Below are positions 1-64,000 of a stretch of DNA of 64,000 nucleotides, in pieces. The notes below the pieces were generated by a model that saw only the letters and a program-made list of their open reading frames with translations, made no database searches and was not told where the DNA came from. Source of the stretch: Bacteroidota bacterium (lineage in GTDB: Bacteria > Bacteroidota > Ignavibacteria > Kryptoniales > JAKASW01); NCBI GenBank assembly GCA_021825585.1, contig JAKAGT010000022.1, forward strand, positions 2,807 to 66,806, read 5' to 3'. The first letter of the stretch is position 1. The number at the start of each line of letters is the position of its first letter. A program made the position numbers and the translations under genes.

Positions 1-1290
1 AACCATGAAATCATATTGTTCAAACACATATTTCTTACAGGCAATATTCGGGGAAGAGATAAGCTTCTTCAGCGCATCGTTGTAGTCAGCCGGCTCCGGC
101 AGAGTGGACGGATCAAATTCAGAAAGCCTCTCGATGTACTCAGGCTTGCAACTCTCCCGGACATAAACGGGGGCACCTTCGCCGAGTGCAAGCGTTTTCG
201 AGGGCACCTCAGCCTCCAGCATACCATGACGGCTGATTCGCAGGATACCGTCACCCGTCACTTTGCCGATCACCTCGGCATTCAGATCCCATTTCGTAAA
301 TATTCTCTTTATCGCGACCTCATTTTCAGGTTCCACGACGACCAGCATCCGCTCCTGCGACTCGGAGAGCATTATCTCGTAGGCGGACATATCTGATTCG
401 CGCAGCGGTACGAGATCAAGGTTCACTTCCATTCCGGTACCAGCCTTTGCGCTCATCTCGGAGGTGGAACAGGCGATGCCCGCCGCACCCATGTCCTGAA
501 TCCCCACAACAAGCCCCGCCTCAATCGCTTCAAGGGTTGCTTCGAGAAGTAGCTTTTCCGTAAACGGATCGCCCACCTGCACAGACGGCCTCTTGGCCTC
601 GGAAGCCTCGGAGATATCTTCGGAGGCAAATGTGGCTCCGTGAATACCATCTCTGCCGGTCGAGGACCCGACGATCATTACCAGGTTACCTACGCCTTTA
701 GCCGCCGCTTTGGCAATCCTGTCATGTCTGACGATCCCGACGGCCATTGCATTCACGAGCGGATTTTCATCATAGCATTCGTCGAAATATATTTCTCCCG
801 CTACCGTTGGCACGCCGAAGGCATTTCCGTAATCGGCAATTCCTTTCACCACGTTTTCAAGGAGGTATTTGACGCGGGATGTATCGGGATTTCCGAAGCG
901 AAGCGAGTCCAGTGCTGCGACGGGCCGCGCACCCATCGTGAAGATGTCGCGGAGGATGCCGCCGACCCCTGTGGCCGCCCCCTGATACGGTTCAACCGCA
1001 CTCGGGTGATTATGGCTCTCGATCTTGAAGGCCACAGCCAGGCCATCACCGATATCGACGAGTCCTGCATTTTCCTCCCCCGCGCCTACGAGGAGGTTCT
1101 TCCCCGAACGGGGAAGTTTCTTCAATTGAAGGATGGAATTCTTGTAGCTCGCATGCTCAGACCACATGACCGAATAAATGCCGAGTTCCGTGTAAGTCGG
1201 AACGCGCCCGAGAATTTCTTTTATCCGTTCGAACTCTTCGGGAGTTAATCCCATTTGCCGCGCGGATTCTATGTCAACTTTTAGGTTCAT
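1..1290 (-). CDS. purL: phosphoribosylformylglycinamidine synthase subunit PurL (FGAM synthase II), N-terminal ~430 aa; the 3' end lies beyond the left window edge
   Basis: Not in the ORF track because it has no stop inside the window. My reverse-complement translation from the ATG (complement of 1290-1288) reads [52 protein letters not shown]...[57 protein letters not shown]...[14 protein letters not shown]...[10 protein letters not shown]. The frame stays open to position 1. These are classic PurL motifs. The + strand ORFs 16..396 and 640..1248 are its antisense shadows. Confidence 0.9.
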
Positions 1291-1583
1291 TTCGGAGGAC
1301 CAATCAGGCTTCTTGCAATTTTTTCAATGATTTCGGGGCGCAGATTGAATATCAACAGCAACACCAACACGATAAACGAAAACACGATCGCAAAGACGTA
1401 GCTTTCCCGCCTGGAGGCGCGCCGATTCCCCCCGGGCTGAGATTTCATGATTCCACGCCAGCCGCAATCCTGACAACGGAAGGGCCTCCGTCCGATCATC
1501 TTTAAGACAGATTCCCGAAAGCTCCGCGTGTGACTCCGTTGAAGCTTTGTGGACCTGCAGCTAGGACACGTAAGCGTAGCCAT
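1287..1583 (-). CDS. small zinc-ribbon membrane protein, function unknown
   Basis: 98 aa. Two Cys pairs (CPSC ... CQDC) form a zinc ribbon. A basic linker and one C-terminal TM helix ([18 protein letters not shown]) follow. The stop overlaps the purL ATG by 4 nt. Confidence 0.5.
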
Positions 1584-1605
1584 GATGTTTGCTGGAATAA
1601 TTTAC

Positions 1606-1634
1606 AAAAAAAATGCCCCGCTTTCACGGGGCAT
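1606..1634 (-). terminator. rho-independent terminator downstream of the SGNH lipoprotein gene
   Basis: The minus strand reads ATGCCCCG-TGAAAG-CGGGGCAT, an 8-bp GC-rich stem with a 6-nt loop. A 7-8 nt T-run follows directly (plus-strand A-run 1606-1613). It lies about 55 nt after the stop at 1692. Confidence 0.75.
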
Positions 1635-1691
1635 CGTTGACAGTATTTTCGACAACAACTTCTGTCCGGTTATAACGATGAATTACCGGTT

Positions 1692-3110
1692 CTAATATTT
1701 CCTTGCCTGCAACAGTCTGATCACAGGCTCCAGAGCTGAGTAACGAACTTCCGGCCAGACAATTTTCGAGAGCCCTGTCGGAGCAATTACAATCGAACTG
1801 GGCACCATAGAAATCGGGACTATCGGAATATTCGCTCCAAACTGTTTGTTGATTGCCTGGATGAAGATATTAGCTATGAAGGCATAACCCTGGGAAGTCG
1901 GATGTACGCCGTCAAGTCCGAATGCACCGCCCGTTATGTACGAGCTGGTCAGGTCGATCCCTTGCGCTTCGTAACCCGTTTGGTCAAACTCATTAAGAGC
2001 AGTGTAAATATCTGCAAGGGCGATCTTGGTGGGATGACTAGCTTGGATCGCACTGATTGCCTGGTTGTAACCCTGAACAGCTTGCGACACGATCCCATAC
2101 TCATACGAGTCGAGTACAAACTGGTTAGGAAGAGGCCTGCCCGTGCCGCCGACTGAGGTAGGGATTCCGACTCCGGCCTCCAGGGAATCGAGGGCGGTCA
2201 ACAGGATGAAATCATGCTGCGGATCGGCTGGACCGGCATAAAGATTCCCGCTCGCATCATGCCTGTAAACAATTAGCGGGATAGGCTGCCCGGTCTGAGG
2301 GTTAAGCACAGGCTGCTGAGTCGCAGGATTGACAACAACCGCGGGGACGGTAGTGAAGAACGGAATGGCCGCAACATTCGGTATGTTCGCCAGAATAAAC
2401 TTCGCGTTCGGAGCTCCCGCTATAAGCGCATTCATCATTTGATTATATAGCGCAGTGAAAGTCGCCACGTCCGTGGGGCCGCTGCCGGGACCTAGTATCC
2501 CCACCGTGCCTCCTGATGTTGCATAACCGAGCACGTCATTCGCGCCTATCCACACACTAACGAAAGTCGGATGGAGTGCGAGAGCCTGGGCAACCGGGCT
2601 GCTGCCGAGCGCGGGACTTCTCAACACAATCTGAAAGAACGGGTTGTTCCTCGGGGGGCCCGCTTTTGCGGCAAAGCTCGACGTATCCAGCATGTCATAG
2701 AGAACCGCCCCGGGGATTCCGAGGTTGTTGTATGGACGAGCGAGGCCAGAGTTCAGCGGCGCACCGCCTGCAGCCGGATCCTCGCCGATCACCGGACCGG
2801 TGAGATTAAGAATCTTCATCCGTCCTCCGATTCCGGGGTCACTTATGAGCGGCTGCTCAAACTGCGTAACGCCTGCTTGCTTGGCGATATCCGCAGGATA
2901 GCTGTATTCCTGCGCCGATTCATACAGTGCGCCGCTCTGATATCCGGCAGTCAAAGAATTTCCCAACGAGACATACGTTGAAAAATCTACCGAACCGGTC
3001 GAGGGAGGATTTACCACACTCGACTTCTTGAAATCACCGCACGACGCCACGACAAATGCAACCAGACCGACAGCGAGGGCGGAAACAATATTGGAACGAA
3101 TACTCTTCAT
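1692..3110 (-). CDS. SGNH/GDSL-family hydrolase lipoprotein
   Basis: 472 aa. Signal peptide with a lipobox (LVAFVVASC). SGNH blocks are present: GNSLTAGY (block I Ser), GANDVLGY (block III) and DGVHPTSQGY (block V D-x-x-H). Confidence 0.8.
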   Translation of the reverse strand: MKSIRSNIVSALAVGLVAFVVASCGDFKKSSVVNPPSTGSVDFSTYVSLGNSLTAGYQSGALYESAQEYSYPADIAKQAGVTQFEQPLISDPGIGGRMKILNLTGPVIGEDPAAGGAPLNSGLARPYNNLGIPGAVLYDMLDTSSFAAKAGPPRNNPFFQIVLRSPALGSSPVAQALALHPTFVSVWIGANDVLGYATSGGTVGILGPGSGPTDVATFTALYNQMMNALIAGAPNAKFILANIPNVAAIPFFTTVPAVVVNPATQQPVLNPQTGQPIPLIVYRHDASGNLYAGPADPQHDFILLTALDSLEAGVGIPTSVGGTGRPLPNQFVLDSYEYGIVSQAVQGYNQAISAIQASHPTKIALADIYTALNEFDQTGYEAQGIDLTSSYITGGAFGLDGVHPTSQGYAFIANIFIQAINKQFGANIPIVPISMVPSSIVIAPTGLSKIVWPEVRYSALEPVIRLLQARKY

Positions 3111-3145
3111 TTTCGTTGTTCCTATCGCTTTTTGTTTAAGGCAAA

Positions 3146-4399
3146 CTACAGTCTGTAACTCAGATCGATGCCGATCAAGTTTGCTGTTGTGTTATAAGTA
3201 CCGTTGAATCCGTAAGCTGAGGTCGTTATCGTCCTCTGCTTGAACGGAAGGAACATGTAGGATGCATCGACGGCCAGGTGATTGGTCAAATTGACGCCGA
3301 CACCTGCGTTGAGACCCAGCCTGTCGGCATCAGGAAGAATCGGTGCATCATAGGCGTCGGGTATGGGGTTCTTATCGTAAAACACACCGGCGCGGAGCGT
3401 CCACATCTTGTCCAGATTGTACTCGCCGCCTGCGCGAATTATATAAGTGTCGCTGTAGTCTCCGATAATGGAACTATTCTGCTGAAGAGTTGTATGATTC
3501 GCAAAAGTTATGTTGAGTTGCCTGTACGCGCTCCAACCGACGTGTTGGAAATCCGCTTCCACCGAATAATTCTCACCCTTGTACGCAATTCCGGCATACC
3601 AGTTCTCGGGAAACGGAAGAGACGTGGAAACCGCACCCCCGGGGAGAAGACCTGCAAGGACTCCGGCTTGCGAGAAAGTGGCGTTCCCGTTCGTGGTCTT
3701 GAAGTCAATCTTGCTTCTGTACGAGAATCCGACAGAGACATTCTTTATCGGCTTCAGCATGATCCCGAAATTATACCCGGTTCCGTTCGCGTCGCCCTGC
3801 ATGTGAATGAACGGGGTGATAGGGTTACCGGTTGCATCGCTGAATGGAGTGGGATTGTATTTCTCCAGGAGCACGCTTCCCAGGGCGTAATCGAAACCGA
3901 CTCCGATGGAAATGAAATCTCCGAAAGCATATGAAACCGTAGGATTAATGTTGAATGATTGAAGATTGATCTTGGTTATTATGAATCTGCCGACCCAGTT
4001 CTGCGGCCAATCGGTTCCCAGCCCGTCGGGAGTAAACACGCCTATACCCGCCGCAAATCCATTGTTGAAATTATAGCTGACATAAGCGTTGGGGGGGAAG
4101 AAGGAAATCGAGTTCATCTTCCACTCGGTGTTGTTCGGATAAGGGCCGGTAAAAGTAGTGTTGGGAAGGATGAGAGTTCCTCCAAGCATTACGTTGAAGC
4201 CTTGAACGTAGCTTAAGCCTGCAGGGTTGAAGTATATCGCGGAAGCGTCCCAAGCGCGGGCGACAAAGGCGCCACCCATCGAAACCGCTCTCGCACCGTG
4301 TTCATTGAGCTGATAGCCGCTGCCAAATGCCGTCGACACGGACATAATGGCTATCGCCAGAAACGTTACAGCTTTCTTATTGACGCAAGCCACAAGCAC
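3146..4399 (-). CDS. FadL/OMPP1/TodX-family outer-membrane hydrophobic-compound channel
   Basis: 417 aa with a signal peptide. The N-terminus SGYQLNEHGARAVSMGGAFVARAWDASAIYFNPAGL matches the FadL hatch signature, including NPA. A beta-strand-like alternating pattern runs to the C-terminal DLSYRL. There is a 35-nt gap to the SGNH gene. Confidence 0.85.
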   Translation of the reverse strand: MLVACVNKKAVTFLAIAIMSVSTAFGSGYQLNEHGARAVSMGGAFVARAWDASAIYFNPAGLSYVQGFNVMLGGTLILPNTTFTGPYPNNTEWKMNSISFFPPNAYVSYNFNNGFAAGIGVFTPDGLGTDWPQNWVGRFIITKINLQSFNINPTVSYAFGDFISIGVGFDYALGSVLLEKYNPTPFSDATGNPITPFIHMQGDANGTGYNFGIMLKPIKNVSVGFSYRSKIDFKTTNGNATFSQAGVLAGLLPGGAVSTSLPFPENWYAGIAYKGENYSVEADFQHVGWSAYRQLNITFANHTTLQQNSSIIGDYSDTYIIRAGGEYNLDKMWTLRAGVFYDKNPIPDAYDAPILPDADRLGLNAGVGVNLTNHLAVDASYMFLPFKQRTITTSAYGFNGTYNTTANLIGIDLSYRL

Positions 4400-4631
4400 C
4401 TCCTTTTTATTTTATACGACGGGCTATTTTAAGCGATGCAAAACACAAAGTCAAATTTGCCCATTTACAAAATCTACACCTTAGCGGGCAGCTTCATGCC
4501 CTGCGACCGTCGAGTCGTCTTCACCTGGCACCATCGTTTCCTGTCGCCCCTTCATGATCATGGCCAGATGTTAGCTTGTTCAGTCGGCTGGCGGGGATTA
4601 TTTTATGTTTACCTAAAGAAAGGAACCCACA

Positions 4632-6347
4632 ATGGAGATCAAAGGAAAAACCGTCCTTGTTCTTGGCGGATGGGGCTTGGTGGGCTCTGCAATCTGCCGA
4701 AAACTCGTCCCGGAAAAACCGGACAAGATTATTGTCACTTCCCTTCTAAAATCAGAAGCAAACCAGGCAGTCGGACAACTGCGACAAGAATATCCCGATC
4801 ACGACCCGGACTTTTTCGTTCCGTACTGCGGCAACATCTTTGTCCGGGAAGAATTCAAAGACTTGTCGCGGGAGGAAATACTCTCTAATTCGGAAAGAAG
4901 ACACGTCCTGATCAACGACACAATCGGAGAATTGTCCGAGGAGAACCTTAAAGCCAGCACCATCTACAATTTGCTCACCGATTACCGACCGGAAGTTATC
5001 ATCGACTGCATCAATTCGGCAACCGCGATCGCTTACCAGGATCAGTTTCAGTCGAGCCGCTCGCTGATGAAAGAGCTCGACACAGCCAGAAAAGCATCGT
5101 CGCCAATCAGCGATCAGCTGGTCGATTCCATTGAAAGAATGTTATGCACACTCTATACACCGCAGCTTATCAGACACATTCAGATTCTGTACAGATCTAT
5201 GCATGACGCGGGAACAAAAATTTACGTGAAGATAGGGACAAGCGGGACAGGCGGGATGGGACTGAACATTCCGTACACACACAGCGAAGAGAAGCCGAGC
5301 AGCGTATTGCTGAGCAAGTCTGCAGTAGCAGGGGCGCACACACTACTAATGTTTCTCATGGGGCGCACTCCCGATGCACCGATTACAAAGGAGATCAAGC
5401 CGACCGCGGCAATTGCATGGAAGCGGGTGGCATTCGGAGAGATAATGCGTCGCGGAAAACCGATCCTCCTGCAGGATTGTTCTCCCGAAGACCCTTATGT
5501 AATTGGAGATTCTCTGGAGCTGAAGACAGCGATTAAGACGAAGAAGACGGATGAGCCGCTTCGGTCGGTCTTCATCGATACAGGTGAAAACGGCCTTTTC
5601 TCGCGCGGGGAGTTCGAAGCTATTACAACACCCGGACAGATGGAATTTGTCACCCCCGAGGAGATTGCGGAGGACGTCATCTACGAGATCAAAGGGGGAA
5701 ATACCGGCCATGATATAATTAACGCGCTCGACAATGCCACGCTCGCTCCCACTTACCGCGCAGGGTACATGTTCCATTCCGCATTCTCAAGAATGCGCGA
5801 GCTCGAATCGGAGCACGAAGTCGACAGCGTAGCCTTCGAGCTCCTGGGTCCGCCGAGGCTATCCAAGCTTCTCTATGAGAGTTATCTCCTGTCAAAGCGT
5901 TACGGCAGCTTCGCGGCCGTGGAGCAAATACCGGCTGAACAAATGTCAGGCGAGCTGTATGAAATGATAAAATCCGATGGGAGGCTGCGTTCTGAGATAA
6001 TCTCGATAGGAATCCCGATACTCCTTCCCGACGGAAAGAGCATGCTAAGAGGCGAAGATATCAAGATTCCGCCGTTCAGAGGAGAGAGTGTACTGTCGGC
6101 TAACCATAAATCAATCAATGCCTGGGCGCACGACGGCTGGGTCGATCTGCGCGTCGCCAATATGACTTTGTGGAAGAGCAGGCTGTGTGAGATAAAGAAG
6201 ATGACCGAACCTATTCCGGTTGGAGATACAAGCTCTCGCTTCATCTACACGAAAGAATACTGGAATAACTTCGAGACAATCGAACCTGGAAGAGTCGTCG
6301 GCTGGATCTTCTCGTACGAGGAAAAAGGCCTGAGGATGAAGGCGTAA
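4632..6347 (+). CDS. large NAD(P)-binding Rossmann-fold protein, function unknown
   Basis: 571 aa. N-terminal KTVLVLGGWGLVGSAICRKL is a GxxGxxG dinucleotide-binding loop. I did not recognise the remaining ~500 aa. Clean coding frame. Confidence 0.55.
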   Translation: MEIKGKTVLVLGGWGLVGSAICRKLVPEKPDKIIVTSLLKSEANQAVGQLRQEYPDHDPDFFVPYCGNIFVREEFKDLSREEILSNSERRHVLINDTIGELSEENLKASTIYNLLTDYRPEVIIDCINSATAIAYQDQFQSSRSLMKELDTARKASSPISDQLVDSIERMLCTLYTPQLIRHIQILYRSMHDAGTKIYVKIGTSGTGGMGLNIPYTHSEEKPSSVLLSKSAVAGAHTLLMFLMGRTPDAPITKEIKPTAAIAWKRVAFGEIMRRGKPILLQDCSPEDPYVIGDSLELKTAIKTKKTDEPLRSVFIDTGENGLFSRGEFEAITTPGQMEFVTPEEIAEDVIYEIKGGNTGHDIINALDNATLAPTYRAGYMFHSAFSRMRELESEHEVDSVAFELLGPPRLSKLLYESYLLSKRYGSFAAVEQIPAEQMSGELYEMIKSDGRLRSEIISIGIPILLPDGKSMLRGEDIKIPPFRGESVLSANHKSINAWAHDGWVDLRVANMTLWKSRLCEIKKMTEPIPVGDTSSRFIYTKEYWNNFETIEPGRVVGWIFSYEEKGLRMKA

Positions 6348-6440
6348 AACAGGTCAAAAGCAAGAAGGTCTCAGAGGGATCCGCGAGAAACTGACAGTGT
6401 TTGATTAACGATCGTTTAACGGCCCTTTTATCCTTTCCTT

Positions 6441-6468
6441 TTTTGACTTTTGACCTTTGAATTTTGAC
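6441..6468. repeat. four tandem heptamers TTTTGAC / TTTTGAC / CTTTGAA / TTTTGAC in a convergent intergenic region
   Basis: Read directly at 6441-6468. The block also contains CTTTTGACCT (6447-6456), the exact reverse complement of AGGTCAAAAG at 6351-6360. Confidence 0.7.
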
Positions 6469-6475
6469 GTCCTAT

Positions 6476-7723
6476 TCACTCATACCGTAGAGACTCTATT
6501 GGATCCACGCTCGCCGCCTTGTATGCCGGGTAAACACCGAATATCACACCGACAAGCGAGCAGACGATAAGGCCGATCATAGCCCAATCAAGAGGAAATG
6601 CCGCCCTCATGTGCATCGCCAATGCAGCGAGATTGCCTCCGATAAGGCCAAGCAAGACGCCGACTATGCCTCCTACCTCGCAAAGCACAATCGCTTCGAG
6701 CATGAATTGGGTCAGGATATTGCGCTTCGTAGCACCAATGGATTTCCTCACGCCTATTTCTCGGGTTCGTTCGGTCACACCCACGAGCATTATGTTCATT
6801 ATTCCGACGCCGGCCGCAAGAAGCGCTATCGCACTTACCACAATAGCTCCTATCCTGATGTAGAAAGTCAGGTGATTGAACTGGTCGATCAGTGAAGCAT
6901 TGGAAATCATTTCGAAATCATCCGGCTTTCGCGGCGGGACATTCCTGATCGCCCGGAGAATCGCCTCCACCTGGTCTTCGGTCTCGGCAAAAGTTTTCTG
7001 ACTACTTGACTGAACGTAAATATCAAGACTCCTTCGTTCTCCGTAACGGGCAAAGAAAGTAGTAAGCGGTACCATCATGTATGGGTTTCCTTCACCGAGC
7101 ACTGTCCCCTGGTTCTTTATGACGCCTACGACGGTGTAACCGATTCCATCCACTTTGACCTGCTGTCCAAGCGGATCGGAATGCGGGAAAAGAGCGCCGG
7201 CCATGTTCGGGTCGATTACACAGGCGAGACGTGAAACGTCGAGGTCACTCTGGGTTATCGCCCTGCCTTCACCGATCGGTTTGTCTTGCGCGGTGAAAAT
7301 CTCGGGCGTGACGCCCATCAGGTCCACATTCGGGTTCGTTGATTGTTGGCCGTGTACGGCGATCATTCCGCCCTTGTCTGCCATGGCACCCACGCTGCTC
7401 GCCATAGTCGCCCGATTTCTCAGTTTGATCACATCCTCATACGTGAGATCCTTCCGGTTCCAGTACTTCCTCCACCACCCCGGCCCACCGGCGTGGAAGA
7501 CCGGAAATTTCGTTATTTCGAACGTGTCTGAGCCTAGTGAGTTGAGTCTGCTCTCGATTGAGTTCTGCATAACCCGCATCGCGGTGGTCACAGCTATGAT
7601 TGAGAAAACCCCCACGACGATGCCGAGAAGAGTCAGGATAGACCGCAGCTTGTTCGAGCGGATGGCTGCAAGCGCCATCAGGAAACTTTCCGACCATTCC
7701 GACCAGATGATGTTCCTATTCAT
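6476..7723 (-). CDS. MacB-type ABC transporter permease (FtsX domain + periplasmic domain), B-type, pair 3
   Basis: 415 aa. N-terminal TM, ~230-aa periplasmic segment, then a C-terminal 3-TM FtsX module (LLAAGVGIMNIMLVGVTERTREIGVRKSIGATKRNIL). Ends AASVDPIESLRYE. The start overlaps the A3 stop by 8 nt. Confidence 0.85.
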   Translation of the reverse strand: MNRNIIWSEWSESFLMALAAIRSNKLRSILTLLGIVVGVFSIIAVTTAMRVMQNSIESRLNSLGSDTFEITKFPVFHAGGPGWWRKYWNRKDLTYEDVIKLRNRATMASSVGAMADKGGMIAVHGQQSTNPNVDLMGVTPEIFTAQDKPIGEGRAITQSDLDVSRLACVIDPNMAGALFPHSDPLGQQVKVDGIGYTVVGVIKNQGTVLGEGNPYMMVPLTTFFARYGERRSLDIYVQSSSQKTFAETEDQVEAILRAIRNVPPRKPDDFEMISNASLIDQFNHLTFYIRIGAIVVSAIALLAAGVGIMNIMLVGVTERTREIGVRKSIGATKRNILTQFMLEAIVLCEVGGIVGVLLGLIGGNLAALAMHMRAAFPLDWAMIGLIVCSLVGVIFGVYPAYKAASVDPIESLRYE

Positions 7724-8939
7724 ATCTCAGCGCCTCCACCGGATCGAGTTTAGAGGCCCTTGATGCAGGTACAATGCCTGAGATCACGCCGACCGCAAGC
7801 GATATCAAGATGCCAAGGAACGCAAGAGAGATCGGCATCGACGTCGGAAGGAACTTGTCGACAAGCATGCTCAGCGGGTAAGAGAACGCGAGTCCTATCA
7901 ATCCTCCTCCCAGACAGATGAGCGACGATTCGATCAGGAACTGTACCAGTATGGTTCGCCTCTTTGCGCCGAGTGCTTTCCTGATTCCGATTTCTTTTGT
8001 CCTTTCCGTCACGCTCACGAACATGATGTTCATTATGCCGATGCCTCCCACAAAGAGCGACAGCGCAGTAATAAACAGCCCCACCGCGCCTATTATGGCT
8101 GCGATTCTGTCGAAGGCGCTCGTAAGGAGGCTCTGCTCGTTTATCGAGAAATCGTCCTTCTGAAACGGCGACAACCCTCTAATCTTCCTCATTATCCCGC
8201 GAAGCTCCTCCTTTGCATTTGCCAGCTCTTTCGGGTTCGCGACGCGCGCCTCGATACTCGGAAAGAAATGTCTCCCGTAAATATTGCGGAACTGATCTAT
8301 AGGTATGATGACTTCGTTGTCGAGGCTGAACATTCCCATAAAGCTTCCCTGCTTGCTTCTCACGCCGATGACCCTGAACGATAGCCCATCTATTTTGATG
8401 GTACTTCCGATCGGGTCCCGGTTTGGAAACAGTTGATTGGCGACATCCGCACCGAGAATCGTGACCGGCATGTCCCCACTGGCTTCCATATCCGTGAAAA
8501 AGCGTCCCTCGCTGAAATCCATCTTCGCGACGTAGGCGTAATCGGCAGTCGTCCCTTCGACCAAAACATTTTGCGCCGACCTGTTTCTATATCCGATTGT
8601 CCCGAGTCTCTGGACTACAGGGGCAACGGCCGCGAACAAGGTCCCTTCTTTCTTGATCTCATTGACGTAGTAAACGTGAATCCTGCGGCGGTCCCTGTAT
8701 TTCCACCACAAACCGTTGTTGAGCCACGGCCACTTCTGGACATACAGCACGTCCGCGCCGATCGATGAAATGCTCTTATTGAATGCCTGCGTAAGCCCGT
8801 CTATGGCCGAGCCCATTAATGTAACCGAGACGATTCCTATAATGATGCCGAGCATGGTCAGTACCGCTCTTACTTTGTTTGCCATCAGAGCTGCGAAGGA
8901 GAGCTTGAACCCCTCCTTGATTTCAAGGCCAAACGTCAT
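7716..8939 (-). CDS. MacB-type ABC transporter permease, A-type, pair 3
   Basis: 407 aa. Begins MTFGLEIKEG. FtsX block [31 protein letters not shown]. Ends [13 protein letters not shown]. Confidence 0.85.
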   Translation of the reverse strand: MTFGLEIKEGFKLSFAALMANKVRAVLTMLGIIIGIVSVTLMGSAIDGLTQAFNKSISSIGADVLYVQKWPWLNNGLWWKYRDRRRIHVYYVNEIKKEGTLFAAVAPVVQRLGTIGYRNRSAQNVLVEGTTADYAYVAKMDFSEGRFFTDMEASGDMPVTILGADVANQLFPNRDPIGSTIKIDGLSFRVIGVRSKQGSFMGMFSLDNEVIIPIDQFRNIYGRHFFPSIEARVANPKELANAKEELRGIMRKIRGLSPFQKDDFSINEQSLLTSAFDRIAAIIGAVGLFITALSLFVGGIGIMNIMFVSVTERTKEIGIRKALGAKRRTILVQFLIESSLICLGGGLIGLAFSYPLSMLVDKFLPTSMPISLAFLGILISLAVGVISGIVPASRASKLDPVEALRYE

Positions 8940-9194
8940 TTCAATATGTCCCTTTCTGATTCAACGCCACTACCTTTTTCGCACGCGCCGAAGCGTACTT
9001 CACCTTCGGTCTTTCACAATCGCCTGAAAAACTCAGATGCTATCCTAACACACCGATTGCGTCCGAGGTTTCTCGCGAGTGCGAACAACGGGGTTCTTTA
9101 ATTCGATTTGAATTTCGAAAAGCTTCCATCTCCTCGAGCGAAGAGATTCGTCCGTCAGGTAGTGCTTTCGCAATCATGTTTGTTGGTTCTTCTG

Positions 9195-9225
9195 AAAAAA
9201 ATTGGAGAGCTCCGAGAAGCTCCCG
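9195..9225 (-). terminator. candidate rho-independent terminator after permease pair 2
   Basis: The minus strand reads CGGGAGCT-TCTCGG-AGCTCTCC, an 8-bp stem with one G-U pair and a 6-nt loop. It is followed by AATTTTTTT. It lies ~63 nt downstream of the B2 stop (9288). Confidence 0.55.
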
Positions 9226-9287
9226 CCAGTTAAATGGTCCTTCTAATATCTCAAGAATTCAATCCCGCACACGGCGTCATTTCGTCC

Positions 9288-10520
9288 CTACTCGTATCTC
9301 AGGGACTCGATCGGGTCAACGCTGGCCGCCTTGTAGGCAGGGTAGACGCCGAATATCACTCCGACTAGCGAGCAGACAATGAGGCCGATTGTGGCCCAAT
9401 CGACCGGGAATACCGCCTGAAGATGAAGTATTACCGCCGCAAGGTTGCCGCCGATCAAACCGAGCAGGATGCCGGCGATTCCCCCGACTTCACAGAGCAA
9501 TACCGCCTCGAGCAGGAACTGGATCAGGATATTCCGCTTTGTGGCACCGACTGATTTTCTGATGCCGATCTCTCTCGTCCTTTCGGTCACGCCAACAAGC
9601 ATAATGTTCATTATGCCGACTCCGGCGGCAAGCAAGGCAATCGCGCTCACCGCGATGGCGCCGATTCTTACATAGAAGGTAACTTCGTTGAACTGGCCGA
9701 CTAACGACGCATTTGAAATGATGTCGAAATCGTTATCCTTTCCCGGTGGAACTTTTCTTATGGCCCGGAGGATACCTATCGTTTGTTCCTGTGCTTGCGC
9801 CAGGGCATCCTGGCTTACGGCTTGCACGTAAATGTTCATGCTCCTTTCCTTGCCGTACCTGGCGAAGAAAGTCGTGATTGGGACTTCCAGGTAATATTGC
9901 TGACCGATCGTGATACCCTGATCCTCGATGACTCCAACTACGATATATCCTATTCCGCCGACCGTGACAACTGCTCCCAATGGATCGGAATGAACAAACA
10001 GGGCCTTCGCCAGGTTGGGATCGAGGACGCACACGCGGCTTCCCGTTTCAATATCGCTTTCGCTTATTCCTCTTCCCTCAGTCATCTTCTCGTTGCGGGC
10101 AGCGGAAATATCCGGCGTCACTCCAAGCAAGCTCACGTTAGGATTTGTTTTCTCGTCGCGATACTGCACTATCTTTCCTCCAGTCCCGGTCAACACTCCG
10201 ACGCTCTTCGCCAATGTTGCTCTCTCCTTAAGAGCGATTGCCTGCTCAAAGGTTATGTCCTTTCGATTCCTGTACTTGTCCCAGTCGGTGAAGAAGGCGG
10301 GGAATTTCCGTACCATGAACACATTCGATCCCATCGAGGTCAGTTTCGATTCGACAAAGCTCTGGAGTACTCTCATTGCAGTGTTGACGGCAATGATGGA
10401 AAAGACCCCGACGACGATTCCCAAAAGGGTCAAACTGGAACGCAGCTTGTTAGACCGAATCGCAAAAAGAGCCATTGAAAGGCTTTCACTCCATTCGGAA
10501 ACGATAAAACTCTTATTCAT
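9288..10520 (-). CDS. MacB-type ABC transporter permease, B-type, pair 2
   Basis: 410 aa. Begins MNKSFIVSEWSES and ends AASVDPIESLRYE. Same FtsX block as B1/B3. It lacks the HAGGPGWW segment of B1/B3 (FPAFFTDWDKYRNRKD). Confidence 0.85.
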   Translation of the reverse strand: MNKSFIVSEWSESLSMALFAIRSNKLRSSLTLLGIVVGVFSIIAVNTAMRVLQSFVESKLTSMGSNVFMVRKFPAFFTDWDKYRNRKDITFEQAIALKERATLAKSVGVLTGTGGKIVQYRDEKTNPNVSLLGVTPDISAARNEKMTEGRGISESDIETGSRVCVLDPNLAKALFVHSDPLGAVVTVGGIGYIVVGVIEDQGITIGQQYYLEVPITTFFARYGKERSMNIYVQAVSQDALAQAQEQTIGILRAIRKVPPGKDNDFDIISNASLVGQFNEVTFYVRIGAIAVSAIALLAAGVGIMNIMLVGVTERTREIGIRKSVGATKRNILIQFLLEAVLLCEVGGIAGILLGLIGGNLAAVILHLQAVFPVDWATIGLIVCSLVGVIFGVYPAYKAASVDPIESLRYE

Positions 10521-10628
10521 GCATCAACATCCCCCATCGCCGGCAAGGACAAACTGCTGAAGATGCAAAATGCGGGAAGAAGGCAAGCATCGGTGGAAAC
10601 GTCCCTGCCATCTAAATCTCTCATGTTT

Positions 10629-11855
10629 CTACTCATAGCGCAGAGCCTCTACCGGATCAAGTTTAGATGCCCTTAATGCGGGAACAATCCCAGATACAAC
10701 GCCAACGACAAGCGAGATGATTATTCCCGTTACGGCAATCGAGATGGGCATCGCCGTGGGCAGAAAATTATCCAGAAGCTCGCTCAATGGATAAGAAAAC
10801 GCGAGCCCAAGTATTCCCCCTCCGAGACAGATGAGCGTTGCCTCGGTCAGGAACTGCATCAGAATGGTCCGCCTTCTCGCGCCGAGCGCTTTCCTTATTC
10901 CTATCTCCTTCGTACGCTCCGTCACGCTCACGAACATGATATTCATTATTCCGATGCCGCCTACAAAGAGCGATAGCGCAGTGACAAATAATCCAATAGC
11001 ACCGACATACAAGATCATCTGGTCGAAGGCATTTGTAAATGCGGTCTGTTGATTGATCGAAAAATCATCCTCCTCACCGGGCGAAAGGCCCCTGATTTTT
11101 CGCATTAATCCGCGCACCTCTTCCTTTGCATTATCCAGATCAACATCCTCAGCCGCGCGCACGCTGATCGTTGCGGAGAAGCGGCTCCCAAATATCTTCT
11201 CGAACTGACCAATAGGCACGTACACAACATTGTCCAGGCTGAACAATCCCAGAACACTTCCCTGAGTACTTCTGATGCCGATCACACGAAACGGGAGCCC
11301 GTTTATCCTGATCATCTTCCCGAGCGGATCCTGATTTGGAAAAAGAAGGTTCGCTACATCCCGCCCGATCACAGCGATCGGCCTGCTGCCGCGGGATTCT
11401 TCTTCGCCGAAAAATCTTCCTCCATCAAAACTCATGCTTGTCACATAAGCGTAATCAGAAGTCGTCCCATCGATATCGACATTGTTTGCCACTTTGTTTC
11501 CGTACCTGACCTTTGCATTTCTGTCGGCTTCCGGCGCGACTGCAGCAACAAGCGTCGCCTCTTCTCTGATTCTGTCGGCGTATTCGGCCTTCAGTGGTTT
11601 ACGATTGCGGTATTTCCACCACTCGCCGCCGCCAAATCCCCACTGCCATTTGTCGACGTATAGTACGTCGGCGCCCATGAATGCAAAACTCTTGTTGAAT
11701 TCCCTCGTCAGTCCTTCAATTGCGGCCCCCATAAGTGTGACCGAAACGATGCCGATTATGATCCCCAACATGGTAAGAACCGCGCGGCCCTTGTTTGCCA
11801 TCAGCGCGGCGAAAGAAAGCACAAGCCCTTCTTTGAACTCAGTCCCAAAAGTCAT
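10629..11855 (-). CDS. MacB-type ABC transporter permease, A-type, pair 2
   Basis: 408 aa. Begins MTFGTEFKEG and ends [13 protein letters not shown]. Identical [31 protein letters not shown] block. A 108-nt spacer separates it from B2, whereas the other two pairs overlap by 8 nt. Confidence 0.85.
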   Translation of the reverse strand: MTFGTEFKEGLVLSFAALMANKGRAVLTMLGIIIGIVSVTLMGAAIEGLTREFNKSFAFMGADVLYVDKWQWGFGGGEWWKYRNRKPLKAEYADRIREEATLVAAVAPEADRNAKVRYGNKVANNVDIDGTTSDYAYVTSMSFDGGRFFGEEESRGSRPIAVIGRDVANLLFPNQDPLGKMIRINGLPFRVIGIRSTQGSVLGLFSLDNVVYVPIGQFEKIFGSRFSATISVRAAEDVDLDNAKEEVRGLMRKIRGLSPGEEDDFSINQQTAFTNAFDQMILYVGAIGLFVTALSLFVGGIGIMNIMFVSVTERTKEIGIRKALGARRRTILMQFLTEATLICLGGGILGLAFSYPLSELLDNFLPTAMPISIAVTGIIISLVVGVVSGIVPALRASKLDPVEALRYE

Positions 11856-12342
11856 GCTTCACCATCCCGTATTAGTCTGCCACAAAATTTGGCCGTCTGT
11901 CCGCTTCCCACATTTTATTCCCCTCGCACTGCGTATTTCAGGCGGAATCGGAACGTTGCGGGAGACCGATCTCGCATTGTGGAATGCGCGGGTGCCGTCA
12001 TGATTCAACGGGCGGAAATCCAGAACCCTCGTCGATTTTCGCGAGAGTAAACTGTCCTCTGCAGGACAAGTGTCTGATAATTTCATCTGCATGGCCGCAT
12101 CATTCATGAATAATGATCAAGAACTTCATCATAGTCACTTCCCGGCAATGTTTCCGGAAAAAATAACCTAAAGTCCCGGCCCTACTCCAGCTCTATCTAT
12201 GGAAGCCTTGCCGGTCCCTCGGATGATAACCGGCAAGGTACGAAATCATCCATGGATCAATCTCCGGACCCGGTACTCCGGCTTTTGAGATTCTCAATCC
12301 CTTTTCAAAGACTTGATTCCATGGTTCGGGGTCTCATCATTT

Positions 12343-13590
12343 CTATTCATATCTCAACGATTCGATCGGATCGACGCTGGCCGCCTTATATGCGGGGTAA
12401 ACGCCGAACGTGACGCCGACTATTGAGCAGACTACCAGCCCAATCACCGCCCAATCCATCGGGAAGGCCGCATGCATATGTAACGCAAGAGCTGCAAGGT
12501 TGCCGCCGATGAGGCCGAGCAAGATGCCTGCCACTCCCCCGACTTCACACAGCACTATGGCTTCGAGCAAGAATTGTGTCAGGATATTGCGCTTGGTTGC
12601 ACCGACGGATTTCCTTACCCCGATCTCACGGGTCCGTTCCGTCACTCCGACCAGCATTATGTTCATAATACCGACACCGGCGGCAAGCAGTGCAATTGCA
12701 CTCACAACTATCGCACCAATTCTTATGTAGAAGGTCATCTGGTTGAATTGATCTATCAATGATGCGTTGGTGGTCAATTCGAAGTCATCATCCTTGCCGG
12801 GGGGCACTCCCCTGATTGCCCTGAGAATTGCCTCTGTCTGTTCCTGCGCGGCTGTGAAGTCTTTCTGGTCGATTGCCTGGACGTATATATCGAGACTCCT
12901 TTCCTTGCCGTATCTGGCGAAGAAAGTGGTAATTGGAACGATCATGTACGGCGAGCCTTCACCAACAACATTCCCCAGGTCCTTTATCGTGCCGATCACA
13001 CGATAGCCTATTCCATCCAGTTTTATCTCGGCGCCCAACGGGTCCGAATGTGGAAAGAGGGCCTTGATTAGATTAGGATCGATTACACAAACCAGCCTCC
13101 CGATTTCGAGATCGCTCTGGCTGATCGCTCGTCCTTCGTCGATCTCCTTGTTCTGAGCTGCAAAAATGTCGGGAGTGACTCCGATAATGTCCACATTGGG
13201 GTTTGTCTGTTCGGCCTTATAGGTAACGATTTTGCCGCCTCTGTCTGCTTCAGCCCCGACACTGCTTGCAAGCGTTGCCCGCTCTTTCAATTTGAGAACC
13301 TGTTCGTATGTCAGATCCTTACGGTTCCTGTATTTCCGCCACCACCCCGGCCCTCCGGCATGGAACACCGGAAATTTTGTAATCATGAATACATTCGAAC
13401 CTAAAGAGTTCAATTCGCTCTCGATGTTGTTCTGCAGGACACGCATAGCGGTCGTGACGGCAATGATCGAAAATACCCCGATCACGATTCCGAGGAGCGT
13501 CAATATCGAGCGGAGTTTATTTGAACGGATAGCCGCAAGAGCCATCATGAAACTCTCGGACCATTCGGACCAAAGGAAAGTTCTATTCAT
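12343..13590 (-). CDS. MacB-type ABC transporter permease, B-type, pair 1
   Basis: The ORF track gives 12343..13656. I place the start at Met23 ([13 protein letters not shown], complement of 13590-13588). That matches the B2/B3 N-termini and reproduces the 8-nt overlap with the A-type stop seen in pair 3. Confidence 0.85.
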   Translation of the reverse strand: MNRTFLWSEWSESFMMALAAIRSNKLRSILTLLGIVIGVFSIIAVTTAMRVLQNNIESELNSLGSNVFMITKFPVFHAGGPGWWRKYRNRKDLTYEQVLKLKERATLASSVGAEADRGGKIVTYKAEQTNPNVDIIGVTPDIFAAQNKEIDEGRAISQSDLEIGRLVCVIDPNLIKALFPHSDPLGAEIKLDGIGYRVIGTIKDLGNVVGEGSPYMIVPITTFFARYGKERSLDIYVQAIDQKDFTAAQEQTEAILRAIRGVPPGKDDDFELTTNASLIDQFNQMTFYIRIGAIVVSAIALLAAGVGIMNIMLVGVTERTREIGVRKSVGATKRNILTQFLLEAIVLCEVGGVAGILLGLIGGNLAALALHMHAAFPMDWAVIGLVVCSIVGVTFGVYPAYKAASVDPIESLRYE

Positions 13591-14806
13591 ACCGGAGTGC
13601 CTCCACAGGATCCAGTTTTGACGCCCTGGATGCCGGGATAATCCCCGAGACCACACCGACTGCGAGCGACAACAGGATCCCTATAAACGCAAGCGAGATC
13701 GGCATCGCGGTAGGCAGGAACTTGTCGACGAGCATGCTTAATGGATAGGAGAATGCCAGCCCGATGAGCCCGCCGCCCAGACAAATCAATGACGATTCGA
13801 TAAGGAACTGTATGAGAATCGTGCGCCTCTTTGCTCCGAGTGCTTTCCTGATGCCGATTTCTTTTGTACGCTCGGTCACGCTCACGAACATAATATTCAT
13901 TATGCCGATCCCGCCGACAAATAGCGAAAGAGCAGTCACAAATATCCCGACTCCTCCGATGATACCCGCTATCTTGTTGAATGCATTCGTCAGAAGGTCC
14001 TGCTGGTTGATCGAGAAATCGTCCTCTTGAGAAGGAGACAATCCTCTTATCTTCCTCATGATTCCACGGAGTTCTTCCGTGGCATTGTCCATGTTCTTCG
14101 GATCGGAAACGCGCGCTTCTATCGTAGGATGAAAGTGTGTTCCGTAAATGTTCTGGAATTGCCCTATCGGAATAATCACCTGGTTATCGAGGCTGAACAT
14201 TCCGAGGAAACTCCCCTGCTTGCTCCTGACGCCGATTATTCTGAACGGCAGGCCGTTTACTTTTATCATCTTTCCGACCGGATCCTGATTTGGAAAAAGC
14301 TGGTCCGCAACGTCGGTCCCGACGACAGCAAGCGGCCTGTCTCCTCTGGATTCCACGTCCGTAAAGAATCGTCCCTCTTTGAAGTTCATATTGGAGACAT
14401 AAACCAGATCAGCGGTAGTTCCCTGGACCTGCACGTTGTTTGCCGTCCGGTTTCCATACTTGATTGTCCCGAGCCTTCCGACAACGGGAGCAACCGCTGC
14501 GAAAAGCGTGGCATCTCTCCTGATCTTGTCCGCATAACCTATCTCCAGGTCCCGGCGGTTTCGAAACTTCCACCACTCGTCGTGGCTCATCCAGGGCCAT
14601 TTCTGAACATAGAGGACGTCGGCTCCGATCGAAGATATGCTCGCGTCAAACGCCTTACCAAGCCCCGTGATTGCAGCACCCATTAATGTAACCGAGACTA
14701 TGCCGATGATTATCCCAAGCATTGTCAGCACGGCTCTGATCTTATTGGCATTCAGTGCAGCAAATGAGAGCTTGAATCCTTCTTTGAATTCAGCCCCGAA
14801 TGTCAT
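13583..14806 (-). CDS. MacB-type ABC transporter permease, A-type, pair 1
   Basis: 407 aa. Begins [10 protein letters not shown] and ends [13 protein letters not shown]. The start overlaps the ATPase stop by 4 nt. Confidence 0.85.
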
Positions 14807-15537
14807 GCCTTCACCTGCTCCGCCGGATGGCTCACCTTCACCTTCCCGTTCCTCTCGATGGGGAGATCACTCTCGACCATTCCGTCCTTGATTCTGATTA
14901 TCCTCTTGGCATGTTCCGCAATATATTCTTCATGAGTGACGAGTATGATTGTGTTTCCCTTTGCATGGAGCTCCTCGAAGAAAATCATAATCTCGTCGCC
15001 TGTTTTCGAATCCAGGTTTCCCGTCGGTTCGTCTGCGAGGATAATAGAGGGATTATTGATGAGCGCCCGGGCAATGGCAACGCGCTGGCGCTGACCGCCG
15101 GACAGCTCATTCGGCTTGTGATGGATACGCTCGCCGAGTCCGACCATTTCAAGAGTAGACCTGGCCCTCTCCTTGCGCTCCGACACAGGAACGCCGCTGT
15201 ATATCAACGGGAGTTCGACATTATGAAGCGCGTCTGAGCGGGGAATCAGGTTGAATGTCTGGAAAACGAAGCCAATTCCCTGATTACGGATCTTGGCAAG
15301 ATCATTGTCGTCCATTTCACTGACGTTGGTGCCGTCAAACAAATACAACCCGCTCGTCGGCGTGTCCAGGCATCCGAGTATGTTCATCAACGTCGTCTTG
15401 CCCGAGCCCGAAGGTCCCATGATGGCGACATATTCGCCGCGCTCAATCGATATCGAAATGTCCTTAAGCGCCTGTACCTGGACCTCGGCACCCATGTCAT
15501 ACACTTTGTTTACCTTGACTAGTTCAATGACTTTCAT
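14803..15537 (-). CDS. ABC transporter ATP-binding protein (MacB/LolD-type)
   Basis: 244 aa. Walker [11 protein letters not shown]-loop, signature [15 protein letters not shown], Walker [14 protein letters not shown]-loop LVTHE. Confidence 0.9.
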
Positions 15538-15539
15538 GA

Positions 15540-16832
15540 TTAGCCTCCGGCACCCTGCATTGCAACCATCTTGTTGTTTTCCACTCTGACCTTGGAACCG
15601 TCGTTGAGTTCTCTGCTTATCGCGACAAAGCTGCCGCTCACGACTTCTTCACCGGCTCCCAGTCCGGAGGTAATCTCGACAAAGTTGTCGTCGCTGATCC
15701 CGCGCTTCACCGGAACAGCCTTCGCTACTCCGTTCTTAACAACGAACACAACTTCCTGCTCTTTTTCGCGGTTGCCGGCCTGTTTCGCCTTATTGTTCGT
15801 GGCCCCGCTTGCAGTTGCTACCTTGCTTCCTTCCTGTGCCTTAAGCGACCTGATGGTGACACTCTGGATCGGCACCGAAAGGACATCGTGATGAGTCGCG
15901 GTTTGTATATCAGCCGTCACCGACATCCCTGGCTTGAGGTTATAGGCCTCAGGATCAACGATCTTGATCTTTACGAGAAAGTTGGTCACCTGATCCTGGG
16001 TACCAGCGCCGGTAGTGGTGCCTGAAGTGGCAATCTGATACACGATTCCTTTGATTTTCTTGTTTGGGAAGGCATCGACTGATAAAATGGAGGTGTCACC
16101 GACTGCGACGAGGACCACGTCATTTTCATCCACGTTTACCTGGGCTTCCATCGTGTTCATATTCGCTATGTCCATTATTTCGGTGCCGGCCATCATGCTG
16201 GTCCCCACGACCCTTTCTCCAAGCTTCGAATTAAGAACTGTGACCTGTCCATCCATGGGGGAATGGATCGTGGTCTTTCGAAGGTTGTCATCGGCTACTG
16301 CGAGTTGTGCCTGAGCCTGATCGACATTTGCCTTCGCCGATTCATAAGAGGCTTTGGTTACCTCATATTGCGTCTTTGCGCTCTCAAGATCCTGCTGGCT
16401 CATCAGCTTCTTCGCATAGAGCTCCTGTGCACGCTTATATGTAGAGGTGGAATTATCATAGTTTGCCTTCGCAAGCTGTTCGGAACCAAGTGCGGACTGC
16501 AAGCCGGCCTGACTCTGCTGTTGCTGCGCGATGTAGGTATCAGGACGTATCTTCACGATAACTTGTCCCCTGGTGACTCTCTGACCCTCTACAACGGGAA
16601 GATCGACAATCTCACCCGATACTTCCGGGCTGATTGCGACCAGATCCTTAGGTTCCACCTGACCGGAAGCCGTGACAACCTGCGTAATGGTGCGCCGCGC
16701 AACCTTGTCTGTTTGAACGACGATTACCGGCTCTTTCTTCCCACCAATCACTATGGCAGCCACCAAAATCACGAGCAGCAAGCCCGCTCCCGACAAAATA
16801 AAAATCTTTTTTTTCTTCTTACTCTTCGCCAT
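15540..16832 (-). CDS. efflux periplasmic adaptor (HlyD/MacA membrane-fusion family)
   Basis: 430 aa. N-terminal anchor helix. A long coiled-coil hairpin region ([24 protein letters not shown]...[16 protein letters not shown]) is flanked by lipoyl and beta-barrel-like segments. It sits between the TolC-like and ATPase genes. Confidence 0.85.
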
Positions 16833-16840
16833 TATTCGCC

Positions 16841-18193
16841 TCAGTAGTTTATAGTTCCGATAGCATACTCGACTTGTTGCTTAGCCTGAATGTATGTGTA
16901 AGCAGCAATTACCCGGTTCGACAAGTCCTGTGTATATAGTGCGTTCGCAGTCAGCACATCCAGCAAAGTAGCACTGCCAATTTTGTACTTTTCCTGATAA
17001 GTTTCCAGATTAATCTTCGCGTATGAGACTGCGGTTACCGCCGACTCATACTGCTTCTCGGCAGCATGGAGACTCAGCAACGCCTGGTAAACATCCAGCT
17101 GAACCTGCCGCCGGGTGTTCTCAAGGCTTTGTTTGGCCGACTTCACATTGACATCCGCAATCTGAATGTTCGTCTGGGTTTGGAAACCATTGAAGATTGG
17201 AAGCGAAAGGCTGAGTCCGCCGTAGAAGCTCTTGTTCTGATTTATCTCGGTGGTCTGAGGTCCGTTTATTCCATAGGTGCCGAATGCACTTATTGTCGGA
17301 GAATACGCCGCTTCCGCGATCGAGAGGGAAGACTTATACGCGTTTACATTTTCAACAGCCGCCTGATAATCGGGGCGCGATTGAAGAGCTTTTTCTATTA
17401 ACATGGCAGAATTACTGAAGTTTTCATTTACACGCTGAAACTGAGTTGTGTCTAACTCGCTGCTTATTCCGGCATCTGCAAAGGTCACGCTGTCTGTCAC
17501 CGGGATTCCCAGGTAGAATTTCAAATTTGCCTGTGCCTGGTCGTAAGCGTTCTTTGCCGTCACAAGTGAATACTCGTCATTGCTGACAATAGCCTGCTGC
17601 TGGTACACATCTGCCAGCGAAGCAGAACCTACGCTGTTTTGTTCCTTTATGCTTTCCAACTGCTGCTGATCTCTCTTCAGATTGTCTTCATTTATTTTCA
17701 ATTGATCGCGCGCATTGAATACTGTCAGATAGTTTATCGTTGTCTGGTTGATCACCGTTTGTTTCGAGCGTCTGTAATTGAGATCCGCCGATTGGCTCGC
17801 CGAGTTCGCCTGGTTCACCGTCGCATAATTTGCAAATCCGTTGAACAAGGTGTAATCGGCACTGACACCGCCGGAATAAGTCCGACTGGTCGAGCTGTTT
17901 GATACTGGTATTGAAGTCCCGCCTATGACTACATATCCCGCAGGGGACTGTCTCCATGCATACTGGAATTGAGCGCTGCCGCTGAGTGAGGGCAATAGGC
18001 CGCCGTACGCACTCATGACTCTCGCATCCTGGCTCTCAGACTGGAACTTGGCCTGCAGAAGGGTTGAGTTCCTCTGCATGGCTACGCCAATGCAGTCGTG
18101 CAGAGTCAGTTCTTTCGGAATACTACCCTGTTGTCCGAATCCAAACGGGGCAAGCGCAAAGAATACACCAATAGCCATAAGTTTCTTAAGCAT
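16841..18193 (-). CDS. TolC-family outer-membrane efflux protein
   Basis: 450 aa with a signal peptide. Two repeated halves with long coiled-coil segments. First gene of the efflux operon. GAGGAG lies 8 nt upstream of the ATG. Confidence 0.85.
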   Translation of the reverse strand: MLKKLMAIGVFFALAPFGFGQQGSIPKELTLHDCIGVAMQRNSTLLQAKFQSESQDARVMSAYGGLLPSLSGSAQFQYAWRQSPAGYVVIGGTSIPVSNSSTSRTYSGGVSADYTLFNGFANYATVNQANSASQSADLNYRRSKQTVINQTTINYLTVFNARDQLKINEDNLKRDQQQLESIKEQNSVGSASLADVYQQQAIVSNDEYSLVTAKNAYDQAQANLKFYLGIPVTDSVTFADAGISSELDTTQFQRVNENFSNSAMLIEKALQSRPDYQAAVENVNAYKSSLSIAEAAYSPTISAFGTYGINGPQTTEINQNKSFYGGLSLSLPIFNGFQTQTNIQIADVNVKSAKQSLENTRRQVQLDVYQALLSLHAAEKQYESAVTAVSYAKINLETYQEKYKIGSATLLDVLTANALYTQDLSNRVIAAYTYIQAKQQVEYAIGTINY

Positions 18194-18275
18194 TTAACAA
18201 CTCCTCAGAATTTGAAGAAATAAACAGCTTTTTGTTATACCTCTTTAACTTAGACGGACTAACCGCGAGACTGTT

Positions 18276-19739
18276 TCATTTTAGAGACAACAAATTTGAA
18301 CGATTCAACCTCAGATATTCCACTGCGGCATCGTGATCGTTGGGTATTAATCCGTCCAGGACTGCGGTTTCAACAGCCTTTTTTAAGACGCCAACCTCCC
18401 TGCCCGGTTTAATTCCGAACATTTCCATGATTTCATCGCCATTTATCGGCGGTTTCCAATTTCGAACCCGATCCTTCTCTTCCACTTCCTTTGCACGAAT
18501 CTCGACGAGCTCGTAATTGCGCGAATACTCGGCAATCAGCTCCTTATTCTTGCTCGTGATATCGGCGCGGCAGAGCCGCATCAGGTCTTCAAAATCCTCG
18601 CCCGCCTCAAAAAGGAGTCTTCGGACTGCGGAATCCGTCACACCTTCCACTGCAAGCGCCATCGGCCTGAGGTGAAGACGGATAAGCTTCTCCAGGTATG
18701 GTAGTCTGTCCATAGGCTGGCGCATTCGCTGAAATATCTTCTTCATCCTGCGTGCGCCGATCTCATCGTGACCATGAAAAGTCCAGCCGACCCCTTCCAC
18801 AAATTTCTTCGTTTCCGGCTTGGCAATATCGTGCACCAATCCGGCAAATCGCAACCACACGTCGTCCGAAACGCGTGCGAGATTATCCACGACACTGAGC
18901 GTATGAAGGAAGACATCCTTGTGATGATGGTCCTGCCTCTGATCGACTCCCGGCAACTCGGAAATTTCAGGGAAGACAATCTTCATCACGCCGGTGTCCT
19001 GCATCAGCTTCAGCCCGACAGATGGGCGCGCGGCAGACAGCATCTTCATAAATTCGTCCGTGATTCTCTCCTGAGAAACGATCCGCAGCCTCTCGTTCAT
19101 TTTCACGATAGCATTGCGAACACGTTGAGAGATGGAAAAATCAAATCTGCAGGCGAAACGTATCGCACGCAGGATTCTGAGAGGATCCTCGCTGAAAGTT
19201 TCTTCCGGTTCCAGCGGAGTATCGATGGTTTTCTTTGCAAGCGCCTTCTGACCTTCGAATGGGTCCACCAGCTCCCCAAAAGCATATTTGCCGGCATGCA
19301 ATCCTTTATGGTTGACGCTCACCGCCATGGCATTTATCGTGAAATCGCGGCGCGAAAGATCCTCTTCGAGCGTAGCTTCTTCAACGTGAGGCTTTCTCGA
19401 TGATGCATCGTAGCTCTCCTTCCGGGCACCCACAATTTCAAGCTTCACCGGCACGCTCTCGCCTGCATCACCGGTGTCTGGCGGTTGAATTGTCATCTGG
19501 GCAGTTCTGAATTTTTCGAAGATAACCAATCCTGTGGCACCCGTCTTTCGTACCACTTCATGCGAGAACGCGATAGGATCCCCGATCACCATTACGTCTA
19601 TGTCTTTGCTGACTGCTCCAAGAAGCAAATCCCTCACGTAGCCGCCCACAACAAACGCCTGTACTCCGAGGCTGTCGGCAAGCTCTCCAATTTCTACAAG
19701 GATCGGATCATTTATGTTCAAATTGTTCAGTTCGCTCAT
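18276..19739 (-). CDS. cca: CCA-adding tRNA nucleotidyltransferase (poly(A) polymerase head + HD domain)
   Basis: 487 aa. FVVGGYVRDLLLG...KDIDV nucleotidyltransferase motif. RDFTINA motif. HD-domain HHKDV...HDIAKP. Confidence 0.85.
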   Translation of the reverse strand: MSELNNLNINDPILVEIGELADSLGVQAFVVGGYVRDLLLGAVSKDIDVMVIGDPIAFSHEVVRKTGATGLVIFEKFRTAQMTIQPPDTGDAGESVPVKLEIVGARKESYDASSRKPHVEEATLEEDLSRRDFTINAMAVSVNHKGLHAGKYAFGELVDPFEGQKALAKKTIDTPLEPEETFSEDPLRILRAIRFACRFDFSISQRVRNAIVKMNERLRIVSQERITDEFMKMLSAARPSVGLKLMQDTGVMKIVFPEISELPGVDQRQDHHHKDVFLHTLSVVDNLARVSDDVWLRFAGLVHDIAKPETKKFVEGVGWTFHGHDEIGARRMKKIFQRMRQPMDRLPYLEKLIRLHLRPMALAVEGVTDSAVRRLLFEAGEDFEDLMRLCRADITSKNKELIAEYSRNYELVEIRAKEVEEKDRVRNWKPPINGDEIMEMFGIKPGREVGVLKKAVETAVLDGLIPNDHDAAVEYLRLNRSNLLSLK

Positions 19740-19895
19740 TTACTCAACAGAATCGGTTATGAATATGTCCGGCATAAGAATAATGTCTTCAACGAGGCTG
19801 ACATCATCGTCTGTCCCATAATGATTTTACACGGGCCCGGCAGTGGCGCGCTCGACCACAGAGACTCCCATTCATATGACCAGGTAACCTGACTT

Positions 19896-20909
19896 TCAAT
19901 AAACCAGCAGTTTCTTCGACTCTTCTATTTGTTTAACTATCGAGCCGGCCACGGCGAGGACTTTCGTCGCTTCCTCGGGACTCACTGCAGTCGGTTTGTC
20001 CTCGATTATGCTGCTTGCAAAAAGTTCAAGTTCCATCTTGAGGGAGTTCACCTGCGGCGGCTCCGGCTGCTCATACGTTACCACACGTGCCGACTCGCCT
20101 ATTCCGATCGTGCCGAGATTCAGCCCGGCCGCCGCGGGTTGATCCGGCCTCACAGCCCGGTATACCTCGGCCATTCCTTCCGCGAAATCGATGGAAATGT
20201 AGGTGTCACGCTGAAACAGCCTCATTTTTCTCATCTGATGCTGAGAAATCCTGCTCGAAGTCAGATTCGCGACTGCCCCGTTTGCAAACCTGATTCGGGC
20301 ATTCGCAATATCTACAGTATCCGAAATCACCCCGACGCCGCTTGCGTCGATGCTCGCGACAGGGCTGTTTATGAAACTGAGTATGAGGTCTATGTCATGA
20401 ACCATCAGATCCAGAACCACCGCCACGTCGATTCCCCGGGGCTTAAACTGTGCAAGACGATGCGACTCGATAAACATCGGCTCGAGTTTCAGATGCGAAA
20501 GAGCAAGGACCGCCGGATTGAATCTCTCTACGTGTCCTACCTGTACTTTGACGTTCTTCTCACTCGCGAGTTTGCAGATCGACTCGGCTTCTTCCACCGT
20601 GGTCGTTATCGGCTTCTCAATGAAGCAATGCTTGCCGTCGTTAATCAGGCGGGAGGCCAGCTCATAATGAAAACTCGTCGGCGCAACTATGGATACTGCT
20701 TCGACCGACTTCATCATTTCGTCCACCGAGCCGAAAGCTCTTACTCCCAATTCGGCGGCGATGCTTTCGGACCTGGCGCTGTCGACATCAAAAACTCCCA
20801 CGAGATTCACCGACACTACCTGCCGGAACAAACGCGCATGAGTCTGGCCGAGATGTCCGACCCCGATTACACCAACGTTTACCTTGTCTTCCATTTCTTT
20901 TCTCTGCAT
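19896..20909 (-). CDS. Gfo/Idh/MocA-family NAD(P)-dependent oxidoreductase
   Basis: 337 aa. N-terminal VNVGVIGVGHLGQTHARLF Rossmann loop. EKP motif (FIEKPIT). The start may be the second Met (20894). Confidence 0.8.
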   Translation of the reverse strand: MQRKEMEDKVNVGVIGVGHLGQTHARLFRQVVSVNLVGVFDVDSARSESIAAELGVRAFGSVDEMMKSVEAVSIVAPTSFHYELASRLINDGKHCFIEKPITTTVEEAESICKLASEKNVKVQVGHVERFNPAVLALSHLKLEPMFIESHRLAQFKPRGIDVAVVLDLMVHDIDLILSFINSPVASIDASGVGVISDTVDIANARIRFANGAVANLTSSRISQHQMRKMRLFQRDTYISIDFAEGMAEVYRAVRPDQPAAAGLNLGTIGIGESARVVTYEQPEPPQVNSLKMELELFASSIIEDKPTAVSPEEATKVLAVAGSIVKQIEESKKLLVY

Positions 20910-22246
20910 TCTATGACTTGAACAAAATAGTCCTGCCCGTTCTCAATGTATCTTGTGCTGAACAATGCCCGGCAGTTCCCCGAAGGGGCGTCGACTCGTG
21001 ATCTTCTCCTGGTCACAAAGATCGTCGGAAAACCGGAGATCATCGGATTCCACACCGGAAGGGGTTGGCCCTCGACGGCGTAAACAGGCCTCCCGAGTTT
21101 TACGGACAATTCGGCGGGAGCAAAATTGCTTACAAGCATTGAGTTCCCCCCAAGCGGCATGATCGATTCCACCACATCCTGAATTGCTTCGCTCTTCTGA
21201 ATGCTGTCTCCCAGCACAACATCCTTGAGGAAAGTATTATTGGCATAAATATCGCCGAAAAGGAACAGCATGACGAAGACAAAAACGAAAGTATCGGGCG
21301 ATACCAGTTTGAACCTCCACAGTGAAGCAAAGCCCTGTAGAAAAAACATTCCTAGCACTGAAGATACTGTAAGTGCGAAGAGAAAATTCAGCGTGGAGGG
21401 CTGGACAATACATAAGGCACACGACGTAATCCACATCATCAGTGTGTGAAAGTGGGTCCTGTAAACGTCATAACGCTTTTTCACTATCAGGTAAAGTACT
21501 CCGGCAAAGTTCAAAACATTCACGACAATCAGTGGGGCGACGCCCACGAACGCCCATTTCAGATCGCTGTCACCAAGCGGTATTGAAAACATTCCGGAAT
21601 TCCCCGAATAGACGGAATAGAAGAAAACGAGGAGTGCCACCGCGAAAAATCCGGCAGCCGCCGACAGCAGTCTCTGGACAAGCTTGTTTCTGTCTTCCAG
21701 GTTCTGGAGCAGGTCGAGAATCACGATGAGAAACATGATCAGTCCGGGAAGGTTCGCAGCAAAAGCGGCACCGGCCAAAATCCCACCGAAGATATATTCA
21801 TTCCGGTACAGAGCCATGAGGAAGAGCGTTGCGATAGTGGCACCTATGGCCGCCGGCCCTCCCGAGACGGCTGCAACCACGGCGAAAGGCGACAAAGCAG
21901 CAAGGAAGACGGACAGGAAACCCCAGAATTTCTGTCCAAGCACATAATTTATCAGCCTGTAAAGGAGGACAAAATTTATCACAATAATTATTACGCCGAC
22001 GAGCCGCAGAAACTCAATTGAGTGCGGCATTATCATCCTGTTTATCAGCCCGAAGAAATCCCAGAAGATAGAGCGACTCGAACCGACGCTTTGGAACAGC
22101 GCCGAACGAATTACATCCTGCTGTGCCACATAGGCAAAAACCGCCGACAATTCTATTTCCCGAAACCGCCAGTACGTCAGGAGCGCTATAAGCAGAGCGG
22201 CTCCGGCAAAGTAACGGGAATATCTGTCGAATTGTGAGAAGTTCAT
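20879..22246 (-). CDS. polytopic integral membrane protein with C-terminal soluble domain; possibly a GT-C-like glycosyltransferase (weak)
   Basis: The track ORF is 20879..22318. I start at MNFSQFDRYS (complement of 22246-22244), which overlaps the HAD stop as ATGA. There are at least 9 hydrophobic helices. The context (wecB, HAD, oxidoreductase) suggests envelope glycan work. The function call rests on context only. Confidence 0.45.
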   Translation of the reverse strand: MNFSQFDRYSRYFAGAALLIALLTYWRFREIELSAVFAYVAQQDVIRSALFQSVGSSRSIFWDFFGLINRMIMPHSIEFLRLVGVIIIVINFVLLYRLINYVLGQKFWGFLSVFLAALSPFAVVAAVSGGPAAIGATIATLFLMALYRNEYIFGGILAGAAFAANLPGLIMFLIVILDLLQNLEDRNKLVQRLLSAAAGFFAVALLVFFYSVYSGNSGMFSIPLGDSDLKWAFVGVAPLIVVNVLNFAGVLYLIVKKRYDVYRTHFHTLMMWITSCALCIVQPSTLNFLFALTVSSVLGMFFLQGFASLWRFKLVSPDTFVFVFVMLFLFGDIYANNTFLKDVVLGDSIQKSEAIQDVVESIMPLGGNSMLVSNFAPAELSVKLGRPVYAVEGQPLPVWNPMISGFPTIFVTRRRSRVDAPSGNCRALFSTRYIENGQDYFVQVIECREKKWKTR

Positions 22247-22926
22247 CGGATATCGTTTTGAACACTTCCGTCTAAGAGAACGGCCGAGAGTTCTTCCACC
22301 GAAGACACCTTGACGCAATCGATATTATCGAACCTGTTTTTCGCAAGGCCGTCGTACAGCGCGGCGACAAAATGAGTTCCCGCCGACGAGGCGGCCTTGT
22401 AGTCCGACAAAGAGTCACCGACCACCACCGCCCTGGAAGATTCGATCCCAAGTCGGCTGAGCGCCAGTTCGACTCCTTCCGGGTTGGGTTTATGATTTGT
22501 GACCACGGAGCCCGTGACTATTATGTCGAATATCTCCATCAGCCCATGATACTTCAGCGTCAGCTCCGTGGTATTGCTTCCTTTCCCGGTGAATATGGCG
22601 AGGCGCGTTCCGGCTCGTCTCAACTCGGTCGTCAATTCCACTATACCGGAGAAGAGGTGCGTCTGGGAGAGATGATTCTCGTAAAAATCCAGGTAATCGC
22701 GCCACACGTTATCAAAATCATCGCTGCCCAGTATGTTCTTAATCGCTATCTCCTCCGGCGGCCCGAAGTAGTGCATAATCTCCTTTGGTGTCAACTCCAG
22801 TGATTTATATTTTCGCATTATAAAATTGAAACTGTCGAAAATCAGCTGGCTCGTATCGGCCAGCGTTCCGTCAAGGTCAAAAATCACGAGTTCAAATTTC
22901 CCGGCCTTCACTATCGCAGATTCCAT
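22243..22926 (-). CDS. HAD-superfamily hydrolase (phosphoglycolate-phosphatase-like)
   Basis: 227 aa. Motif I VIFDLDGTLADT, motif II TGK, motif IV VVGDSLSD. Confidence 0.8.
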   Translation of the reverse strand: MESAIVKAGKFELVIFDLDGTLADTSQLIFDSFNFIMRKYKSLELTPKEIMHYFGPPEEIAIKNILGSDDFDNVWRDYLDFYENHLSQTHLFSGIVELTTELRRAGTRLAIFTGKGSNTTELTLKYHGLMEIFDIIVTGSVVTNHKPNPEGVELALSRLGIESSRAVVVGDSLSDYKAASSAGTHFVAALYDGLAKNRFDNIDCVKVSSVEELSAVLLDGSVQNDIR

Positions 22927-24063
22927 TCAATCATTCAGTCCGCCGAAGTAATGGTTCAGTATTCCGACGATTCTCTCCGAGGCTTTGCCGTCGCCGTAAG
23001 GGTTGTGCGCGCGGCTCATTTGCGCGTACACCTCCGCATCTTCGAGAAGGACTGAAACGCCTTCGACGATTTTCTTTTTGTCGGTCCCGACCAGCCTGAC
23101 AGTTCCGGCATCAACTGCCTCGGGCCGTTCTGTCGTATCGCGCATCACCAGCACCGGCTTCCCGAGCGACGGAGCTTCTTCCTGTACACCGCCGGAGTCG
23201 GTCAGGACCATGTATGATTTGTCCATCGCGTATATGAACGGTTCATAATCAAGCGGCTCGACGAGATGCACGTTGCGAATACCGTGCAGAATCTCATTGA
23301 CCGGCTTGCGCACGTTGGGATTGAAATGCACGGGATAAAGGAACTCGACGTCACCGTATTTCAGTGCCAGGTCCCTGATCGATTCACAGATACTTAGAAA
23401 TCCCTCGCCGAAATTCTCCCTGCGATGACCCGTTATGAGCACCATCTTCCTTCCGAAATCCACGCCTTTGAAAAGCCGGTCATAGTCCGGTTTTGAGCTT
23501 CTAAGCAATGCTGCAACATGGAACAGTGCGTCTATTACCGTGTTTCCGGTCACGAAAATATTTTCTGCCGGTACGTTCTCCCTGATCAGGTTGTCGCGCG
23601 ACCATTGCGTGGGAGCGAGATGGATATCGGCTATGACACTCGTCATCCTCCTGTTGATCTCTTCCGGGAAAGGGGCAAACTTATTGTTCGTCCTCAATCC
23701 GGCTTCGAGATGCGCCACCCGGGTGCGGGCATAATAGGCCGCCAGTGCGCCGGCAAATGTCGTGGTTGTATCTCCCTGCACCATAACCAGGTCCGGTTTT
23801 TCAGCCGCAAGGACCTCCTGCAGCTTCGACATAATTCTCGCAGTTATATCGAAAAGGCTCTGGTTGGACGTCATGATGTTGAGGTCATGGTCGGGCTTTA
23901 TCCGAAAAATTTCCAGTACCTGATCGAGCATCTGCCTGTGTTGTGCGGTCACGCAGATTCGCACCTCGAATTCACCCGATTTCCCCATCTCATTAATGAG
24001 CGGAGCCATTTTTATAGCCTCGGGCCTAGTACCGAATATGAACAGAACTCTTTTTTTCATCAC
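22927..24063 (-). CDS. wecB: UDP-N-acetylglucosamine 2-epimerase (non-hydrolysing)
   Basis: 378 aa. MKKRVLFIFGTRPEAIKMAPL ... VQGDTTT ... HLEAGLRT ... TDSGGVQEEAPSLGKPVLVMRDTTERPE are the canonical WecB/MnaA motifs. Confidence 0.9.
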   Translation of the reverse strand: MMKKRVLFIFGTRPEAIKMAPLINEMGKSGEFEVRICVTAQHRQMLDQVLEIFRIKPDHDLNIMTSNQSLFDITARIMSKLQEVLAAEKPDLVMVQGDTTTTFAGALAAYYARTRVAHLEAGLRTNNKFAPFPEEINRRMTSVIADIHLAPTQWSRDNLIRENVPAENIFVTGNTVIDALFHVAALLRSSKPDYDRLFKGVDFGRKMVLITGHRRENFGEGFLSICESIRDLALKYGDVEFLYPVHFNPNVRKPVNEILHGIRNVHLVEPLDYEPFIYAMDKSYMVLTDSGGVQEEAPSLGKPVLVMRDTTERPEAVDAGTVRLVGTDKKKIVEGVSVLLEDAEVYAQMSRAHNPYGDGKASERIVGILNHYFGGLND

Positions 24064-24196
24064 CCTTTTGATTCAAGCTTGGATTACGTCACAATTTAGC
24101 CATTTTATCCCATAGTTCCGTCCACAGGCGGAAAGAATTCCACAAGCGGAGCCTGAACAATGAGATGAAAACTCTATCTGCTTTTACGTCCGGGGG

Positions 24197-24703
24197 CTAG
24201 GATTTTAATGCGGCAAGAGCGTCTGTCAGCTTCCTGAAAGTATCCTGCAGACCCTCTGAAATTACTTTTGAATCCGCAAGCACCGGCATGAAATTACTAT
24301 CACCGTTCCATCTCGGCACGATGTGAAAATGGACGTGTTCATAGATTCCGGCGCCGCTCACTCTTCCGAGATTTGCGCCGAAATTGAAGCCTTCAGGATG
24401 TGAGGTCAGACGAAGCAGCTTGATGGCGGTTCGGACCTGACGCATTACATCGATGCCTTCATCGTCTGTCAGTTCCTCGAAGGAGGCCTTGTGAGCGTTC
24501 GGCACAATCATTAGGTGACCGCTGTTGTACGGATAAATGTTCATAATGATTGCCGACAGCGAGCTGCGGGATATGATCAGATTCTTTTCATCGTCGTGTT
24601 CGGAGAGCTTCTCGCAGAACACGCAGACACTTTCTTTGCCGTTCTCCTTTTTGGAGAAGGACTCTATGTATTTAGACCGCCACGGCGACCACAATCGTTC
24701 CAT
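24197..24703 (-). CDS. HIT-family nucleotide hydrolase/transferase (Ap4A-phosphorylase-like)
   Basis: 168 aa. Histidine triad HVHFHIVPR. N-terminal LWSPWRSKYI is typical of the GalT-like HIT branch. Confidence 0.75.
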   Translation of the reverse strand: MERLWSPWRSKYIESFSKKENGKESVCVFCEKLSEHDDEKNLIISRSSLSAIIMNIYPYNSGHLMIVPNAHKASFEELTDDEGIDVMRQVRTAIKLLRLTSHPEGFNFGANLGRVSGAGIYEHVHFHIVPRWNGDSNFMPVLADSKVISEGLQDTFRKLTDALAALKS

Positions 24704-24768
24704 TGGTTTTTATCTTATGTTTCACATTTTGATTATCGATTCCGGGACTCGGGCTTTGGCACCTGCAC

Positions 24769-26865
24769 CTATTCCTGTTCCACCTTCTCTTTTTGTGCAT
24801 TTGCTATGATCTTCTCGGCAACTTCCTTCGGAACTTCCTCATAATGCGAGAATTTCTGTCTGAAGATCCCCCGCCCCTGCGTCATACTCCTCAGGATGTT
24901 GGCATATTTATAAAGCTCTTTGAGCGGGACCTGGGCGCGTATTTTCTGGTTGACCCCTTCGGCTTCCATCCCGAGTATCTTGCCTCGCCTGCCGGAAATA
25001 TCTCCCATGATATCTCCCATATGCTCGTCGGGCACGAGAACCTCCAGCTCGTAAATCGGCTCGAGGAGAATCGGCCTGGCCTCCTTGAAACCTTTTCGGA
25101 AAGCCATCGAACCCGCAATCTTGAACGATATTTCGTCGGAATCTACCGGATGGGACGTGCCGTCGAACAGAGCAACCCTGACGTCAACCACCTTGTGTCC
25201 CGATATCACTCCCCGTTCCATCGCCTCAACCACACCCTTTTCGACCGCAGGAATGAATCTTCCCGGCACAACTCCGCCGACGACTGCATCCACGAATTCG
25301 AACCCCGTACCTCTCGGCAACGGTTCCAGTTTTAAGTGCACATGACCGTACTGTCCGCGCCCGCCCGATTGCTTCTTGTGCTTGTATTCGGAATCCGCAG
25401 CGACACCCCTTATCGTTTCGCGGTAAGGTACATCCGGTTCGACCATATCGACTTCGACTCCATAACGCTCCTTGAGTCTCTTCGTCACAACCTGCAGGTG
25501 CATCTCCCCCTGTCCGCTGAGAACAGTCTGGCTCAATTCCGGATCAACTTCAACAAGAAACGTCGGATCTTCCTCATGCAATGCGTGCAATCCGGAAGCG
25601 ACCTTGTCCTCATCATGGCGATTCTTCGAGACTATGGCCACCCTCATGATCGGTTCCGGGAATTCAATCTTCTTCATGACGATGGAAGAACTCTTGCCGC
25701 TCAGAGTGTTGTTGGTGTGGGTGTCCTTAAGTTTGACCACGGCTGCGATGTCGCCGGCGATAACCTTTGATATTTCCTTCCTGTCCTTGCCGTTCAGAAC
25801 GTAGATGGTGCCAAGACGTTCCGATTTGCCGTTCACCTGATTGACGAGGTCCATCCCAGGCATCACGATTCCGGAATAGACCCTGAAGAGGGAAAGTTCT
25901 CCGATGTTTCTTTCCGAAATTGTCTTAAAGATGAACAGTGCGGTGTCCGCGCCGGGATCGCACCCAACTCTGACTTCTTCGTGAGTACCGTTTGCCTTGT
26001 AGCCGAGTGCTTCAGGCGCAGCGTCCGGCGAAGGCGCATATTCGGCGACAAAATCAAGGATCGAGGTAACGCCGGCCAACTGCTGGCCCGCGGAAGCAAA
26101 GACCGGGAATATCTTCCGCTCGACGAGAGCCTTCCTCAATCCCGTTCTGATTTGTTCCCCGGTCAACTCACCGTTCTCGAGAAACGCATTGAGAAGGTTT
26201 TCGTCCGTTTCAGAAAGTTTCTCGATCAACTCCTCACGATATTTGTCGGCAGCCTGTCTGGCCGATGCGGGCACGTCTTCCTCTTTGTACCTGCCTCTGT
26301 CGGCCGGATCGAATCGAAGCAATTTCATTTTCAGGACATCGACTACCGCGTTGAAGCCGGTCCCCTCGTTAAGGGGGAACTGGATTACAGCCGCGTCGTG
26401 CGTCAGTTTGTCGCCGATCTGCTGTAATACCTTCTCGAAGTTCGAATGCTCCGCATCTACCTTGTCCACAACAAAGAGGGTCGCATTCCTGTATTCTTTC
26501 GTGAAACTCCAGTCGATTTCGGTCCCCACCTCGATCCCCTCGACCGATTTGACAAGGACAATTGCAATGTCTGATACTCGCAGCGCTGCCTTGACCTCGC
26601 CCATGAAATCCGGATAACCCGGGGGATCGACAATGTTAAATTTCAAATCGCGCCAGTCAGCATGGAGAAGTGAGGTGCTTACCGAGATTTTTCTCTCTAT
26701 CTCATCATGGTTATAATCGGAGACCGTGTTTCCCTCGGCTATTGAGCCCATGCGGTTTGTGACACCGGCAGCAAAAAGGATTGCCTCAGCGAAGGTGGTC
26801 TTTCCGGATCCGCCGTGGCCAACTAGAGAAATGTTTCTTAGATTGGATGAGACGTACTCCTTCAC
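24769..26865 (-). CDS. elongation factor G paralog (EF-G2-like translational GTPase)
   Basis: 698 aa. The G1 loop is GHGGSGKTT rather than the AHIDAGKTT of canonical EF-G. DPPGYPDF (G3) is present. EF-G domains II-V are recognisable (GELSLFRVYSG..., ...YGHV...). Confidence 0.8.
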   Translation of the reverse strand: MKEYVSSNLRNISLVGHGGSGKTTFAEAILFAAGVTNRMGSIAEGNTVSDYNHDEIERKISVSTSLLHADWRDLKFNIVDPPGYPDFMGEVKAALRVSDIAIVLVKSVEGIEVGTEIDWSFTKEYRNATLFVVDKVDAEHSNFEKVLQQIGDKLTHDAAVIQFPLNEGTGFNAVVDVLKMKLLRFDPADRGRYKEEDVPASARQAADKYREELIEKLSETDENLLNAFLENGELTGEQIRTGLRKALVERKIFPVFASAGQQLAGVTSILDFVAEYAPSPDAAPEALGYKANGTHEEVRVGCDPGADTALFIFKTISERNIGELSLFRVYSGIVMPGMDLVNQVNGKSERLGTIYVLNGKDRKEISKVIAGDIAAVVKLKDTHTNNTLSGKSSSIVMKKIEFPEPIMRVAIVSKNRHDEDKVASGLHALHEEDPTFLVEVDPELSQTVLSGQGEMHLQVVTKRLKERYGVEVDMVEPDVPYRETIRGVAADSEYKHKKQSGGRGQYGHVHLKLEPLPRGTGFEFVDAVVGGVVPGRFIPAVEKGVVEAMERGVISGHKVVDVRVALFDGTSHPVDSDEISFKIAGSMAFRKGFKEARPILLEPIYELEVLVPDEHMGDIMGDISGRRGKILGMEAEGVNQKIRAQVPLKELYKYANILRSMTQGRGIFRQKFSHYEEVPKEVAEKIIANAQKEKVEQE

Positions 26866-26882
26866 GTAGAGCTCCTTTCAGT

Positions 26883-27269
26883 TTAGCTTTTTAGAACTCG
26901 CAGGAAAGTCTTGATTCCTTTTGCTATAGCAGCGACGTAATCGGCGGTTTCCATAACCGGGTCTTCAATTCTCGATTTGACTCTTCGTTCCAGTTCGACC
27001 AGCTCGTTGACTGCACCCACAAGCGAGTCCAGCGCCCCTTTGACGCTCGTGACTTCACCGTCGACGTTCTCAACGATTGCCCTGATCTTGCCCGTAATCA
27101 CGCCGGAGTTTTCAAGAAGTGGTGCTGAGACTTCCGAAATTTCCCTGACGGAACTCTCGATCTGATTGAGGACATGTTTTGTGTCCCTCATCAGTAAAAT
27201 TGAATAAATACCCGCGGCAGCGATCGCAAGCAGGGCAATCGAAGCAGCTATTAAAAATAATGTCTCCAC
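26883..27269 (-). CDS. DUF948-like membrane-anchored coiled-coil protein
   Basis: 128 aa. One N-terminal TM helix followed by helical repeats. Located beside the YtxH gene, a common pairing. Confidence 0.55.
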   Translation of the reverse strand: METLFLIAASIALLAIAAAGIYSILLMRDTKHVLNQIESSVREISEVSAPLLENSGVITGKIRAIVENVDGEVTSVKGALDSLVGAVNELVELERRVKSRIEDPVMETADYVAAIAKGIKTFLRVLKS

Positions 27270-27278
27270 GACATCCCC

Positions 27279-27659
27279 CTAACTTTTTTTGCTCCGTTCC
27301 TCTTTGAATGCGTCGGCCCCCGCTTTAACGGCAGCTTTAAACTTGCCTCCTTCCCCCTTTGCCTGATCCAGAACCTTCTCCGCATCCGAGACGATCGATC
27401 CGGCGAGTTGCTTCGCCTGGCCAACTATCTCGTCAGATTTCTTTTTCCCCTCATTGACGAGCTGTTCAGCCTTTGCCCGTGCCTGACGCAGCTGAGCCTG
27501 TGCAGTCTCTTTCAACTGAGTGGATTTCTTCTGTATGTCCTTGCGAAGATCCTGACCGGATTTAGGTGCAAGAAGCAGCGCCGTAACCGCCCCGATGGCA
27601 CTCCCTGCAATGAATCCCAGAAACAAGCCTTTCGCAAATCCATCTTCTTCGTGTGCCAT
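27279..27659 (-). CDS. YtxH-domain general-stress-type protein
   Basis: 126 aa. GLFLGFIAGSAIGAVTALLLAPKSGQDLRKD is the YtxH signature. The rest is K/A/E-rich helix. Confidence 0.75.
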   Translation of the reverse strand: MAHEEDGFAKGLFLGFIAGSAIGAVTALLLAPKSGQDLRKDIQKKSTQLKETAQAQLRQARAKAEQLVNEGKKKSDEIVGQAKQLAGSIVSDAEKVLDQAKGEGGKFKAAVKAGADAFKEERSKKS

Positions 27660-27791
27660 GATACACCTCCTGTTATTTTTGACTCAATTTCAAGTTATCA
27701 ACGGCTCCGGTAAAAATCAAGAAAAGGAGGCGGAAGGCAGCAGAAGTCTACTGAGTCTTAACCCGTCGAAACTCAGATGGTGCAATATCCT

Positions 27792-29180
27792 CTATTCGGA
27801 AACGGGCTGATGCCGAAGTTGATTCAGAGTTTTCTGTAGCTCGTCTTCATCAACAGTGGAGTCGGCCAGGTGACCCTGCATGTAATCGTCGTAGGCACTC
27901 ATATCGAAATGCCCGTGTCCGGACAGGTTGAAGACTATGACCTCTTTTTTACCTTCGGACTTAGCGCGCAGCGCCTCGTCGATTGCGGCACGGATCGCGT
28001 GTGATGATTCCGGTGCGGGAATGATTCCCTCGCTCTTTGCAAACTTCACCGCCGCGTCGAACACCTCGTTTTGAGAATACGCCACAGGATGAATCATTCC
28101 GCTGTTGACAAGAACGGAAACAATCGGCGCCACCCCGTGGTACCTGAGCCCTCCGGCATGAATTGCCGCAGGTACATACGCATGGCCGAGTGTATGCATC
28201 GATAACAGCGGAGTCAGACCGGCGGTGTCTCCGTAATCATATGTATACACCCCGCGCGTAAGAGTGGGGCAGGCGGTAGGCTCAACGGCGATCACTCGCA
28301 TGCCTTTAGCCCTCGCCTTCTCTTCCAGTATTTCCCGAATGAACGGGAAGGAGAAGCCTCCGAAATTCGAGCCGCCGCCCACACAGCCAATGAGTGTGTC
28401 CGGGTATTCATCGACCTTTTCAAGCTGCTTCAGCGTCTCCTCGCCGATCACAGTCTGGTGAAGAAGGACATGGTTCAGGACGCTTCCCAGCGAATATTTC
28501 GTCTCCGGATCGCTTGCGGCAACCTCCACCGCCTCGCTGATCGCCATTCCCAGGCTGCCGGGAGAATCCGGGTTCTGCTCGAAGAGCTCTTTCCCCGCCT
28601 TTGTCTCCTCACTCGGACTGGCGGTGACTTCGGCTCCCCAAAGCTGCATCATGGCACGACGATACGGCTTCTGGTCATAGGAAGACCTGACCATGAAGAC
28701 TTTGCAGCCGAGTTCGAAATAGTTGCAGGCCATGGACAACGCGCTTCCCCATTGTCCCGCGCCGGTCTCGGTCACCAGGCGCTTGACGCCTTCCAGCTTA
28801 TTATAGTATGCCTGTGCGATGGCAGTGTTTGACTTGTGGCTCCCGGTCGGACTGACGCTCTCATTCTTGAAATAAATATGTGCGGGTGTTTCGAGCAGTT
28901 CCTCGAGTCCGCGCGCACGTACCAGAGGAGTAGGACGCCACTTAAGATATACTTTCAGAATCTCTTCCGGTATTTTTATGAACCGTTCCTGGCTGACTTC
29001 CTGCTCGATCAGCCTCTGCGGGAATATTGCTCCCAATCTGTCGGGTGAAATCGGCTGCTGGGTCTGCGGATCAAGAGGCGGAAGCATCTTCCCCTTCAGG
29101 TCAGCAGCAATATTGTACCACTTCTTCGGAATCTCTCGTTCGCTGAGATATATTCTGTTGGGAACATATTTCGATTTCAT
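27792..29180 (-). CDS. TrpB2-type tryptophan synthase beta-like PLP enzyme
   Basis: 462 aa. PLP-lysine motif [21 protein letters not shown] phosphate loop. The long N-terminal extension is typical of TrpB2. No trpA or other trp genes are nearby. Confidence 0.8.
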
Positions 29181-29186
29181 TTTTCG

Positions 29187-30152
29187 TCAATCCTTACCAA
29201 GATTTGGTTTACCTGCGTTTACCCACGCAGTGTACCAGTATGAGGCAACTGCCCGAGTGGCGGCTCGCATCTGCGCTTCCACCATACCGTCAAGTGCAGC
29301 ACTGAACTTCCGGTAATACTTTTCGGAGTAAATATACTCTTTACGTCCGTTTCTCTCCTCGATCCGGTATAGCTTATCCTTCGGGATGCCGGCCTTCGCG
29401 ATGCTGTCGGCTGCGAAGATTTTGCCCAGAAGAGAATAACTGTGTGTCAGAATCTTGAGTGCGTGTCCTACCGGATGTTTAATATAAACGGCGCCCCCGA
29501 TGCCGGAAAAAGAATAAGTCTTCCCGTAGTGTGCGGGTACACCCGTCTCCCACCGATAATGAACTCCGATATGACCGTTAAACTGTCCGTCATAATTCTT
29601 TGTCGCATGAAGTGGCACGTGCATATCGGCGACATAGTGACCGAGGTCCGCAGAGAGGTGCAGTATCAGCGGTACGTCATGAGCTTTCATGGCTGCTGTC
29701 AGACTATCGATGTCCCATCCAACCCGCCAGGCCACCATGCCGTCTTTCATCACCGTCTCTTCGCCGTATTCTTTCACGGCTTCGTGATATCTGAGCGGAA
29801 CCTTGAAATCCGGATATGTCCCGTACTTATCCATATCCAGGTAATGATAATATCCTTCGTCTTTGACAATTCCCCTTCGAAGATCCGGATCGGAGGCGTG
29901 CGACATGACGTAGTCGGAATTTGCCGCATAAAACGCTCGCAGCGGTTCCGGAAGAAGGGTGACCGCTTCCTTGTTTATAACCTTATGAGCCCAGAACCCC
30001 CATCCAAAGGCAGCCTGGGAAATCAAGGTCAGGGAGGCAGATAGAAAAAGGAAAAGAGAGACTCGTTTGACTATTTGCAATGTTTTCCGTCCCTTGTGAG
30101 TTAGTGAAGACGCTGCCCGGTCCGCCGTGGAAGAATGGGCGGACCGGGACAA
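29187..30152 (-). CDS. secreted zinc-dependent phospholipase C / S1-P1 nuclease-fold protein
   Basis: 321 aa. The signal peptide ends ...LISQAAFG and is followed by WGFWAHK (W-G-x-x-x-H, the N-terminal zinc ligand arrangement). There are several H/D clusters (DLGHYVADMHVPLH). An alternative TTG start at 30080 would give a cleaner signal peptide. Confidence 0.55.
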   Translation of the reverse strand: MSRSAHSSTADRAASSLTHKGRKTLQIVKRVSLFLFLSASLTLISQAAFGWGFWAHKVINKEAVTLLPEPLRAFYAANSDYVMSHASDPDLRRGIVKDEGYYHYLDMDKYGTYPDFKVPLRYHEAVKEYGEETVMKDGMVAWRVGWDIDSLTAAMKAHDVPLILHLSADLGHYVADMHVPLHATKNYDGQFNGHIGVHYRWETGVPAHYGKTYSFSGIGGAVYIKHPVGHALKILTHSYSLLGKIFAADSIAKAGIPKDKLYRIEERNGRKEYIYSEKYYRKFSAALDGMVEAQMRAATRAVASYWYTAWVNAGKPNLGKD

Positions 30153-30166
30153 GAATCTAATCAGAA

Positions 30167-30262
30167 TTAACGAATCTTTTTCTTGTGACGCATCTTGCGG
30201 AGACGTTTTTTGCGCTTGTGTGTTGCCATTTTGTGGCGTTTTCGTTTTTTACCACTTGGCAT
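30167..30262 (-). CDS. 31-aa hyper-basic microprotein (bS22 / AURKAIP1-COX24-like), below the ORF-track cutoff
   Basis: My translation of the complement of 30262-30167 is MPSGKKRKRHKMATHKRKKRLRKMRHKKKIR*. The ATG lies 1 nt after the stop of the upstream zinc-ribbon/TPR gene. From memory, this sequence type is conserved in Bacteroidota-like genomes and resembles small ribosomal protein bS22. Confidence 0.6.
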   Translation of the reverse strand: MPSGKKRKRHKMATHKRKKRLRKMRHKKKIR

Positions 30263-30263
30263 T

Positions 30264-31253
30264 CTACTTCACCTCCTGATTGCCGATGTTTGCATGTTCT
30301 ACTAAAGTTTGTTGCGCCCGCTTACCGATGTCGGTGTTGGGGTCGATTTTCACACATTTCTTGAGGGCATCATTCGCCTTATCGAATTCCCCGAGATTCA
30401 TATATACAACCGCGATATTGAACCAACCTATTTGATGCCGGGGATCCATTTTCAGGGCTTGCTTCAACTCGTCAAGCGCTTCCTGCGTATGCCCGCCCTC
30501 AAAAAGAGTCACACCGTAGTCAACGCGCGCGTTTACATCGGTCGACTTATCCGCTAAATAACGCTTGTAATATATCGCCGCCTGATCGTACATCTGGTTA
30601 TCCTGAAGCATGTTGGCGAGCTTCAGAGTGGATTTGAAATCTGATGGATCCTTGTCGACTACTTCCCGCAGACGATTAATCTCGTGCAGCACGTCCGCAC
30701 TCGGCTGGCCCGTCGATGTCGTCTGTTGCTGCGAAGTCGCGCCGGAAACATCCTGTGAGGAAGCCGTCGGCTTCGAGCTCATCAGTCCGTAGACGAGGAT
30801 GCCCCCGAGGAGTATTGCCGCAGCTATGGAGGCAATCTGATAAGGCTCAAGGTGAAGCTTCTTCCCCGAAGCCGATGCCTGCTGAGGTTTGCGCTGCTCG
30901 TTTACTTTCTTTCCTTGTTGCTTCTGAGATTGTTTGCGTTGAGTCTGCCGGCCTGCGGGCTTTTTCGGCTCGGCTGCCGCCTGAGAGGACGAGGCGACTT
31001 CGTCATGATGTTCTACAACTTCTGTTTTTGCCCCACCGAGGAAGGTTCCACACGATTCACAGGACCGCGAATCAATCTTGTTCCGGAAGCCGCACGTAGG
31101 ACAGACCAGTTCTTCCCGGGCTTCCTCTTTTTTTTCAACGACTTCACTTATGGGTTCACCATGCACTTCGGGAATTTTAGCTCCACAGCTCGGACAGAAG
31201 TTAAACCCGGCGGCAACTTCGGTCCCGCACTGTGGACAATACCTGGCCGTCAT
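30264..31253 (-). CDS. double zinc-ribbon / TM / TPR-repeat protein
   Basis: 329 aa. N-terminal CPQCG...CPSCG and CPTCG...CESCG zinc ribbons. A K/Q-rich linker, one TM helix (IAAAILLGGILVYGL) and C-terminal TPR repeats follow. The start overlaps the HU stop by 4 nt. Confidence 0.6.
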   Translation of the reverse strand: MTARYCPQCGTEVAAGFNFCPSCGAKIPEVHGEPISEVVEKKEEAREELVCPTCGFRNKIDSRSCESCGTFLGGAKTEVVEHHDEVASSSQAAAEPKKPAGRQTQRKQSQKQQGKKVNEQRKPQQASASGKKLHLEPYQIASIAAAILLGGILVYGLMSSKPTASSQDVSGATSQQQTTSTGQPSADVLHEINRLREVVDKDPSDFKSTLKLANMLQDNQMYDQAAIYYKRYLADKSTDVNARVDYGVTLFEGGHTQEALDELKQALKMDPRHQIGWFNIAVVYMNLGEFDKANDALKKCVKIDPNTDIGKRAQQTLVEHANIGNQEVK

Positions 31254-31591
31254 TTCTGGGCTGCCTCCTCGACGTTTCCCTGCTCGCCGCCAGTTTCGCT
31301 CCTGCCGAGATGCTCATCCACAAATGCCTTGAACTCCTTGGACACCTTGAAATAAGGGACAAATTGTTCTTTGACGGGGTAGGCTTGTCCTGTTTTCGGA
31401 TTGCGTGCCATCCGTCCCTTTCGTTTGCGAATTTTAAAGCTGCCGAACCCTCTGATCTCAATCGCCTTTCCTTCAGCCAGAGCGTTTCTCACGGAAGTAA
31501 GAAATCCTTCCACAACCGCCTGTGTCTCAATCTTCGTCAACCCCGTTCGCAAGGCAATTTCTTCGACTATGTCAGCTTTAGTAACGCTCAT
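31250..31591 (-). CDS. HU/IHF-family DNA-binding protein with C-terminal extension
   Basis: 113 aa. ...IEIRGFGSFKIRKRKGRMARNPKTGQAYPV... is the HU/IHF beta-arm signature. Confidence 0.85.
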   Translation of the reverse strand: MSVTKADIVEEIALRTGLTKIETQAVVEGFLTSVRNALAEGKAIEIRGFGSFKIRKRKGRMARNPKTGQAYPVKEQFVPYFKVSKEFKAFVDEHLGRSETGGEQGNVEEAAQK

Positions 31592-31611
31592 TACTCTCCC
31601 TTTCTATTGCT

Positions 31612-32526
31612 CTATTGCGCAAATCTGTATTGCAAGATCGGTTGCTCGATAAAATCCTTTTCAAAAATGTGGAGCTTCGAGATGAAGTCCCCGAAGACGA
31701 GGTCGAACAGCGTCTTTCGTTCAGCGGGCTCGACGACAACCGGTTTACCTTTGATACCTCCCAGATTAGCGGCGATCTTGATTGCATCCTGAAATGAGCC
31801 GAGAGTATCTACCAAACCAAGTTTCAATGCCTGCGCTCCAGTGAATACACGTCCGTCGGCGAATTTCTTGAGCTTATCAATCGGAAGTTTGCGGTCCTCA
31901 GCAACGACGTTAAGAAACTGGTCAAAACTATTCTCTACTACACCCTGGAAATATTTCTTGTCCTGTTCCGTCATCTGCCTGAACGGCGATCCGGAATCCT
32001 TGTACTTCCCGCTCTTGATGACGTCCATCTCAAGACCGAGCTTCGTCATAAGCTTGGCATAGTTTGGAAACATTGCGATAACACCTATGCTCCCCGTTAT
32101 TGTCCCCGGGTCGGCAACAATTCGCGTGGCACCGCAGCTGACATAATATCCGCCGCTTGCAGCAAGCGAACCCATCGATACCACAATTGGTTTGACGGTA
32201 TCGCTTATCGACTTGACCTCTTCGTAGATTTCCTGGCTAGCCGCTACTCCGCCTCCCGGACTGTCGACACGAAGGACGATCGCCTTGACACTCGAGTTTT
32301 CTGCGACAGTCTGGAGTGCCGAGACGATTTGCCTGGATGACAATATTGTTCCGGTCAAATTGACGACGGCCACCTTGGAACCGGCCCCCGAAAGATCATA
32401 CCCGTTCTGAAATGTCTCCCTGCCTGAAAAGAGCAGAGCTATTAACAGGCTGCCTAAAACAACGAAACCGATTACCCAAAGGAATACTTTTGTCGATCTT
32501 CTCATCTGTGTAAGTCTTAATTGCAC
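31612..32526 (-). CDS. sppA: signal peptide peptidase SppA (36K type, S49 family)
   Basis: 304 aa. N-terminal TM helix. RVDSPGGGV and GSLAASGGYYVSC (catalytic Ser) motifs. Confidence 0.85.
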   Translation of the reverse strand: MQLRLTQMRRSTKVFLWVIGFVVLGSLLIALLFSGRETFQNGYDLSGAGSKVAVVNLTGTILSSRQIVSALQTVAENSSVKAIVLRVDSPGGGVAASQEIYEEVKSISDTVKPIVVSMGSLAASGGYYVSCGATRIVADPGTITGSIGVIAMFPNYAKLMTKLGLEMDVIKSGKYKDSGSPFRQMTEQDKKYFQGVVENSFDQFLNVVAEDRKLPIDKLKKFADGRVFTGAQALKLGLVDTLGSFQDAIKIAANLGGIKGKPVVVEPAERKTLFDLVFGDFISKLHIFEKDFIEQPILQYRFAQ

Positions 32527-32634
32527 AACATTTTACCACTATTAGCAGACAAAATCAATTTAAAACCATGTCTGTCACCGGAACACCCCAAGTTCCGTGT
32601 CCCCTCTCCAAACGGTCAAGAACTATCGCGCGAC

Positions 32635-33033
32635 TCAGCCCACGTTTATTTTGAACACGCTTCCGATGATTACGCTGGCCACAATCACCAGGAAGACAAT
32701 AAGTGTGACGCCGACGTACTTGAAGTCCTTCTCTTTCCAGAACGCGATGATGGAAATGAAAACGCGGCCGACCGGCGTCAGGATCAGACTAACCGTGCCC
32801 AGGTAAAGGAATGCCCGGGGGTGGAGGGCAATCAAATACGAGAAGAACTCCCCAAACGAATGGAAATACTGATTCGCCAATGATGGAATCGGACGGCCCT
32901 TGACAAACAGGAGTATTAGCCCGACGAGATAGAATCCCACGGTTGAGAACATCCCGGTCGCGAGGATTATTGCCACAACCCTGTTGATAAACTGGGTCTC
33001 AGATTTCAGAGATTCCTGCCCTTTATTGCTCAT
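32635..33033 (-). CDS. DUF1634-like small membrane protein
   Basis: 132 aa with 3-4 TM helices. It overlaps the upstream TauE/SafE gene by 4 nt, the usual TauE + DUF1634 pairing. Confidence 0.55.
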   Translation of the reverse strand: MSNKGQESLKSETQFINRVVAIILATGMFSTVGFYLVGLILLFVKGRPIPSLANQYFHSFGEFFSYLIALHPRAFLYLGTVSLILTPVGRVFISIIAFWKEKDFKYVGVTLIVFLVIVASVIIGSVFKINVG

Positions 33034-33974
33034 AACAATCCCGGGATCCTAAGATTGAATCCATTTATAAGTCCGTTAGCTATCATCTCATATCCAAGAT
33101 AGATCATTATCAGAAAGAAGACGGTTTTTATCACGCGGCTGTGAAGTTTGTTCATCACGACGCTCCCCATTGTCGCTCCAAGCATCGTACCGAGCGCAAC
33201 AGGCGCAACGATGTACACGTCGATCCCGCCCGCAAGAAAGTAAACCACGGCGCTCGTAGCGGCGGTAACGCCGATCATAAACTTGCTCGTACCGACTGCG
33301 GCCTTCATTGGAATATGCATCATTGAATTCATCGCCGCGACTTTAATGACGCCTCCACCTATTCCAAGCAACCCGGAGCCGACACCGGCGAGCGACGAGA
33401 CGAGGCTTCCCTCAATCGTTTTTGTCGCGTGGTATTCAATCTCCTTATCGACAGCCTCGTCATGATATGAGCCTTCCAGCATCATCGTGCGGGAGAGCTT
33501 GTCGCCGCCAATTGCACTGTATCCTCCCGACTCGATCAGCCGGTCCTCCGTCTCGCGCGTCCTGAATGATACGATTGCCATGTAAAAAATAAGAGCTCCG
33601 AATATTAAGCTTAGAGTCCAACCGTGCATGAGCACGCCGATGAACGCTCCTATCAGAGCGCCGGCAGTCGTGGAAATTTCAAGAAACATTCCCAAACGGA
33701 CATTGGTGATTTGTTGATCCACATAGGAGAGCGCGCCCGCGATAGAAGTAGCAATTACGGACACGATGCTCGCAGCTATAGCGGTGTGTATAGGCAAATG
33801 GAACAGAAGAGTCAAAGCGGGTACTATGATTATTCCGCCGCCGATCCCCACCAGGGCTCCAAAAAAGCCGGCAAAGATCGCCACCAGGAACAGAAACAGA
33901 AAAGTAGTAAACATTATAAAAATATATTTATCGGAGCGTGAAAAAACAAAGTCATTCCGCGCGATCCGTGTCAC
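33030..33974 (-). CDS. TauE/SafE-family anion exporter
   Basis: 314 aa. Two homologous 4-TM halves with G-rich motifs (GALVGIGGGIIIVP / GSGLLGIGGGVIKV) around a central soluble loop. Confidence 0.75.
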   Translation of the reverse strand: MTRIARNDFVFSRSDKYIFIMFTTFLFLFLVAIFAGFFGALVGIGGGIIIVPALTLLFHLPIHTAIAASIVSVIATSIAGALSYVDQQITNVRLGMFLEISTTAGALIGAFIGVLMHGWTLSLIFGALIFYMAIVSFRTRETEDRLIESGGYSAIGGDKLSRTMMLEGSYHDEAVDKEIEYHATKTIEGSLVSSLAGVGSGLLGIGGGVIKVAAMNSMMHIPMKAAVGTSKFMIGVTAATSAVVYFLAGGIDVYIVAPVALGTMLGATMGSVVMNKLHSRVIKTVFFLIMIYLGYEMIANGLINGFNLRIPGLL

Positions 33975-34043
33975 GATTTTGTTTGCGCACTTATTCCCAT
34001 TTGGCTAAATTTAGCACGTGAACTCCATCAAAATTCCGGACTG

Positions 34044-34970
34044 ATGAGGCGACTCACGAATTTCCTTAAACTGATGAGACCCATCCAATGGGTCAAAAAT
34101 GTGTTCGTCGTCGTCCCTCTGATATTCTCCAAGAATCTCTTCAATGTCTCATTGTTTTCTCAGTCATTCCTGACTTTTCTCTCATTCTGCATGGCTGCCT
34201 CTTCTATTTATATTGTCAACGACATCGCAGACAGGAAGTTAGACATCATTCACCCGGTCAAGAAGACTCGCCCCATTGCCTCCGGGGAGGTATCCATCGG
34301 TGCGGGACTGGTGACATCGGCAGTCCTGCTGATACTCTCGTTTCTTCTTCTATCACTCGGAAGAGTCCCGCCGGGCTGCTGGCTGGCAATCTCCACATAC
34401 GTTGTCGTGAACTTGTTCTACTCCTTCGCTTTGAAGAAGGTCGTCCTCATAGACGTTTTTGTAATCGCGGTTGGATTCATCCTCAGAATTCTCGCGGGCG
34501 GTTACGCCATCGATGTAAAGATTTCCAGCTGGCTCATCATGACTACCCTCTTCATTGCGATTTTCCTGGGCATTGCGAAGCGAAGGAGTGAATTTGTCCA
34601 GATGGAGGGGAGCCCCAGTGAGACGGCACGAAAGGTCCTCGCCGATTACGACCTGAGCCTGATCGACCAGATACTTTCTGTATCTGCAGCGAGTGTAATC
34701 ATCACATACGCACTATACACGGTCTCCGAGCGGACGGTCCATGCGTTTGGGACCGAAGCTTTGATTTTTACGACTATCTTCGTCGTGTACGGAATTTTCA
34801 GATATTTGTACCTCATACATAAGATGGGGCTCGGCGAGAATCCCACCGGGGTGATTCTTGCGGATAAGCCGATGATAATCAACATAGTCTTTTACGTTAT
34901 CTCACTGGTCGCAATCATATATAAGCAGGAACTCATACACATAATCTTGAAGTATGTCTCTCTCTCCTGA
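34044..34970 (+). CDS. UbiA-family prenyl-phosphate phosphoribosyltransferase (decaprenyl-phosphate PRTase-like)
   Basis: 308 aa. MRPIQWVKNVFVVVPLIFS start. NDIADRKLDIIHPVKKTRPIASGEVS is the UbiA Asp-rich motif in the DPPR-synthase-like form. 8-9 TM helices. Confidence 0.7.
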   Translation: MRRLTNFLKLMRPIQWVKNVFVVVPLIFSKNLFNVSLFSQSFLTFLSFCMAASSIYIVNDIADRKLDIIHPVKKTRPIASGEVSIGAGLVTSAVLLILSFLLLSLGRVPPGCWLAISTYVVVNLFYSFALKKVVLIDVFVIAVGFILRILAGGYAIDVKISSWLIMTTLFIAIFLGIAKRRSEFVQMEGSPSETARKVLADYDLSLIDQILSVSAASVIITYALYTVSERTVHAFGTEALIFTTIFVVYGIFRYLYLIHKMGLGENPTGVILADKPMIINIVFYVISLVAIIYKQELIHIILKYVSLS

Positions 34971-35847
34971 TGCCCGGCCCGGCAAAGCCGAGACAGGTTC
35001 CCGGCGGCGCAGTGCCGAGCTGATTCTTTTCTCAATAACCTTCATCTGGGGCGGGACCTTCGCCGTCGTGAAATTTGCCCTGGGAGATGCCTCACCGCTT
35101 ACCTTTGTAGCCATAAGATTCGGCATAGCGTCCTTATTGTTTCCACTGATTTACCGCAAGAACTACCTGAAGATGGATAAGGGTACGCTTGCCAGCGGTT
35201 TACTCCTCGGTTTTCTCCTTATGATCGGATTTGCGTTCCAGACGGTAGGGCTGAAATACACGACGGCTTCCAAGTCCGCATTCATTACGGGACTTCTCGT
35301 CGCCTTCACGCCAATCGCACAGGCTGTCATAGAAAAGAAAATGCCTACGAAAGGGAATCTTATCGGCGTAGGCCTCGTGGCAATCGGGCTCTTCCTTCTC
35401 ACATCTCCCGGCGGACAGGGGTTTAACATCGGGGATTTACTCACTCTCGGATGCGCGATTTCTTATGCAATCTACATCGTCTACCTCGATATCTATTCCA
35501 AGAAACACGACGTGGCGAAGTTGACACTCCTCCAGCTATCCGAGACCGCCGTGCTTTCAATCGTGGCAGCTCCTTTCTTCGAAACGATGCACGTTTACTT
35601 CACCGCAGGTTTCATATGGGCGCTCGCGTACACGGCCATCCTTGCCACCGTTTTCGCCACCTACCTTCAAACCAAGTATCAGCGTGAGACTACTCCCGTA
35701 AGGGCGGCCATCATCTTCTCCATGGAACCCGTCCTCGCTAACGTCATAGCCTTCCTGGCTTTCGGGGAATTCGTCGGAGTAATCGGCGCGATTGGAGGGG
35801 TGCTCATTGTTGCGGGACTTCTTACCTCCGAATTGCTCGACTGGTAA
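34954..35847 (+). CDS. DMT-superfamily (EamA) transporter
   Basis: 297 aa with 10 predicted TM helices in two EamA halves. The start overlaps the previous gene by 17 nt. Confidence 0.75.
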   Translation: MSLSPDARPGKAETGSRRRSAELILFSITFIWGGTFAVVKFALGDASPLTFVAIRFGIASLLFPLIYRKNYLKMDKGTLASGLLLGFLLMIGFAFQTVGLKYTTASKSAFITGLLVAFTPIAQAVIEKKMPTKGNLIGVGLVAIGLFLLTSPGGQGFNIGDLLTLGCAISYAIYIVYLDIYSKKHDVAKLTLLQLSETAVLSIVAAPFFETMHVYFTAGFIWALAYTAILATVFATYLQTKYQRETTPVRAAIIFSMEPVLANVIAFLAFGEFVGVIGAIGGVLIVAGLLTSELLDW

Positions 35848-36076
35848 CGGGGACCGATTCACTTGCCGGACAGGCCCCCATACCGTTTTCGCCAGGACGT
35901 GGCTTTCTTCGCATTGGATTCGTCAACGCGGCACAAAGCACTCTCTTCGATTTAGCATGATATATGATCCCTTGAGATATTTGGCCGGTTGGCAGGGGGA
36001 ACAGCCGGCGCGGCTTATCCGTTTATAGATTGTCGGCAAAACTGCTCCAGGAAATCAACCAAGCTTAGGGACGCAT

Positions 36077-36913
36077 ATGCAAGATAGTGCAGCAACGGAA
36101 TCGCGGAGACTCAACGAAAGAGACGTTAGCCCGGCAGATATAGACCACTACAGGGCAAACGGATACGTTTGCTTGTCGGCCGTGGCAACCCAGGAGGAGA
36201 TAAAGACTTTTCGGCCCGTTATCGAAAACGTGGTTAGGGCGACCACCGAGAGCCGCGATACACAAGGGAGGCTCGACGACTACAGCAAGATGTTTCAGCA
36301 GGTCACAAACGCGTGGAGACTCGACCGGAGAGTCGAAGAGTTTGTCCTTGCGAGGAAGTTCGGCAGAATCGCCGCACGATTGATGGGAGTGAAAGGAGTC
36401 CGCCTGTATCATGACCAGGCGCTTTTCAAACCGCCCGGCGGCGAAAGGACTTATTGGCATCAGGATATGTTTTACTGGCCGCTCGACACGGACAGGACCA
36501 TTACAATGTGGATGCCTTTGGTCGATGTGGATGCCGGAATGGGGACAATGATCTTCGCGTGTGGCTCCCATCGGGACGGGCTTGTGAGTGCTTCGCCCAT
36601 CTCCGAATCGGCCGGCGAATTCGTCGGGAAAGTGGTAAAAGAAAAAGGGTACGAGTGCCGCAGCCATGTTCTGAAGGCAGGCGATGCCACATTTCATTCG
36701 GGATATACGATCCATTCCGCTTATCCGAACAAGAGCGAATCGACCAGAGAGGTCATGACAGTCATCTACTATGCTGACGGCACCCGGCTCCTTGAGAGAC
36801 CGAACGAGTACCAGGTCGTCGACATGAACGTTTTCCTACCCGGTACCAGGCCCGGTGACCCTGCCGTAAGTCCACTGAACCCGATCGTGTACGAAGAGAC
36901 TATTGCAGTCTAG
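36077..36913 (+). CDS. phytanoyl-CoA dioxygenase (PhyH) family Fe(II)/2-oxoglutarate oxygenase
   Basis: 278 aa. HQDMFYWPLD (H-x-D iron ligands) and a distal His (TFHSGYTIHSA). N-terminal YRANGYV is typical of the family. Confidence 0.75.
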   Translation: MQDSAATESRRLNERDVSPADIDHYRANGYVCLSAVATQEEIKTFRPVIENVVRATTESRDTQGRLDDYSKMFQQVTNAWRLDRRVEEFVLARKFGRIAARLMGVKGVRLYHDQALFKPPGGERTYWHQDMFYWPLDTDRTITMWMPLVDVDAGMGTMIFACGSHRDGLVSASPISESAGEFVGKVVKEKGYECRSHVLKAGDATFHSGYTIHSAYPNKSESTREVMTVIYYADGTRLLERPNEYQVVDMNVFLPGTRPGDPAVSPLNPIVYEETIAV

Positions 36914-37019
36914 TCTCGCTCATCGATAGCTCTTTAGCTGCGTTAAGCAATCTATCCCGCGGGCATAGACGGCATGTGAGCCGAACGCCGGGTAGTGACT
37001 CAGGTTGCGCGATTCGTTA

Positions 37020-37048
37020 TGCTGAATTTGATTCAGCACCTGGTTTTT
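37020..37048 (+). terminator. weak candidate terminator after the PhyH gene
   Basis: TGCTGAAT-TTG-ATTCAGCA (8-bp AT-rich stem) is followed by CCTGG and then T5. It lies ~107 nt after the stop. The AT-rich stem and offset T-run lower my confidence. Confidence 0.35.
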
Positions 37049-37116
37049 GGAACACGAATCAACTTCGGGGTGACAATAGAAATCGGAAATGAACTGCTAC
37101 CGAACGCCGCGCAATC

Positions 37117-37145
37117 TTGACATTCCGTAAACAGAGAGTTAGATT
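37117..37145 (+). promoter_or_regulatory. candidate sigma-70-type promoter for the AmmeMemoRadiSam operon
   Basis: TTGACA (37117-37122), a 17-nt spacer, then TAGATT (37140-37145). It lies ~86 nt upstream of the ATG at 37231. Pattern match only. Confidence 0.35.
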
Positions 37146-37230
37146 TTCAGCGAGGCATAGTCGTGCGCCGGGCATTTCAGATTGAAGTCCGTCAGGGACA
37201 GAATACAAGATTGATTATTCACCATGAAAG

Positions 37231-38472
37231 ATGAGCGAGCATAGTCTTTCAAGGAGAGAATTCCTTTCTAAATCAGGCCTGCTGATCGGCTGCGGTTATC
37301 TTGCACTTTCCTCCCCGATTATTGTCGAAGACTTACTCCGGTTGTTAAGCGGAGGACCGCGTTGCGCCTGGGGGCAGAGCCCCGATGCCGCTTCGCACGC
37401 CGCTCGCTACTGGATCGCCGCTAATTCTCCGGGTGTCGATTGCCTTTCATGTCATTCGATGTCGCAACTTGAAGGCAAGAAGCAGTACGATCACGAAGAG
37501 AAGTTTGTGAAATGCCTTCTGTGTGCCCAGGGGTGCGTCATGAAGGAGAATGAGCGCGGGAAATGCAGGGCAAGAATCAACATTAACGGTAATCTAAGAA
37601 GCCTTGTATATGGTAAACCGATAGCGATTCATATCGATCCGATAGAGAAGAAACCTTTCTTCCATTTCCTGCCGGGGAGCCAGGCTTACTCATTTGCCAC
37701 TGCAGGCTGCCCGCTGTCATGCCAGTTCTGCCAGAACTGGGAAATCTCGCAGTCAAAGCCGGAGGACTTTTCGGTCAGGTTCATTCCGCCCGCCGAGATA
37801 GCCGATGACAGTGAATCCCAAAAGGCCCCCATAATAGCCTTTACCTATAACGAGCCGACTGTGTTTATCGAGTATCTGACGGACGTAGCGCGAGAGGCAA
37901 GGAAGAAGAAGATCAGGTCGGTAATGGTCAGCTGCGGGTTCATGAACGAGGAGCCGCTTAGGGAAATGTGCGAGGTACTCGATGCGATCAAAATAGATCT
38001 GAAGGGATTCAGCGAAGACTTCTATCACAGAGTCTGCTCCGCTGAACTCAAGCCGGTGCTGCGAAGCATAAAACAGGTCTCAAAAACCGATGCTCATTTG
38101 GAGATTGTAAACCTGGTCGTGCCGACATTGAACGATTCCGACGGGATGCTGAATGAACTTTCAAACTGGATTATGGGAGAGACAGGGCCCGATGTACCGG
38201 TCCATTTCACCAGGTTCCATCCGGATTATAAACTGCTGAACCTTCCGCCGACGCCGATCTCCACGTTGGAACGTGCGAGAGAAATCGCAATGTCGAAAGG
38301 AATTCACTATGCTTTTGTCGGCAACGTTCCGGGTCACCCTGGCAGCTCAACATATTGCCCGAACTGCGGCAAAGTTGTGATAAATCGAACCGGTTTCTTC
38401 GTAACAGAAAATCACATAAAGAACCGGCGCTGCAAGTATTGCGGCCATATCATTGCCGGCGTCTGGAGCTAG
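37231..38472 (+). CDS. AmmeMemoRadiSam-system radical SAM enzyme (AmrS-like) with N-terminal twin-arginine motif
   Basis: 413 aa. Radical SAM CPLSCQFCQNW (Cx3Cx2C). An upstream Cys cluster VKCLLCAQGCVMKENERGKCRAR and a C-terminal CPNCG...CKYCG ribbon are typical of this family. N-terminal SRREFLSKSGLLIGCGYLAL matches S/T-R-R-x-F-L-K plus an h-region. Confidence 0.8.
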   Translation: MSEHSLSRREFLSKSGLLIGCGYLALSSPIIVEDLLRLLSGGPRCAWGQSPDAASHAARYWIAANSPGVDCLSCHSMSQLEGKKQYDHEEKFVKCLLCAQGCVMKENERGKCRARININGNLRSLVYGKPIAIHIDPIEKKPFFHFLPGSQAYSFATAGCPLSCQFCQNWEISQSKPEDFSVRFIPPAEIADDSESQKAPIIAFTYNEPTVFIEYLTDVAREARKKKIRSVMVSCGFMNEEPLREMCEVLDAIKIDLKGFSEDFYHRVCSAELKPVLRSIKQVSKTDAHLEIVNLVVPTLNDSDGMLNELSNWIMGETGPDVPVHFTRFHPDYKLLNLPPTPISTLERAREIAMSKGIHYAFVGNVPGHPGSSTYCPNCGKVVINRTGFFVTENHIKNRRCKYCGHIIAGVWS

Positions 38473-38478
38473 ACTTTC

Positions 38479-40008
38479 ATGAAAAGGACTTCTTACTGTA
38501 TTGCTTTCTTGCTGCTGGTCGTCTCATGCAGCGGCGAGAAAATCAACCCGAACAATTCTCAACCGCAGTCCACAAGACCGGCTGCCTTCGCCGGGACTTT
38601 CTATCCCGCCGACTCGACGATGCTGGCCAACGCGATAACGGCTTTCGTGAAGGATGCAAGTCCGATTGTTGCAACCGACCCCGTCGCGATTATCGTACCA
38701 CATGCAGGCTACGTTTTCTCCGGACAGATTGCCGCTGACGGATACAATCAGGTGAGGCACACAGCCTATGACCTGGTCGTCATTATCGGTACAAACCACT
38801 CGGTGTCTAACCTGGCAGGCATCGTCGTTTATCCGAAAGGTGCTTTCGCAACCCCGATCGGAGCTGCGGAGATCGATGAGAAAGCGGCTGACGAACTCAT
38901 GAAGGAAGACCGTGATGCGGCTGCGAACGTGCCGGCGCATGCGAAGGAGCACTCAGTGGAAGTCCAGGTTCCCTTCATCAAGTATTTGTTCCCTCACGCC
39001 AGGATTCTGCCTGTAATCATCGGTGAACCGGATGTCGATCTATGCATCAGGTTCGGCCATGCGCTGGCAAAGGTGCTCAAGAACAAGGAAGCGCTGATAG
39101 TTGCAAGTTCGGACCTGTCGCACTATCCCGGCTTCGACGACGCTGTACGCACAGACAACCGCACTCTCAAGACGATATGTTCGATGGACCCGGAAGAAAT
39201 AAGCCGAAGCTTATCTCAGCAAGTGGGCAGAAACGTTCCCGGTCTTTTGACCTGCGCGTGCGGCGAGGGACCCATCATAGCCGCGGTCGCTGCCGCTAAG
39301 GATCTCGGGGCGAATAGCACATCGATTGTCGGGTACAGCAATTCCGGTTACAACCCGCTCGGCACCGCAGATCGCGTTGTCGGATACGGCGCCGTCGTTT
39401 TTGGAAAAGGCAAAGCCAGCGCACCGGACGATGTCGACAGCCTCGTTGTGAATTCTGATTACAGGCTTGATTCGTCGGATAAGCGAACACTTCTCGGATA
39501 CGCAAGAAAAACGCTTGAGCAATACTTCACATCTCAAACCGTCCCCCTTCCCCGACATTTCAACCCATTTCTGAAAGTAAAGCGCGGCGCTTTTGTCACA
39601 CTGAGAAAGAACGGCGAATTGCGCGGGTGCATCGGGCACATGGACGAAGACAGGCCTTTGAGCACAGTCGTCGGAGCCATGGCGCTTCAAGCCGCCTTTA
39701 ACGATCCGAGATTCAGATCGCTGAGTGCAGATGAGCTGCGGCAAATCGAGATTGAGATTTCCGTCCTGACACCCATCGCGAAGGTTGGTAGTGCAGCCGA
39801 CATCGTCCTCGGACGTGACGGCGTCGTGCTCAAGAAAGGGGATAAACAGGCCGTGTTTCTCCCACAGGTAGCCAAGGAAACAGGATGGAGCAGGGAAGTA
39901 TTCCTGGACCAGCTTTGTTACAAAGCGGGTTTGAACGCCGGCGACTGGAAGAAAGCCGACTTGTTTACTTTCCAGGCGGATGTCTTCAGCGAAGCAGAAA
40001 TTCATTGA
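38479..40008 (+). CDS. fusion of AmmeMemoRadiSam protein B (Memo-like) and protein A (AMMECR1 domain), with lipoprotein signal peptide
   Basis: 509 aa. N-terminus MKRTSYCIAFLLLVVSCSG carries a lipobox. Memo motifs: AGTFYPAD, VPHAGYVFSG, EHSVEVQVPF, SSDLSHY, CACGEGPI. The C-terminal AMMECR1 domain has GAFVTLRKNGELRGCIGH and AVFLPQV. There is a 6-nt gap after the radical SAM gene. Confidence 0.8.
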   Translation: MKRTSYCIAFLLLVVSCSGEKINPNNSQPQSTRPAAFAGTFYPADSTMLANAITAFVKDASPIVATDPVAIIVPHAGYVFSGQIAADGYNQVRHTAYDLVVIIGTNHSVSNLAGIVVYPKGAFATPIGAAEIDEKAADELMKEDRDAAANVPAHAKEHSVEVQVPFIKYLFPHARILPVIIGEPDVDLCIRFGHALAKVLKNKEALIVASSDLSHYPGFDDAVRTDNRTLKTICSMDPEEISRSLSQQVGRNVPGLLTCACGEGPIIAAVAAAKDLGANSTSIVGYSNSGYNPLGTADRVVGYGAVVFGKGKASAPDDVDSLVVNSDYRLDSSDKRTLLGYARKTLEQYFTSQTVPLPRHFNPFLKVKRGAFVTLRKNGELRGCIGHMDEDRPLSTVVGAMALQAAFNDPRFRSLSADELRQIEIEISVLTPIAKVGSAADIVLGRDGVVLKKGDKQAVFLPQVAKETGWSREVFLDQLCYKAGLNAGDWKKADLFTFQADVFSEAEIH

Positions 40009-42253
40009 GAGGGTAAGAGCCGGCGGCACCTACACGTATCTTCTCGCCGTCGGCTTCATCTCGATCCTGGGACAAGTTGTGGTGCTTCGGGAGCTCAATG
40101 TAGCGTTTTACGGTATCGAACTGATTTACATCCTCTCGATCGGCTTCTGGCTCTCCGGGACGGCGATCGGCGCATCTGTAGGCCGCCACTCAGGCGTACC
40201 GGCGGAGAAGCAGATCGACGTGCTCCTGCTCGCCACTGCCGCAATTCTGTTGATGGACATCGGATTCATACGGGGTATGCGGAACATACTGGGCGGCGTC
40301 GTGGGCGGATATCTCCCTTTCACGAAGCAGATGATAGGATTGGCGATAGCACTGCTGCCGATCAGTTTCTTATCCGGGCTCCTGTTCCAATGGTGCGCAA
40401 AGAGATTCGTGTCGGAAAACCGATCATTCGCAAAGGCTTATGCCGTAGAGAGCGCCGGAGGTGTCCTCGGCGGACTGTCGTCAACCCTCTTCCTTAGTCT
40501 GGGGCTTCAAAACTTCTCTGCCGCGCTCATATGCAGCGTGCTCGCAGTTGCCATCGTAATGCTTTATGCCGGCCGCGCCGAAGATCCGGGCGTGAACCAA
40601 ATTGAGCCACAAGAGACAAGGAGACCCGGAGGCATCAAGTACTTTTCTGTCGCGGGATTACTGGGACTAATCATACTCTTCAGCTTCTCCCGAGAAGTTG
40701 ACCAATGGATGACTTCCTGGAATCACACCGGCCTGGTCGAGACGCGGGACACACCATACAGTCGTGTCACTGTGACGGCTCAAGGAGGGCAGGTCTGCGT
40801 CTTCGAGGATGACGCGCTTGCTTATGAGACTCAGAGCATCTCTGCCGAGGAGTTCGTTCAGCTTGCAACCCTGCAGTCGGTGAAGCCGGGAAGAGTGCTT
40901 CTCTTAGGAGGAGGATTCGAAGGCATCCTTCTTGAACTGCTGAAGCTCCCCCTGAAGGAGATCGACTACGTTGAAATCAACAGCGACATAATCGAGACGG
41001 TGCGCGGTCATTTGCCTGATGACCTTAGCAGTTCTCTGCATGATCGGAGGGTGGATATCATCTTTGGGGACCCGAGGCGGTTTCTTCATCGCCCGCGTTC
41101 CTATGACATGATACTTGTGGCTATGCCCGACCCCACGTCGGCACAGAACAATCGATTCTACACCAGAGAGTTCTTCGAAGAGTGTTCCGCGTTGTTGGAC
41201 AAGGACGGCATACTTGCCTTTGACATTCGCTCGGCGGAAAACCTATGGACACCGCAGATGCGGGCAAGAAACGGCAGTATCTTCCGTGCTTTGAAATCGG
41301 CTTTCAATTATGTCGTGGTTCTGCCCGGAGTGACAAACATATTCATCGCTTCACAATCCATGCTGAAGACCGACCCTGTCAGGCTTGCAGATCGATTCAA
41401 GGAGAGAGAGATTCAAGCCCGCCTGGTTTCTCCTGAGTACATAAACTACCTGTACACAAATGACAGGTTCGCCGCGGCGAACGAGATGCTTTCGTCGGGA
41501 TCACCTGTCGCCAACTCCGATTTTCGCCCGGCCTGTTACGGTTATACCATGTCAATCTGGTTGTCCAAATTCTTCCCAGATTTCGTATTACCGGCACCTC
41601 GCCCGTTGACAATCGCCAGCCTATCAGCCTCCGTGATCTTCTGGCTCGCGCTCGTCATCGTAATGGTAATAAGCATCAGCAGGCGACTGACGTCCGCGCG
41701 GCGGTTCGTGCTTGTAATGCTTGCAGGATTCACTGGCATGGTTACGGAAACGCTGCTCATGCTGAATTACCAGAGTAAGAGCGGGGTGCTTTACCAGGAC
41801 ATCGGTATCTTGCTGATGAGCTTCATGATAGGGCTGACACTTGGTGCATTTATTATCGACAGGCTTCTCCAATCGAGAATCCATCACGAGAAGCTCCCGG
41901 GCCGGCAACATCTTCATGTTATCGCCATCGGAGTCGCACTGCTTCTGGGCTTTGGCCTTCTGAACATGGCCGCATACTATTTTTTCAGACTTGGACTCCT
42001 TAACGGTCTGTATTCTACTTCCGTGGCTCTGATCCTGGACGGGTCATTCGTCTCGGCAACTTTTGCATTGGTTGTCATCAGAGAAACAGGGGACCGGAAA
42101 GGGCTTCCGATCAGGCTCTACTCCGCCGACCTTATCGGAGGAAGCTTAGGCTCCTTGATTGCCAGCCTTTTCCTCATACCTGTTTACGGAATACTCGTCG
42201 CGTCGATAATGATGGGGACCCTGGCGTTCTGCGGATTGGTTTTCCTAAGGTGA
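39980..42253 (+). CDS. polytopic membrane protein with central spermidine-synthase-like (aminopropyl/methyl-transferase fold) domain
   Basis: 757 aa. About 7 N-terminal and about 6 C-terminal TM helices flank a soluble domain. That domain has VLLLGGGFEGILLELLK...EIDYVEIN...DMILVAMPDPTSAQNNRFYTREFF, the spermidine synthase G-loop and D-x-x-DP...F(Y)T-x-EF motif. It overlaps the upstream gene by 29 nt. Confidence 0.7.
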   Translation: MSSAKQKFIERVRAGGTYTYLLAVGFISILGQVVVLRELNVAFYGIELIYILSIGFWLSGTAIGASVGRHSGVPAEKQIDVLLLATAAILLMDIGFIRGMRNILGGVVGGYLPFTKQMIGLAIALLPISFLSGLLFQWCAKRFVSENRSFAKAYAVESAGGVLGGLSSTLFLSLGLQNFSAALICSVLAVAIVMLYAGRAEDPGVNQIEPQETRRPGGIKYFSVAGLLGLIILFSFSREVDQWMTSWNHTGLVETRDTPYSRVTVTAQGGQVCVFEDDALAYETQSISAEEFVQLATLQSVKPGRVLLLGGGFEGILLELLKLPLKEIDYVEINSDIIETVRGHLPDDLSSSLHDRRVDIIFGDPRRFLHRPRSYDMILVAMPDPTSAQNNRFYTREFFEECSALLDKDGILAFDIRSAENLWTPQMRARNGSIFRALKSAFNYVVVLPGVTNIFIASQSMLKTDPVRLADRFKEREIQARLVSPEYINYLYTNDRFAAANEMLSSGSPVANSDFRPACYGYTMSIWLSKFFPDFVLPAPRPLTIASLSASVIFWLALVIVMVISISRRLTSARRFVLVMLAGFTGMVTETLLMLNYQSKSGVLYQDIGILLMSFMIGLTLGAFIIDRLLQSRIHHEKLPGRQHLHVIAIGVALLLGFGLLNMAAYYFFRLGLLNGLYSTSVALILDGSFVSATFALVVIRETGDRKGLPIRLYSADLIGGSLGSLIASLFLIPVYGILVASIMMGTLAFCGLVFLR

Positions 42254-42390
42254 GTTAAGACGCAGGAAGCGATGATATTCACCGAATACCGCCCTCTTTT
42301 CCGGTAAGAATCCGCCTAGGTCCGTTCGATCTATGTGCACAGTTTCTCTTTCAGGTTTCCCGGGATCTGACCGCCCCGCGGCGCGGTATT

Positions 42391-44403
42391 CTACTCGAAA
42401 TCCAGATTCCACCTTTCGTAGAATTCCGACGGGACGACTTCTATGAACCTGCTCGGCTTCGTGAAAATCTTTCCGCTTTCGCGGTCGTACACGTTCATAG
42501 GGTAGGTGACGTACAAATTCTCTTTCGCGCGGGTGCATGCGACGTACATCAGTCTTCTTTCCTCTTCAATCGCCTCGTCGTCGTCCGTGGCATACATCGA
42601 CGGGAATTTCCCGTCCAGCGCCCAGATCAGGAACACGCTGTTCCACTCCAGCCCCTTCGCGGAATGGATCGTCGAAATCGTGATCTGTTCCTCTTTCATA
42701 TCCTTCTCGCCGAGATCGACCACACTCTCGGTCGGCGGCTCGAGCGCGAGGTCCGCGAGAAAAGTCTGAAGCGATTTGTATCGTTCGGCAATCGACGCGA
42801 ACATCACGAGGTCCTTTTCTCGTTTCGCATAGTCGTCGTACTTTTCGCGCATCAGCGGCTCGTAGTAGCGCAGAACCGACTCGACTTTCTCGATTGGCTT
42901 CGTGAACTTCTTCCCTTCCCCGGTAATGAAACCGATCAGCTCCTCCGCACTCGAGGGAATCTTCGTCTCTGCCCCTTGGCCGGCATCTTTCTCCCCGGTG
43001 CCGGCATGGGCAAGCCGGTCGAGAACCTTCTCGGCAACGCGCGGTCCGACGCCGGGATGCAGAAGCAGGATCCGGTGCCAACCGACTGCGTCCTGCGAAT
43101 TCTCAATTACTCTCAAGAACGCTACCACATCCTTTATATGCGCGGCCTCGACAAGCTTCATACCGCCGAACTTCACGTACGGGATATTCGCGCGCGTGAG
43201 CTCGATTTCAAGGTCAAAGGAAAGGTATGACGAACGGAAGAGCACCGCGATGTCGTTCAGGGTAATTCCCGCTTCACGCAGTTCCAGTATTCTCTGGACA
43301 ACAAACTTCGACTGCACGTTTTCGTTTTCCGTTCCGACGATAGCAGGCCTACCGCCCGCTTTCTTCCTCGAATACAACTCCTTTTCGTATTTCTCCTTCG
43401 CCGCGTCGATGACCTTGTTCGTAAAGTTCAGTATGCCCTGGCTCGAACGGTAGTTTTCGGTGAGTTTGATAATCTTGCAATTCGGGAAATAGGACGGGAA
43501 GTCGAAGATATTCTTGAAGTTCGCCCCGCGGAAGGAGTAGATACTCTGCGCATCGTCGCCGACGACCATTACGTTGTCTTTATCCATCCCGAGATATCTT
43601 ACAATCTCTCCCTGCACCTTGTTCGTATCCTGGAACTCGTCGACCATGACGTAGGCATACTTGCTCGTAATTGCCTTGCGAACGGATTCGTTCTGTGCGA
43701 GCAGCTCCCGGAGATTCTTCAGCAGATCGTCGTAATCCATGAGGTTGTATTTGCGCTTGTAATCGTCGAACTGTTTCTTCAGCTTCAGGATATCGTCAAT
43801 CTGTTCGATGAATCTCGGATATTCCTTGAAGACGATCTCGTCTATTTTCGTGAGAGTATTTTCCGATTTGCTGTATATATCGACGAGAGTTTCTTTTTTC
43901 GGAAAGCGCTGCGATTTCTTTTCCGGGCTCAGCCGCGTTCTAAGCAGGTTCACCACGTCGGCAGCATCGGAATCGTCGAGTATCGTGAACTGCTCGCCGT
44001 ATCCGAGGACCTTCGCATAATGCCTCAACGTCATGTTTGCGAACGAGTGGAACGTCCCTCCTGCCACATCCTCTGCCGAGGTAGACTTCAACAGCGCACC
44101 GGCGCGTTTTAACATCTCATTTGCCGCCTTGCGGGTGAATGTCAGAAGTAGTATCGACTGCGGATTACATCCCAGTTCGACGAGGTAGGCGACACGGTAG
44201 ATCAGGGTCTTGGTTTTTCCGGTACCCGCTCCTGCAATGACGAGCACCGGTACATCAATCGTCCGGACAACTTCGAGCTGGCCGGGGTTGAGGTCCTGCT
44301 CATAATTTATCTTGAATACACGCCGCTCGGCCTCGCCGACGACGCTCTTTTTTATCGTGTATCTTCTCTCGCGGCTCCCGCCGGAGTCTTTCTGAGAATC
44401 CAT
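42391..44403 (-). CDS. UvrD/PcrA/Rep-family SF1 DNA helicase
   Basis: 670 aa. Motif I VIAGAGTGKTKTL. Motif II MVDEFQDTN. Motif III VVGDDAQSIYSFRGA. Motif V-VI ...TIHSAKGLEW ... YVACTRAKENL. Confidence 0.85.
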   Translation of the reverse strand: MDSQKDSGGSRERRYTIKKSVVGEAERRVFKINYEQDLNPGQLEVVRTIDVPVLVIAGAGTGKTKTLIYRVAYLVELGCNPQSILLLTFTRKAANEMLKRAGALLKSTSAEDVAGGTFHSFANMTLRHYAKVLGYGEQFTILDDSDAADVVNLLRTRLSPEKKSQRFPKKETLVDIYSKSENTLTKIDEIVFKEYPRFIEQIDDILKLKKQFDDYKRKYNLMDYDDLLKNLRELLAQNESVRKAITSKYAYVMVDEFQDTNKVQGEIVRYLGMDKDNVMVVGDDAQSIYSFRGANFKNIFDFPSYFPNCKIIKLTENYRSSQGILNFTNKVIDAAKEKYEKELYSRKKAGGRPAIVGTENENVQSKFVVQRILELREAGITLNDIAVLFRSSYLSFDLEIELTRANIPYVKFGGMKLVEAAHIKDVVAFLRVIENSQDAVGWHRILLLHPGVGPRVAEKVLDRLAHAGTGEKDAGQGAETKIPSSAEELIGFITGEGKKFTKPIEKVESVLRYYEPLMREKYDDYAKREKDLVMFASIAERYKSLQTFLADLALEPPTESVVDLGEKDMKEEQITISTIHSAKGLEWNSVFLIWALDGKFPSMYATDDDEAIEEERRLMYVACTRAKENLYVTYPMNVYDRESGKIFTKPSRFIEVVPSEFYERWNLDFE

Positions 44404-46016
44404 TATTGCGGCACCGTAAAAAAGAATTTAGAACCTCTTCCCAACTGACTTTCGACCCAGACGCGTCCGCCGTGCAGCTCGACCAGCCTCCGTGTCAGCG
44501 CGAGGCCGAGTCCGACTCCTCTGTATTTTCTCGCGTACGGGTTTTGTGCCAGCTGCTCGAACGGTTTGAACAGCCTGTCGATGTCCTGGCTCTTGATTCC
44601 CATCCCGAAATCCTCGATGCAGAAATAGACGGAGCTCTCTTTCTTCCAGACCTTCAGGTTTATCCTCCCATCGGCGTGACTGAACTTCACCGCATTCGAA
44701 AGAAGGTTGATCACAATCTGACGCAGCTTCTGCGGGTCTGCATAAATGCTTTCGATCGGCTCCTTGTAATCCGTCACGACACTGATGTTCTTTTCCTGGG
44801 CCATCGGCTCGACGATACTGACCGCCTGGGTCAATTCGGCGGGAAGCTTGAAATGGGACCTTTCAAGTTTCAGACGTCCGATCTCGAGCCTCGACAAGTC
44901 GAGTAGGTCATTCACAAGCTCGAGCAGGTGTCTGCCGCTCGTGTTTATGTTCCCGATGAACTGCCGGGCCATCTCATGCGGCATATCGTTTATGTCCGTC
45001 TGCAGGACTTCACTGAACCCTATGATAGCGTTGAGAGGCGTGCGGAGTTCGTGGCTCATGTTTGCCAGAAATTCCGTCTTGGAACGGTTCGCGTTGTCCG
45101 CTTTTCGCCTCTGGACTTCAAGCGCGATTGTATTCTTCTGCATTTCTTCGAAGAGACGCGCATTTCGAAGTGCGAGCGAACACTGGTAGCCGAAGAGCTC
45201 GAGCAATACCTCAGGGTATTCATTCCCGGCAAAGAAACAACAGAGCAGGCCATCCGCCTTCCCATCTAGATGCAACGGGACAAACACTAACTGTCTTACC
45301 GCAGCAAGTTCCCGCGAAACCGGCAGGGGCCTGTTACCTGCCAGGATTCCAATGAACTCGTCCGTGCTGATGCCCGAATACAATCTACGGCTTTCCGCCG
45401 TCTTTCTGAGGAACCCCATCTTATCAGGCAGCAGCTCTAAATTCTTCAGGTTGATGTCCAAATACGCCGCGAGTTTCTCGAACGACTGGAGACCCTCTCC
45501 GGAATAATAACCTGAATCGACGATGTCCGAACGCGGATCGAACAGCAGGAGTACTGAGAGGTAGGCACCCGCTATCTCAGCCCCTTTCGATACAATTCGC
45601 CGAAGGACGTCATGCATACTTCCGGGGGAAGCGAGGGCCATGCTGTTTTCTTCAAGCTTGAGGAGATGCCTGGAAAACTTATTCGTCTCGTTCGTTGCGT
45701 CTCTGCTTTCAAGGGCACTCCTGTATTCCAGGATCCCCGGTATCAGTTTCCTTATTCCATATCCCGCCAGGCAAATGCCGCACAGATACAATCCGAAGTA
45801 TCTGACGATATCATAGGGGAGCCTCCACCGATCCCCGACAAGAAATCTGAGGTTGCTCAGCGCGAGTCCGGCAGTTATCAACACAAGGCCTGCCCGGATG
45901 TTATTCCAGCCGGCGAGTTTTCCGCCCCGGTCCCGCCCGGGATAAAACAGTGTGAACGATGTAATGGAGAGCATTACCAAGAAAGCTGCAACCCGGTAAA
46001 CTACGAACGGCATCAC
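44403..46016 (-). CDS. membrane sensor histidine kinase (TM + GAF-like + HisKA + HATPase_c), no cognate response regulator adjacent
   Basis: 537 aa. About 4 N-terminal TM helices. H-box SHELRTPLNAIIGFSE. N/G boxes LLSNAVKF ... GVGLGLALTRRLVELHGG. Confidence 0.85.
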   Translation of the reverse strand: MMPFVVYRVAAFLVMLSITSFTLFYPGRDRGGKLAGWNNIRAGLVLITAGLALSNLRFLVGDRWRLPYDIVRYFGLYLCGICLAGYGIRKLIPGILEYRSALESRDATNETNKFSRHLLKLEENSMALASPGSMHDVLRRIVSKGAEIAGAYLSVLLLFDPRSDIVDSGYYSGEGLQSFEKLAAYLDINLKNLELLPDKMGFLRKTAESRRLYSGISTDEFIGILAGNRPLPVSRELAAVRQLVFVPLHLDGKADGLLCCFFAGNEYPEVLLELFGYQCSLALRNARLFEEMQKNTIALEVQRRKADNANRSKTEFLANMSHELRTPLNAIIGFSEVLQTDINDMPHEMARQFIGNINTSGRHLLELVNDLLDLSRLEIGRLKLERSHFKLPAELTQAVSIVEPMAQEKNISVVTDYKEPIESIYADPQKLRQIVINLLSNAVKFSHADGRINLKVWKKESSVYFCIEDFGMGIKSQDIDRLFKPFEQLAQNPYARKYRGVGLGLALTRRLVELHGGRVWVESQLGRGSKFFFTVPQ

Positions 46017-46019
46017 ATG

Positions 46020-47582
46020 CTAAATCGTTCTGGAGTATTCGGAAGTGTCGAGCTTCCACACGGGTACACCGCAATAGCGCTTTCCCTCCGGGCAGTACGG
46101 GGTGGTGCCTGCCATTGACCTTACAGTACACGGAGGCAGCAGGAATTTCCCAAGCGCAGGATGCACTTGTTTTATTTGCTCGACTTCATCGAGGGAAGCA
46201 TTCCAGATTTCTTCCTGTGCGTTGTAACAGAGCCGCATTTCTGCCTTGTGATGAAGGTTGAGCAGGTCCGCGGACTCGGTAAACCTTATCGGAAAAGCGT
46301 TCGGTAGAAGGTAGGCGGCAAATTCGGTGCTGACGCCGAGAGATATGAGTCTGTCTATCGATTCCCATGTCACGTTCATAGTCCGCCTGTAGAGTCTCTC
46401 CGCCTCGTCGTCCAGCAGGACCAGCTTCGGCACTATGTAATCAGGTTCGCTTCTCATGTGTTCTGCGATGATGGGTCTCGAACCTGGAGTCATCCTGTGA
46501 CGCTGGTCCTGAGAATCGGCGGTATGGCTCAGCTTCTTCCTGAACGTGTAAGACGCGTGGTAGAGAGCCCTGGATATCTTGTCGTGTGTGGTCAGCACGA
46601 GCGAGCTCTGGAGCACTTTGTTGCGCACCGGATCAATCGCAAGCGCTATCGCCTCGGAGTCGGACAGTTCCGAAGAGCTTCTGCCGAGGACCTCCCTGAC
46701 CGCACACGCTATGACCTTTTCTGAGTTCGCCTTATAGTCGACGAGTTTAGAGACATGGTCGCCCAGCTCGCGGTCGAATTCCCCGATGAAGTCCGACTGC
46801 GCTTCGTGGTTCCCGATATTCTCGTTTGAGAAGAATTTCTCATCGAGCGGTTCATCGATAACCAGCTGGTAATTCGGGTCGAACTTCAGGAGCTCCCGTA
46901 CCATCATGTCGACGACAATCTGCTGTTCGTAGGGAGTGTCGCCGGACTTGGACATCTTGGCATACCTTAGAAGCGTTATGCCGCTCACGGTATGGTAGAG
47001 ATATGAAAACGTCGCGACAGGAAGCACGTATCTCGCGATTTCCTGCGCCTTCTTTTTGATTTCGCCTGCAAAGCGCTTGTCGTTTCCGCGCCTCGGAAAC
47101 ACTGCCAGGTACGCTCTGCCTGCCGGCCTCATCAGCAGCTCGACGAGTTTCCGGTAAGCCTGGATCTGTACGCCCGCGGTGTTCGTATAGACCTCCAGGG
47201 CCTCGCCCTTCAGCGGAGGCACAAAGAAGTTTCCATCCTTTACTTCGACATACCGCTGGCTTACCTGCTCGGAATTGTAAAACGGATGTGAATGCAGGAA
47301 CGACCAGATGAATTGCCGCGAGACATCCGAGAGCTGAAACTGAAACGTCGCATGTTGAAAGGTGGTATGATGCCCTGCCTCATAGATGTCCAGTGCCAGG
47401 CTGCGATACCTGTCCATTTCGATCGACTCATCCTCTATAATCCCCTTCGAGGAATAGCAGGTCCGGGCGGCTGCAATGACATTTTTGAACGAGTTGGCAA
47501 AAGCCTTGACGAGTTTAACCTGCGGGGGCCGTGAAACCCCGCCTTCGTATCTATTTTCAATCCGAACTGTCTCTTCCGACAT
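46020..47582 (-). CDS. tandem-domain ThyX-like protein (FAD-dependent thymidylate synthase family)
   Basis: 520 aa, about twice the usual ThyX length. The N-half has LHSHPFYNSEQVSQRY, the shape of the ThyX R-H-R-x7-8-S-x-R-Y signature with HSH in place of RHR. The C-half has QDQRHRMT (RHR present) but no following SxRY. Confidence 0.6.
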   Translation of the reverse strand: MSEETVRIENRYEGGVSRPPQVKLVKAFANSFKNVIAAARTCYSSKGIIEDESIEMDRYRSLALDIYEAGHHTTFQHATFQFQLSDVSRQFIWSFLHSHPFYNSEQVSQRYVEVKDGNFFVPPLKGEALEVYTNTAGVQIQAYRKLVELLMRPAGRAYLAVFPRRGNDKRFAGEIKKKAQEIARYVLPVATFSYLYHTVSGITLLRYAKMSKSGDTPYEQQIVVDMMVRELLKFDPNYQLVIDEPLDEKFFSNENIGNHEAQSDFIGEFDRELGDHVSKLVDYKANSEKVIACAVREVLGRSSSELSDSEAIALAIDPVRNKVLQSSLVLTTHDKISRALYHASYTFRKKLSHTADSQDQRHRMTPGSRPIIAEHMRSEPDYIVPKLVLLDDEAERLYRRTMNVTWESIDRLISLGVSTEFAAYLLPNAFPIRFTESADLLNLHHKAEMRLCYNAQEEIWNASLDEVEQIKQVHPALGKFLLPPCTVRSMAGTTPYCPEGKRYCGVPVWKLDTSEYSRTI

Positions 47583-47590
47583 CGGAACTC

Positions 47591-48823
47591 CTATACCATT
47601 CTTTTTATAACTACCAGGGTCTTATCATCAGCATACTTGGACGATGCCGAAAACTTCTGCACACTCTCCATAAGGTGATAACAGATCTCTCGCGGGGACA
47701 GATCGGCGACCTCAGACAATCTTCTCTTCAGTCTATCTTCACCGAAAAACGCGAAATCGCTGTCGGTAGCTTCCGTAATTCCGTCCGTGTAAAGGAGAAG
47801 GATATCGCCCTTCTCAAAATTGACGTTCCCGACTCTGTACTTCGCATCGGGCGCGACTCCAAGAGCGGGTCCTGTCGTGTCGAGTTGAAGTATCTCTGAC
47901 TTATGCTTGCTGAAAAAGATCGGCTGATTGTGTCCTGCATTCACATAAAGAAACAGTCCGCTTTTCTCGTCCGTAAATTCGCCGTAAAAAAGGGTTACGA
48001 AACGTGAATCGGAAAAAGTCGAGTTGACAAGATTGTTTATCTTCTTAACCAGCGAAGCCATGTTCGTCTGAAGCTCCACTCCCATCTTCAATGCACCCGA
48101 GACATACAGGGCTTCAACGGCTGCGCTCAACCCCTTGCTCGCTGCATCCCCGATGGCGACGCCGAGCCGCTCGCCATCTTCACCAGCCGGGAGATAATCG
48201 AAGAAGTCGCCTCCCACCACCCGTTCGGGTATCGATACACCAAACATCTTATATGACCCGTATTTCTGCTCATGATCCGGGAGGATGCTGCGCTGGATGT
48301 CTCTCGCCTTGTCCAGATCCTGTTCAAGCTGCTTCGTCCGGGCGAGAGCATGCCTGCCGCGCAATACCGCCGTGGCAGCGCTTCCGATAACATTCAGATT
48401 GTCGAACAACTCGGGATTTTCCCCATCTGTGTTGAAGGCGAGGATGTACTGGTAAAGCGGGATTCCCTTCACCTTCAGTTTCTCGCCGACGCCGGTTGCG
48501 GAATAACTTTCTATGCCCCCCTTCCGAAGAGCCTGGTTCCGTTCAGATGTAAGCAATGTCTTCTGGCTGCCGATCCGGACGAAGTCGAGATACTCGGAGA
48601 CCTTAATCACGAAACCTTCCGATAAGGATCTGACCTGCCCGAGCTGCTTCACAAGGACATAGGCATTCTTCCTCGGAATGAGTTTCCAGATTCTCCCGCC
48701 TTTGATTCTGATTTCATCGGAACTTATAATCTCCTGCACCACACTCGCCAGTACTTCTTCATCGTTCTTATGATCTTTGGATGCAATTTTTTCAATCGCG
48801 TGATAGAGCTGTCTTTGATTCAT
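47591..48823 (-). CDS. GAF-like sensor domain + PP2C/SpoIIE-family serine phosphatase
   Basis: 410 aa. The C-terminal half has GGDFFDY ... GDAASKGLSAA ... NAGHNQP ... LLYTDGITEA (SpoIIE/RsbU-type PP2C). The ~170-aa N-terminal domain is of sensor (GAF-like) size. Confidence 0.8.
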   Translation of the reverse strand: MNQRQLYHAIEKIASKDHKNDEEVLASVVQEIISSDEIRIKGGRIWKLIPRKNAYVLVKQLGQVRSLSEGFVIKVSEYLDFVRIGSQKTLLTSERNQALRKGGIESYSATGVGEKLKVKGIPLYQYILAFNTDGENPELFDNLNVIGSAATAVLRGRHALARTKQLEQDLDKARDIQRSILPDHEQKYGSYKMFGVSIPERVVGGDFFDYLPAGEDGERLGVAIGDAASKGLSAAVEALYVSGALKMGVELQTNMASLVKKINNLVNSTFSDSRFVTLFYGEFTDEKSGLFLYVNAGHNQPIFFSKHKSEILQLDTTGPALGVAPDAKYRVGNVNFEKGDILLLYTDGITEATDSDFAFFGEDRLKRRLSEVADLSPREICYHLMESVQKFSASSKYADDKTLVVIKRMV

Positions 48824-50343
48824 CAGTAGTTAATCTTTCTCCATCGTTCCACGACATTATCGACGTCAACTGCGGGCGGAAGTATACTCCACTTGGTGTA
48901 GAAATCGACATCTTTGCTTCTTGGAAATGGATTTGGCGCGTCAATCTTTGTGCGCAGAGGAAGAATGCATGCATCACCGAGGAGGAGGCCCTCGCCCTGC
49001 TTGAGTGCGGGAACAATGTCAAGAAGATCCGACATCGAATCGGGGACCAGCTTGGCGATGTAGGCCTGGTCGTCAGGGTTTGACAATCGCAATGCGACGA
49101 AGTTGCTGCACTGGGACAGTATGGACTCCGAGATATCCAGCGGACGCTGCCCCACGATCATACAACTGACGCCGTATTTTCTCCCTTCCTTGACGACGCG
49201 CTCGATCGTCCTGCGGGCTGTCTGCGATGAGCTGTGATCGCTCAAATAATTATGCGCTTCTTCGAGCACAAGAAGGATGGGCACGTTCGCACGATACGGG
49301 TTCCACATGTTGAAGTCGAACACCAGCCTGGCAAGCAGCGAGACAAGACCGTTGATCACCTCCGGCGGCACGTTGCTCAGGTTCAGGACGACAACCGACT
49401 TCCCGGATTTCAAACCGAACAGCGATTCAATCAGCTGTGAAAATGTCTCTGTTGACCTAAACCTCTTAGGCTTGAACAGGAATTCGAAGCGCTTGTCATT
49501 CATCCGCGAATCGAATTTGAATACAAACCTGGTGAAATTCCCGTAGAACGGGCCCTCTTTACCGTCCTGGAGCCGCTCCGTATCGAGGGCCTGCATCTTT
49601 ACCTTGATGTCGTTTATGTCGAAATACACCGGCGAATCCACCGTGATGAAGTCCTTGTACGGAAGATTCTTAAGTCTCTTGCTGTTGACAATTATCTCCG
49701 AAAGGGCCACTGTTTCCGTTCGCGCGAACGGGTCGTCGCGGTCGATAAAAGTTTCCGCAAACTCGTCAAAATTCATGGCCCAGTACGGAAGTTCGAACTC
49801 GCCGATGTTCAGCTTTTCGGCAAGGTCTCCGAAGGCTTCACCATATTCGTCATGCAGATCGAGCAGGATTATGCGCGCGCCCGGGAGCTTCGCAACCTTC
49901 TGCAGTATCGAGGCAACTGCGCAGGATTTACCGGAACCGGTCGCACCGACAACCGCGACATGTCTGCTGAAGAACTTGTCCGGGTCTATGTAATTCTTTT
50001 TCCCCTCCAGGGCGGATATGTCTCCGAAGGCGAAATCGTACCTGCGGTACGCGTTGAATACTAAATCGAGTTCCGCCTCCGAGGGTATGTCGACAGGCGC
50101 ACCCGGCCACGGGAGCTGTTCCGTCCCGCGCTCGAACTTCCCGGCTCCGAAACGTCCGAACAGGTTCGCAGAGAACTTGACTACGTCCCCCTCACCCATT
50201 TCGAGAGACGTGACCACGCCGATGATCCTGTAATCGTGCATCGACACCGAGACAAATGATCCGACGCTGAAGCTCTCGGCGGCAAGTGTCTCACCTGTTA
50301 TTGTGGCCCCGCGGACTGAAACGACTTTGCCGATTGGTCCCAT
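48823..50343 (-). CDS. HerA-like (DUF87/FtsK-type) P-loop ATPase
   Basis: 506 aa. N-terminal small barrel (IGKVVSVRGATITGE...IIGVVTSLE). Walker A VAVVGATGSGKS. Walker B ARIILLDLHDEY. Later LVLEEAHNY and MIVGQRP motifs are typical of HerA/DUF87 ATPases. Confidence 0.75.
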   Translation of the reverse strand: MGPIGKVVSVRGATITGETLAAESFSVGSFVSVSMHDYRIIGVVTSLEMGEGDVVKFSANLFGRFGAGKFERGTEQLPWPGAPVDIPSEAELDLVFNAYRRYDFAFGDISALEGKKNYIDPDKFFSRHVAVVGATGSGKSCAVASILQKVAKLPGARIILLDLHDEYGEAFGDLAEKLNIGEFELPYWAMNFDEFAETFIDRDDPFARTETVALSEIIVNSKRLKNLPYKDFITVDSPVYFDINDIKVKMQALDTERLQDGKEGPFYGNFTRFVFKFDSRMNDKRFEFLFKPKRFRSTETFSQLIESLFGLKSGKSVVVLNLSNVPPEVINGLVSLLARLVFDFNMWNPYRANVPILLVLEEAHNYLSDHSSSQTARRTIERVVKEGRKYGVSCMIVGQRPLDISESILSQCSNFVALRLSNPDDQAYIAKLVPDSMSDLLDIVPALKQGEGLLLGDACILPLRTKIDAPNPFPRSKDVDFYTKWSILPPAVDVDNVVERWRKINY

Positions 50344-52986
50344 CTATTCTTCCTTTTCCGCCATTTTCTTGATCTCGGCAATCTTGTTAAGCGCTTCGAC
50401 CGGAGTGAGGTTGTCAACATCGACATCCTTGATTTTCCTTCGAAGCTCTTCGTCGCCAAGCTGGAACATTTCAATCTGAAGGTCGCCGCTCCGGGCTTTC
50501 GAAAGGACGCGGCGCGGTTTCGGCATTCCTGCAGCGGGCTGTGCCGCCGCAGACTCGGTTGCCGAAAGTTCAAACGACTCGAGGTTCCTGAGAATTTCTT
50601 TTGCACGCGAGGTTACCGCCCTGGGCAGACCTGCCATCTCGGCCACGTGAATTCCGTAACTGTGGTCGGCGCTCCCCTCGACAATCTTGTGGAGGAAGAT
50701 CACTTTGCCGCCGTATTCCCTCACGTCGGCCTTGAAGTTCTTCACACGCGGATAAAGATCCGACAGGTCGTTCAGCTCGTGGTAGTGAGTGGCAAAAAGC
50801 GTTCGCGCGGCGCGCGAAGGATTCTGATGAAGGTATTCCACCATCGACCAGGCGATAGACACGCCGTCGAAAGTGCTCGTGCCTCTCCCGATCTCGTCAA
50901 GCAGGACGAGACTTCGTGATGTGGCGTTGTTGAGAATGTTCGCCGCCTCCTGCATCTCGACCATGAACGTGCTTTCGCCCGCACTGATGTTATCCGAGGC
51001 GCCGATCCTGGTAAACATCTTGTCCACGACGCCTATCCGTGCCCTCCTGGCGGGAACAAACGAGCCGGCCTGTGCCAGAAGTATTATGACGGCAATCTGT
51101 CGGATGAAGACGCTTTTGCCGGCCATATTCGGGCCGGTTATGAGCGCAATCTGTTCCTTCCCTTCTTTCAAAACAATGTCGTTGGGCACGAAGCTTTCGC
51201 CGCTCGGCAGGACTCTCTCGACGACCGGGTGCCGTCCCTCTTCAATTTCCACATCGCGCGAATCATCGACGGTCGGCCGGACATAATTGTTTTCATACGC
51301 AGTCTTAGCAAATGACAGAAGCAAATCGGTCAATGCTATAGCCCGTGAAGTATCCAGGAGGGATGAAGAATGCGAGGCGACATCATCGAGCAGCTTTTCG
51401 AACAGCTCCGTCTCCAATTTCTGAATCTTCTCCTCCGCGTGCAGGACTTTCTCTTCGTATTCCTTCAGCTCCTGGGTGATGAAACGCTCGGCGTTGACAA
51501 GCGTCTGCTTCCGGATATAATTCTCGGGGACGCGAGAGAGATTCGATTTGGTAACCTCTATATAGTAACCGAAGACGGTGTTATAATCGACTTTCAGAGA
51601 CGGAATCCCGGTACGCTGGCGCTCGGTCACCTGCATCCTGGCAATCCAGTCCTTGGCGTTGAAGGCAAGGTCGCGCAGCTCATCAAGTTCCGCCAGATAG
51701 CCTTTCCTTATCACGCCTCCGTCGGAAGCGCGGGCGGGAAGATCGTCGGCCAGAGACTCCGACAGCTTCTTCAAGAGTTCGGCTTCCGGGCTGATCTGCG
51801 AATGCGTCACCCGCCAGAGCTCGCATTTAAGCTCTCCGGCCCGCTCCCTGATAGCAGGGAGCCTCGACAACATCGTGCGAAGAGCCCCGAGTTCACGCGG
51901 GGAGGCACGTTTGGTCGAAACGCGCGCTACAAGTCTTTCAAGGTCTCCAAAACCGGAGAGATGGCTGCTCAACTCGCCCCTTACCCTCGAATTTTTCAGC
52001 AGTTCTTCCACCGCATCAAGCCTCGCGGTAATTTCCGCGACCTTCTTCAGCGGCTGCAAAAGCACGCGCCGAAGCATCCTGGCGCCCATCGCAGTCTCGG
52101 TCGAGTCGAGAATGCCGACCAACGTCGCGCCGCTTTCCACGGCGCTGTCGACGATTTCGAGGTGCTTTCGGCTCGTGCGGTTTATTTCCAGAAAATCGGT
52201 GGACGTGAATTCGGACATGCCGACGATGTGCGACAAGTTCCCGTTCTGCGTCTCGGCAAGATAATCGAGCGAGGCTCCCGCCGCCTGTATCGCCAGCGGC
52301 CTGGACTCGAGGCCGTAACCCTTCAGACTCTGTACCTTGAAATGATGTATGAGCTTGTCGTATGCGTAGTCGAAGTTGAATATATAATCGTCGCGCCTGG
52401 TGACGATCGCTTTTCTCAGGCAATTCTGAATCAGAGGTTCGAGGTTGTCGGCCATGTTCCGCGGCACCACTACCTCCAGCGGCTCGATCCTCGTAAGATA
52501 GGTCTCGATCTGGTCCAGCTCACCCTGTGCGAAGTTGAACTCTCCTGTGGTCGCGTCGCAGAACACGAGTCCGAAGTTCCTGTCATCCGTCGTCAGGGTT
52601 GCGAAGTAATTGTTCACCCTGTCGGACTCGTTGGAGAAGTTGACACCCGGTGTGACAACCTCGACGATATCGCGTTTAACTATACCCTTCGCGAATTTCG
52701 GATCTTCCATCTGCTCGCAGACCGCGACCCTGTAGCCCGCCTTGACAAGCCTGGGAAGATACTGATTGATCGCGTGGTGAGGGAAGCCGGCGAGAGGAAT
52801 ATCTGCGGCGGCGCCGTTGGCACGTCTCGTCAATGTCAGAGACAAGACCGAACTCGCAATCTTCGCGTCCTCTTCGAAGGTCTCATAAAAGTCGCCCATC
52901 CTGAACAGCACTACGGCGTCAGGATAGCGGTCCTTGACCTTTCGGTATTGCATCATCAATGGTGTGATCGGGCCGCCCTTACTCAT
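50344..52986 (-). CDS. mutS: DNA mismatch repair protein MutS
   Basis: 880 aa. N-terminal TPLMQQY...FRMGDFYETF mismatch-binding motif. Walker A ITGPNMAGKS. LLDEIGRGTSTFDG. FATHYHEL. Confidence 0.95.
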   Translation of the reverse strand: MSKGGPITPLMMQYRKVKDRYPDAVVLFRMGDFYETFEEDAKIASSVLSLTLTRRANGAAADIPLAGFPHHAINQYLPRLVKAGYRVAVCEQMEDPKFAKGIVKRDIVEVVTPGVNFSNESDRVNNYFATLTTDDRNFGLVFCDATTGEFNFAQGELDQIETYLTRIEPLEVVVPRNMADNLEPLIQNCLRKAIVTRRDDYIFNFDYAYDKLIHHFKVQSLKGYGLESRPLAIQAAGASLDYLAETQNGNLSHIVGMSEFTSTDFLEINRTSRKHLEIVDSAVESGATLVGILDSTETAMGARMLRRVLLQPLKKVAEITARLDAVEELLKNSRVRGELSSHLSGFGDLERLVARVSTKRASPRELGALRTMLSRLPAIRERAGELKCELWRVTHSQISPEAELLKKLSESLADDLPARASDGGVIRKGYLAELDELRDLAFNAKDWIARMQVTERQRTGIPSLKVDYNTVFGYYIEVTKSNLSRVPENYIRKQTLVNAERFITQELKEYEEKVLHAEEKIQKLETELFEKLLDDVASHSSSLLDTSRAIALTDLLLSFAKTAYENNYVRPTVDDSRDVEIEEGRHPVVERVLPSGESFVPNDIVLKEGKEQIALITGPNMAGKSVFIRQIAVIILLAQAGSFVPARRARIGVVDKMFTRIGASDNISAGESTFMVEMQEAANILNNATSRSLVLLDEIGRGTSTFDGVSIAWSMVEYLHQNPSRAARTLFATHYHELNDLSDLYPRVKNFKADVREYGGKVIFLHKIVEGSADHSYGIHVAEMAGLPRAVTSRAKEILRNLESFELSATESAAAQPAAGMPKPRRVLSKARSGDLQIEMFQLGDEELRRKIKDVDVDNLTPVEALNKIAEIKKMAEKEE

Positions 52987-53264
52987 CTGCTTCGGATTGA
53001 TTTTTTCCTGAAATTAAGTGTCGACGCAACTTCTATGACACGGAGAAAGCCCGCATATTTTCCCCTGTCGCGAAAACAATTGTCTCCGCCGGAAAGGACG
53101 GTAAGTTGCAGGGTTTCCTCTCTGTTTCTCACGTGTGCTTAGAATATACTTGAGGGGTAAAAGTTTATCAAGAAGCGACACGGCGAAGGATAAGACTGGT
53201 GGAATGAGAAACATCTCTCCAACGCTTGAATGAGTAAGCGAGATCATAGACGGAAAAAGAAGCT

Positions 53265-53939
53265 CTATTGCTCCTCTCGTTTCTCGAAAATCTTATCAGA
53301 CAGTCCCGTGTTTATCTTGTAGTTTGAATAGTAGACTTCCACCGTCCCCTTCATCTGGTTCATCTGCATTCGTCGGCCTTCGAACTCCCGGCCCTGTGTA
53401 TTCACCTTTCCGATGTCCAGTTTTACATCGACTTTTACAGGCATCATGAAACCATCAAACTCTCCATAGGTTATCTTGGCGCTTGCAGTCCTGCCGGGAG
53501 AAGGTGCTGTGCCGATCTCCCGGATCAGCCAGTCCTTTTCGTCGATAGTCAGGACAATGTCATGATTTCCGGATTCGTCTTTCTTCGGAGTCAGCGAAAG
53601 CCGGACGGCCGGTTCACCTTCATAAGTCAGGGTATCCAGGACCTGAATCACATACTTATCGGGATTGAATTTCCTCGGATTGATGACTCCCACTTCCCTC
53701 GGCATGAAGAAAAGTCCCTTTGAATCGATCTTCACTTTGTCCGGCTCCTTGAAATAGACTTTGGCTTCCATGTCGGGCGCCTTGACGGCCTCGAGGTCGA
53801 GATGCACCTTCACATCAACCACGTAGCCTTTTATCCCCTTGAACTTCGCGATTGCATTATCGAGGTACTTCAATCCTTCGTTCTGCGCCGGCGGAGAAAC
53901 AAGGAACAGTAGTCCGAACAATATTGATAACAGGTTCAT
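53265..53939 (-). CDS. secreted LolA-like / outer-membrane-lipoprotein-sorting-like protein
   Basis: The track ORF 53265..54593 is an artefactual extension. The real start is MNLLSILFGLLFLVSPPAQN (complement of 53939-53937), which overlaps the ABC-2 permease stop by 1 nt. 224 aa with a signal peptide and an all-beta pattern resembling LolA-like proteins. The fold call is from sequence feel only. Confidence 0.5.
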   Translation of the reverse strand: MNLLSILFGLLFLVSPPAQNEGLKYLDNAIAKFKGIKGYVVDVKVHLDLEAVKAPDMEAKVYFKEPDKVKIDSKGLFFMPREVGVINPRKFNPDKYVIQVLDTLTYEGEPAVRLSLTPKKDESGNHDIVLTIDEKDWLIREIGTAPSPGRTASAKITYGEFDGFMMPVKVDVKLDIGKVNTQGREFEGRRMQMNQMKGTVEVYYSNYKINTGLSDKIFEKREEQ

Positions 53940-54781
53940 CAGCTCTTTATGTCCTTTCTGACGAATACGAAACAGGCAATGGCAAAGAAGACAGCGTCGT
54001 ACCCTAGCAGTGCAAGTGCATATTTGCCGACTTCGCCCCAGTCGACCGGGCTGTTTAAAAGCAGCTGCCAGATGCCCATGTAGGTTGTGAATAAATACGG
54101 CCGCAGCGATTCCAGAAATTCGAACGGTAAACTCCCAATGACGAAGGATATTATCACCACGGCGATCGATCCGATTATCGGGCCGATGGAATTGTCGACG
54201 AGAGTCGAAAAAAGAAACGCGAGTGAACCGACAACCGACATCGACAATATAGCCGCGATGAATGCCAGCACAGTGCTCATCGCAGCGTCGTGCGCCGGGA
54301 GAATCACGATGTGCGGCATCGACGTTTGAAACCTTATCAGATCCCCGCCGCCGAAGAATGCGAGCCCAATCCCGATGCAGAGCGTACCCATGAACAGGAT
54401 CAGCAGAGCGGTGTAGAACAACATCGCGAAGAACTTGGCCGTAAATATCTTCGACCGGGAAGGGGGGCGTATCAGGATGAATCTGAGAGTCCCGGAAGTA
54501 GCTTCCGAAGAGACCATGTCGCCGGCGACGAGCGCTACCAGGAACGGCACGTGAATGTAGAGCGAGTTCATTATGAAAGCTGTGATCACCCATGCGTTAA
54601 GCATACTTCCGGAGATCAGGAAGTCGCCGCTCATGCCGTGCGAGAAATTCTGTGCCATCCTCGCCTCGTTGAGCTTTATGATTACCTCCAGCAAGATGAC
54701 AGCGCCTGCTACTACGACGAAGCCGATGTACGTGCGCCAGCGGCGGAAGGTCTTCTTGACCTCGATCGAGAAGAGGCTCAT
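53939..54781 (-). CDS. ABC-2-type exporter permease
   Basis: 280 aa with 6 TM helices. It overlaps the upstream ATPase stop by 4 nt. Confidence 0.75.
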   Translation of the reverse strand: MSLFSIEVKKTFRRWRTYIGFVVVAGAVILLEVIIKLNEARMAQNFSHGMSGDFLISGSMLNAWVITAFIMNSLYIHVPFLVALVAGDMVSSEATSGTLRFILIRPPSRSKIFTAKFFAMLFYTALLILFMGTLCIGIGLAFFGGGDLIRFQTSMPHIVILPAHDAAMSTVLAFIAAILSMSVVGSLAFLFSTLVDNSIGPIIGSIAVVIISFVIGSLPFEFLESLRPYLFTTYMGIWQLLLNSPVDWGEVGKYALALLGYDAVFFAIACFVFVRKDIKS

Positions 54782-55692
54782 ACTTCCGACGCTCCTTCCG
54801 TCACCTTGAGGAAGTAGTCTTCAAGGGACCGCTTGGCCGCAAAAGAGGAAACGTCCAAACCGCCCGTAACAAGAAGTTTGTTCAGCTCGGCCGCCCTACG
54901 GGACTCGATGCGGACTTCGATTCCATTCCCGACGGACACGACTTCAACCCACGGATTCTTTTTCAGAAGTTCGAGAGCGCCCTCCTGTGGCGAAACCAGA
55001 ATCGAGTAGTAAGAGGAGTCGCCTCCGAGAAGATCGGATACGGGTCCCTGCGCTATCAATTCTCCGTGATTCAGGACGGCCATCCTGTTGGCGACTGCTT
55101 CCACCTCCGTGAGGAGATGCGAAGAGAGAAATATTGTCGTGCCATGCTCCTTTGAGAGTTTGAGGACGAGCTCGCGCACCTCCTTCATGCCCTGCGGATC
55201 GAGTCCCGACGTCGGTTCATCGAGGATCACAAGGTCGGGTTTGGTGAGGATCGCCTGGGCGATCCCGAGACGCTGTTTCATGCCGTGAGAGAATGTCTTC
55301 ACCTTGTCGTCAGCCCTGGCAATGAGTCCTACAATCTCAAGCGCCTCCAGTATCTCTTCCCTTTTCACTTTGCGCGTGAGTGAACCGAGGACCTCCAGGT
55401 TCTTGTATGCAGAAAGATACAGGTAGAAATCCGGCTTTTCGACTATGCCGCAAACTCTTGAGAGCACGGATCGCCTTTCCTCCCTCGCGTCCTTCCCGAA
55501 AATTCTCACGCTTCCGGAAGTCGGAAGGAGGAGTGTCAGGATCATCCTGATCGTGGTGCTCTTGCCGGCACCGTTAGGCCCGAGGAAGCCAAACACATCT
55601 CCGGCATTTACTTCAAGGTTCAGGTCCTTGACCGCCCACCGGCTGCCGAACCTCTTGCTGAGGCCTGCAGTCCGCAATATAGCCTCTGACAT
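54778..55692 (-). CDS. ABC transporter ATP-binding protein (ABC-2/DrrA-like)
   Basis: 304 aa. Walker [10 protein letters not shown]. Signature [14 protein letters not shown]. Walker [14 protein letters not shown]-terminal accessory domain. Confidence 0.9.
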
Positions 55693-55765
55693 CCGCGTTC
55701 TTTCCCGCTAATTCAAGTTATGTCTATGAAGTCCGCATGCTGTTGAAAATAATCTTGACCCCGAA

Positions 55766-56074
55766 TTAAGTCCGCGATTCTTCATTCGATTCAAAGTCAA
55801 CCGATTTAATACTATCGCATATCTCGCCGATATGTTTCAGGACTTCCAGATGGTGCGGGTGTCTGTTGTACCGCTGCAACGCATCCGGATCCTCAAAACC
55901 GGAGATGAGTCCGAAGTCGAACGATCTTTCTGATTTTACAATGTTGCGTCCGAATTCATATTCCTTAATCTCGGAAATGACGGACGGAAGTGCGCCCAGG
56001 CCCTGTTCCAGCTTCAATTTATCATTCTCTGTAACGTTCGACTTGAATTTGAAGAGCACCACATGCTTTATCAT
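55766..56074 (-). CDS. Dabb (stress-responsive alpha/beta-barrel) domain protein
   Basis: 102 aa. MIKHVVLFKFK ... H..V start and layout are typical of Dabb proteins. Confidence 0.7.
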   Translation of the reverse strand: MIKHVVLFKFKSNVTENDKLKLEQGLGALPSVISEIKEYEFGRNIVKSERSFDFGLISGFEDPDALQRYNRHPHHLEVLKHIGEICDSIKSVDFESNEESRT

Positions 56075-56079
56075 ATTTC

Positions 56080-56613
56080 TTATCCTATGATGAAGGTTTC
56101 TTTGATGTCATTTATAAGAAAGTACACGCCTGTCAGGAGTGCACCACAGCAGGATGCAATCCCGACTACGAAGACCGTCTCCGAGACCGGTGAGGCGAGG
56201 CTCATGTCGCCCAGGCGGTTGAAAATCCAGTTCCAATCATGAATGGCACTGTCGGAAATCAGCGGAAGGCGCTTGTACGGTGCATCTCCGATATAGACGG
56301 AAACGTTGACCAGATTCTGCCCGAGCCAATACAGAGTTGCGATAAGCGTCCGGAAACCCGACTTCAGGAATACCCAGACAGCAAGCGACGGAAGGACTAT
56401 CTGCATCAGTGAACCGCCCATGAAATAGATCATCCTTCCCAGGAAGCCGAAAACAAAGTGGCCGCCCTCATGAATGAAAAGGTCGATCGTATCGATGGTC
56501 CAGAGAACGAACGGCATGTGCAGCCGGCCCTGGAAGGTCTGGTAGTCGGTGGCGAGAAACCATGTCAGGTAGGCCACGGCCGCAACCAGAAGGATGTCGA
56601 GCAACAATATCAT
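56080..56613 (-). CDS. small polytopic membrane protein with HExxH motif (putative intramembrane metallopeptidase-like)
   Basis: The track ORF runs to 56784. I favour Met58 (MILLLDILLVAAVAYL, complement of 56613-56611), because the first 57 aa look non-protein-like. FIHEGGHFVFGF is an H-E-x-x-H motif at the edge of a TM helix. 4-5 TM helices. Confidence 0.5.
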   Translation of the reverse strand: MILLLDILLVAAVAYLTWFLATDYQTFQGRLHMPFVLWTIDTIDLFIHEGGHFVFGFLGRMIYFMGGSLMQIVLPSLAVWVFLKSGFRTLIATLYWLGQNLVNVSVYIGDAPYKRLPLISDSAIHDWNWIFNRLGDMSLASPVSETVFVVGIASCCGALLTGVYFLINDIKETFIIG

Positions 56614-56823
56614 TTTATTCAAGACTTCTGCCCTCTTCTGCCCAAAAGATAGCGACTGGGGTACCAAGAAACACGCCAATACTGCATCATCCCGCCGGAA
56701 TTTTTTCTTCCGAGGCAATTCGCTAAAGAAAGAAATTGATCTGCCGATAAGGAAGTGAATGGGCATAGCCCGAAAAACGTGCAACTTACACTATTCAAAA
56801 AAGAAGACTAAAGGACATTTGAC

Positions 56824-57231
56824 ATGCCGCTCTTTCAATGGTCACAGAACCTTAGCGTAAACATAGCAGAGATTGACACACAGCACAAGCGACTCGTGGA
56901 TCTGATAAACCACCTTCATGATTCGATGAAGGAAGGCAAAGGCAGGGAGGCTATGGGGAAGATACTTAAGGATCTTACCGATTACACGGTATATCACTTT
57001 TCTACCGAAGAAAAACTCTTTGAGAAGTACGGATACCCGGAATCCGCGAGACACAAGAAAGAACATGAGGATCTTACTAAACAGGTCCTGGACATCGGTA
57101 GGAAATACAACGCGGGGGATATGATCCTGACAATGGATCTGATGAATTTTCTGAAAGAGTGGCTGAACAACCATATAATGCAAGTGGACAAGAAGTACAG
57201 CAGCTATTTTAATGCAAAAGGGGTGAAATAA
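56824..57231 (+). CDS. bacteriohemerythrin (hemerythrin-like metal-binding protein)
   Basis: 135 aa. W...L..G...ID.QHK.L pattern (FQWSQNLSVNIAEIDTQHKRLVDLINHLH). H-x-x-x-E and H-x-x-x-x-D ligands (HFSTEE, HKKEHE, NHIMQVD). Confidence 0.85.
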   Translation: MPLFQWSQNLSVNIAEIDTQHKRLVDLINHLHDSMKEGKGREAMGKILKDLTDYTVYHFSTEEKLFEKYGYPESARHKKEHEDLTKQVLDIGRKYNAGDMILTMDLMNFLKEWLNNHIMQVDKKYSSYFNAKGVK

Positions 57232-57501
57232 TCCGGGGGAGAATTCCCGGAGACAGTCTCACATGTCAGAAGGGCGCTGCTTCTCCGGGCAGTTGAGCGG
57301 CACTCGATTGCAGGATGAACGGGCATCCGGCTCACAGCATCTGCCGGTTCTCTTGCAATCACACTGACATTTTCCTAACGTCGGCTTCAATCACTTACTC
57401 ACGATCAAGCACCACCCGCCCCGCCTTCTTCTCGGTGGCTCGTGGAGACCGATGAGTTAAAATCCGGCCGGCGGCAGCAGGGTCGGCACAGCCATCCGAG
57501 A

Positions 57502-57624
57502 AGTAACCCCTCACTTATGGTTTCTCGCCAAGCCGCAAAGCTCGCAAGGCGAACCGCTCGTCAACATTTCTTTGCGTTCTTGGCGCCTTTGCGAGAGAAA
57601 TAACCCTTTCAGTGAGGCATTACT
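57502..57624 (+). other. ~123-nt imperfect inverted repeat with mutually exclusive internal pairings
   Basis: Outer helices: AGTAA (57502-06) with TTACT (57620-24); CCTCACT (57509-15) with AGTGAGG (57611-17); TTTCTCGC (57521-28) with GCGAGAGA (57591-98). The segment CGCCTTTGCGAG (57584-95) can instead pair with CTCGCAAGGCG (57541-51). CGCCAAG (57526-32) can pair with CTTGGCG (57579-85). Confidence 0.3.
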
Positions 57625-57642
57625 CCGAGAATAGGATTTCCG

Positions 57643-57671
57643 TTGACAGCGTCATCGCAACACATTATTTT
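57643..57671 (+). promoter_or_regulatory. candidate sigma-70-type promoter of the TetR-led operon
   Basis: TTGACA (57643-48), a 17-nt spacer, then TATTTT (57666-71). It lies 30 nt upstream of the GTG start. Confidence 0.4.
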
Positions 57672-57679
57672 ATTCATAG

Positions 57680-57693
57680 ACCGACCGGTCGGT
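57680..57693. promoter_or_regulatory. perfect 14-bp palindrome, candidate TetR operator
   Basis: ACCGACC|GGTCGGT is an exact reverse-complement palindrome. It lies between the candidate -10 box and the TetR start codon, the classical autorepression geometry. Confidence 0.45.
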
Positions 57694-57700
57694 TTATAAC

Positions 57701-58321
57701 GTGAGTGATGAAGTGGCAAGGAAAGAGAACATACAAAATATCGCCAGGCGGAAGGAGCAGATCATCAAAGCTGCAATTACCGCCTTTGCACGAACCGGCC
57801 TGAAAGGTACCAGCATGAACGACATCGTTCGGGAGTCCGGCCTGAGCAAGGGTGCGATATACTGGTATTACAAGAGCAAAGATGAGCTGATATCGGACCT
57901 GCTCAAGGAATTCTTTGACCCAGAAGAGATCAAGAAGGTCGGAGAGGTGCTTGTTACGGGTACTGCTCTTGAGCGGCTGGAGAAATTCATCGGCTATACA
58001 ATTGAAGAAATGAATAAGATGCAGCGGTTCAGACCGGTCCTCCAGGAGTTGTTCGTAATAGCCTCAAGAGATCAGAAAATCAGAAAAATGGCAAAGAGGG
58101 ACTTCCGGGTCGGTGTCGCGCTTCTGCAGTCGGTCATCGAGTATGGCGTGAAGAGCAAGGAATTCCGAAAAGTAGACCCCAACATGGTCGCGATCGCGAT
58201 CTTTGAGATAATTGAGGGCACCGCCCTCTTCTGGTCGCTTGATCTTATGGATGTTGATTTTGAAAAACAGATGCGCGAAGGGATCAACCTGATTTTAGAC
58301 GGGATTAAGGTGGAAAAATGA
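57701..58321 (+). CDS. TetR/AcrR-family transcriptional regulator
   Basis: 206 aa with a GTG start. HTH region GLKGTSMNDIVRESGLSKGAIYWYYKSKDEL. Confidence 0.85.
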   Translation: MSDEVARKENIQNIARRKEQIIKAAITAFARTGLKGTSMNDIVRESGLSKGAIYWYYKSKDELISDLLKEFFDPEEIKKVGEVLVTGTALERLEKFIGYTIEEMNKMQRFRPVLQELFVIASRDQKIRKMAKRDFRVGVALLQSVIEYGVKSKEFRKVDPNMVAIAIFEIIEGTALFWSLDLMDVDFEKQMREGINLILDGIKVEK

Positions 58322-59163
58322 GCCATAAAGTAAGTACCAAGTCTCAAATAGCAAGCTGCGGCCATGTTCCAGATGTGAATTGTCGAGAATCACGTCAGCG
58401 CTTGACATCTCATTTTTTCAAAATCTGGATGTTGTTTGGGATCTGGGCGTTCGCACTGGGGGTTTCCAGCACCGGCTATGCGCAGAATGCCATGCAAATC
58501 ATACAAAGGGCTGAGGATGCAATAAAGGGAAAAGTCTCAAGCCATTCCGTCATGGAGATGACTATACGATCTCCCGACTACACAAGGACCATGAAGATGG
58601 AAAGCTGGACAAGCGGGACTTCGAAGGCGCTCGTCAGGATACTCTCCCCCGCTCGCGAAGCGGGCAACCGCACGCTTAAATTGGGAAACGACATCTGGAT
58701 GTATCTCAGGAACACCGAGACGACGATACGCATCCCTCCCTCTATGATGCTGCAGTCATGGAACGGCTCCGATTACACTTACGATGATATGGTTCGCGAG
58801 GAGACTCTTACAAAAGATTACGACATTACCCTCACAGGAACCGAACAAATAGGCGGCGTCGGTTGCTGGACACTCCAGCTAATTCCAAAGCCGAATGCGC
58901 CGGTAGTATGGGGAAAGATCATATACCGGGTACGGAAGGCCGACGATCTTCCCGAGCAGGTGGAATACTTTGACGAAAGAGGGAAGCTCATGCGGACGAT
59001 GGTAATGAGTGACTTCAAGGTCATGGGGGGAAGGATGATCCCCACCGTATGGACGATGTACAACTCAGACAGAACGCACTCGACCGAAATAAAAATGGAC
59101 GAAGCGTCGTTCGATGTCAGAATCCCGGCTTCGATCTTCTCGCTGAAGGAGTTAGAAAGGTGA
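58318..59163 (+). CDS. outer-membrane lipoprotein-sorting (LolA-like) protein
   Basis: 281 aa from the ATG that overlaps the TetR stop (ATGA). An internal Met38 (58429, MLFGIWAFALGVSSTGYAQNA) gives a clean signal peptide and may be the real start. The body (MEMTIRSPDYTRTMKMESWTSGTSKALVRILSPAREAGNRTLKLGNDIWMYLRNTETTIRIPPSMMLQSWNGSDYTYDDMVRE) matches the LolA-like family that accompanies FtsX permeases. Confidence 0.7.
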   Translation: MSHKVSTKSQIASCGHVPDVNCRESRQRLTSHFFKIWMLFGIWAFALGVSSTGYAQNAMQIIQRAEDAIKGKVSSHSVMEMTIRSPDYTRTMKMESWTSGTSKALVRILSPAREAGNRTLKLGNDIWMYLRNTETTIRIPPSMMLQSWNGSDYTYDDMVREETLTKDYDITLTGTEQIGGVGCWTLQLIPKPNAPVVWGKIIYRVRKADDLPEQVEYFDERGKLMRTMVMSDFKVMGGRMIPTVWTMYNSDRTHSTEIKMDEASFDVRIPASIFSLKELER

Positions 59164-59205
59164 CCTCGTCATCTCTCAAGTTCGGGCGCGTGCTTGTTAT
59201 CTCAC

Positions 59206-59435
59206 GCTTTCAGGGTGAATTGAGCTTTCTTACGAGTGAGGTCGGGACGGTGTCCCGGCCTCATGGATTCGACCCTTTCAGGGTCGGGTGCATATCGGAA
59301 TTACCATTTGCTTATACCACTGAACATCACCCTGAAGCTCCTCTAGTCAATTCTTACCCCGAAGGGGCAACATATTCCAGCGAGGGCGAAGCCCTCGCAC
59401 GCAATGTAAGAGGAACACCAACCCTGAAAGGGTTG
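59206..59435 (+). other. hairpin-dense intergenic element (candidate structured leader/inter-cistronic RNA or REP-like hairpin cluster)
   Basis: Long-range helix: TTCAGGGTGA (59209-18) with TCACCCTGAA (59327-36), 10 bp, plus 2 more pairs after a 1-nt bulge. It encloses a 10-bp hairpin GAGGTCGGGA-CGGTG-TCCCGGCCTC (59238-62) and the hairpin GACCCT-TTC-AGGGTC (59271-85, extendable to 10 bp with G-U pairs). Three GAA-looped hairpins follow: CCCC-GAA-GGGG (59357-67), GCGAGGGC-GAA-GCCCTCGC (59380-98) and CAACCCT-GAA-AGGGTTG (59419-35). Confidence 0.4.
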
Positions 59436-59469
59436 AAGAAACGAGTGTATCGATCAGGAACTCCAACAA

Positions 59470-60699
59470 ATGAAGCTGCTGATTAACATCGCCTGGCGCA
59501 GTCTCTGGCGGAACCGAAGGCGTTCACTACTCGTCATCGCCGCGATCGCCTTCGCGGTCATGTTTGCAATTGTCCGGCTCGGATTCGATGAGGGGACATT
59601 CGCACTTTCGCTCAGGACAGCGGTCAGGTCTTCAACCGGTTACCTGCAAATCCAGAAGATCGGGTACAACGACAACCCAACCCTGCAGAAGAGTTTCCCC
59701 ATTACGCCGGAATTAGAGTCGATACTTAAATCCGATCCGGAAATCGACGGCAGTTCGCCGAGAATACAATCGGGCGGCCTCATCAGTTTCCGTAACCACT
59801 CTCTCGGAGCGCTGATCACCGGAGTCGAACCGAAGACGGAAGAGCTGATCACAGATTTTCCCGCAAAAATCATCCAGGGGAGGTTCCTCGATGACGACAG
59901 CACGCCCGACATCGTCGTGGGATATAAGCTCCTCAGGAACCTCGGCGCGAGTGTCGGGGATTCGGTCGTCATCCTCGCGCAGGGGTTCGACGGCGTGCTC
60001 GGAAACATGTTCGTGCATATCGTGGGAACATTCAGGACGGGTTCGGATGAATTCGACCGCACCGGCGCTTTCATGAGCGTGCCGGTCATGCAGAATTTCC
60101 TTGCAATGGGCAACGACGTAAATGCGATTGCACTTTCGGCAGATGATCCGGCCGATGTCGGTAGGATCGTGAGAACGCTCGATCCGGTTCTTAAACCCGC
60201 CGGACTGGTTGCCGTGCCGTGGCAGGAACTTCTTCCGCAGCTTCAACAGACAATGGGTTTCAGTCACGCGGCGCACATACTCTTCCTCACCATACTGTTC
60301 GCCGTCGTCGGCTTCGGAATCCTGAACGCCCTGCTCATGTCTGTGACGGAGCGCTTCCGGGAATTCGGCGTCATGCTCTCGATCGGGATGTCGAACTCAA
60401 GGCTCGCGCTCACTACGGCCATGGAGATGTTTTTTATGATCGTAATAGGATTCACGATAGGCAACGCGGCCGGCGCGGCAATCAACTACCACTTCATCGA
60501 GCACCCGATCGTTCTGGGAGGCAACGTGGGAAAGTTCGTGCGTGAATGGGGATTCCAGCCGATAGTCCCCTCCTCCCTCTCGCCCGGCATATTTGTCACC
60601 GCAGGAACGATAGTGCTCGCGATCTCCGCGGCGGCCGCAGTCTATCCTCTTTGGCGCGTTGCCCGACTCGAAGCGCTGAAAGGAATAAGGTACACTTGA
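59470..60699 (+). CDS. LolC/E-like FtsX-family ABC permease, C-type, pair 1
   Basis: 409 aa. MKLLINIAWRSLWRNRRRS start with TM1. A periplasmic domain follows, then the FtsX module GFGILNALLMSVTERFREFGVMLSIGM. Ends LKGIRYT. Confidence 0.85.
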   Translation: MKLLINIAWRSLWRNRRRSLLVIAAIAFAVMFAIVRLGFDEGTFALSLRTAVRSSTGYLQIQKIGYNDNPTLQKSFPITPELESILKSDPEIDGSSPRIQSGGLISFRNHSLGALITGVEPKTEELITDFPAKIIQGRFLDDDSTPDIVVGYKLLRNLGASVGDSVVILAQGFDGVLGNMFVHIVGTFRTGSDEFDRTGAFMSVPVMQNFLAMGNDVNAIALSADDPADVGRIVRTLDPVLKPAGLVAVPWQELLPQLQQTMGFSHAAHILFLTILFAVVGFGILNALLMSVTERFREFGVMLSIGMSNSRLALTTAMEMFFMIVIGFTIGNAAGAAINYHFIEHPIVLGGNVGKFVREWGFQPIVPSSLSPGIFVTAGTIVLAISAAAAVYPLWRVARLEALKGIRYT

Positions 60700-60717
60700 A
60701 ATGAAATTCCAATTTAG

Positions 60718-60827
60718 AATTTGTTTAGAGCTTAGAGTTTCGTGCTTAGAATTTCTTCCAGTGGCACACTGGATGGTTATCTGATGATAAGCAGGATTGC
60801 CTGGCGCAACATATTGCGGAACAAGAG
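60718..60827 (+). repeat. 110-nt block, copy 1, near-identical to 63313-63422
   Basis: Direct comparison gives 109/110 identical; the only difference is C at 60731 versus T at 63326. The block covers 66 nt of non-coding leader plus the first 44 nt of the D-type permease CDS. It contains the hairpin CCAGTG-GCA-CACTGG (60758-72) and four TTAGA motifs. Confidence 0.9.
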
Positions 60828-62016
60828 GAGATCGTTCATACTGATTACGTCGATCGTGGTCGGTGTGCTCGGGCTGGTTTTCACCGAAGGCTTCGCGGTC
60901 GGTATGATGCAGCAGATGCTTACCAACCAGATCGGAGCCGACGCGGGCTACATTCAGATTCACAAAAAGGGGTACCAATCCGACCCGACGCTTGAAAACA
61001 GCATGACCGACCCCGCTGAGGTACGGAGTGTACTAAGAAGCGACAGCGCGAGTCTGGACTACTCCGAGCGTCTAAGGGTTTTCGGCCTTATCAGCAGCGC
61101 GTACAATTCCTATGGTGTTTCGATTGTCGGAATCGTCCCGAATGAAGAGAAGAAGATCACCACGATTTCGGAATACGTTGCGAAGGGATCATATCTTACC
61201 GGCAAGCCGGGACAAATACTTATCAGCGCCTCGATGGCGGAGAAGCTCAAAGTCGGTCTCGGAGACAAAGTGGTTATCATGGCATCACAGATGAACGGGA
61301 GCATCGGTTCCGAAGCGTGCCGGGTTACGGGGATATTCGAAACTTTCAATTCGGGTTTCGACCAGTCTCATGTTTACATCCCCATCCTGACGGCCGACCA
61401 GATGCTGAACGCTGACGGGCTCGTCTCGGAATTCGTAGTGAACCCGATCAACCCGAACGACATGTCGTCGATCGCTTCCAGCATAAGGGATGGAATAGCC
61501 GGCCTCCCGGAAAACGCCGGGAAATACGAGGTGCTCACTTATGAACAGATGCTGCCGCTGCTTGTCGCACAGCTCGCGCTGTACAAGCAGGCCCTTTACC
61601 TCGTCGCGGGACTAATCGCGTTCGCGCTGATTTTCGGAATCATAGATACCATGCTCATGTCGGTCATGGAACGGACACACGAGTTCGGCGTTTCGATGGC
61701 GATCGGGATGTCGAACGGCAAAATATTCACGATGGTAATGACCGAAGCGTTTTATCTCGCAATCACCGGAACGGCGATGGGACTGGCTGCGTCGTATGGA
61801 GTGTTTTTGCCGCTGTCGCATTCGGGATGGGACCTGTCGATGTTTTCGGCAAGCCTGAAGTCTATCGGGATCGGCAGTATAATTTACCCGGTCCTCGATG
61901 CCTCTTCCGTTGTCCAGACAGTACTCATCATTCCGATTGCCACTCTCCTCGGTGCCGTGTATCCGGCGTTGAAAGCGATCAGGCTGCAGCCGGTGGAAGC
62001 GATCAGGGCAACGTGA
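60784..62016 (+). CDS. LolC/E-like FtsX-family ABC permease, D-type, pair 1
   Basis: The track ORF starts at GTG 60742. I favour ATG 60784 (MISRIAWRNILRNKRRS), the canonical FtsX-permease N-terminus. FtsX module FGIIDTMLMSVMERTHEFGVSMAIGM. Ends LQPVEAIRAT. Confidence 0.8.
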   Translation: MISRIAWRNILRNKRRSFILITSIVVGVLGLVFTEGFAVGMMQQMLTNQIGADAGYIQIHKKGYQSDPTLENSMTDPAEVRSVLRSDSASLDYSERLRVFGLISSAYNSYGVSIVGIVPNEEKKITTISEYVAKGSYLTGKPGQILISASMAEKLKVGLGDKVVIMASQMNGSIGSEACRVTGIFETFNSGFDQSHVYIPILTADQMLNADGLVSEFVVNPINPNDMSSIASSIRDGIAGLPENAGKYEVLTYEQMLPLLVAQLALYKQALYLVAGLIAFALIFGIIDTMLMSVMERTHEFGVSMAIGMSNGKIFTMVMTEAFYLAITGTAMGLAASYGVFLPLSHSGWDLSMFSASLKSIGIGSIIYPVLDASSVVQTVLIIPIATLLGAVYPALKAIRLQPVEAIRAT

Positions 62017-62057
62017 GGGAAGAATTGTGAATCATGAATTCTGAATTTTGAATTTCG

Positions 62058-63302
62058 ATGATGCTGATCCGATTGGCGTGGCGTAGTTTGTGGCGGAACT
62101 GGAGAAGGTCGCTCATAGCGATGTCGGCGGTGATCTTCGCGATAATGCTGTCCATCATACAGCGCGGGATGCAATACGGTACGTACGCGGAGACAATCAG
62201 GACGGCGGTGCGTGCCTCCACCGGTTATCTCCAGATCCAGAAAGAGGGCTACAACAAGAACCCGACTCTTCAGAGAAGCTTCGTGATGACGCTGCAGATC
62301 GAAACGGCGCTGAGAGACTCACCATCAATCGACGGAAGCTCTCCAAGAATAGAAGCCGATGCGCTTCTGAGCTATCGCGACCAGTCGTTTGGAGCCATGA
62401 TAATGGGAGTGGCGCCGAAGTCGGAGAACGAAGTCACCGACTTTCCTGAGAAAATAAGAAGCGGGCGTTTCCTTTCTGCTGATTCAGCCGGCAGCGACAA
62501 CATGGCCGCGGAAATCGTTGTCGGCGATAAGCTTCTCCAGAATCTCGGTGCCCGGGTTGGAGACTCGGTAGTCGTCCTGGCCCATGGATATGACGGGTTA
62601 CTCGGTAACATGTTCGCGAAAATCGTCGGTACTTTCAGGACAGGTTCCAACGAATTCGACCGTATGGGCGTCTTCATGAACATCTCGGACCTGCAGAGTT
62701 TTCTCAGCATGGGGAACAGGATTAATGCCGTCGCAGTCTCGGTACGAAACCCAAACTATCTGGAGAATGCAGCGTACAGTCTCAACCGGGTTCTCAAGCC
62801 GCAAGGTCTGGTCGCCCTCACATGGCAGGACCTGCTGCCACAGTTGAAGCAGATGATCGATCTGGACAATTCCAGCGGGGTACTGTACATAATAATCCTT
62901 CTATTTGTGGTAGGCTTCGGTATACTGAACACGGTCCTCATGTCGATAACCGAACGGTTCAGGGAATATGGCGTAATGCTTTCTCTCGGCATGTCGCAGG
63001 AGAGGCTTGTAGAGGCCGTTGCGCTCGAGGTGTTCTTCATGCTCGTCATCGGATTCATAATCGGCAACGGGATAGGCGCTGCGGTGAATTCGTACTGGGT
63101 GAGCCACCCGATAGTACTCGGCGGGGACCTGGCGAAGCTTTACGAAGAGTATGGTTTTGCGCCGGTACTCGTGTCTTCGCTGTCATCCAAGGTCTTCCTG
63201 GATTCGAGCCTTACGATATTCGGCATCTCGATGGTCTCGGCTGTATATCCGCTCTGGCGCGTACTGAGGCTTGAGCCACTCAAAGGAATAAGGCACACCT
63301 GA
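62058..63302 (+). CDS. LolC/E-like FtsX-family ABC permease, C-type, pair 2
   Basis: 414 aa. MMLIRLAWRSLWRNWRRS start. Collinear with C1 and, by eye, a bit over half identical. Ends LKGIRHT. Confidence 0.85.
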   Translation: MMLIRLAWRSLWRNWRRSLIAMSAVIFAIMLSIIQRGMQYGTYAETIRTAVRASTGYLQIQKEGYNKNPTLQRSFVMTLQIETALRDSPSIDGSSPRIEADALLSYRDQSFGAMIMGVAPKSENEVTDFPEKIRSGRFLSADSAGSDNMAAEIVVGDKLLQNLGARVGDSVVVLAHGYDGLLGNMFAKIVGTFRTGSNEFDRMGVFMNISDLQSFLSMGNRINAVAVSVRNPNYLENAAYSLNRVLKPQGLVALTWQDLLPQLKQMIDLDNSSGVLYIIILLFVVGFGILNTVLMSITERFREYGVMLSLGMSQERLVEAVALEVFFMLVIGFIIGNGIGAAVNSYWVSHPIVLGGDLAKLYEEYGFAPVLVSSLSSKVFLDSSLTIFGISMVSAVYPLWRVLRLEPLKGIRHT

Positions 63303-63312
63303 TGAGATTCGA

Positions 63313-63422
63313 AATTTGTTTAGAGTTTAGAGTTTCGTGCTTAGAATTTCTTCCAGTGGCACACTGGATGGTTATCTGATGATAAGCAGGATTGCCTGGC
63401 GCAACATATTGCGGAACAAGAG
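63313..63422 (+). repeat. 110-nt block, copy 2 (see 60718-60827)
   Basis: Same sequence as copy 1 with one C/T difference. The hairpin is at 63353-63367. Confidence 0.9.
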
Positions 63423-64000
63423 AAGGTCGTTCATCCTGATCATATCCATAATGATCGGTGTCATCGCCTTGCTGCTGACCGACGCCGTGTCGATCGGTAT
63501 GATGCAGCAGATGCTGACGAACCAGATCGGGGCTGACGCCGGGTATATACAAATTCACAAGAAGGGTTACCACGATGATCCCGCCCTCAAAAACTCCATC
63601 GCGAACACTGCGCCCGTTCGCGCAGCGCTGACGCGCGACGGCGGCTCCACTTCCTTTTCTGAACGGCTCCGCACTTTTGGCCTCGTAAGCAGCGCCTACA
63701 ATTCTTCCGGAGTTTCGATAGTCGGAATAATCCCCAGGGAAGAAGAGCGCATTACAACCGTACACGATTACATCGTGAAAGGGCATTACTTGTCGAATAA
63801 CCCCGGCGACGTCATAGTCAGTACTGCCACGGCGGAGAAACTCAAGGTCGGGTTGGGAGACAAGGTAGTGATAATGGCCTCCCGGATCGGCGGGAGTGTC
63901 GGCTCGGAAGCCTGTCGCGTCGTCGGGCTCTTCGAGACCTTCGATTCCGGTTTCGACCAGACACACGTCTACATTCCGCTTCCAACAGCGCAACAGATGC
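63379..64000 (+). CDS. LolC/E-like FtsX-family ABC permease, D-type, pair 2 (partial; continues past the right edge)
   Basis: Not in the ORF track because it has no stop in the window. My translation from ATG 63379 is MISRIAWRNILRNKRRSFILIISIMIGVIALLLTDAVSIGMMQQMLTNQIGADAGYIQIHKKGYHDDPALKNS...GLGDKVVIMASRIGGSVGSEACRVVGLFETFDSGFDQTHVYIPL, collinear with D1. The - strand ORF 63280..63993 is its antisense shadow. Confidence 0.85.
   Translation, partial: MISRIAWRNILRNKRRSFILIISIMIGVIALLLTDAVSIGMMQQMLTNQIGADAGYIQIHKKGYHDDPALKNSIANTAPVRAALTRDGGSTSFSERLRTFGLVSSAYNSSGVSIVGIIPREEERITTVHDYIVKGHYLSNNPGDVIVSTATAEKLKVGLGDKVVIMASRIGGSVGSEACRVVGLFETFDSGFDQTHVYIPLPTAQQM

Follow-up and report, generated by a model that had tools for sequence, protein, structure and literature searches.

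A lineage-restricted, hairpin-rich insert between a LolA-like gene and an FtsX permease gene, spanned by a candidate relay reading frame

What is a 306-nt block dense in hairpins doing between two genes of a single bacterial operon? The window (the whole 64,000-nt stretch of DNA that was analyzed) comes from a Candidatus Kryptoniota bacterium and carries an operon under TetR control, which contains a LolA-like gene and four MacB-type (FtsX) permease genes. The first 4 nt of the LolA-like gene are also the last 4 nt of the TetR gene, and a probable TetR operator, ACCGACCGGTCGGT, lies at 57680-93, directly after a -10 element. The block separates the LolA-like gene from the first permease gene (FtsX1), the two being co-oriented within the one operon (Table 1). 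An earlier note, made from the sequence alone, had proposed a structured RNA at this junction and had offered three kinds of explanation: a riboswitch-like or protein-binding leader, an intercistronic element that sets the ratio of LolA-like to permease expression, and a REP/BIME-like repeat cluster.

Table 1. Features at and around the LolA-like/FtsX1 junction, with positions counted from the first letter of the window
Feature	Position	Strand	Remarks
LolA_like / TP_0789-like periplasmic protein gene (upstream cistron)	58318-59163	+	Pfam PF17131, E = 5.7e-54; from gene calls
AAGGAG, candidate Shine-Dalgarno-like motif	59146-59151	+	8 nt 5' of the GTG of the bridging ORF; from sequence and junction comparison
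Bridging ("relay") ORF, 108 codons	59160-59486	+	GTG start on the TGA of the LolA-like gene; stop at 59484-86, 17 nt inside FtsX1
306-nt insert	59164-59469	+	Between LolA-like and FtsX1; lacking in most orthologous loci
Hairpin A, TCACGCT-TTC-AGGGTGA	59202-59218	+	First copy of the ACCCT-TTC-AGGGT core; one mismatch, at 59206, in the window strain
Hairpin B, GAGGTCGGGAC-GGT-GTCCCGGCCTC	59238-59262	+	11 bp including one G-U; GGT loop
Hairpin C, CGACCCT-TTC-AGGGTCG	59270-59286	+	7 perfect bp, second core copy; extends to 59263-93 with G-U pairs
TCACCCTGAA, half-copy of inverted hairpin A	59327-59336	+	3' arm of the long-range helix; 4 of 10 positions changed in L033/L005, not conserved
Hairpin D, CCCC-GAA-GGGG	59357-59367	+	Invariant in 3 sequences
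Hairpin E, GCGAGGGC-GAA-GCCCTCGC	59380-59398	+	Center GCGAAGC
53-nt block identical between the two haplotypes	59408-59460	+	Flanks diverged; includes hairpin F and AGGAA; recombination breakpoint of L005
Hairpin F, CAACCCT-GAA-AGGGTTG	59419-59435	+	Third core copy, in inverted orientation
FtsX / MacB_PCD permease gene, first (FtsX1; downstream cistron)	59470-60699	+	Pfam PF02687, PF12704
Second bridging ORF, MKFQFRICLELRVSCLEFLPVAHWMVI*	60701-60784	+	Begins 2 nt past the FtsX1 stop; ends on the canonical ATG of FtsX2 (60784) as TGATG
Third bridging ORF, MRFEICLEFRVSCLEFLPVAHWMVI*	63302-63379	+	Overlaps the stop of FtsX3 and the start of FtsX4, each as TGATG; paralogous to the second

Hairpins B to F were found at the positions noted earlier, with slightly longer stems for B and C, and the six hairpins A to F span 11 to 25 nt each. 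A 13-nt palindrome core, ACCCT-TTC-AGGGT, which the earlier reading had missed, occurs three times (at 59204, 59272, and 59421) and in both orientations, two copies on the + strand and one inverted; furthermore, hairpins F and C form a 20-nt inverted repeat that is 90% complementary. Of the stems, that of hairpin B is the strongest (-23 kcal/mol on the + strand and -17.7 on the - strand), and for each of hairpins A, B, and C the sense strand gives the more stable fold. With a minimum free energy (MFE) of -112.6 kcal/mol, the region folds better than shuffled sequences (z -4.75 on the + strand and -4.28 on the - strand, and -4.06 in independent shuffles of the 306 nt). Total MFE was rejected as a guide to the strand, the - strand folding slightly better overall and only hairpins A to C favoring sense. 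Three of the 23 perfect hairpins in the window (stem of at least 7 bp, loop of 3 to 6 nt) fall within the 306 nt, where 0.096 would be expected (Poisson P = 1.4e-4). The claim that this density is unlike that of other intergenic regions holds for perfect GC-rich stems only, since in fold strength the region at 57232-57700 is equal (z -4.35). As had also been noted, 59164-59469 contains no + strand site that resembles a terminator (a U-run after a GC-rich hairpin). A reading of the spacer palindromes as an array of TetR operators was rejected: the operator-like palindrome of the promoter is another sequence, which has only the hexamer GGTCGG in common with them and differs in spacing.

The gap from the LolA-like stop to the FtsX start measures 2 to 6 nt in 14 of 20 orthologous Kryptoniota loci, and the 306-nt block is therefore an insertion. 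The further relatives examined likewise lacked it, and a look-up of further LolA-like proteins (P0003, P0004, P0009, P0010, P0012, P0017, and P0025) yielded no new copy of the window-type insert. Outside the species of the window, in which two haplotypes differ at 46 of the 306 nt (about 15%), a homologous block was present only in the MAG L008 (JBJKQU01), whose insert matched that of the window with a local alignment z of 32. A reading of three other inserts at this junction (L010, L011, and L015) as decayed homologues of the window insert, prompted by a MAFFT alignment, was withdrawn when shuffles of local alignments gave z of at most 2.7. Comparison of the loci thus shows a lineage-restricted insertion of palindromic, hairpin-forming DNA into an ancestrally 2- to 6-nt gap.

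Within the block, alignment of the haplotypes shows that the hairpin stems are conserved: differences affected 4 of 88 stem positions and 42 of 218 non-stem positions (Fisher p = 6.7e-4). Up to 59407 the spacer has diverged by about 17%, near the third-codon-position divergence of the flanking genes. Hairpin A is perfect (TCACCCT-TTC-AGGGTGA) in L033, L005, and L008, and in the window-type strains L043, L046, and L047 the one difference from the window is at 59206, the sole mismatched position of this hairpin; the base there is presumably C, which would restore the stem. L008 retains hairpins A and B, the latter with one compensatory change from G-C to A-U and one change from G-U to A-U. Hairpin C is weakened in haplotype L033.

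The long-range structure fared differently from the local hairpins. The earlier note had joined 59209-18 to 59327-36 in a helix closing a three-way junction, and this 10-nt complementarity is present in the window; however, the second haplotype (L033/L005) loses 4 of the 10 pairs with no compensating change and conserves local hairpin A instead, and the helix is broken in two of the three sequences that cover its positions. Covariation amounted to one compensatory pair, with 130 of 500 shuffles reaching the observed score in a set of only 4 distinct sequences. The Rfam comparison suggested in the note gave no match at gathering thresholds across the whole window, and the best result of an E-value search of the region was Acido-Lenti-1 on the minus strand, at 14.9 bits versus a gathering score of 37 (E = 4.2). 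A conserved cis-regulatory RNA, that is, a riboswitch or protein-binding leader built on the three-way junction and controlling the permease genes, would suit the strong predicted structure and the location of the block 5' of those genes. Against it stand the disrupted junction helix, the nonsignificant covariation, the lack of a fitting Rfam family, the absence of the element from 14 of the 20 orthologous loci, and linkers that evolve at an approximately neutral rate. This reading is largely refuted, and we regard it as extremely improbable.

An open reading frame crosses the block. Frame +2 is open across the entire spacer in all haplotypes (the window, L033, L005, and L042), and the same frame is kept open in L008. 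The start of this bridging ORF, which had escaped the earlier reading, overlaps the LolA-like stop as GTGA (59160-63) in the window and as ATGA in haplotype L033; gene callers never called the ORF. Its shuffle probability in the window is 0.04, and between the two haplotypes alone the frame would stay open by chance in 25% of simulations; it is thus the recurrence across loci, not all of them necessarily independent in ancestry, that carries the case for a relay. Each of six other inserts at the same junction (L007, L010, L011, L012, L015, and L054) has an ORF that begins at or on the LolA-like stop and ends no more than 12 nt short of, or 14 nt past, the FtsX1 start; 7 of 7 insert types show the pattern. 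With the exception of L007 and L012, the inserts have no significant similarity to that of the window or to each other. Shuffle probabilities per locus were 0.04 to 0.13, with 0.81 for the 54-nt L010 insert, and their joint product was 3e-6, or about 2e-7 when L054 was included. In addition, 10 of 12 FtsX1-FtsX2 spacers have the same bridging pattern, and the other junctions of the window share it. Folding of the L011, L015, and L054 inserts is unremarkable (z +0.3, +0.7, and -0.5, respectively), and hairpins are therefore not needed for the bridging role. Comparison across loci thus shows both the bridging frame and its recurrence. Translation of the open frame had been named in the earlier note as evidence against an RNA element, and the persistence of the frame, its start on the LolA-like stop, and the recurrence of the architecture now largely point to such translation.

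The encoded peptide itself, in the same comparison, lacks sequence constraint. The pN/pS (dN/dS) of the bridging ORF is 0.61 versus 0.08 and 0.16 in the flanking genes, and changes between haplotypes are distributed over the three codon positions as 13/14/19, with no third-position excess. No homologue of the product was found among 5.8 billion proteins and no match in Pfam, and its predicted structure has a pLDDT of 33. The only two HMMER matches, to tandem-repeat adhesin-like proteins, were rejected as a repeat-driven signal without a BLASTP alignment.

The explanation that we favor, and that we hold on balance to be the probable one, is a MIRU/REP-like intercistronic insert that is bridged by a relay ORF and whose hairpins act on the mRNA, the peptide itself being without function. 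Ribosomes ending the LolA-like gene would re-initiate at the GTG that overlaps its TGA, 8 nt downstream of the AAGGAG motif, would translate across the six hairpins, and would terminate 17 nt inside FtsX1, near its ATG; because termination would occur beside that ATG, translation of FtsX1 would stay coupled to translation upstream. In insert-free relatives, a GGAG-containing motif occupies the position equivalent to AAGGAG, just 5' of the FtsX1 start. The insert may persist and be tolerated because one open frame (59160-59486) keeps this coupling. A spacing of about 20 nt nearly abolishes termination-reinitiation coupling (PMC10666635), and mycobacterial interspersed repetitive units (MIRUs) insert at start codons, with an ORF coupled at -4-nt spacing (PMC12548453). 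The bridging ORF thus probably passes ribosomes on from the LolA-like gene to FtsX1; we infer actual translation, re-initiation, and an effect on stoichiometry.

Two observations at the FtsX1 end count against a relay: the 17-nt overlap exceeds the canonical -4/-1, and FtsX1 has an AGGAA motif of its own, 10 nt 5' of the ATG and inside 59408-59460, which could allow independent initiation. As for the hairpins, selection would maintain them, and their most likely target is the sense mRNA, where they would slow the flow of ribosomes, block 3' exonucleases, or do both, such that the LolA-like product would be favored over the permeases; their function is the weakest step of the relay-plus-brake explanation. 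An intercistronic element that sets the ratio of LolA-like to permease expression was, among the options raised earlier, the closest to this conclusion, with the ratio effect as a predicted consequence.

Three other accounts of the block have to be weighed against a relay with acting hairpins. The bridging ORF could be a genuine, fast-evolving small protein gene of 108 aa acting with the transporter: its start and stop overlaps, with AAGGAG 5', are of the kind seen in true operon genes, three lineages keep the frame open, and L007 and L012 have small ORFs that are mutually homologous, with a hydrophobic segment at the end. The pN/pS and the codon-position pattern, the failure to find a homologue in either protein library or a Pfam match, the pLDDT, and the lack of sequence relationship among the ORFs of different inserts nevertheless make this very unlikely. 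An untranslated stabilizer or processing element resembling the malE-malF REPs, to which the ORF would be irrelevant, would let the LolA-like segment outlive the permease segment through an exonuclease block or RNase cleavage. REPs in 3' untranslated regions stabilize translationally active mRNA and raised MalE expression (PMC4942690), and RNase R and PNPase target REP-containing mRNAs (PMC12320835). Preferential conservation of the stems, the sense-strand preference of hairpins A to C, the lack of a terminator-like U-run, and a gene order running from periplasmic protein to permeases, as in the classic REP case, all suit such an element. However, most orthologous operons lack it and so function without it, inserts with and without marked structure both carry the bridging ORF, and an untranslated 306-nt gap would destroy the ancestral coupling; we consider this account unlikely.

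The remaining account, to which we also give a low probability, is that REP/BIME-like selfish palindromes (mobilized in the RAYT/IS200 manner or serving as host-factor sites) landed between two genes, with the open frame incidental. It draws on the three copies of one core in both orientations, on loops that are all 3 nt (TTC or GAA, with GGT in hairpin B), as DNA palindromes would give, and on presence and absence that differ among relatives. Moreover, the same species is polymorphic, 1.6 kb upstream, for a separate 121-nt MITE-like element that has an 8-bp target duplication, several junctions in relatives contain a further hairpin element of the CCAAA/TTTGG type, and similar triloop-hairpin clusters with an identical 21-mer occur on unrelated metagenome contigs. 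The metagenome scan for this conserved 21-mer around hairpin A returned one orthologue (L033), the only such copy from the lineage, one chance match within a NuoN-like gene (L032), and three unrelated high-GC contexts, for which the palindrome and its flanks hold about 14 nt of information, making homology and convergence indistinguishable. The likeness to REP/BIME stood in form (clustered palindromes, both orientations, insertion-like presence and absence) but not in copy number, neither the 64-kb window nor about 200 kb of related Kryptoniota DNA containing another copy of any hairpin; nor was a transposase found among ten window ORFs scanned against Pfam, and this account leaves unexplained why every insert keeps a bridging frame. 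The upstream MITE was rejected as a relative of the spacer, the similarity not being significant. BLAST of the 306 nt against plasmids and phages gave no match, and a pattern scan of viral contigs gave 0 matches. We infer a mobile origin of the insert, which is unproven because no second copy, terminal inverted repeats, or target duplication of the 306-nt block was found.

More broadly, and tentatively, DNA that lands in a coupled junction of Kryptoniota MacB-type operons may survive only as a relay ORF ("insert-and-bridge"), which would extend what is seen with MIRUs to a second phylum and to hairpin elements that are unrelated, with the 306-nt insert as the longest known case and as a selected ratio brake. 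The analysis removes a false riboswitch or structured-RNA candidate and replaces it with a testable mechanism. If the mechanism is true, reinitiation-dependent junctions can absorb hundreds of bases of foreign structured DNA, given one frame open from stop to start; if it is general, long "intergenic" gaps in operons of uncultivated phyla may be relay ORFs, not noncoding regulators. Hairpin-rich relay ORFs would then be a natural system for relating mRNA structure in a translated spacer to transporter-subunit stoichiometry.

Among known systems, the Acido-Lenti-1 RNA (RF01687), the sole Rfam model to score at all (minus strand, 59355-59398), likewise has two adjacent GC-rich hairpins, but the match is antisense to the operon and at chance level. 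MITEs and REPIN-type doublets resemble the block in forming hairpins, in looking non-autonomous, and in being present in some close relatives and missing from others, whereas the block lacks recognizable terminal inverted repeats or a target duplication. Enterobacterial REP/BIME elements, as at malE-malF, are also short, GC-rich, imperfect palindromes, roughly 20-40 nt long, that are clustered in both orientations without a terminator U-run; the malE-malF REPs also lie between the gene for a periplasmic component and the membrane-permease genes of an ABC-type system, and stem conservation here is compatible with an mRNA-protective role. Unlike this block, REPs are high-copy and dispersed and lie in untranslated spacers; in addition, no RAYT gene was seen among the ten window ORFs scanned. 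MIRUs are short units at many loci, about 46-101 bp long and often in tandem. The insert here is instead a 306-nt block at a single known locus with six GC-rich triloop hairpins, has no sequence relationship to MIRUs, belongs to another phylum, and overlaps the downstream gene by 17 nt rather than 4. As PMC12548453 summarizes Supply et al. 1997, MIRUs share with this insert a place at operon gene junctions and an ORF that overlaps or adjoins the neighboring stop and start codons (here by -4 nt on the upstream side), such that insertion little affects downstream translation; in both systems the peptide is not the point.

The spacer lies within an operon of co-oriented genes, and MAG contigs matching the window are labelled Bacteroidetes / Candidatus Kryptoniota. 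A LolA-like protein query against the genome collection returned 22 Kryptoniota/Bacteroidota loci (71-85% identity). Twenty of them also include the downstream gene, and in 14 of those the LolA-like stop and the start of the first permease gene (FtsX1) were 2-6 nt apart, with a GGAG motif within the end of the LolA-like gene; additional relatives fetched by protein identity had an equally tight junction. It follows that the 306 nt were inserted into a tight junction, presumably a translationally coupled one, and do not represent a conserved leader. Only the same species and one other MAG, L008, yielded homologues of the insert. In the second haplotype of the species (L033 and L042, plus the left part of L005, a recombinant), 46-50 of the 306 positions differed from the window, with no indels. 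Over 58995-60835, L005 follows the L033 haplotype to ~59407 and is near-identical to the window thereafter, the breakpoint falling inside a 53-nt block (59408-59460, with hairpin F) that is identical in both haplotypes. L008 keeps the first ~100 nt (hairpins A and B) and has lost most of FtsX1 and FtsX2; the loss (region L008 4790-6619), which adjoins the kept module, takes the N-terminal part of FtsX2. A 476-aa ORF with no assigned function (L008 5103-6533) occupies the place of the deleted permease sequence, and the insert frame continues into the FtsX2 remnant, overlapping the start of this ORF by 10 nt. In other loci, inserts of 54-207 nt occupy the same junction; none was significantly similar to that of the window (z <=2.7), and the L007 and L012 inserts were alike (z = 10).

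Features of the operon, its junctions, and related loci (window positions unless a locus is named)
Feature	Position	Details
MITE-like element	57503-57623 (region 57495-57631)	Terminal inverted repeats GTAACCCCTCACT / AGTGAGGCATTAC; fold -42.9 kcal/mol
Sigma-70-like promoter	TTGACA at 57643	17-nt spacer, TATTTT; within 57232-57700
Perfect 14-bp palindrome ACCGACCGGTCGGT	57680-93	3' of the sigma-70-like promoter
TetR regulator gene	57701-58321	Operon member
LolA_like/TP_0789-like protein gene	58318-59163	Overlaps TetR gene by 4 nt
Spacer	59164-59469	306 nt
FtsX/MacB_PCD permease gene 1 (FtsX1)	59470-60699	
FtsX/MacB_PCD permease gene 2 (FtsX2)	60742/60784-62016	
FtsX/MacB_PCD permease gene 3 (FtsX3)	62058-63302	
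FtsX/MacB_PCD permease gene 4 (FtsX4)		Extends past window end
46-aa ORF and ABC ATPase gene		Further operon members
Small bridging ORF MKFQFRICLELRVSCLEFLPVAHWMVI*	60701-60784	FtsX1/FtsX2; ends in TGATG overlap with next gene
Small bridging ORF MRFEICLEFRVSCLEFLPVAHWMVI*	63302-63379	FtsX3/FtsX4; ends in TGATG overlap with next gene
ABC ATPase	14803-15537	With second cluster of ~410-aa ORFs
L010 bridging ORF		Start: ATGA overlap with LolA-like stop; end: 14 nt inside FtsX1
L015 bridging ORF		Start: ATGA overlap; end: TAAgATG
L012 bridging ORF		Start: GTGATG; end: ATGA overlap with FtsX1 start
L011 bridging ORF		Start: ATG, 15 nt past stop; end: ATGA overlap with FtsX1 start
L007 bridging ORF		Start: ATG, 3 nt past stop; end: TAG, 9 nt before FtsX1 start
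L054 bridging ORF		Start: GTGA overlap; end: TGAtATG
CCAAA/TTTGG element	L006 4073-4109, 6164-6197; L007 1774-1916; L012 4769-4943; L027	In L027, FtsX1-FtsX2 spacer
21-mer TCTCACCCTTTCAGGGTGAAT	L028 887-1051; L029 567-587 = L031 2578-2598; L030 9862-9882	L028: cluster

The hairpin-dense region described in the earlier note is real, and all of its listed hairpins were found. Folded as RNA, the spacer reaches -112.6 kcal/mol (z -4.75; antisense strand, z -4.28), and it holds 3 of the 23 distinct perfect hairpins with stems of at least 7 bp in the 64-kb window (expected, 0.096; P = 1.4e-4). A 13-nt palindrome that had been overlooked, ACCCT-TTC-AGGGT, occurs three times, at 59204 (one mismatch), 59272, and 59421; the last core is inverted relative to that at 59272, so hairpins C and F form a 20-nt inverted repeat. 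The claim that this density of perfect GC-rich stems has no equal among the intergenic regions must be qualified, since the hemerythrin-TetR region (57232-57700) folds with equal strength (z -4.35), likewise without an Rfam match; the palindrome ACCGACCGGTCGGT within it is the probable TetR operator. A second cluster, on the minus strand at 6476-14806, contains about six ORFs, each of ~410 aa, that probably encode FtsX-type permeases as well, and folding of its long spacers (8940-9287 and 11856-12342) was not unusual (z -1.8 and -0.9).

The reading of the spacer as a structured regulatory RNA was not supported: the insertion is absent from most orthologous junctions, across the whole window every Rfam model stayed below its gathering score (best permissive match, Acido-Lenti-1 on the antisense strand, 14.9 bits versus a gathering score of 37), and the junction helix is unconserved. 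That 10-bp long-range helix, on which a three-way junction had been proposed, loses 4 of its 10 pairs in L033 and L005 without compensation, so the junction is not supported. The local stems behaved differently from the rest of the spacer. Up to 59407 the haplotypes diverge by ~17%, close to the third-codon-position divergence of the flanking genes (19% for the LolA-like gene, 14% for FtsX1), and changes were rarer in stems (4 of 88 positions) than elsewhere (42 of 218; Fisher p = 6.7e-4). Hairpin A is fully paired in L033, L005, and L008. Relative to the window, the window-type strains L043, L046, and L047 carry a single difference, at 59206, where the window's copy of this hairpin has its one mismatch, so the window's G is a strain polymorphism. 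In L008, hairpin B stays paired: a double change has turned one G-C pair into A-U, and one G-U pair has also become A-U. Covariation was not statistically significant with only four distinct sequences. That the stems are conserved shows selection on the hairpins themselves in this lineage. The sense strand clearly gives the stabler form of hairpins A, B, and C, whose G-U pairs would be A-C mismatches in the opposite strand.

Three observations would favour a mobile origin: the palindrome family in two orientations within the block, the presence of the block in some relatives and its absence from others, and a genuine 121-nt MITE-like insertion 1.6 kb upstream (terminal inverted repeats GTAAYNCCTCACT). 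An 8-bp direct repeat, TCCGAGAA, flanks the latter, which occurs in the window, L001/L044, L003, and L043; in L046 and L042, which belong to the same species, the element is missing and TCCGAGAA stands only once. Such polymorphism among same-species strains marks it as a recent insertion, just upstream of the operon promoter. Against such an origin, the 306-nt block has neither terminal repeats nor a target duplication, none of its hairpins has a second copy in the 64 kb plus ~200 kb of related DNA, and searches of plasmids, phages, and viral contigs gave no match. Exact copies of the 21-mer TCTCACCCTTTCAGGGTGAAT were also seen in three unrelated high-GC metagenome contexts, always in a cluster of GC-rich TTC/GAA-triloop hairpins; that of contig L028 comprises CCCAGGGC-GAA-GCCCTGGG, GCCCT-GAA-AGGGC (core read at 929), TCACCCT-TTC-AGGGTGA, CCCAGGGC-TTC-GCCCTGGG, and TGAGCCC-TCC-GGGCTCA. 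This recurrence could reflect either homology or convergence.

The open frame noted earlier at 59049-59486 exists, but it was started at an internal ATG, and the GTG at 59160 is the informative start. This GTG overlaps the LolA-like TGA (GTGA) 8 nt downstream of AAGGAG, and in L033 it has become ATGA through a substitution that is silent in the LolA-like gene. From there the frame spans all six hairpins to a stop (59484-86) 17 nt inside FtsX1; all haplotypes keep it open, and the homologous part of L008 is read in the same frame. The product is not a conserved protein. Its pN/pS is 0.61, versus 0.16 for FtsX1 and 0.08 for the LolA-like gene, with changes by codon position of 13/14/19; it had no Pfam match and no matches among 5.8 billion clustered proteins, its AlphaFold pLDDT is 33, and no gene caller annotates it. 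Two exhaustive-HMMER matches were tandem-repeat artefacts that BLASTP failed to reproduce.

What gives the bridging frame meaning is its recurrence across inserts. All six other LolA-like/FtsX1 inserts carry an ORF running from on or just after the LolA-like stop to the FtsX1 start. In dinucleotide shuffles, the chance of this architecture was 0.04 for the window and 0.09, 0.08, 0.13, 0.09, 0.81, and 0.08 for the others (joint probability, ~3e-6 without L054 and ~2e-7 with it). In addition, 10 of 12 FtsX1-FtsX2 spacers (42-228 nt) contain an "MKFxI..." ORF that starts 2 nt past the FtsX1 stop and ends <=8 nt from the FtsX2 start. The two small bridging ORFs of the window are paralogous and share an identical hairpin, TCCAGTG-GCA-CACTGGA (60757-73 and 63352-68); the true FtsX2 start is probably the ATG at 60784, not the GTG at 60742. 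In relatives, a CCAAA/TTTGG-rich long inverted-repeat hairpin element lies at various operon junctions, always in the same bridging frame ("...VWNLxFGAxxF"), and its DNA is similar to the 5' end of the LolA-like gene, which encodes the signal peptide. Not all junction inserts are rich in hairpins (fold z, about -3 for L007, L012, and L008; +0.3 for L011, +0.7 for L015, and -0.5 for L054).

According to PMC10666635, termination-reinitiation coupling collapses at ~20 nt between two genes. A junction of 5 nt that receives an insertion would thus be expected to lose the coupling of the permease to the upstream gene, unless ribosomes are led across by a reading frame. The best-supported reading is a MIRU-like/REP-like intercistronic insert, with hairpins under selection, tolerated through its relay ORF and possibly exploited in the same way. 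Most economically, the hairpins would act on the sense mRNA by slowing ribosomes or shedding them, by barring 3'-exonucleases, or by both, the role known for REP-containing mRNAs. We infer that this would yield more of the periplasmic LolA-like product relative to the permeases. A ribosome-carrying frame across an insert is the logic already proposed for mycobacterial MIRUs, which, according to PMC12548453 (citing Supply 1997), insert at start codons and contain an ORF that is coupled at -4 nt.
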